Assembly (NCBI GenBank): GCA_021399395.1
Contig: JAAFKJ010000084.1
Coordinates: forward strand, 1-17,855
Reading direction: 5' to 3'
DNA length: 17,855 nucleotides
Origin: Candidatus Heimdallarchaeota archaeon
GTDB taxonomy: Archaea > Asgardarchaeota > Heimdallarchaeia > Heimdallarchaeales > Heimdallarchaeaceae
Positions 1 to 17,855 of this stretch are shown in pieces. Position 1 is the stretch's first letter. Each line of letters starts with the position of its first letter. A program made the position numbers and the translations under genes. The notes below the pieces were generated by a model. The model ran no database searches and was not told the origin of the DNA. It was given only the letters and a program-made list of their open reading frames with translations.

Positions 1-3
1 GAA

Positions 4-849
4 TTATTCTTGAGATAGAATAACTTTACCGTCCTTATGTTCGATATTTACTCTCCTTTGAACTTGCATATTTTCTACTATATGTCGGGGGAGTTGCACG
101 GATCCAAATCTATCTAAATATACTTCATGCATATCTCTAATTGTTTTGAGATCTTTAGTTGGGGAATAACCAGAGATTCTACCATTCACTATTTGTATAA
201 GTCTGTCTGTAGATTTAGCAACATCAAAATCATGTGTAACCATAATCGCGGTTATTCCATGTGATTCATTCAAACTCTTAAAGAATTTGAGTAACTCTCC
301 AGAGGTTTTTGAATCAAGCTCTCCAGTTGGTTCATCTGCGAGAAGTATTTCAGGTTCATGAGCTAGAGCACAAGCCAAACCAGCTCGTTGAACCTCTCCT
401 CCAGAAAGTTGTCCAGGACGATGGTGAGCTCTGTTTAGTAAACCTACTTCTTCTAATAAATTAGTGGCACGTTTAATCCTCTCTTCTCTCTGATGTCCCA
501 TTAACCTTAAGGGAATCTCAATATTCTGTTGAATGTCAATTTCCCAGATGAGATTTCTATTAGGGATTTGCCATAATGTACCAACCTTTGTTCTTCTGTA
601 TAAGTTACGTGCTTCTTCATTTAATCGGTCTAGTCTAACATCCCCTATACGAACAAAACCTGCAGTAGGTTCGGCCATTCCAGATAGAATGAGAAGGAGA
701 GTAGTTTTTCCACTCCCCGAAGGTCCAATAATTGAGATAAATTCTCCCTGCTCTATTTCTAATTCAATTCCTCTTAAAGCTGGAATTCTGTAATAAGTCT
801 CCTTTGCTTGATAGACTTTTATCAAATCTCTGATTTCTATATATGCCAT
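4..849 (-). CDS. ABC transporter ATP-binding subunit (LolD/MacB family) with short C-terminal AbrB-like extension
   Basis: Walker A GPSGSGKTT, Q-loop LWQ, signature LSGGE, Walker B ILLADEPTG, H-loop MVTHD. The tail VYLDRFGSVQLP...RVNIE..DGKVIL has a swapped-hairpin (AbrB-like) pattern. Starts 8 bp downstream of the permease stop. Confidence 0.95.
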   Translation of the reverse strand: MAYIEIRDLIKVYQAKETYYRIPALRGIELEIEQGEFISIIGPSGSGKTTLLLILSGMAEPTAGFVRIGDVRLDRLNEEARNLYRRTKVGTLWQIPNRNLIWEIDIQQNIEIPLRLMGHQREERIKRATNLLEEVGLLNRAHHRPGQLSGGEVQRAGLACALAHEPEILLADEPTGELDSKTSGELLKFFKSLNESHGITAIMVTHDFDVAKSTDRLIQIVNGRISGYSPTKDLKTIRDMHEVYLDRFGSVQLPRHIVENMQVQRRVNIEHKDGKVILSQE

Positions 850-857
850 AATTTCAC

Positions 858-3800
858 CTATGCAGATTGTCTTAATTCAGTACCTACTTCAGTCTTCGAC
901 ATGGTCATTGTCGGTATAACAGCTCCAGCTAATGAAGCAGCTAGCAATATCGATAGTACTATCGCTATCTGTCCTATTGGGAATTTCATATGATATGAAG
1001 GTATGTTACGATTAATGGACAGAATGGACATTAACAGAATGGAAGCAATGAAACCAATAACCAATCCCATGATTGTACTGAAAGAAAGCATAGTCGCATA
1101 AATTGATATGAAATATTTGTTGAGTTGACCTGAAGAAATTCCAATTGCTTTCATTGTAGCTAGCTCTTTATTCTTGTCAATTAGCTGTATTGATGCAAAT
1201 AAGCCTAAAATTATTGCATTTATTGCAAATGACATCAGTAATGTAGAATTAATTGCTGAATACAATATTGATGATCTAGGACTGTCCGGTTTTACGAATA
1301 ATTGTCTTTCTACATCATAAACCACACTACTTCCTACTAAGGGTGCAATTTCATCAGCAGTATCCGAGATATCATATCCGTCTTTCACTTTTACATAAAG
1401 ATAATTAATAGAACTCAGATAATTATATTGCAAGAAATCCATAATGTTCAACGGAGCAACAAAATGGAAATAAGTAGCTCTTACATTATCCAAGATTAAA
1501 GATGTCAAAAATTGTGGCCATACATTGTAAGTATCGAGAAACTTGAAAGTCACTTCAGTATAGAAAAAAGGTGATCCAAATGCATCTCTGTTGCTTTCAT
1601 TATATGCCCAGTAAGTCATGGTCATTTCACTGCCTTTTGTATAACCAAAGAGCTCAAGTTCATCAACTTGTCCAATCACATAAGAAGAGTTTACATCGCG
1701 AGCATAAGCTAAATCATCTAGTATCTCGTCTAATGGTGTTTGACTGAAATCATCTCTGAAGTGTGCTGCTTGTTTATACGTGTCTGGATCTATCGCGAGA
1801 ATAGATACAGTCGTAGTTAGTCCCTGAGGATCCCGAATGTTTACAAAGCGTACTATTGAAGTTGCTTCAACTTGTTCCATATTTTCTAACGTTTCTTTTA
1901 GAACCGGGTCTTCTAGTGGAAAATTTCTTATCAATATATCTGATCCAAGATCATATTGAGCCCCTTCATAATTGAAATCTTGATACGTGTAAGGTACAAC
2001 AATAGACGTTACAACAAGTGAAAATGATAGACAAAGAATAATTGAAGAACGCGAATAACTCTTTTGATACCTAAATATTTCTCTTAAGCTCAATGAAGGT
2101 ATATCCAGTCTCAATTTTATACTCACTCTGATTAATAATTTGGCAAACAGTGGTAGAAGCCTTTGCGCAGCAAGAATTAATCCGAACAGTAATAACACAA
2201 TTGCAGGTATGCCAATATACCTAGCCGTTCTATACTTGAATTCTGCAAGTGCTGGCATCTCATAAATATACCATAATGCTATTCCTACAACTGCTATAGC
2301 GACATCGACATAGTATTTGTAAAATGCAGGTAATTTTTTCTCAACCTTTCCGTAATCATCTATATTCCTTTTACGTAAAAGTGTAATTGTATTGAATAAT
2401 TGAATTAGAATAATGGCGCCTATACTACCAAAAACTGCTACAGAAACAGAAGATAACTCTATTGTCAATGGAATTGAATCATTATTAAAAGACAAATACC
2501 CTGAACTTCTAGTTAGAAGAGAGGCTATGGGGATTCCACCTGCCACACCAACTGCTAGTGAAACAGTTCCAACTATAAAAGATTCGAGAGATAAATAAGA
2601 TCCTATTTCTACTCTACTTGTACCTCTATCTGCAAGTATAGTTAATTGCCGATCTCTTTTCTTTCTAACAAGGTTTGCAGCATAAACTGTAAGTATAACC
2701 GTAAGAGCTATAATTGGTGCTAGAAATGCAAGCATAAAAGTTTGATAGAGATTGTATTCATTACGGAATTGCTCTATCAGATTTATTAGAGGAGATGTAA
2801 TTCTTACAGAAAGATATGCAGCAAATGTAAGATAAGATTCTTTCAATTCATTTCCCAAAATTTTCAGTTTAGTTATCTCGTCTTGTAATTTGAAAGCATC
2901 AATTTCTGTAACATCATAAAATAAATCTTCTATTATATCGCCTGTACCAACAGTTTTGGCGATATCATGTAATCTATTAGCAGCAATTGGCCACAAGGAG
3001 ATTACTGCAGCAGAATCTGTTAGCTCTAGAACTGTTTCAAGGGGAATTCCATACTGATATTCTAGAACATTATATTTCTGTAAATCATCAAGAAAGATTA
3101 TACCAGTTACATTGACAACTGTTTGTGCCCCCGGATCAGTAAGAGAGTCTTCAATATCCAAAGAAACCGGGATATATAGATCAAGTGGGGAATATGGGTC
3201 AATAGTTGAATGGTTGTAGAAATCACGAGTCATCAGTACTAGAACTTGATCATCTGAAAATGGTTCGGGAGCTGTACCATTCGCAATATTTTGTTCTAGA
3301 TAGGTCCATAATTTCCCATGCGTACCATATAAAGGCATATTTGGTAATATTGACTCATTATACAATGGATCAAAGGTTTGCGTAAACGTTGATCTTCTAA
3401 AGAAAAGATCAATTTGCGAAACTCTATCCGTCACATTTGCAAACTCAACTGCAAGTTCAGCGATTCTAGCAAAACTATTGTAATGATCGTAAGTTGCTCC
3501 AATATTAACAGATTCTACTTCGACTTGAACGTATCTCCGATCTTCCTCTGCTAAATATAAATCAAATGCTTGGAATTGATAAGAGTAGATAAAGAAAACA
3601 TATTGAGTAATAACTGATACAGCTAATGTTACTCCTACTGAAGAGATCAAAGCGTATTTCCACCCTGCTTTGAAGAGAGGTTTGAACAGATGTAATCCGG
3701 GTAGGAAAAACATTGTAACTATATCTACGATTGGGAGAATCACAAGAATTATCGGGGATAGAACCCACATTAGAATAAACATAAATCTTTGATAATTAGC

Positions 3801-3914
3801 CATTTCTGCCAGTTTTGAATTGAATAAAAAGCTGTAAAATGATCTTGTTGTTATAAAGAAATTCTGAAGTAAGTAACGCCTAGACTTCTTTAATCCATTA
3901 CTGTCTCTCTTCAT
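858..3914 (-). CDS. Large tandem FtsX/MacB-type ABC transporter permease
   Basis: 1018 aa with two halves, each a TM + large soluble loop + 3-TM block. FtsX-like motifs RDRQLTILADRGTSR and KNKELATMKAIGIS, and a C-terminal ELRQ. Adjacent to the ATPase gene. Confidence 0.92.
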   Translation of the reverse strand: MKRDSNGLKKSRRYLLQNFFITTRSFYSFLFNSKLAEMANYQRFMFILMWVLSPIILVILPIVDIVTMFFLPGLHLFKPLFKAGWKYALISSVGVTLAVSVITQYVFFIYSYQFQAFDLYLAEEDRRYVQVEVESVNIGATYDHYNSFARIAELAVEFANVTDRVSQIDLFFRRSTFTQTFDPLYNESILPNMPLYGTHGKLWTYLEQNIANGTAPEPFSDDQVLVLMTRDFYNHSTIDPYSPLDLYIPVSLDIEDSLTDPGAQTVVNVTGIIFLDDLQKYNVLEYQYGIPLETVLELTDSAAVISLWPIAANRLHDIAKTVGTGDIIEDLFYDVTEIDAFKLQDEITKLKILGNELKESYLTFAAYLSVRITSPLINLIEQFRNEYNLYQTFMLAFLAPIIALTVILTVYAANLVRKKRDRQLTILADRGTSRVEIGSYLSLESFIVGTVSLAVGVAGGIPIASLLTRSSGYLSFNNDSIPLTIELSSVSVAVFGSIGAIILIQLFNTITLLRKRNIDDYGKVEKKLPAFYKYYVDVAIAVVGIALWYIYEMPALAEFKYRTARYIGIPAIVLLLFGLILAAQRLLPLFAKLLIRVSIKLRLDIPSLSLREIFRYQKSYSRSSIILCLSFSLVVTSIVVPYTYQDFNYEGAQYDLGSDILIRNFPLEDPVLKETLENMEQVEATSIVRFVNIRDPQGLTTTVSILAIDPDTYKQAAHFRDDFSQTPLDEILDDLAYARDVNSSYVIGQVDELELFGYTKGSEMTMTYWAYNESNRDAFGSPFFYTEVTFKFLDTYNVWPQFLTSLILDNVRATYFHFVAPLNIMDFLQYNYLSSINYLYVKVKDGYDISDTADEIAPLVGSSVVYDVERQLFVKPDSPRSSILYSAINSTLLMSFAINAIILGLFASIQLIDKNKELATMKAIGISSGQLNKYFISIYATMLSFSTIMGLVIGFIASILLMSILSINRNIPSYHMKFPIGQIAIVLSILLAASLAGAVIPTMTMSKTEVGTELRQSA

Positions 3915-3967
3915 TAATTTGGTGCAATAACATACACCTATAAGCCTTTTTCTTTCACCAGATAAAT

Positions 3968-3982
3968 CTTATAAATGTTTTT
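3968..3982 (-). promoter_or_regulatory. Putative archaeal BRE/TATA promoter for the ABC permease operon
   Basis: Minus strand reads AAAAACATTTATAAG (purine-rich run then TTTATAA), about 55 nt upstream of the ATG at 3914. Weak evidence in AT-rich DNA. Confidence 0.35.
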
Positions 3983-4002
3983 AGTTTCTTATTTTTGCCG
4001 AC

Positions 4003-4055
4003 AATTCGAATAATTCGAATAATACGAAAGGTTCAAATATTCGAACAATTCAGAT
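4003..4055. repeat. Degenerate ~9-bp tandem repeat with TTCGAA palindromic core; putative operator array
   Basis: AATTCGAAT (4003-4011), AATTCGAAT (4012-4020), AATACGAAA (4021-4029), GGTTCAAAT (4030-4038), ATTCGAAC (4039-4046), AATTCAGAT (4047-4055). Confidence 0.7.
4026..4039 (+). promoter_or_regulatory. Putative BRE/TATA-like promoter of the AAA+-wHTH gene
   Basis: GAAAGGTTCAAATA resembles the archaeal BRE-TATA consensus (GAAAAnTTTAAATA) and lies about 40 nt upstream of the ATG codons at 4078/4084. Confidence 0.4.
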
Positions 4056-4077
4056 GTTGTCTGGATAATATTCTGTG

Positions 4078-5304
4078 ATGCTGATGGATAAATTCGAGAA
4101 GCTAGCTTTAGAGGCGATTGAAGAGAGTAAAACCAGCACTTATACTCCTCAAGATCCATTTGCCTCTTTTGGCTTCAATGCCAATCCATTTCTTGAAACA
4201 ACTATTGAAGAATTACAGAATGAGGAGTGTATTGAATCTAGATTCAGAGTTGTTATCAAATATATTAACAAGGTCTATAATAGTTTTAAAGAGAATTACA
4301 GCGAGAATAAAAGCAATGACAATATCATAATGGATGGAGTTCTGTATGGTTCAAGCCAATCAGGAATGAGTACACTAATTTCGTTATCACATCAATATTT
4401 AGTCAAGGTTCATAAAGAATTAACTAACGCTGTTTATACTGATGCATATGAATTGGTTGAATTTGAAGACAATCAATATTCAATTGCCAAAACCTTCCAG
4501 AATTTCAGGAATCACATAGGGGGACAGAGTACAGAAGGAGATGCAATTCCTCTACTGATTGTAGACCATGCTGATTTCTTAATTGAGTTCTTCGAAGATT
4601 TTCGATACAGTATAGATAGAGATTTTCAAAATACACCAATAGTATTTATCTTCTCTCAAGCGGGTTGGACTAGGTTAAAAAACGAATTAGCATTTTCAGA
4701 ATATGATTTAATCAACCATATGGTTCCAAGTCAAAAAATCAGTTCGCTTAATGAAGATGAAATATTCGAAATTCTTAGTTTGAAACTATCTAAAGACGGA
4801 CAAATACTAAATCCATTTTCTCATGAAATTTTAAAAGCTATATCAAAAAAGTCTAGTGGGAGTTTAATAAATGCCATTAAGATTTGCTCCAAAGTTTGTG
4901 ATGAGTGTTTCATTAACGGTTTAGATGTTGCATCTTTATCTTTTGTTAATGACATTACATCGTTGTTAGCAATAGATGTCAACAAAGAGTTTTTCGATCT
5001 TGTAACGCTTAATGACAATACTCAAACTTTTGTACTTTCTTTAATTGCCATGAAGTCAATTGCATATGATTTTGGAATAACTTATGATGATATTGTTAAT
5101 AATCTAGGCATCCAAAAGAATTCAGCGTCTCATCACCTCAAACAGCTTCAAGAGAAAAGATATCTTATTAAACGAACAGTAAATAGGAAGGCATTTTATC
5201 GATTAAGAGACGAATTGAAAACCCTCGCAGACACTTACTTGATGAAGAGTTTTGAACAGAAAGAGACACTTGTCCGATTAGAGAGTATTTCCGATTTAAT
5301 CTAA
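4078..5304 (+). CDS. AAA+/P-loop fold protein with C-terminal winged helix (Cdc6/Orc1- or ExeA-like architecture), probably catalytically inactive
   Basis: N-terminal DPFASFGFNANPF, P-loop-like VLYGSSQSGMST, Walker B-like LLIVDHAD, lid region PFSHEILKAISKKSSGSLINAIKIC, and C-terminal ArsR/MarR-like wHTH (ITYDDIVNNLGIQKNSASHHLKQLQEKRYL...RKAFYRL). Start is uncertain (GTG 4075, ATG 4078 or ATG 4084). Confidence 0.8.
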   Translation: MLMDKFEKLALEAIEESKTSTYTPQDPFASFGFNANPFLETTIEELQNEECIESRFRVVIKYINKVYNSFKENYSENKSNDNIIMDGVLYGSSQSGMSTLISLSHQYLVKVHKELTNAVYTDAYELVEFEDNQYSIAKTFQNFRNHIGGQSTEGDAIPLLIVDHADFLIEFFEDFRYSIDRDFQNTPIVFIFSQAGWTRLKNELAFSEYDLINHMVPSQKISSLNEDEIFEILSLKLSKDGQILNPFSHEILKAISKKSSGSLINAIKICSKVCDECFINGLDVASLSFVNDITSLLAIDVNKEFFDLVTLNDNTQTFVLSLIAMKSIAYDFGITYDDIVNNLGIQKNSASHHLKQLQEKRYLIKRTVNRKAFYRLRDELKTLADTYLMKSFEQKETLVRLESISDLI

Positions 5305-5832
5305 TCATTCAATCGAAAACACAAGGTCAGCAGTTTTCTTTACTGCCACACTAAAACCTGGTTCAAACCCTATAACCACTGTTTCTATACCTTTTTCCTT
5401 CACTTTTAGCAAAATTGGAGAGATTCTAGCATGCCTTGAAGCAATTACAATGATATCAGGTTTGATTCCTTTTTCTATTACTTTCATTATCTCTATAGAC
5501 ATCAAAATATAGATATTTTGAGGACTGACAATTGGTTCATATCCACTGTTTGTAATTGCTTTAATCAAATTATCAGTTGCAAATTCATTGAGGAAGACTT
5601 TTCTTACAACTGCATTCCCCATGTTTTCAATTTTATCATCAATTTCCTCTAATCGTATTTGTCTATTTTTGACTTTGCGTAAGAAATTTGGTCCATCTAC
5701 AAATACAGCCAATTTTTTTTCACTTGAAATGCGCAAACGCAGATTCTGAATATAAGAACTATTTAAAATTCTATTAGTGATTCTTTCAACTAACTTTTTC
5801 TCTTCAGCAGTTTCTTCTTCTATTTCAGCCAT
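5305..5832 (-). CDS. NYN/LabA-DUF88 domain protein (archaeal TIGR00288-like) with degenerate active site
   Basis: LAVFVDGPNFLRK, KVFLNEFATDNLIKAITNSGYEPI and KEKGIETVVIGFEPGFSVAVKKTAD match the family pattern. I prefer the ATG at 5832 over the GTG at 5841. Confidence 0.88.
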   Translation of the reverse strand: MAEIEEETAEEKKLVERITNRILNSSYIQNLRLRISSEKKLAVFVDGPNFLRKVKNRQIRLEEIDDKIENMGNAVVRKVFLNEFATDNLIKAITNSGYEPIVSPQNIYILMSIEIMKVIEKGIKPDIIVIASRHARISPILLKVKEKGIETVVIGFEPGFSVAVKKTADLVFSIE

Positions 5833-5880
5833 AATAATCACATGAGATAAAAAGAATAAAAGAATGGAAAACTAAGCGGT

Positions 5881-7509
5881 TTAAGTTTCCTCTTCTTTTT
5901 CCTCTTCATATGAAAGAGGTGGTGTTAAAAGAGCAGTTGATTCGATAAAAGTTTTCCCAGATTCGATGTTCTGTTTAATGTAACCAAAATAATCTAATTC
6001 GAACACATATTTTGAAGCCACTTCATCTGGAACATTGAGCATCTTTGACAATTCTTCCTTAGCCAAAGGTCTTTGGAAATCATTTAAGAGATACAGAATA
6101 CGATATTTTGGATCAGTATTCAAGAACGCTTCTACAGATTTTAAGGATTTGTTCAAAGTATCTATTCTCTTCTTTAATCGTTGAATATCCAGTTCATATT
6201 GATATTTCTCTTCTGAAGAGAGAGTTCCTTGTTTTTCCATTGTTTCTAGAGTGCTTTTAGTGGTAGTCAATTCCTTCTGAGATTCATTAAGCCTTGCTTT
6301 TAGATCTTCAATTGAATCTTGTCTTTCTAGGATTTGTTCCTCAACCTTTTCTCTTTCAGTAATGGATTTATCCGCAATGTCTCTAAATTCTTTTATTTCT
6401 GCTTCTTTTTCAGCAAATTGCAAAATTATTTCATCAGCTTGAGTTTGCAGCTTGTGGAGTTCTTGATCCTTCCCGCTGATTTCTTGTTGGAGTTCAACCA
6501 TTGTCTCAGCTAACCGCTCCATGTCTGAATCTTTTTGATGTAGCTGTTGTCTCAATTCAGTTACTTGTTCAGTATCTTCAGCTTTACCAGCAGCTTGATC
6601 TTGTATATCTTGAACTTGTTTCTTTAACGTATCAATTTGAGATGATTTTTGTTGAATGTCGATCTTTTGGTTTCGAACTGTATCTTCATGTTCAGCAACT
6701 TGGTTTCTTAGATTGAAGATAGTTTGTCGAGCATTATCTAATTGCTTTTGAAGATCGTCAAAAAGTGTATCTTCTTTAGAGATTGCTTCTGATGACATTG
6801 ATCTCAATCTTGTCTCCATTTCTTCAACATGCTGACTCATTGCATCTCTTTCAATTTTAATTCTGTTAAATTCTGACTGAAGATTGTTTTTCTCAAGACT
6901 TAGCTGATGCATTGTTCTGTCTTTATCCATAATGACTTGATCTCTTGCTTCAATTATGGTAGAATCAACGCCTACTGTTGTTGCTTTTTCAGACAATTCA
7001 CCTATTGCTTGATCTTTACTCTTAAGAACAGATTGCATGTCAGTGAACTCGTTTTGCAGTGAAATTGTTTCTGCTTTTAAGTTTCCAATTAGATCATTCA
7101 ATTCATCGAGTTTCAATGCGTCATCTTGAATTTTGGTTTCAAGTCCTGGAATTTTTGCTGCTTCCGTCCTGAGCTTTTCAAGTTCACCTAGCATTTCTTG
7201 AGTAATGAGTTTCGCATCTATGTATCCCTGTTCGATGCCTTGTCTAATTTTAGAAGTACTCTCTGTTACTACCATCAGGTGAATATCTCTTAGAAGACCA
7301 ACGTAACTGTTCTTGAAGTTTCTAATAATACCATCTACTTCCGAAACAGAATACTGCGCCTTTCCAGGAGCTAAAGAGTTACTTTTGATTTCTTCAGCTC
7401 GTGCTTTAGCTTGTTCTTCTGAAGTGACTCTGATAACTTTCATTTCACCTAGAAATTTCTTTACTAAAGAGCGCACTACACTAAAGGGACTTTCAGTTTC
7501 TATAGCCAT
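5881..7509 (-). CDS. Long coiled-coil protein with C-terminal winged helix
   Basis: About 350 aa of E/Q/K/L-rich heptads, then DPKYRILYLLNDFQRPLAKEELSKMLNVPDEVASKYVFELDYFGYIK (wHTH-like) and an acidic tail. No Walker motifs, so it is not a true SMC. Confidence 0.85.
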   Translation of the reverse strand: MAIETESPFSVVRSLVKKFLGEMKVIRVTSEEQAKARAEEIKSNSLAPGKAQYSVSEVDGIIRNFKNSYVGLLRDIHLMVVTESTSKIRQGIEQGYIDAKLITQEMLGELEKLRTEAAKIPGLETKIQDDALKLDELNDLIGNLKAETISLQNEFTDMQSVLKSKDQAIGELSEKATTVGVDSTIIEARDQVIMDKDRTMHQLSLEKNNLQSEFNRIKIERDAMSQHVEEMETRLRSMSSEAISKEDTLFDDLQKQLDNARQTIFNLRNQVAEHEDTVRNQKIDIQQKSSQIDTLKKQVQDIQDQAAGKAEDTEQVTELRQQLHQKDSDMERLAETMVELQQEISGKDQELHKLQTQADEIILQFAEKEAEIKEFRDIADKSITEREKVEEQILERQDSIEDLKARLNESQKELTTTKSTLETMEKQGTLSSEEKYQYELDIQRLKKRIDTLNKSLKSVEAFLNTDPKYRILYLLNDFQRPLAKEELSKMLNVPDEVASKYVFELDYFGYIKQNIESGKTFIESTALLTPPLSYEEEKEEET

Positions 7510-7608
7510 TTAATTCAGCTCAAAGCTTTTCTATAGAAGATATTTAGAGTTTTGAATATAAGAGTTTTTTCAGATATGCAGTTAAAAAATGAGTTTGAAC
7601 AAAGGTAG

Positions 7609-8292
7609 TTAATCAAGCTCTAGCGATAAATGAAATAAATTAAAACGAAATTCATCCATTTCTTGTAAAAAACCAGATAACTGAGAAAATGCTACGATGG
7701 GTGTATTTTGATGAAACTGAATATCATGATCCCTCCACGAGATAATTATGGGATAAAGAAGAATCTTTCTCTTTATTGGCAGTAGAAGCTTTGAAACTAG
7801 TTCTTCATACAGAATTGGAAACATTTCCAACAATACTTCAGTTCTCTCTTTCTGTTTTATAGCAGCTGTTTTCATACTCGATGAAGTTGGGTTCTTATAA
7901 TGCTTACAGTCAATCACAAAAAGATAAGGAAATTTGAATGCAAGAACATCGATTTCATATTTTGTAAATTCATCTTTGAATCTAAAATTTGTTTGAACTG
8001 TGTAATCCATTTTATCAAAAATAGCTGAAATTATGATTTCAAATCCCTTCCAGTCCAGAAACTCTGATATTGCCCCTAAATTTGATCCATATTCGATTAA
8101 TCTTAGGATTATCATACCTTTTGTTTTGTCAGAAAATTCAGAATTATTAAAGAAACTAGCTAAATCAATATCTAAAGAGCTTAAGATCATTTCACATTTT
8201 TCTTTAACAAGAACTGTAAGTTGTTCAAGTTTGATTTCTTTAGTACGAAATAAATGACTAAGAATCAAATTACTTGCTTCATCTAATTTCAC
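7609..8292 (-). CDS. PD-(D/E)XK restriction-endonuclease-like protein (Mrr_cat/NERD-like)
   Basis: LDWKGFE helix, then YEIDVLA ... VIDCKHY and a Q-containing helix (AAIKQ). This is the E...D...(D/E)xK catalytic layout. GTG start. Confidence 0.85.
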   Translation of the reverse strand: MKLDEASNLILSHLFRTKEIKLEQLTVLVKEKCEMILSSLDIDLASFFNNSEFSDKTKGMIILRLIEYGSNLGAISEFLDWKGFEIIISAIFDKMDYTVQTNFRFKDEFTKYEIDVLAFKFPYLFVIDCKHYKNPTSSSMKTAAIKQKERTEVLLEMFPILYEELVSKLLLPIKRKILLYPIIISWRDHDIQFHQNTPIVAFSQLSGFLQEMDEFRFNLFHLSLELD

Positions 8293-8334
8293 GATTTAAA
8301 AATATAAAAAGACGTTTTTAAGGTTCTGGTTCAA

Positions 8335-9099
8335 CTATTCAGGTCTAGCTGATTTCACTCTATGGATAACAATCTCTCTTGTTAATTGTTCAATTGGTTG
8401 AGCTACTTTTTGAACGCTAAGAGGTCTTGCTCCTTTCTTTAGTCGCCCGTACTCGTCTAATTTCGATTTTATGTCAGGACTTCTAAGAAGTGTCATTAGT
8501 TCATTTCTTGCTTGAAGACATGATGTTTCTATTACTCTCATGTAAGCCTCTCCTTTGTTGTTGGAAAGTTTTTTCTCTATAAGTAAATCGAGAAACTTAT
8601 CTGTAGCCATTCTTTCTTCAGCTGGTAAATCGATTTTATTCAAAACGACTATAAATGGAAGAGATTTCCCTAACACATCTCCTTTAAGAGAGATTAGTTC
8701 AGTTAAACTCTCAACGTTATCGTCCCACATATTTTTGCTAGGGTCAAACATGAAAATTAAACCATCTGCCCCTTCGAGTACTACTTTTCTTTGTATATAG
8801 TGTCTCTTTTGTCCAGCTACAGTCCAGACCTGATAACGTAATTTTGGAAAACTTACCCCTTGACCTTTAGGCAATTCAAATGTACTTTGGTCATAGAATA
8901 TAGTTCTACCACTTGGGTCATCAATCTTTTTGAGCGAAGAGTAAATTGTTTCAGGATCTTCTACTTTCCTCAAAACATTATATACGGTCAACATAGAAGT
9001 TTTACCAGAAAGTGACGGACCATATATCACTAGTTTTAAGTAAGGGACCCCTGAACCATCAACTTTGAAGATATCTTTGATTGTTAATCTGCCTGACAT
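8335..9099 (-). CDS. MglA-like small GTPase (Ras superfamily)
   Basis: G1 YGPSLSGKTS; switch I GRTIFYD (MglA RTLFFD); G3 TVAGQ (MglA TVPGQ, not DxxG); RKVVLEGADGLIFMFD; G4 NKID; G5-like ETSC. Confidence 0.92.
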   Translation of the reverse strand: MSGRLTIKDIFKVDGSGVPYLKLVIYGPSLSGKTSMLTVYNVLRKVEDPETIYSSLKKIDDPSGRTIFYDQSTFELPKGQGVSFPKLRYQVWTVAGQKRHYIQRKVVLEGADGLIFMFDPSKNMWDDNVESLTELISLKGDVLGKSLPFIVVLNKIDLPAEERMATDKFLDLLIEKKLSNNKGEAYMRVIETSCLQARNELMTLLRSPDIKSKLDEYGRLKKGARPLSVQKVAQPIEQLTREIVIHRVKSARPE

Positions 9100-9141
9100 G
9101 TATTCCTAGCCGCCAAGAGTTTATTTGATAAGATTTTTTTT

Positions 9142-9160
9142 GATTTTATAAAATCTTTTT
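9142..9160 (-). promoter_or_regulatory. Palindromic TATA-like element upstream of the GTPase gene
   Basis: Perfect 14-bp palindrome GATTTTATAAAATC at 9142-9155. The minus strand reads AAAAAGATTTTATAAA (BRE/TATA-like), about 45 nt before the ATG at 9099. Confidence 0.4.
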
Positions 9161-9252
9161 CCTTGTGGGTATATGTCTTCTTTATGAAGAAATTCTCTTA
9201 AACTTTGCTATAATTTCATATAAAATTATTCTTAAGTTCTATTTCATCAATA

Positions 9253-9924
9253 TTAGAGTGCTTGATTATGCTCATCCAATAAGCTTTTCTCATCTCTATG
9301 CAAAGAAACAGCTAATTCGGCAACTATTCCATCTAGAAATGCTAAAGATGCTTGTTCAAAGGCAGTTCCTTCTGGTGCTAAAGTGCTGTCCAAACCTTTG
9401 CTTCTTCGTTCCAAATCAGATTTAGTTCTACCTTTAAGTTTTACAGTTACATCCCCCAGTCTTCCAATCACGCTCGTTGGATAACTCGTAATAACGATTA
9501 CAAAAGGATTAAACACAAGGTAGGTCTCTAGCATTGCTTTTACTATCGGAGTCGTTCCTGAACCACTAATAACGACAATAGTATCATCTTCTCTTAATCG
9601 TGGAACAGATCTTGTATTTGTTATAAAACGACTCTCAACTCCAAAATGCTCTAAACGTGTCTGGAACATTTGTCCAATCATTGCACTTCTTCCACTTGCT
9701 AAGATATAGACCCGTTTCTTGTTTTGAATGTCTTGCATTAACCTATCTCTTACATCCTGAACATATTCATAGTGTTCAGTCATATGGATTATATTTTCTC
9801 TCAAATTCGTTGCCATTAATTCCATTGATAGAATAATTACAGGTTTATCTGCAGAAATAGCTAGATTTTTGATGCTTTCATCAGCAACAATTTTTTCTTT
9901 TTTCGAATTCTTGCCTTTTGACAT
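9253..9924 (-). CDS. hxlB: SIS-domain sugar isomerase, 6-phospho-3-hexuloisomerase (PHI)-like
   Basis: RVYILASGRS, VVISGSGTT, ITSYPTSVIGRLGD, LAPEGTAFE and a C-terminal His match PHI motifs (GxGRS, SGSGET, APLGTLFE). I prefer the ATG at 9924 over the TTG at 9945. Confidence 0.8.
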   Translation of the reverse strand: MSKGKNSKKEKIVADESIKNLAISADKPVIILSMELMATNLRENIIHMTEHYEYVQDVRDRLMQDIQNKKRVYILASGRSAMIGQMFQTRLEHFGVESRFITNTRSVPRLREDDTIVVISGSGTTPIVKAMLETYLVFNPFVIVITSYPTSVIGRLGDVTVKLKGRTKSDLERRSKGLDSTLAPEGTAFEQASLAFLDGIVAELAVSLHRDEKSLLDEHNQAL

Positions 9925-9944
9925 TTTCTCACTTAGAAATTTCA

Positions 9945-9996
9945 AGATGAGTTTTTTGAAAGAAAGTTCACATTGTTGAACTCTTTCACCTCATCT
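9945..9996. repeat. Imperfect inverted repeat / hairpin upstream of the PHI-like gene
   Basis: AGATGAG (9945-9951) pairs with CTCATCT (9990-9996), TGAAAGA (9957-9963) with TCTTTCA (9982-9988), and GTTCA (9966-9970) with TGAAC (9977-9981), closing a 6-nt loop. Confidence 0.65.
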
Positions 9997-10120
9997 AAGT
10001 AAGTCTAATTTAGGATGCTTTTAAACTCCTCGGTGAAGAAAACCAAATTAGAAAAAAAATGAATAAAAAGAGATTTAATTACGCATAAGTTCAGTTAAAG
10101 AAAATAATAGCAAGGGATTA

Positions 10121-10138
10121 GAAATAAGATTATAAATA
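10121..10138 (+). promoter_or_regulatory. Putative BRE/TATA promoter of the MMPL operon
   Basis: GAAATAAGATTATAAATA ends about 30 nt upstream of the ATG at 10169, consistent with a nearly leaderless archaeal transcript. Confidence 0.4.
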
Positions 10139-10168
10139 TGAAACGCTGATAATCTAATATCGATTAGT

Positions 10169-13096
10169 ATGAAATTCTGGGACAAGTTGTTAAAGAAACC
10201 AAAAATCCTTGCAATCTGCGTTCTGCTATTTTGGTCTTTACTTGTTTCTATCAATATTAACAAAATATTAAATGTCTCAGACTATGTTGAGGATGAAGGA
10301 TCAAACCTCACCACTTCAAGACCTTCTGAATCTTCAGTGGGTACAGATATTCTCGCATCTTTCAGTGAGGTAAATAGTTCGTTTCAAATCTTGATTTACA
10401 ATCCTGACGGTAGTATTCTTACAGATGAGATTCATTCGTTTATCTCTAGCTTAATTTATAATATTTCACACAATCCAAATATAGGTCCATTTTTGTCACC
10501 GAGTCAACCTTACTCTTCACTTTTTGATGATGCTGATAATTTGTTAAGATCAATATTGAACTTGCAATGGTTTGCAACCCAAATGTCCTTTTCATCAATC
10601 CATTTTGTTTGGGGAGGATTAGAATATTTTAGTAATATATGGAGTATTCAGTATAATGCTACAAGTGATATTGAATTTGCAACTGGTGTTGCAAAGACTT
10701 TGACAAAAAACTATGTTGAGACCGTTCTAAGTACATATAATGAATCTAGATATTTGGATTCAGCCTTTGATTTCTATAATCACTTTTCAAGCATCTTTGA
10801 ACTTGCTGCAAACTCTTCAACCCCCAATAACTTAGAGGAAGTCATACTTCTGTCTAAAAGTATTATTAGTAACAATGTCAGTTTCTTTGAAGAAATCACT
10901 TCTGATTATCGCCAACAGCAATTGCTTCTGTCTATTTCTGATAATTTCAATATGAGTATGTGGCAAAATCCTGCATATGGTTATCAGAAGATTTCTGAGT
11001 TCTTGTTTGATTCAAATGAAACTTCTTGTGTTGATTTCGTCCAAGAAGTATATGCAGATGGAGATATTGAAGGTTTTATTGATGCTAAGAATAAATATCT
11101 TCTACCAATTTTAAGATTAGAACAGACTATTCCTCCTATAACTAATGATATCATTGAGACTTTCTTGAAACAGTATACAAATTACAACTCAAGTATTGGA
11201 AAAACTGATGCAACGATAGTAAAATTCAATGTAGCGCTAAATCATCTAAATGAAAAAGGTAAAGGGGTATATTTAGAATTACTAGAGATATTACCACAAA
11301 TAAAAGAGGATAGTATCCCTCTTGAGATTCATGCCACAGGAATTGACTTCTTCATCATAGAGATTTCGTTAGATTATGAGCAACAGTTATCGAAAACAGA
11401 TCTTATCGTAATTATATCAATAGTTGTTATTCTATTGTTAGTTTATAGGTCTCCGATTCTTCCTTTAATACAAATATTCGTTCTAGCTATAGCCTTTGGC
11501 GTCTCACGTTTAATATTCATAGGAATTGGTACAAGCATAGGCGGTTTGGGATCAACAAGTTTAATGATTCTTAGCGTAAGTCTTCTAGGAGCTACTACAG
11601 ACTATTGTGTATTTTTGATGGGAGACTACTTGCAAAATCTTCAGAATACAAAAACAAAGATGGATGCTTTGAAAGTTACACTTAAACGAACATCTAAGAG
11701 TATTGTTATTTCTTCAATTTCACTAACTGTTGGATTTGGTGCATTGATTCTCAGTAGATTTGCTACTGCTACAGGATTGGGAATTGGTGGATCCATTGGT
11801 TTTCTCACTAGTATGGTTGTATCTTTAACACTAATTCCAGCTCTGTTAATTCTAATTAAAGCAGATATTCTAACTAAGTGGAGAATTAACTTTAAACTGT
11901 TTAAGAAACGGAAGTTTTCAATTATGAAATATGTTAAAAAATCTGTTCAGAACCCAAAGAAAATCTTAGTAATTGCGCTGGTAATTTCAATAATTGGTAC
12001 AGTTATTTTCTTTGTAGTTCCTACAGATTATGCTCAAATATCCACCGCCCCACCAACATACTATTCGAGGCAAGGTTTGGATGCAATAAATGAGCATATG
12101 GGAGTCGATCAAATTAGTCAAGTCATCATTCTTTTCAAAACTACAGATGTAGATCCCTTCTTATTGGAAAACCAAAGTTTAAACATAGATTCAATCAATC
12201 ACGTTCTTGCGATAGTAGAAGAAGTTAGTAAAGAAGCGGACTTAAACATAATTTCGGGTTTAAGTCATCCTCTGGGAACGCCGTATCATGAAAGCATGGA
12301 AAATAGTTCTCTATTTCTAATAGAAGAAATACAAATCTTGATGAAGAATTTTATTCTAGCAGATAGTACATATGGAATCGTAGTATGTGGATCCCAATAT
12401 GTTGAAGGTGATGAGAAACTTGATATCCAGATTGAAGCTGTTAGAGACACCATTCAATCACAACTTGCAGAAAGAGATATTTCTTCATGGAACACATATG
12501 TTACAGGGTTTGCTCCTGTTCTATATGATTCAAAAATGGGTATCTCTCTTGACTTCAATCTAATTTTTGTTTTTGCATCTTTAGCAATAGTCTCGCTTCT
12601 CCTCTTGTTCTTAAGAGATTTCTTAATGTCTATAAGAGTACTAGTTACTATTATGATGTCATTAGGAATTAGTCTAGGCATTTTTAGTATTATAGCTCTG
12701 CTGTTTCTAGGTGGCCAAATCTATTGGATTGTTCCCCTAATGCTATATGCAGTTTTAACAGCTTTAGGATTAGATTTTGATGTACTTTTCTTAGGAATAT
12801 TCGATAATATTTATCAAAAGAAACAAAACTCGGGTGAAGCGATTATCGAATCAGTTAGGCAAACAATGAACAACATCTCTGTTGCTGGTTTAATAATGGC
12901 AGTAACTTATCTGAGTTTGGTTTTTACATCTTCTATTCACATGCAGCAGCTTGGGCTAGGGCTTGGTATTGGTATTCTAGTTGATGTATTCGTATCTAGA
13001 CTGTTTATAGTACCTCCTGCAATTGTTGTTTCATTTAGAGAAGAAAAGAAGAAAAAGAAAGCAGCAGAAAAAAAGGTGATAAAGGATGAAAAGTAA
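10169..13096 (+). CDS. MMPL-family (RND superfamily) transporter
   Basis: Two TM1 + loop + 5-TM halves. Motifs LVYRSPILP, LGATTDYCVFL, SIVISSISLTVGFGAL, SLTLIPALL, ALGLDFDVL and FIVPPA. Lys-rich C-terminal tail. Confidence 0.93.
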   Translation: MKFWDKLLKKPKILAICVLLFWSLLVSININKILNVSDYVEDEGSNLTTSRPSESSVGTDILASFSEVNSSFQILIYNPDGSILTDEIHSFISSLIYNISHNPNIGPFLSPSQPYSSLFDDADNLLRSILNLQWFATQMSFSSIHFVWGGLEYFSNIWSIQYNATSDIEFATGVAKTLTKNYVETVLSTYNESRYLDSAFDFYNHFSSIFELAANSSTPNNLEEVILLSKSIISNNVSFFEEITSDYRQQQLLLSISDNFNMSMWQNPAYGYQKISEFLFDSNETSCVDFVQEVYADGDIEGFIDAKNKYLLPILRLEQTIPPITNDIIETFLKQYTNYNSSIGKTDATIVKFNVALNHLNEKGKGVYLELLEILPQIKEDSIPLEIHATGIDFFIIEISLDYEQQLSKTDLIVIISIVVILLLVYRSPILPLIQIFVLAIAFGVSRLIFIGIGTSIGGLGSTSLMILSVSLLGATTDYCVFLMGDYLQNLQNTKTKMDALKVTLKRTSKSIVISSISLTVGFGALILSRFATATGLGIGGSIGFLTSMVVSLTLIPALLILIKADILTKWRINFKLFKKRKFSIMKYVKKSVQNPKKILVIALVISIIGTVIFFVVPTDYAQISTAPPTYYSRQGLDAINEHMGVDQISQVIILFKTTDVDPFLLENQSLNIDSINHVLAIVEEVSKEADLNIISGLSHPLGTPYHESMENSSLFLIEEIQILMKNFILADSTYGIVVCGSQYVEGDEKLDIQIEAVRDTIQSQLAERDISSWNTYVTGFAPVLYDSKMGISLDFNLIFVFASLAIVSLLLLFLRDFLMSIRVLVTIMMSLGISLGIFSIIALLFLGGQIYWIVPLMLYAVLTALGLDFDVLFLGIFDNIYQKKQNSGEAIIESVRQTMNNISVAGLIMAVTYLSLVFTSSIHMQQLGLGLGIGILVDVFVSRLFIVPPAIVVSFREEKKKKKAAEKKVIKDEK

Positions 13097-14726
13097 GAAA
13101 AAAGTAGTTTCAACTATACTGATGCTTATTTTATTTTTCAACCCTTATCATATATCATCAAGTTTTGAAGATGATTTTCGAGCAATAAGTTTTGAAGATA
13201 AAGGATATCTGTTAAATTATGAGATCATTCAAGGAGAGAATCTTAATGAAATGTTTGAAAATCTTGGATTTGATATTGATGGTTCATTTACAGGTAGTCA
13301 ATTCAATATTTTAGTAAAAAACAGATTATCTGAGATTAGAGACATTTACTTCATAGAATCTGATAAAATTGAGCAAATTGAGGTTCCAGTATATTCTTAT
13401 GAGAATTATGTTGAATTAAGCGGTTCTCTAACTGCTAGCATCGATATGGGAGGAGAATTCTTAACTGATCTTATAGGATTTAACTATCATCCAGTTGAGC
13501 CTAAAGTACTAGAAGCAGAATTACCTGAAACATCTACAATTTATCTTCCCAATATTTTCACGAATATAACTAGACCAAATTTTGGAAGTTTGATGACTAA
13601 CTTAGATTACTTTGATTTTCTACCTTTCATTATTGGAAATGACTTTAACAGATATGAAGCTGAATTTTCAAGTTTGATTTTGAATGAATCTTTTACTGTC
13701 AACGTTTATAACCAAGATTATGAGGAGTTTACTATTTCTCTTGACATAGATTTAGAAACACCATTAAAGATGAAAGCAACTTGGGATAAACATTCAGGAC
13801 TATTGCTCTCGCTCTCACTACATTTTATCTATGATGAAAGGAGTAGTGTTTTCATCATAGCCTTGAATAATTATGAAGAAATACAAACTCCAATTACACA
13901 ACCAGACAAAACTTTTTTCATCACTAATAGTTCTGCAAATTATGAAGTATTTACTGAAGATGTTGGAACAGAATTAAGACTTGAAGAATGGAAAACTTGG
14001 TTTGATCAATTAAACCAAACATTTGGATTGAGATATTCATTCGCTCATGAAGGCTTGAATTTTGATGAGTATTTAATGGTTTATAACCAAGAAGATGAGA
14101 TGTATTATCCATCAACTCCAATTCATGATTCCTGGATATCATTTCTCCCACCAGCTGTAATCCCCATTTGGGACAGTTACATTGGTGCCGTAAATCTAAT
14201 AGAGAGTATATGGACGCAATTAGAAGAGGAGATAAATAATTTCGAATTCATACTCTCAGGGGTAACAAGTACCTTATATTCATTTCAAGATGCAGATCTA
14301 CATCTAGAATATCAATTTAATGACGGATTGCATCAACTTCTTTGGTATGGAGCGCTTCATTATATCAGCAATAATACAAGAAAAGTTGTCCCAAGTTATG
14401 CGGTAACTGAAATAAGCTTTGAAACAGATGGTTGGTTAGCATATTCTCAAGAAGGTTTACTGGAAGGTTTTTCGTTTTATTTCAGTGAGTTTTACAATTC
14501 CTACTTACAAAATATTACAGATTTCTCAATCACTGAGACATATGACAATTACTATTACGATTATTTCTTAGAATCTAAACCAGAAAATATAACTGAACCT
14601 TATTTTACAGAAACAAATGAAACAGCTATAAATGTATCAATTTTGCAGATAGTCTTTTATTCAATAGTAGCTTACTCTTATCTTAGGAAAAACAGAAAAA
14701 AGAGGGAAAAGAATGAATACTTCTAG
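13086..14726 (+). CDS. Hypothetical secreted acidic protein with C-terminal membrane anchor
   Basis: Signal peptide MKSKKKVVSTILMLILFF, D/E/Y/F-rich body with several N-x-S/T sequons, a Thr/Glu-rich linker, a C-terminal hydrophobic helix and a basic RKNRKKR tail. Overlaps the MMPL gene by 11 bp. Confidence 0.85.
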   Translation: MKSKKKVVSTILMLILFFNPYHISSSFEDDFRAISFEDKGYLLNYEIIQGENLNEMFENLGFDIDGSFTGSQFNILVKNRLSEIRDIYFIESDKIEQIEVPVYSYENYVELSGSLTASIDMGGEFLTDLIGFNYHPVEPKVLEAELPETSTIYLPNIFTNITRPNFGSLMTNLDYFDFLPFIIGNDFNRYEAEFSSLILNESFTVNVYNQDYEEFTISLDIDLETPLKMKATWDKHSGLLLSLSLHFIYDERSSVFIIALNNYEEIQTPITQPDKTFFITNSSANYEVFTEDVGTELRLEEWKTWFDQLNQTFGLRYSFAHEGLNFDEYLMVYNQEDEMYYPSTPIHDSWISFLPPAVIPIWDSYIGAVNLIESIWTQLEEEINNFEFILSGVTSTLYSFQDADLHLEYQFNDGLHQLLWYGALHYISNNTRKVVPSYAVTEISFETDGWLAYSQEGLLEGFSFYFSEFYNSYLQNITDFSITETYDNYYYDYFLESKPENITEPYFTETNETAINVSILQIVFYSIVAYSYLRKNRKKREKNEYF

Positions 14727-16497
14727 TGTTCAATCAAATAAATTCGTGTTAGATACAAATTTCTTCATTAGTGGTTTTGAGAAAAATCCATCAGATTTTT
14801 CTATTTTTCTCGACATCATATCTGATATGGGTAAAGAATTATATGTAACTAGCAACATTCTTCAAGAAATCCGGTGGTATCTCAGAAGAAGGATTAAAGA
14901 ACCTGTTCAAATTATTAGAGTCCCAATTAAAGATATCAGAGAGTTTAAAGATACTTTAGATGAAAATGTTTCTTCACCCCAACTTAACGACCTTTCAAAT
15001 ATTGTAGCCGCAAAAAAGATTAATGGGATTGTTGTTTCAAGTGATTTAAAACTTGTAAAAGCATGTGAATCTGTTGAGGTACCTGTTCTCATTAGCTCAT
15101 CTTTCATTTTTCTATTAAGAAATACTTGTCTCAAAGCAGAACACAATGAAGCATTAGATACTATACATGACGTGATTCTTTCCGATGAAATTCGTCATTC
15201 AGTTGAAAAACGACAGATGTTTGATCCCGTTACTAGAATTAAAAAAATACAAGAACATGCAATCAGTGTTTTACAGAAATTTACACAAGTTGATCAAATA
15301 TCTCCAAAACAAGAAACAGCTCAATATCATACCCTTCCCGAAGAAAACAAACTTATAGAAATGATGAATGAGATAGAGTTTGAATTCCCCAATTACTTAG
15401 AAAAGGTTGAATCAGGTAACTTAGAATCTTTGCGATTTGAACTAGAAGAAGCATATATCATTCTATCAGATTTATCTCTTGAATTGAGAATAGCCCTATT
15501 GGAAAAAGAAAGTTATATAGAAGAATTATCTGTTAGGCTAAAAGCTAGGATTCTTTACCTTCTCAGTATAGTTGAATTTACTTTACTGGATTTTGAAAAA
15601 CTTGATGGTCATTTGAATACATTAACAGAAATATCAGCAATCTTTCCAAAACTGGTTTCAGATATCTTTATGGATCTTCATTTTCTCAGGATGGTTTATT
15701 TTCTTGTAACAGATAATCATGATAGACTGAAAGGATATTACTCAGAAAAATTCCTTTTTCTATGCGAAAGACAAGATAGATTAGATTTACTAGGATTAAC
15801 TAGAGCTGTAATCTTAGCTTCAACTATCATGGAAAGTGGGTTAATTGATAAGAGAGCCGTAATAGATGGCGAGGACGAGATTGCACTTCTAATTCAAATA
15901 GGGTATATTTTATTACAAAGAGAACAATTTGAGCATGCTCTACTCATTTTACTTCAATCTCACTACTTAGCATTAAATTTGAAGAATATAATATTGGCAA
16001 AAGATACACTCGAGATATTGGTTATTCTACATTATGCTATAAAAGAGAGATGCACAGAAGAAATTTATCAAGGAATTGAAGATTTGCAGGAGTTAGGGGT
16101 TTATGAATTACCAATTATCAGTTATGCAGATATAACAGAATTACAAGCATTAACTACAACAGATTATGTTCCGATAAATGAACTAAATGTTCTTCTTCAA
16201 GACTGGTTCTATATATATCATAGTGGCAGATATGTGAAGGGAGGGGAAGTTTATACCTATATTCTGTTAAAAAATCCCTATTATTCACCACGAATAGCTT
16301 TGATATTTAACACAACTTTCTCCCCTTACGATGTGAGTCCAGGTAGACAAATAAAAATCTATGAAGGATCAGCCAAAGTATCAATCTCGAAAGAATCTTC
16401 AATTAATGGTTTTCCTGTTGATCTTCTAGTTGAGGTAGATGAAAAAGAGGGGAAGTTTATCTTTAGAGGTCAATTTGGAATGAAAATAATATTGTAA
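14713..16497 (+). CDS. PIN-domain protein fused to a long helical region and a beta-rich C-terminal domain
   Basis: FVLDTNFF, VTSNILQEI, NDLSNI and VVSSDLKL...VPVL give the PIN acidic quartet. About 330 aa of Leu/Glu-rich helices follow. Overlaps the upstream gene by 14 bp. Confidence 0.85.
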   Translation: MNTSSVQSNKFVLDTNFFISGFEKNPSDFSIFLDIISDMGKELYVTSNILQEIRWYLRRRIKEPVQIIRVPIKDIREFKDTLDENVSSPQLNDLSNIVAAKKINGIVVSSDLKLVKACESVEVPVLISSSFIFLLRNTCLKAEHNEALDTIHDVILSDEIRHSVEKRQMFDPVTRIKKIQEHAISVLQKFTQVDQISPKQETAQYHTLPEENKLIEMMNEIEFEFPNYLEKVESGNLESLRFELEEAYIILSDLSLELRIALLEKESYIEELSVRLKARILYLLSIVEFTLLDFEKLDGHLNTLTEISAIFPKLVSDIFMDLHFLRMVYFLVTDNHDRLKGYYSEKFLFLCERQDRLDLLGLTRAVILASTIMESGLIDKRAVIDGEDEIALLIQIGYILLQREQFEHALLILLQSHYLALNLKNIILAKDTLEILVILHYAIKERCTEEIYQGIEDLQELGVYELPIISYADITELQALTTTDYVPINELNVLLQDWFYIYHSGRYVKGGEVYTYILLKNPYYSPRIALIFNTTFSPYDVSPGRQIKIYEGSAKVSISKESSINGFPVDLLVEVDEKEGKFIFRGQFGMKIIL

Positions 16498-17454
16498 TTA
16501 CGCCTCTTTCCATTCTTGAATCTTACTTGTTAGTTCTTCACTTGTAATTGGATGACGCTTTAACTTCTCAATAATTTGACTAATCTCATGTCTTTTGCTA
16601 GTTGATAATGCACCCATTTCCATTAAAGCATCTCTTGCTTTAATAATGGCATCCATAAGTTCTGCAGGATTAGATTCAACATATACAACTGAAAGAAGAT
16701 TTTCATAGATTCTTTCAACAGTCAAACCTCCCCAATTAGTAGAGATATCGGTCATTTCTGCAAATTCAGAGGAGATAACAGTGAACCCTCTTCCTACTTT
16801 TTTGATATGGACTTTTTGTTGCAATCTGAATATTGCCCTAGTAACTTGCTGAGGATCTACACCGATTCTTTGCTTCAATTCTTCTTCAGTTAAGGGTTTT
16901 TCAGCTTTGAGAAGTAGACCTAAAATTTGTTGATCAATTGTTCCTTTTGTACTACTATAGATTATCATGTCTCTGAGCGAATTAACAAATACTTCGTTTG
17001 TAGGTTTCTTATAATAAGCCATTAGACTATCCACATAATTATCCAGTTGAGAAGTTTTCGCTTCTTGTACTGGAGGGGTTTCTTCTGTTTGCGAAAAAGC
17101 TGGAGTGGGTGGGTATGAAGTACCTGGTTCTTCCTGAGCCTTCTTCAATTCTATATCTTTTTGTTGAAGTTGTTTTGTTAAATCGTACTCCCTCTCACTT
17201 CTAGCTTTCTTATCTTGTTCGAAAAACTCTCTTTCTTCTTGTATTCTTAGTGAATAGTTCTCAGCTTCTTGAGCTTTTGCAGATATAATTTCATTTAGCT
17301 TTGAAATCTCAATCTGTAGTTCCTCAATTTTATTTGATTGATTTGCAATTCGTTGTTGAAGCTGAGCAATATAGTCTTGTTGAGCTTGATTTCTCAATTT
17401 AGCTTTTTTAGGATCATCTGATGAATCTTCATTGTCATATGGGTTGAAAACCAT
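16498..17454 (-). CDS. Coiled-coil / winged-helix / helical-bundle hypothetical protein
   Basis: N-terminal heptads, a Pro-rich linker (EPGTSYPPTPAF...ETPPVQ), a wHTH (QILGLLLKAEKPLTEEELKQRIGVDPQQVTRAIFRLQQKVHIKKVGRGF) and a C-terminal helical domain. I prefer the ATG at 17454 over the TTG at 17493. Confidence 0.82.
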   Translation of the reverse strand: MVFNPYDNEDSSDDPKKAKLRNQAQQDYIAQLQQRIANQSNKIEELQIEISKLNEIISAKAQEAENYSLRIQEEREFFEQDKKARSEREYDLTKQLQQKDIELKKAQEEPGTSYPPTPAFSQTEETPPVQEAKTSQLDNYVDSLMAYYKKPTNEVFVNSLRDMIIYSSTKGTIDQQILGLLLKAEKPLTEEELKQRIGVDPQQVTRAIFRLQQKVHIKKVGRGFTVISSEFAEMTDISTNWGGLTVERIYENLLSVVYVESNPAELMDAIIKARDALMEMGALSTSKRHEISQIIEKLKRHPITSEELTSKIQEWKEA

Positions 17455-17555
17455 TGTTTTGCACCTTGATATGAATAATAACCTCAAAAACAAATAAAGT
17501 TATTCATGTTTCTTTTACACAAGAAAAATTAAGGTAAAATAAAATCTTGATTCAG

Positions 17556-17855
17556 CTAATCAAGATTCAATATTTCTCTAAGAATAGTTTCAAAACTTTC
17601 TGTATTAGCATCCATTGAGACATATGGCCAAATTTCATTCTCAGTGCTCATTACATACTCAGCTAGCGCTATGACATCTCCAACTCCATACCCAAGTTCC
17701 TTCTTATTTCTTGCAAGGAAATTATCAAAGTTTCTCAATAATTCATCTTCTTTTGCTTTTGCTCCTTTAGTCTCTTCAATGCGATCAGGATTATTCAATC
17801 GTTTGAATCTGGTTTTCATTGATGTATGAAAAGCAATAACAAACACGTTTTCATC
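17556..17855 (-). CDS. 3' part of an archaeal nucleotide-kinase-like (dephospho-CoA kinase-like/UPF0200) protein, truncated by the window edge
   Basis: The frame is open to the window end (DENVFVIAF...). VIAFHTSMKTRFKRL...RNKKELGYGVGDVIALAE resembles the family pattern IHASPxxRFxRL...RDxxELxxGIGxVIAxAD. The P-loop would lie outside the window. Confidence 0.65.
   Translation of the reverse strand, partial: DENVFVIAFHTSMKTRFKRLNNPDRIEETKGAKAKEDELLRNFDNFLARNKKELGYGVGDVIALAEYVMSTENEIWPYVSMDANTESFETILREILNLD

Follow-up and report, generated by a model that had tools for sequence, protein, structure and literature searches.

Catalytically dead AAA+ subunits are known from hetero-oligomers with active paralogues, as in the case of ORC2/ORC3 and of the clamp-loader delta and delta-prime subunits. 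Among AAA_22/ExeA-like proteins, an N-terminal FG[LF]xxxPF ahead of the P-loop is typical. Tandem repeats paired with a protein are familiar from iterons with Rep, ORB elements with Orc1, and parC with ParR. Archaeal Orc1/Cdc6 proteins are about 400 aa long and are composed of an AAA+ core, a lid and a C-terminal winged helix, and the archaeal ATPase_2 proteins with DUF234 (PDB 2fna, 2qen), whose function is unknown, are also AAA+ proteins with a C-terminal winged helix. Orc1-2 of Saccharolobus islandicus is described in PMC9738581 as a non-initiator Orc1 paralogue that acts as a global DNA-damage regulator, and the text of PMC12680538 lists ORC2-5 with the replisome genes that the last eukaryotic common ancestor had gained.

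Here we describe a gene found in a 17,855-nt stretch of DNA, analysed at its full length and referred to as the window. Its product, the degenerate AAA+ protein, shares the architecture and length of archaeal Orc1/Cdc6, but it lacks the Walker A Lys (GKT/S), the Walker B Glu (DE) and the sensor-2 Arg (GDAR), its winged helix is ArsR-like and not Cdc6_C, and the gene does not adjoin Orc genes. As in ORC2/ORC3 and delta/delta-prime, the AAA+ fold appears to be retained as a structural module after the loss of the nucleotide motifs. The likeness to Orc1-2 (PMC9738581) lies in an Orc-shaped AAA+/winged-helix protein working as a sequence-specific transcription regulator, as described there and as proposed here; however, Orc1-2 is a true member of the Orc1 family and the degenerate AAA+ protein is not. 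The initial annotation had suspected an Asgard genome, and an origin from Heimdallarchaeota is supported.

Results

The open reading frame at 4078-5304 of the plus strand (408 aa) is intact, and the frame offers GTG 4075 and ATG 4078 as further possible starts. The true start is likely to be ATG 4084, given that MDKFEK opens the orthologues and M3 never varies; the coding sequence of the AAA+/lid/winged-helix protein then spans 4084..5304 (plus strand, 406 aa). One 151-nt metatranscriptome contig, with 3 differences, covers positions 4533-4683 of the gene, which is too little for claiming transcription or mapping a start site. A role in a defence system was considered and rejected, since the PADLOC matches were uninformative: those of the protein were to the winged helix only (Csa3, E 1e-5, residues 307-393), and those of its neighbour to coiled coils only.

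The three catalytic substitutions proposed in the initial annotation were confirmed by codons and alignments. In the degenerate Walker A, GSSQSGMST (residues 91-99; 4348..4374, plus strand), codon 4366-4368 is ATG and places M97 at the Lys position. Walker B, LLIVDHAD (residues 159-166; 4552..4575, plus strand), retains D163, and codon 4567-4569, CAT, gives H164 instead of Glu. In the lid-helix motif GSLINAI (residues 261-267; 4858..4878, plus strand), codon 4867-4869 is ATA, so that the sensor-2 Arg position, within GSLINAIK, is I264. In profile alignments, M97 and H164 lie opposite the Walker A Lys and the Walker B Glu, both of the Lys-keeping relatives and of the genome's own Orc1/Cdc6, and I264 lies opposite the Arg of the GDAR motif in the Orc1/Cdc6 alignment. 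The Walker A Lys is missing in 27/27 distinct orthologues, where the position is held by Val (11), Ile (11), Met (3), Ala (1) or Thr (1) and never by K/R, with G96 present in all 27 and S/T98 and T/S99 retained. D163, H164 and D166 are each found in 27/27, and the sensor-2 position is occupied by Leu in 12, Ile in 7, Asn in 3, Lys in 2, His in 2 and Asp in 1. No close orthologue keeps GKS/DE, and the three catalytic motifs have likewise been lost in three more distant clusters (P0047-P0049).

A search for homologues of the protein returned 45, with 43-100% identity. The gene was present in 28/30 genomes of one Heimdallarchaeal family, the Heimdallarchaeaceae, and in 0/16 genomes of sister families. 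That three catalytic motifs are gone together could be expected of a decaying gene, one whose ATPase was recently lost in this copy under relaxed selection; but the losses are common to 27/27 orthologues from five genera, the frame is intact at all loci, and dN/dS was 0.05-0.17 overall (27 pairs, identity >=80%). The shared losses and the dN/dS values refute decay, to which we give next to no credit. In the AAA+ core, dN/dS was 0.04-0.12 for the same number of pairs at the same identity, and every domain is under strong purifying selection. The motif substitutions are a family-wide trait and not the result of chance or decay.

Outside the catalytic motifs, the most conserved stretch of the protein is the N-terminal PQDPFxxFGFxxNPF (residues 24-38; 4147..4191, plus strand), where P24, Q25, P27, F31, G32, F33, N36, P37 and F38 are invariant in the family alignment (A1). 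Its FGFxxNPF part is common to the degenerate AAA+ protein and the Lys-keeping relatives; the FGFNANPF invariant in the degenerate family resembles FFGLKRNPF of the AAA_22/ExeA-like protein L101. In the segment GWTRLK (residues 196-201; 4663..4680, plus strand), with which the helix following strand 4 begins, W197, R199 and K201 never vary. By its position only, R199 is a candidate arginine finger in the model; we word it so because the segment is unaligned in the Lys-keeping relatives. A CxxxCxxC motif (C270, C274 and C277; 4885..4908, plus strand) lies on the lid helix, residues 263-280 in the model, with C274 and C277 in 27/27 and C270 in 25/27 distinct orthologues, and we considered these cysteines as a candidate metal or redox site.

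The AF2 model (pLDDT 86.2, pTM 0.84) predicts an AAA+ core, a lid and a winged helix. Archaeal Orc1/Cdc6 proteins, such as PDB 2qby, 1fnn and 1w5s, were the best structural matches (Z 14.8-16.8): the best Foldseek match was 2qby_A (E 4.7e-11), and the VIA structure comparison gave Z 16.8 with 300 residues aligned to the same chain. The ORC2/3 chain 5uj8_A reached Z 11.4, below Orc1/Cdc6, TnsC and 2qen, and the 2fna/2qen matches, which aligned about 285 residues with Z 11.9-13.2, were not above those of other AAA+ chains. Between strand 2 (119-122) and strand 3 (160-163), DSSP assigned short strands and two helices, of 15 and 4 residues; the initiator-specific motif of Orc1/Cdc6, a helical insert following strand 2, is not clearly recognisable in the model in a two-helix form. 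A two-copy homodimer prediction with alignment A1 gave a score of 0.01 and a mark of 0.42, which speaks neither for nor against self-association.

The winged helix that the initial annotation had recognised (residues about 300-395; 4975..5262, plus strand) is retained and is ArsR/SmtB-like by HMM and structure. It matched the NCBIfam ArsR/SmtB profile NF033788 with E 2e-6 and 27.5 bits, below the cutoff of 55, and HTH_5 with 15 bits, below the cutoff of 22; sub-cutoff HTH_5 matches were found in 21/30 family members. In the model, residues 290-397 superimposed on SmtB 8qkf_B with Z 10.4 over 93 residues and rmsd 3.8. The recognition helix, KNSASHHLKQLQE (5116-5154, plus strand), bears an S-H-H-L signature, and no ArsR-type metal site was identified in the winged helix. 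In contrast with ArsR/SmtB repressors, the winged helix here forms the C-terminal end of an AAA+ protein of 400 aa.

The Cdc6/ORC-like label of the initial annotation held for the fold and failed for sequence membership. A TIGR02928 profile search of the protein found no match at E<=1, and a scan of the genome with the same profile found three true Orc1/Cdc6 genes, this gene not being among them; of the 9 places matched, none was on its contig. The Cdc6 lid was matched by 3/30 family members and Cdc6_C (PF09079) by 2/30, with a best E of 0.061, and hhalign of family alignment A1 against the genome's own Orc1/Cdc6 gave a probability of 24%. Judged by its sequence, then, the degenerate AAA+ protein is neither an Orc1/Cdc6 member nor a replication-origin (ORC) protein. 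No specific sequence match linked it to ORC2-5, and the text of PMC12680538 does not mention the family, which its supplements could list.

By chained homology, its closest sequence kin are instead AAA_22/ExeA-like ATPases. The hhalign comparison with the Lys-keeping relatives covered the full length, with a probability of 99.9% and E 2e-34. The protein itself scored 13 bits with AAA_22 (PF13401; E 0.13), below the cutoff of 27, and 14/30 orthologues gave sub-cutoff matches (best E 0.0099), but relatives passed the same cutoff (P0056 with 42.7, L094 with 31 and L101 with 86 bits). TIGR03015, the XrtA/PEP-CTERM-associated ATPase profile, matched L068 (E 4e-16) and P0056 (E 9e-19), and the nearest ESM Atlas clusters were archaeal AAA_22 proteins. 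Compared with AAA_22/ExeA-like proteins, the degenerate AAA+ protein lacks the P-loop Lys and has a C-terminal ArsR-like winged helix, whereas L101 is devoid of a winged helix and terminates in a hydrophobic segment that probably spans the membrane. For ATPase_2, no family-level sequence match of the degenerate AAA+ protein was seen; sub-cutoff matches were given by the distant relatives P0056 and L101 only. A word-based search with the Lys-keeping relative P0053 recovered only P0053 itself, and a literature search found no paper that describes this AAA+/ArsR-winged-helix family. As read from these comparisons, the relatives form an Asgard-wide, uncharacterised family of AAA_22/ExeA-like AAA+ proteins that carry an ArsR-type winged helix, and the best explanation of the degenerate AAA+ protein is that it represents this family in the Heimdallarchaeaceae.

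The initial annotation had suggested hetero-oligomers with an active paralogue. Such a dead-ATPase scaffold, comparable to ORC2/3 or delta-prime, would join an active AAA+/winged-helix protein, for example one of the three Orc1/Cdc6 proteins encoded in the genome, and might donate an arginine finger to it. The Orc1/Cdc6-like fold and the invariant R199, at the usual place of an arginine finger, agree with this, and relatives in the sister family f5 occur as tandem paralogue pairs, so that heteromers may exist elsewhere in the wider family. However, searches of the genome with the degenerate AAA+ protein and with a Lys-keeping relative recovered only the gene itself and no paralogue. The wider-family profile found exactly one match, this gene, per genome in the 29 Heimdallarchaeaceae genomes listed (G000 included). 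The gene is thus single-copy and, unlike ORC2/ORC3, has no same-family partner in these genomes. In two complete genomes, no Orc1/Cdc6 gene is closer to it than 184 kb. Together with the 24% hhalign probability and the unaligned GWTRLK segment, these data spoke against the proposed partnership, and we consider the scaffold decidedly improbable.

The Walker A Lys is retained in 40/40 relatives of the wider family, and the nearest Lys-keeping relatives lack the catalytic Glu in 34/40 and the sensor-2 Arg in 35/40, suggesting that the family looks like binders and not motors. Throughout the degenerate family the P-loop retains its GxxxxGxS/T shape, and neither the Walker B Asp nor the N-terminal NPF ever varies, so that binding of a nucleotide or another ligand may persist. 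A remodelled pocket that still binds, but does not hydrolyse, ATP, ADP or some other phosphorylated ligand would make the protein a ligand-sensing regulator, and the conservation of G96, S/T98, T/S99, D163, D166 and NPF, all invariant or nearly so, as well as an AAA+ core as constrained as the winged helix, agree with such a pocket. A hydrophobic residue at the P-loop Lys position normally abolishes phosphate binding, however, and this position is V, I or M in 25/27 orthologues, with no compensating basic residue identified. We thus regard ligand sensing as rather unlikely. It is compatible with the operator model developed below and assigns another role to the AAA+ domain.

Beyond the protein, the analysis added to the initial annotation a conserved repeat array over the TATA-like region of the gene. 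TRF detected 5.6 copies of a 9-bp tandem repeat, consensus AATTCGAAT, at 4003..4051, with the hexamers TTCGAA (4005), TTCGAA (4014), TACGAA (4023), TTCAAA (4032), TTCGAA (4040) and TTCAGA (4049); two neighbouring TTCGAA hexamers make a 15-bp near-palindrome. The array encloses a candidate TATA box, TTCAAATATT (4032..4041, plus strand), some 45 nt ahead of the start codon, as judged from the sequence; the equivalent AT-rich box in orthologues is TTTTAAAATA, TTTTAATATT or TTCTTATAAT. Between this box and the start codon is a conserved element, AGATGTTGTCTGGATAATATT (4052..4072, plus strand), and TGTCTRGATAAT occurs twice in the genome. The array is conserved across 13 aligned loci, and the 70-nt core at 4003-4072 was 59-99% identical where the proteins were 43-83% identical, exceeding protein identity in 12/12 loci. 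An RNA element in the conserved upstream region was rejected: Rfam found no RNA family in the window, and RNAalifold gave -4.6 kcal/mol with an unfavourable covariation term, that is, no covarying structure.

Across the whole genome (2.8 Mb), the pair TTCGAA-N3-TTCGAA is limited to a single locus. A genome scan for three TTCGAA hexamers spaced 9 bp apart yielded two sites, this promoter and a weak one near a contig end (C191:10039). A TTCGAA-N5-TTCGAA arrangement was observed at another contig end (C31:25638). TTCGA repeats with the 9-bp spacing of the array stand upstream of Lys-keeping relatives in three other lineages. A loose version of the pair pattern was present in 14/27 upstream regions of relatives from three other families, against an expected 0.0038 per region; it was not found in the other 13/27. 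As these kin are not independent of one another, the counts of the motif correspond to about four lineages. In G398, G399 and G309, a TATA-like box follows the pattern immediately. Relatives with the motif share an ST.S[HY][HY] recognition helix, and the G001 relative has neither motif nor helix.

Tandem direct repeats beside an Orc-shaped AAA+/winged-helix gene could also belong to a replication origin or form an iteron- or centromere-like site; the protein would then act as a DNA organiser of the architectural, partition or initiator type. Two neighbours conserved near the gene, a small GTPase and an SMC-like coiled-coil protein, would fit such a role. Against it, the array measures just 49 bp within a 163-bp promoter region and overlaps the TATA-like box, it has neither a flanking AT-rich unwinding region nor an inverted ORB pair, the gene is chromosomal, syntenic and unlinked to Orc1/Cdc6, and the relatives have other neighbours. 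We therefore judge a DNA organiser very unlikely. The conserved 9-bp array in the gene's own promoter points to a role in transcription regulation.

On the minus strand, a divergent operon at 4..3914 encodes, by Pfam, a permease of the FtsX type (858-3914) and an ABC ATPase (4-849). This operon is directly adjacent and divergent in 19/23 orthologous loci; no FtsX/ABC neighbour was seen beside the Lys-keeping relatives examined. It is a possible second target of the regulator.

Discussion

We think it somewhat probable that the degenerate AAA+ protein is a hydrolysis-dead, autoregulating DNA-binding protein that acts at the 9-bp repeat array. The winged helix would recognise TTCGAA hexamers spaced 9 bp apart, co-conservation being the link between the two, and the 15-bp near-palindrome formed by adjacent hexamers would fit a winged-helix dimer. 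Several copies could sit side by side on the array, held by the degenerate AAA+/lid body, and occupancy of the BRE/TATA region would repress transcription of the gene itself and might in addition control the FtsX/ABC operon, at a distance of about 90 bp. ArsR/SmtB repressors typically autoregulate at near-palindromic operators, but the candidate operator here is a multi-copy 9-bp array. In the Lys-keeping relatives, nucleotide binding presumably gates DNA binding; in the Heimdallarchaeaceae, this switch may have been frozen or handed to another signal. It is odd for a regulator to have no strong site apart from the one in its own promoter, and this counts against the operator model.

Across the wider family, the motifs form a series from DE, Arg and GKT, through D[NDHS] with GKT and no Arg, to the absence of Lys in the Heimdallarchaeaceae. 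A bolder, and in our opinion unlikely, version is that the nucleotide switch was dismantled stepwise while the operator was kept, and expanded here, giving an ATP-independent AAA+ nucleoprotein filament for gene control. Such a filament would be a nucleotide-free side-by-side or helical oligomer lying over the gene's promoter, with one winged helix per 9-bp repeat and about six of them in line.

Tempting as it is, a link from this Heimdallarchaeal gene to the inactive subunits ORC2-5 of eukaryotes is unsupported, and our analysis removes it. In its place, it defines an Asgard-wide AAA+/ArsR-winged-helix family with a candidate operator of TTCGA hexamers at 9-bp spacing. The operator prediction is directly testable with one recombinant protein and one 70-bp DNA. 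With graded natural variants that run from intact to fully degenerate nucleotide sites, the family lends itself to the question of what a DNA-binding regulator gains from an AAA+ module once ATP is gone.

Conservation of a predicted pseudo-ATPase

The open frame at 4078-5304 (+) encodes 408 amino acids, and translation probably starts at ATG 4084, because the orthologues begin with MDKFEK and M3 is invariant. As claimed in the initial annotation, three catalytic codons are substituted: ATG at the Walker A Lys position (4366-4368, +; M97 in GSSQSGMST), CAT at the Walker B Glu position (4567-4569, +; H164 in LLIVDHAD), and ATA at the sensor-2 position (4867-4869, +; I264 in GSLINAIK). Profile-profile alignments backed these positions: M97 and H164 faced the P-loop Lys and the Walker B Glu, respectively, of both the genome's own Orc1/Cdc6 and the wider-family homologues that keep the Walker A Lys (Lys-keeping relatives), and I264 faced the Arg of GDAR in the genome's own Orc1/Cdc6.

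A word-based search retrieved 45 homologues with 43-100% identity, all of about 400 amino acids, and those with a named source were labelled Heimdallarchaeota, Heimdallarchaeaceae, Asgard and, in one case, Thorarchaeota; the orthologue alignment contained 30 of 46 sequences. When a family profile was run against 400 Asgard genomes, the gene was found in 28 of the 30 Heimdallarchaeaceae genomes, in five genera and at one locus each, the two without a match being 81% and 76% complete, and in none of 16 genomes from the three sister families within the order. The 50 coding sequences analyzed gave 27 distinct orthologous proteins, where the Walker A Lys was never present (V in 11, I in 11, M in 3, A in 1, T in 1), the sensor-2 position was occupied by L (12), I (7), N (3), K (2), H (2) or D (1), and H164 was invariant, along with D163, D166, G96, W197, R199, K201, C274 and C277. 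Nei-Gojobori dN/dS could be used for 35 of 351 pairs (dS between 0.05 and 1.5): 27 pairs at ≥80% identity gave 0.05-0.17 overall and 0.04-0.12 in the AAA+ core, and the remaining eight (≤49% identity, dS 1.3-1.5) gave 0.31-0.46, close to saturation. With the motif losses in 27/27 orthologues and these values in close pairs, a decaying gene copy was ruled out. From these comparisons, the protein is an old, maintained, predicted pseudo-ATPase.

C270, C274 and C277 (4885-4908) lie at i, i+4 and i+7 on a single lid helix, the latter two being particular to this subfamily, and could act as a metal, redox or interface site. A single 151-nt metatranscriptomic contig matches 4533-4683 with three differences, a faint hint that the gene of a close relative is transcribed.

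Predicted fold and sequence kinship

The AF2 model, built from an alignment of 30 sequences, had a pLDDT of 86.2 and a pTM of 0.84, and contained alpha/beta core strands at residues 86-91, 119-122, 160-163, 188-193 and 219-221, with residues 226-296 forming a helical lid and 302-393 a winged helix. The top Foldseek match in the PDB was archaeal Orc1/Cdc6 2qby_A (E 4.7e-11), with eukaryotic ORC1/Cdc6 ranked next, ahead of the archaeal ATPases 2fna and 2qen, RuvB, Apaf-1 and TnsC. An independent all-against-all VIA search was consistent with this, giving Z scores of 16.8 for 2qby_A (300 residues), 14.8 for 1fnn and 1w5s, 14.1 for TnsC, 13.2 for 2qen and 12.5 for MuB, and residues 290-397 matched SmtB at Z 10.4. 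Since both rankings agree, the modelled fold is the AAA+ domain plus C-terminal winged helix that had been read from the sequence, arranged as in Orc1/Cdc6. To our knowledge, no structure has been solved for an ExeA-type AAA+ domain, and the top rank of Orc1/Cdc6 may therefore in part reflect PDB content.

At the sequence level, the protein falls outside Orc1/Cdc6, and the proposed Cdc6/ORC-like identity was not borne out. When the whole genome was scanned with TIGR02928, three genuine Orc1/Cdc6 genes were recovered from other contigs but the focal gene was not, and hhalign gave the focal family a 24% probability against these three. Pfam matches were all under the cutoff (HTH families at 322-366; AAA_22 at E 0.13), as was ArsR/SmtB in NCBIfam (E 2e-6), and PDB searches with the single sequence or a profile gave ArsR/SmtB-type winged helices only. 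Among 1.84 billion representative proteins there were 11 matches: four were full-length clusters of the focal type, three were fragments, and the other four were distant proteins that keep GKT or GKS. More Lys-keeping relatives were gathered from other Asgard genomes, and an alignment of eight of them matched the focal family over its full length at 99.9% probability (E 2e-34), and Orc1/Cdc6 at 98.4% (E 1e-14). The most canonical relatives matched AAA_22 over the cutoff and, at E 4e-16 and 9e-19, TIGR03015, an ExeA-like ATPase family; their orc1/cdc6 match reached only 4e-5. A relative from the same order, encoded at locus L101, appears ExeA-like, with an AAA_22 match at E 2.9e-24; its N-terminal FFGLKRNPF explains the invariant FGFxxNPF of the focal protein. 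The ESM Atlas neighbours of the focal protein were archaeal AAA_22 and HTH_5 clusters.

Graded motif loss in the wider family

All 40 relatives surveyed outside Heimdallarchaeaceae kept the Walker A Lys. The residue following the Walker B Asp was D in 12, N in 11, E in 6, K in 4, S in 3, H in 2, R in 1 and G in 1, and the sensor-2 Arg was found in only five, all within the six with DE; IIDHAD is already present in the closest relative (genome G398). The hydrolysis residues were thus lost widely across the wider family, and the Lys in the focal lineage only. That the pocket still binds a putative ligand seems unlikely to us. The predicted dead ATPase that still binds DNA is well supported.

The initial annotation had also suggested an ORC-like scaffold hetero-oligomerising with an active paralogue. 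This was unsupported: in two complete genomes, no less than 184 kb separates the gene from any of the three Orc1/Cdc6 genes, and there is one wider-family match per genome throughout Heimdallarchaeaceae, which makes a partner-dependent scaffold quite improbable. Relatives in sister family f5 are arranged in tandem pairs (L074, L077-L092), the first gene of ~450 aa with GLRGxGKS and IFIDD/N, and the second of about 380-410 aa with GPxGSGKT and IFLDN/K; in genome G073, a Mrr_cat endonuclease gene comes after the pair.

Promoter repeats and putative autoregulation

Between the gene and the divergent FtsX/ABC operon lie 163 bp that contain a tandem array at 4003-4051 (period 9, 5.6 copies, consensus AATTCGAAT), with hexamers starting at 4005, 4014, 4023, 4032, 4040 and 4049, a TATA-like TTCAAATATT within it (4032-4041) and a conserved AGATGTTGTCTGGATAATATT after it (4052-4072). 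The 70-nt core showed 59-99% identity to 12 orthologous loci, exceeding in 12/12 that of their proteins (43-83%), and the flank at 3954-4002 fell to 33-81%. TTCGAA is not enriched genome-wide (1012 seen versus 965 expected), TTCGAA-N3-TTCGAA occurs once in the 2.8-Mb genome, and triples with 9-bp spacing were found in this genome at the focal promoter and one weak site only. An iteron- or centromere-type role of the array is, in our judgment, highly improbable. The sole other TTCGAA-type arrays of the genome, both intergenic and close to a contig end, are possible additional predicted binding sites: C191:10039 (L104; TTCCAATAATTAGAAGTATTCGAA, then an AT-rich box) and C31:25638 (TTCGAA-N5-TTCGAA).

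Upstream of the Lys-keeping relatives in G398 and G399, TTCGAATAATTCGAA stands immediately ahead of TTTTAAATAG, and upstream of the G309 relative, TTCGAAATATTCAAA precedes GTTTAAAT; f5 upstream regions carry TTCGA[AT]TAGTTCGAT, with three tandem TTCGATTAG at L080. A loose pair pattern was present in 14 of 27 upstream regions of relatives (two incomplete), with positives in three lineages, versus 0.0038 expected per region, and the motif-bearing relatives have in common an ST.S[HY][HY] recognition helix. From this co-conservation, we infer that the focal winged helix reads TTCGAA-type hexamers and that the protein controls its own gene.

Gene order is conserved within the family: ABC, FtsX, focal gene, NYN, coiled-coil protein, NERD/Mrr-like, small GTPase, SIS, and MMPL. 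FtsX is divergent and immediately adjoining in 19/23 loci, the coiled-coil protein is present in 19/23, and NYN in 14 of the 20 whose downstream sequence is informative. The conserved row, 5305-9945 (-) overall, comprises a NYN nuclease-like gene (5305-5841, -), a coiled-coil protein of 542 aa whose only matches are SMC/Rad50-rod-like (5881-7509, -), a NERD/Mrr-like PD-(D/E)xK protein (7609-8292, -), a small Ras/Arf-like GTPase (8335-9099, -) and a SIS-domain protein (9253-9945, -). At loci where the AAA+ protein shows 48-83% identity, the GTPase is conserved at 84-96%. Two long ORFs at 13086-16497 (+), of 546 and 594 aa, overlap the MMPL gene end and one another; their only family match is a weak N-terminal PIN one in the second. 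A motif, ACCTATAAGCCTTTTTCTTT, is conserved beside the FtsX start (3915-3975); its minus strand, AAAGAAAAAGGCTTATAGGT, sits ~27 nt ahead of the FtsX ATG at 3914 and looks like a putative BRE/TATA serving a leaderless FtsX/ABC transcript.

Beside the Lys-keeping relatives, the neighbours differ: a weak NurA-domain match (E 8e-5; the gene following the single relative in G398), Mrr_cat and CLP1_P, so that autoregulation is the sole regulatory link that looks ancestral. The most probable mechanism, in which our confidence is moderate, is an ATP-independent winged-helix regulator that would oligomerise on the 9-bp repeat operator in its own promoter.
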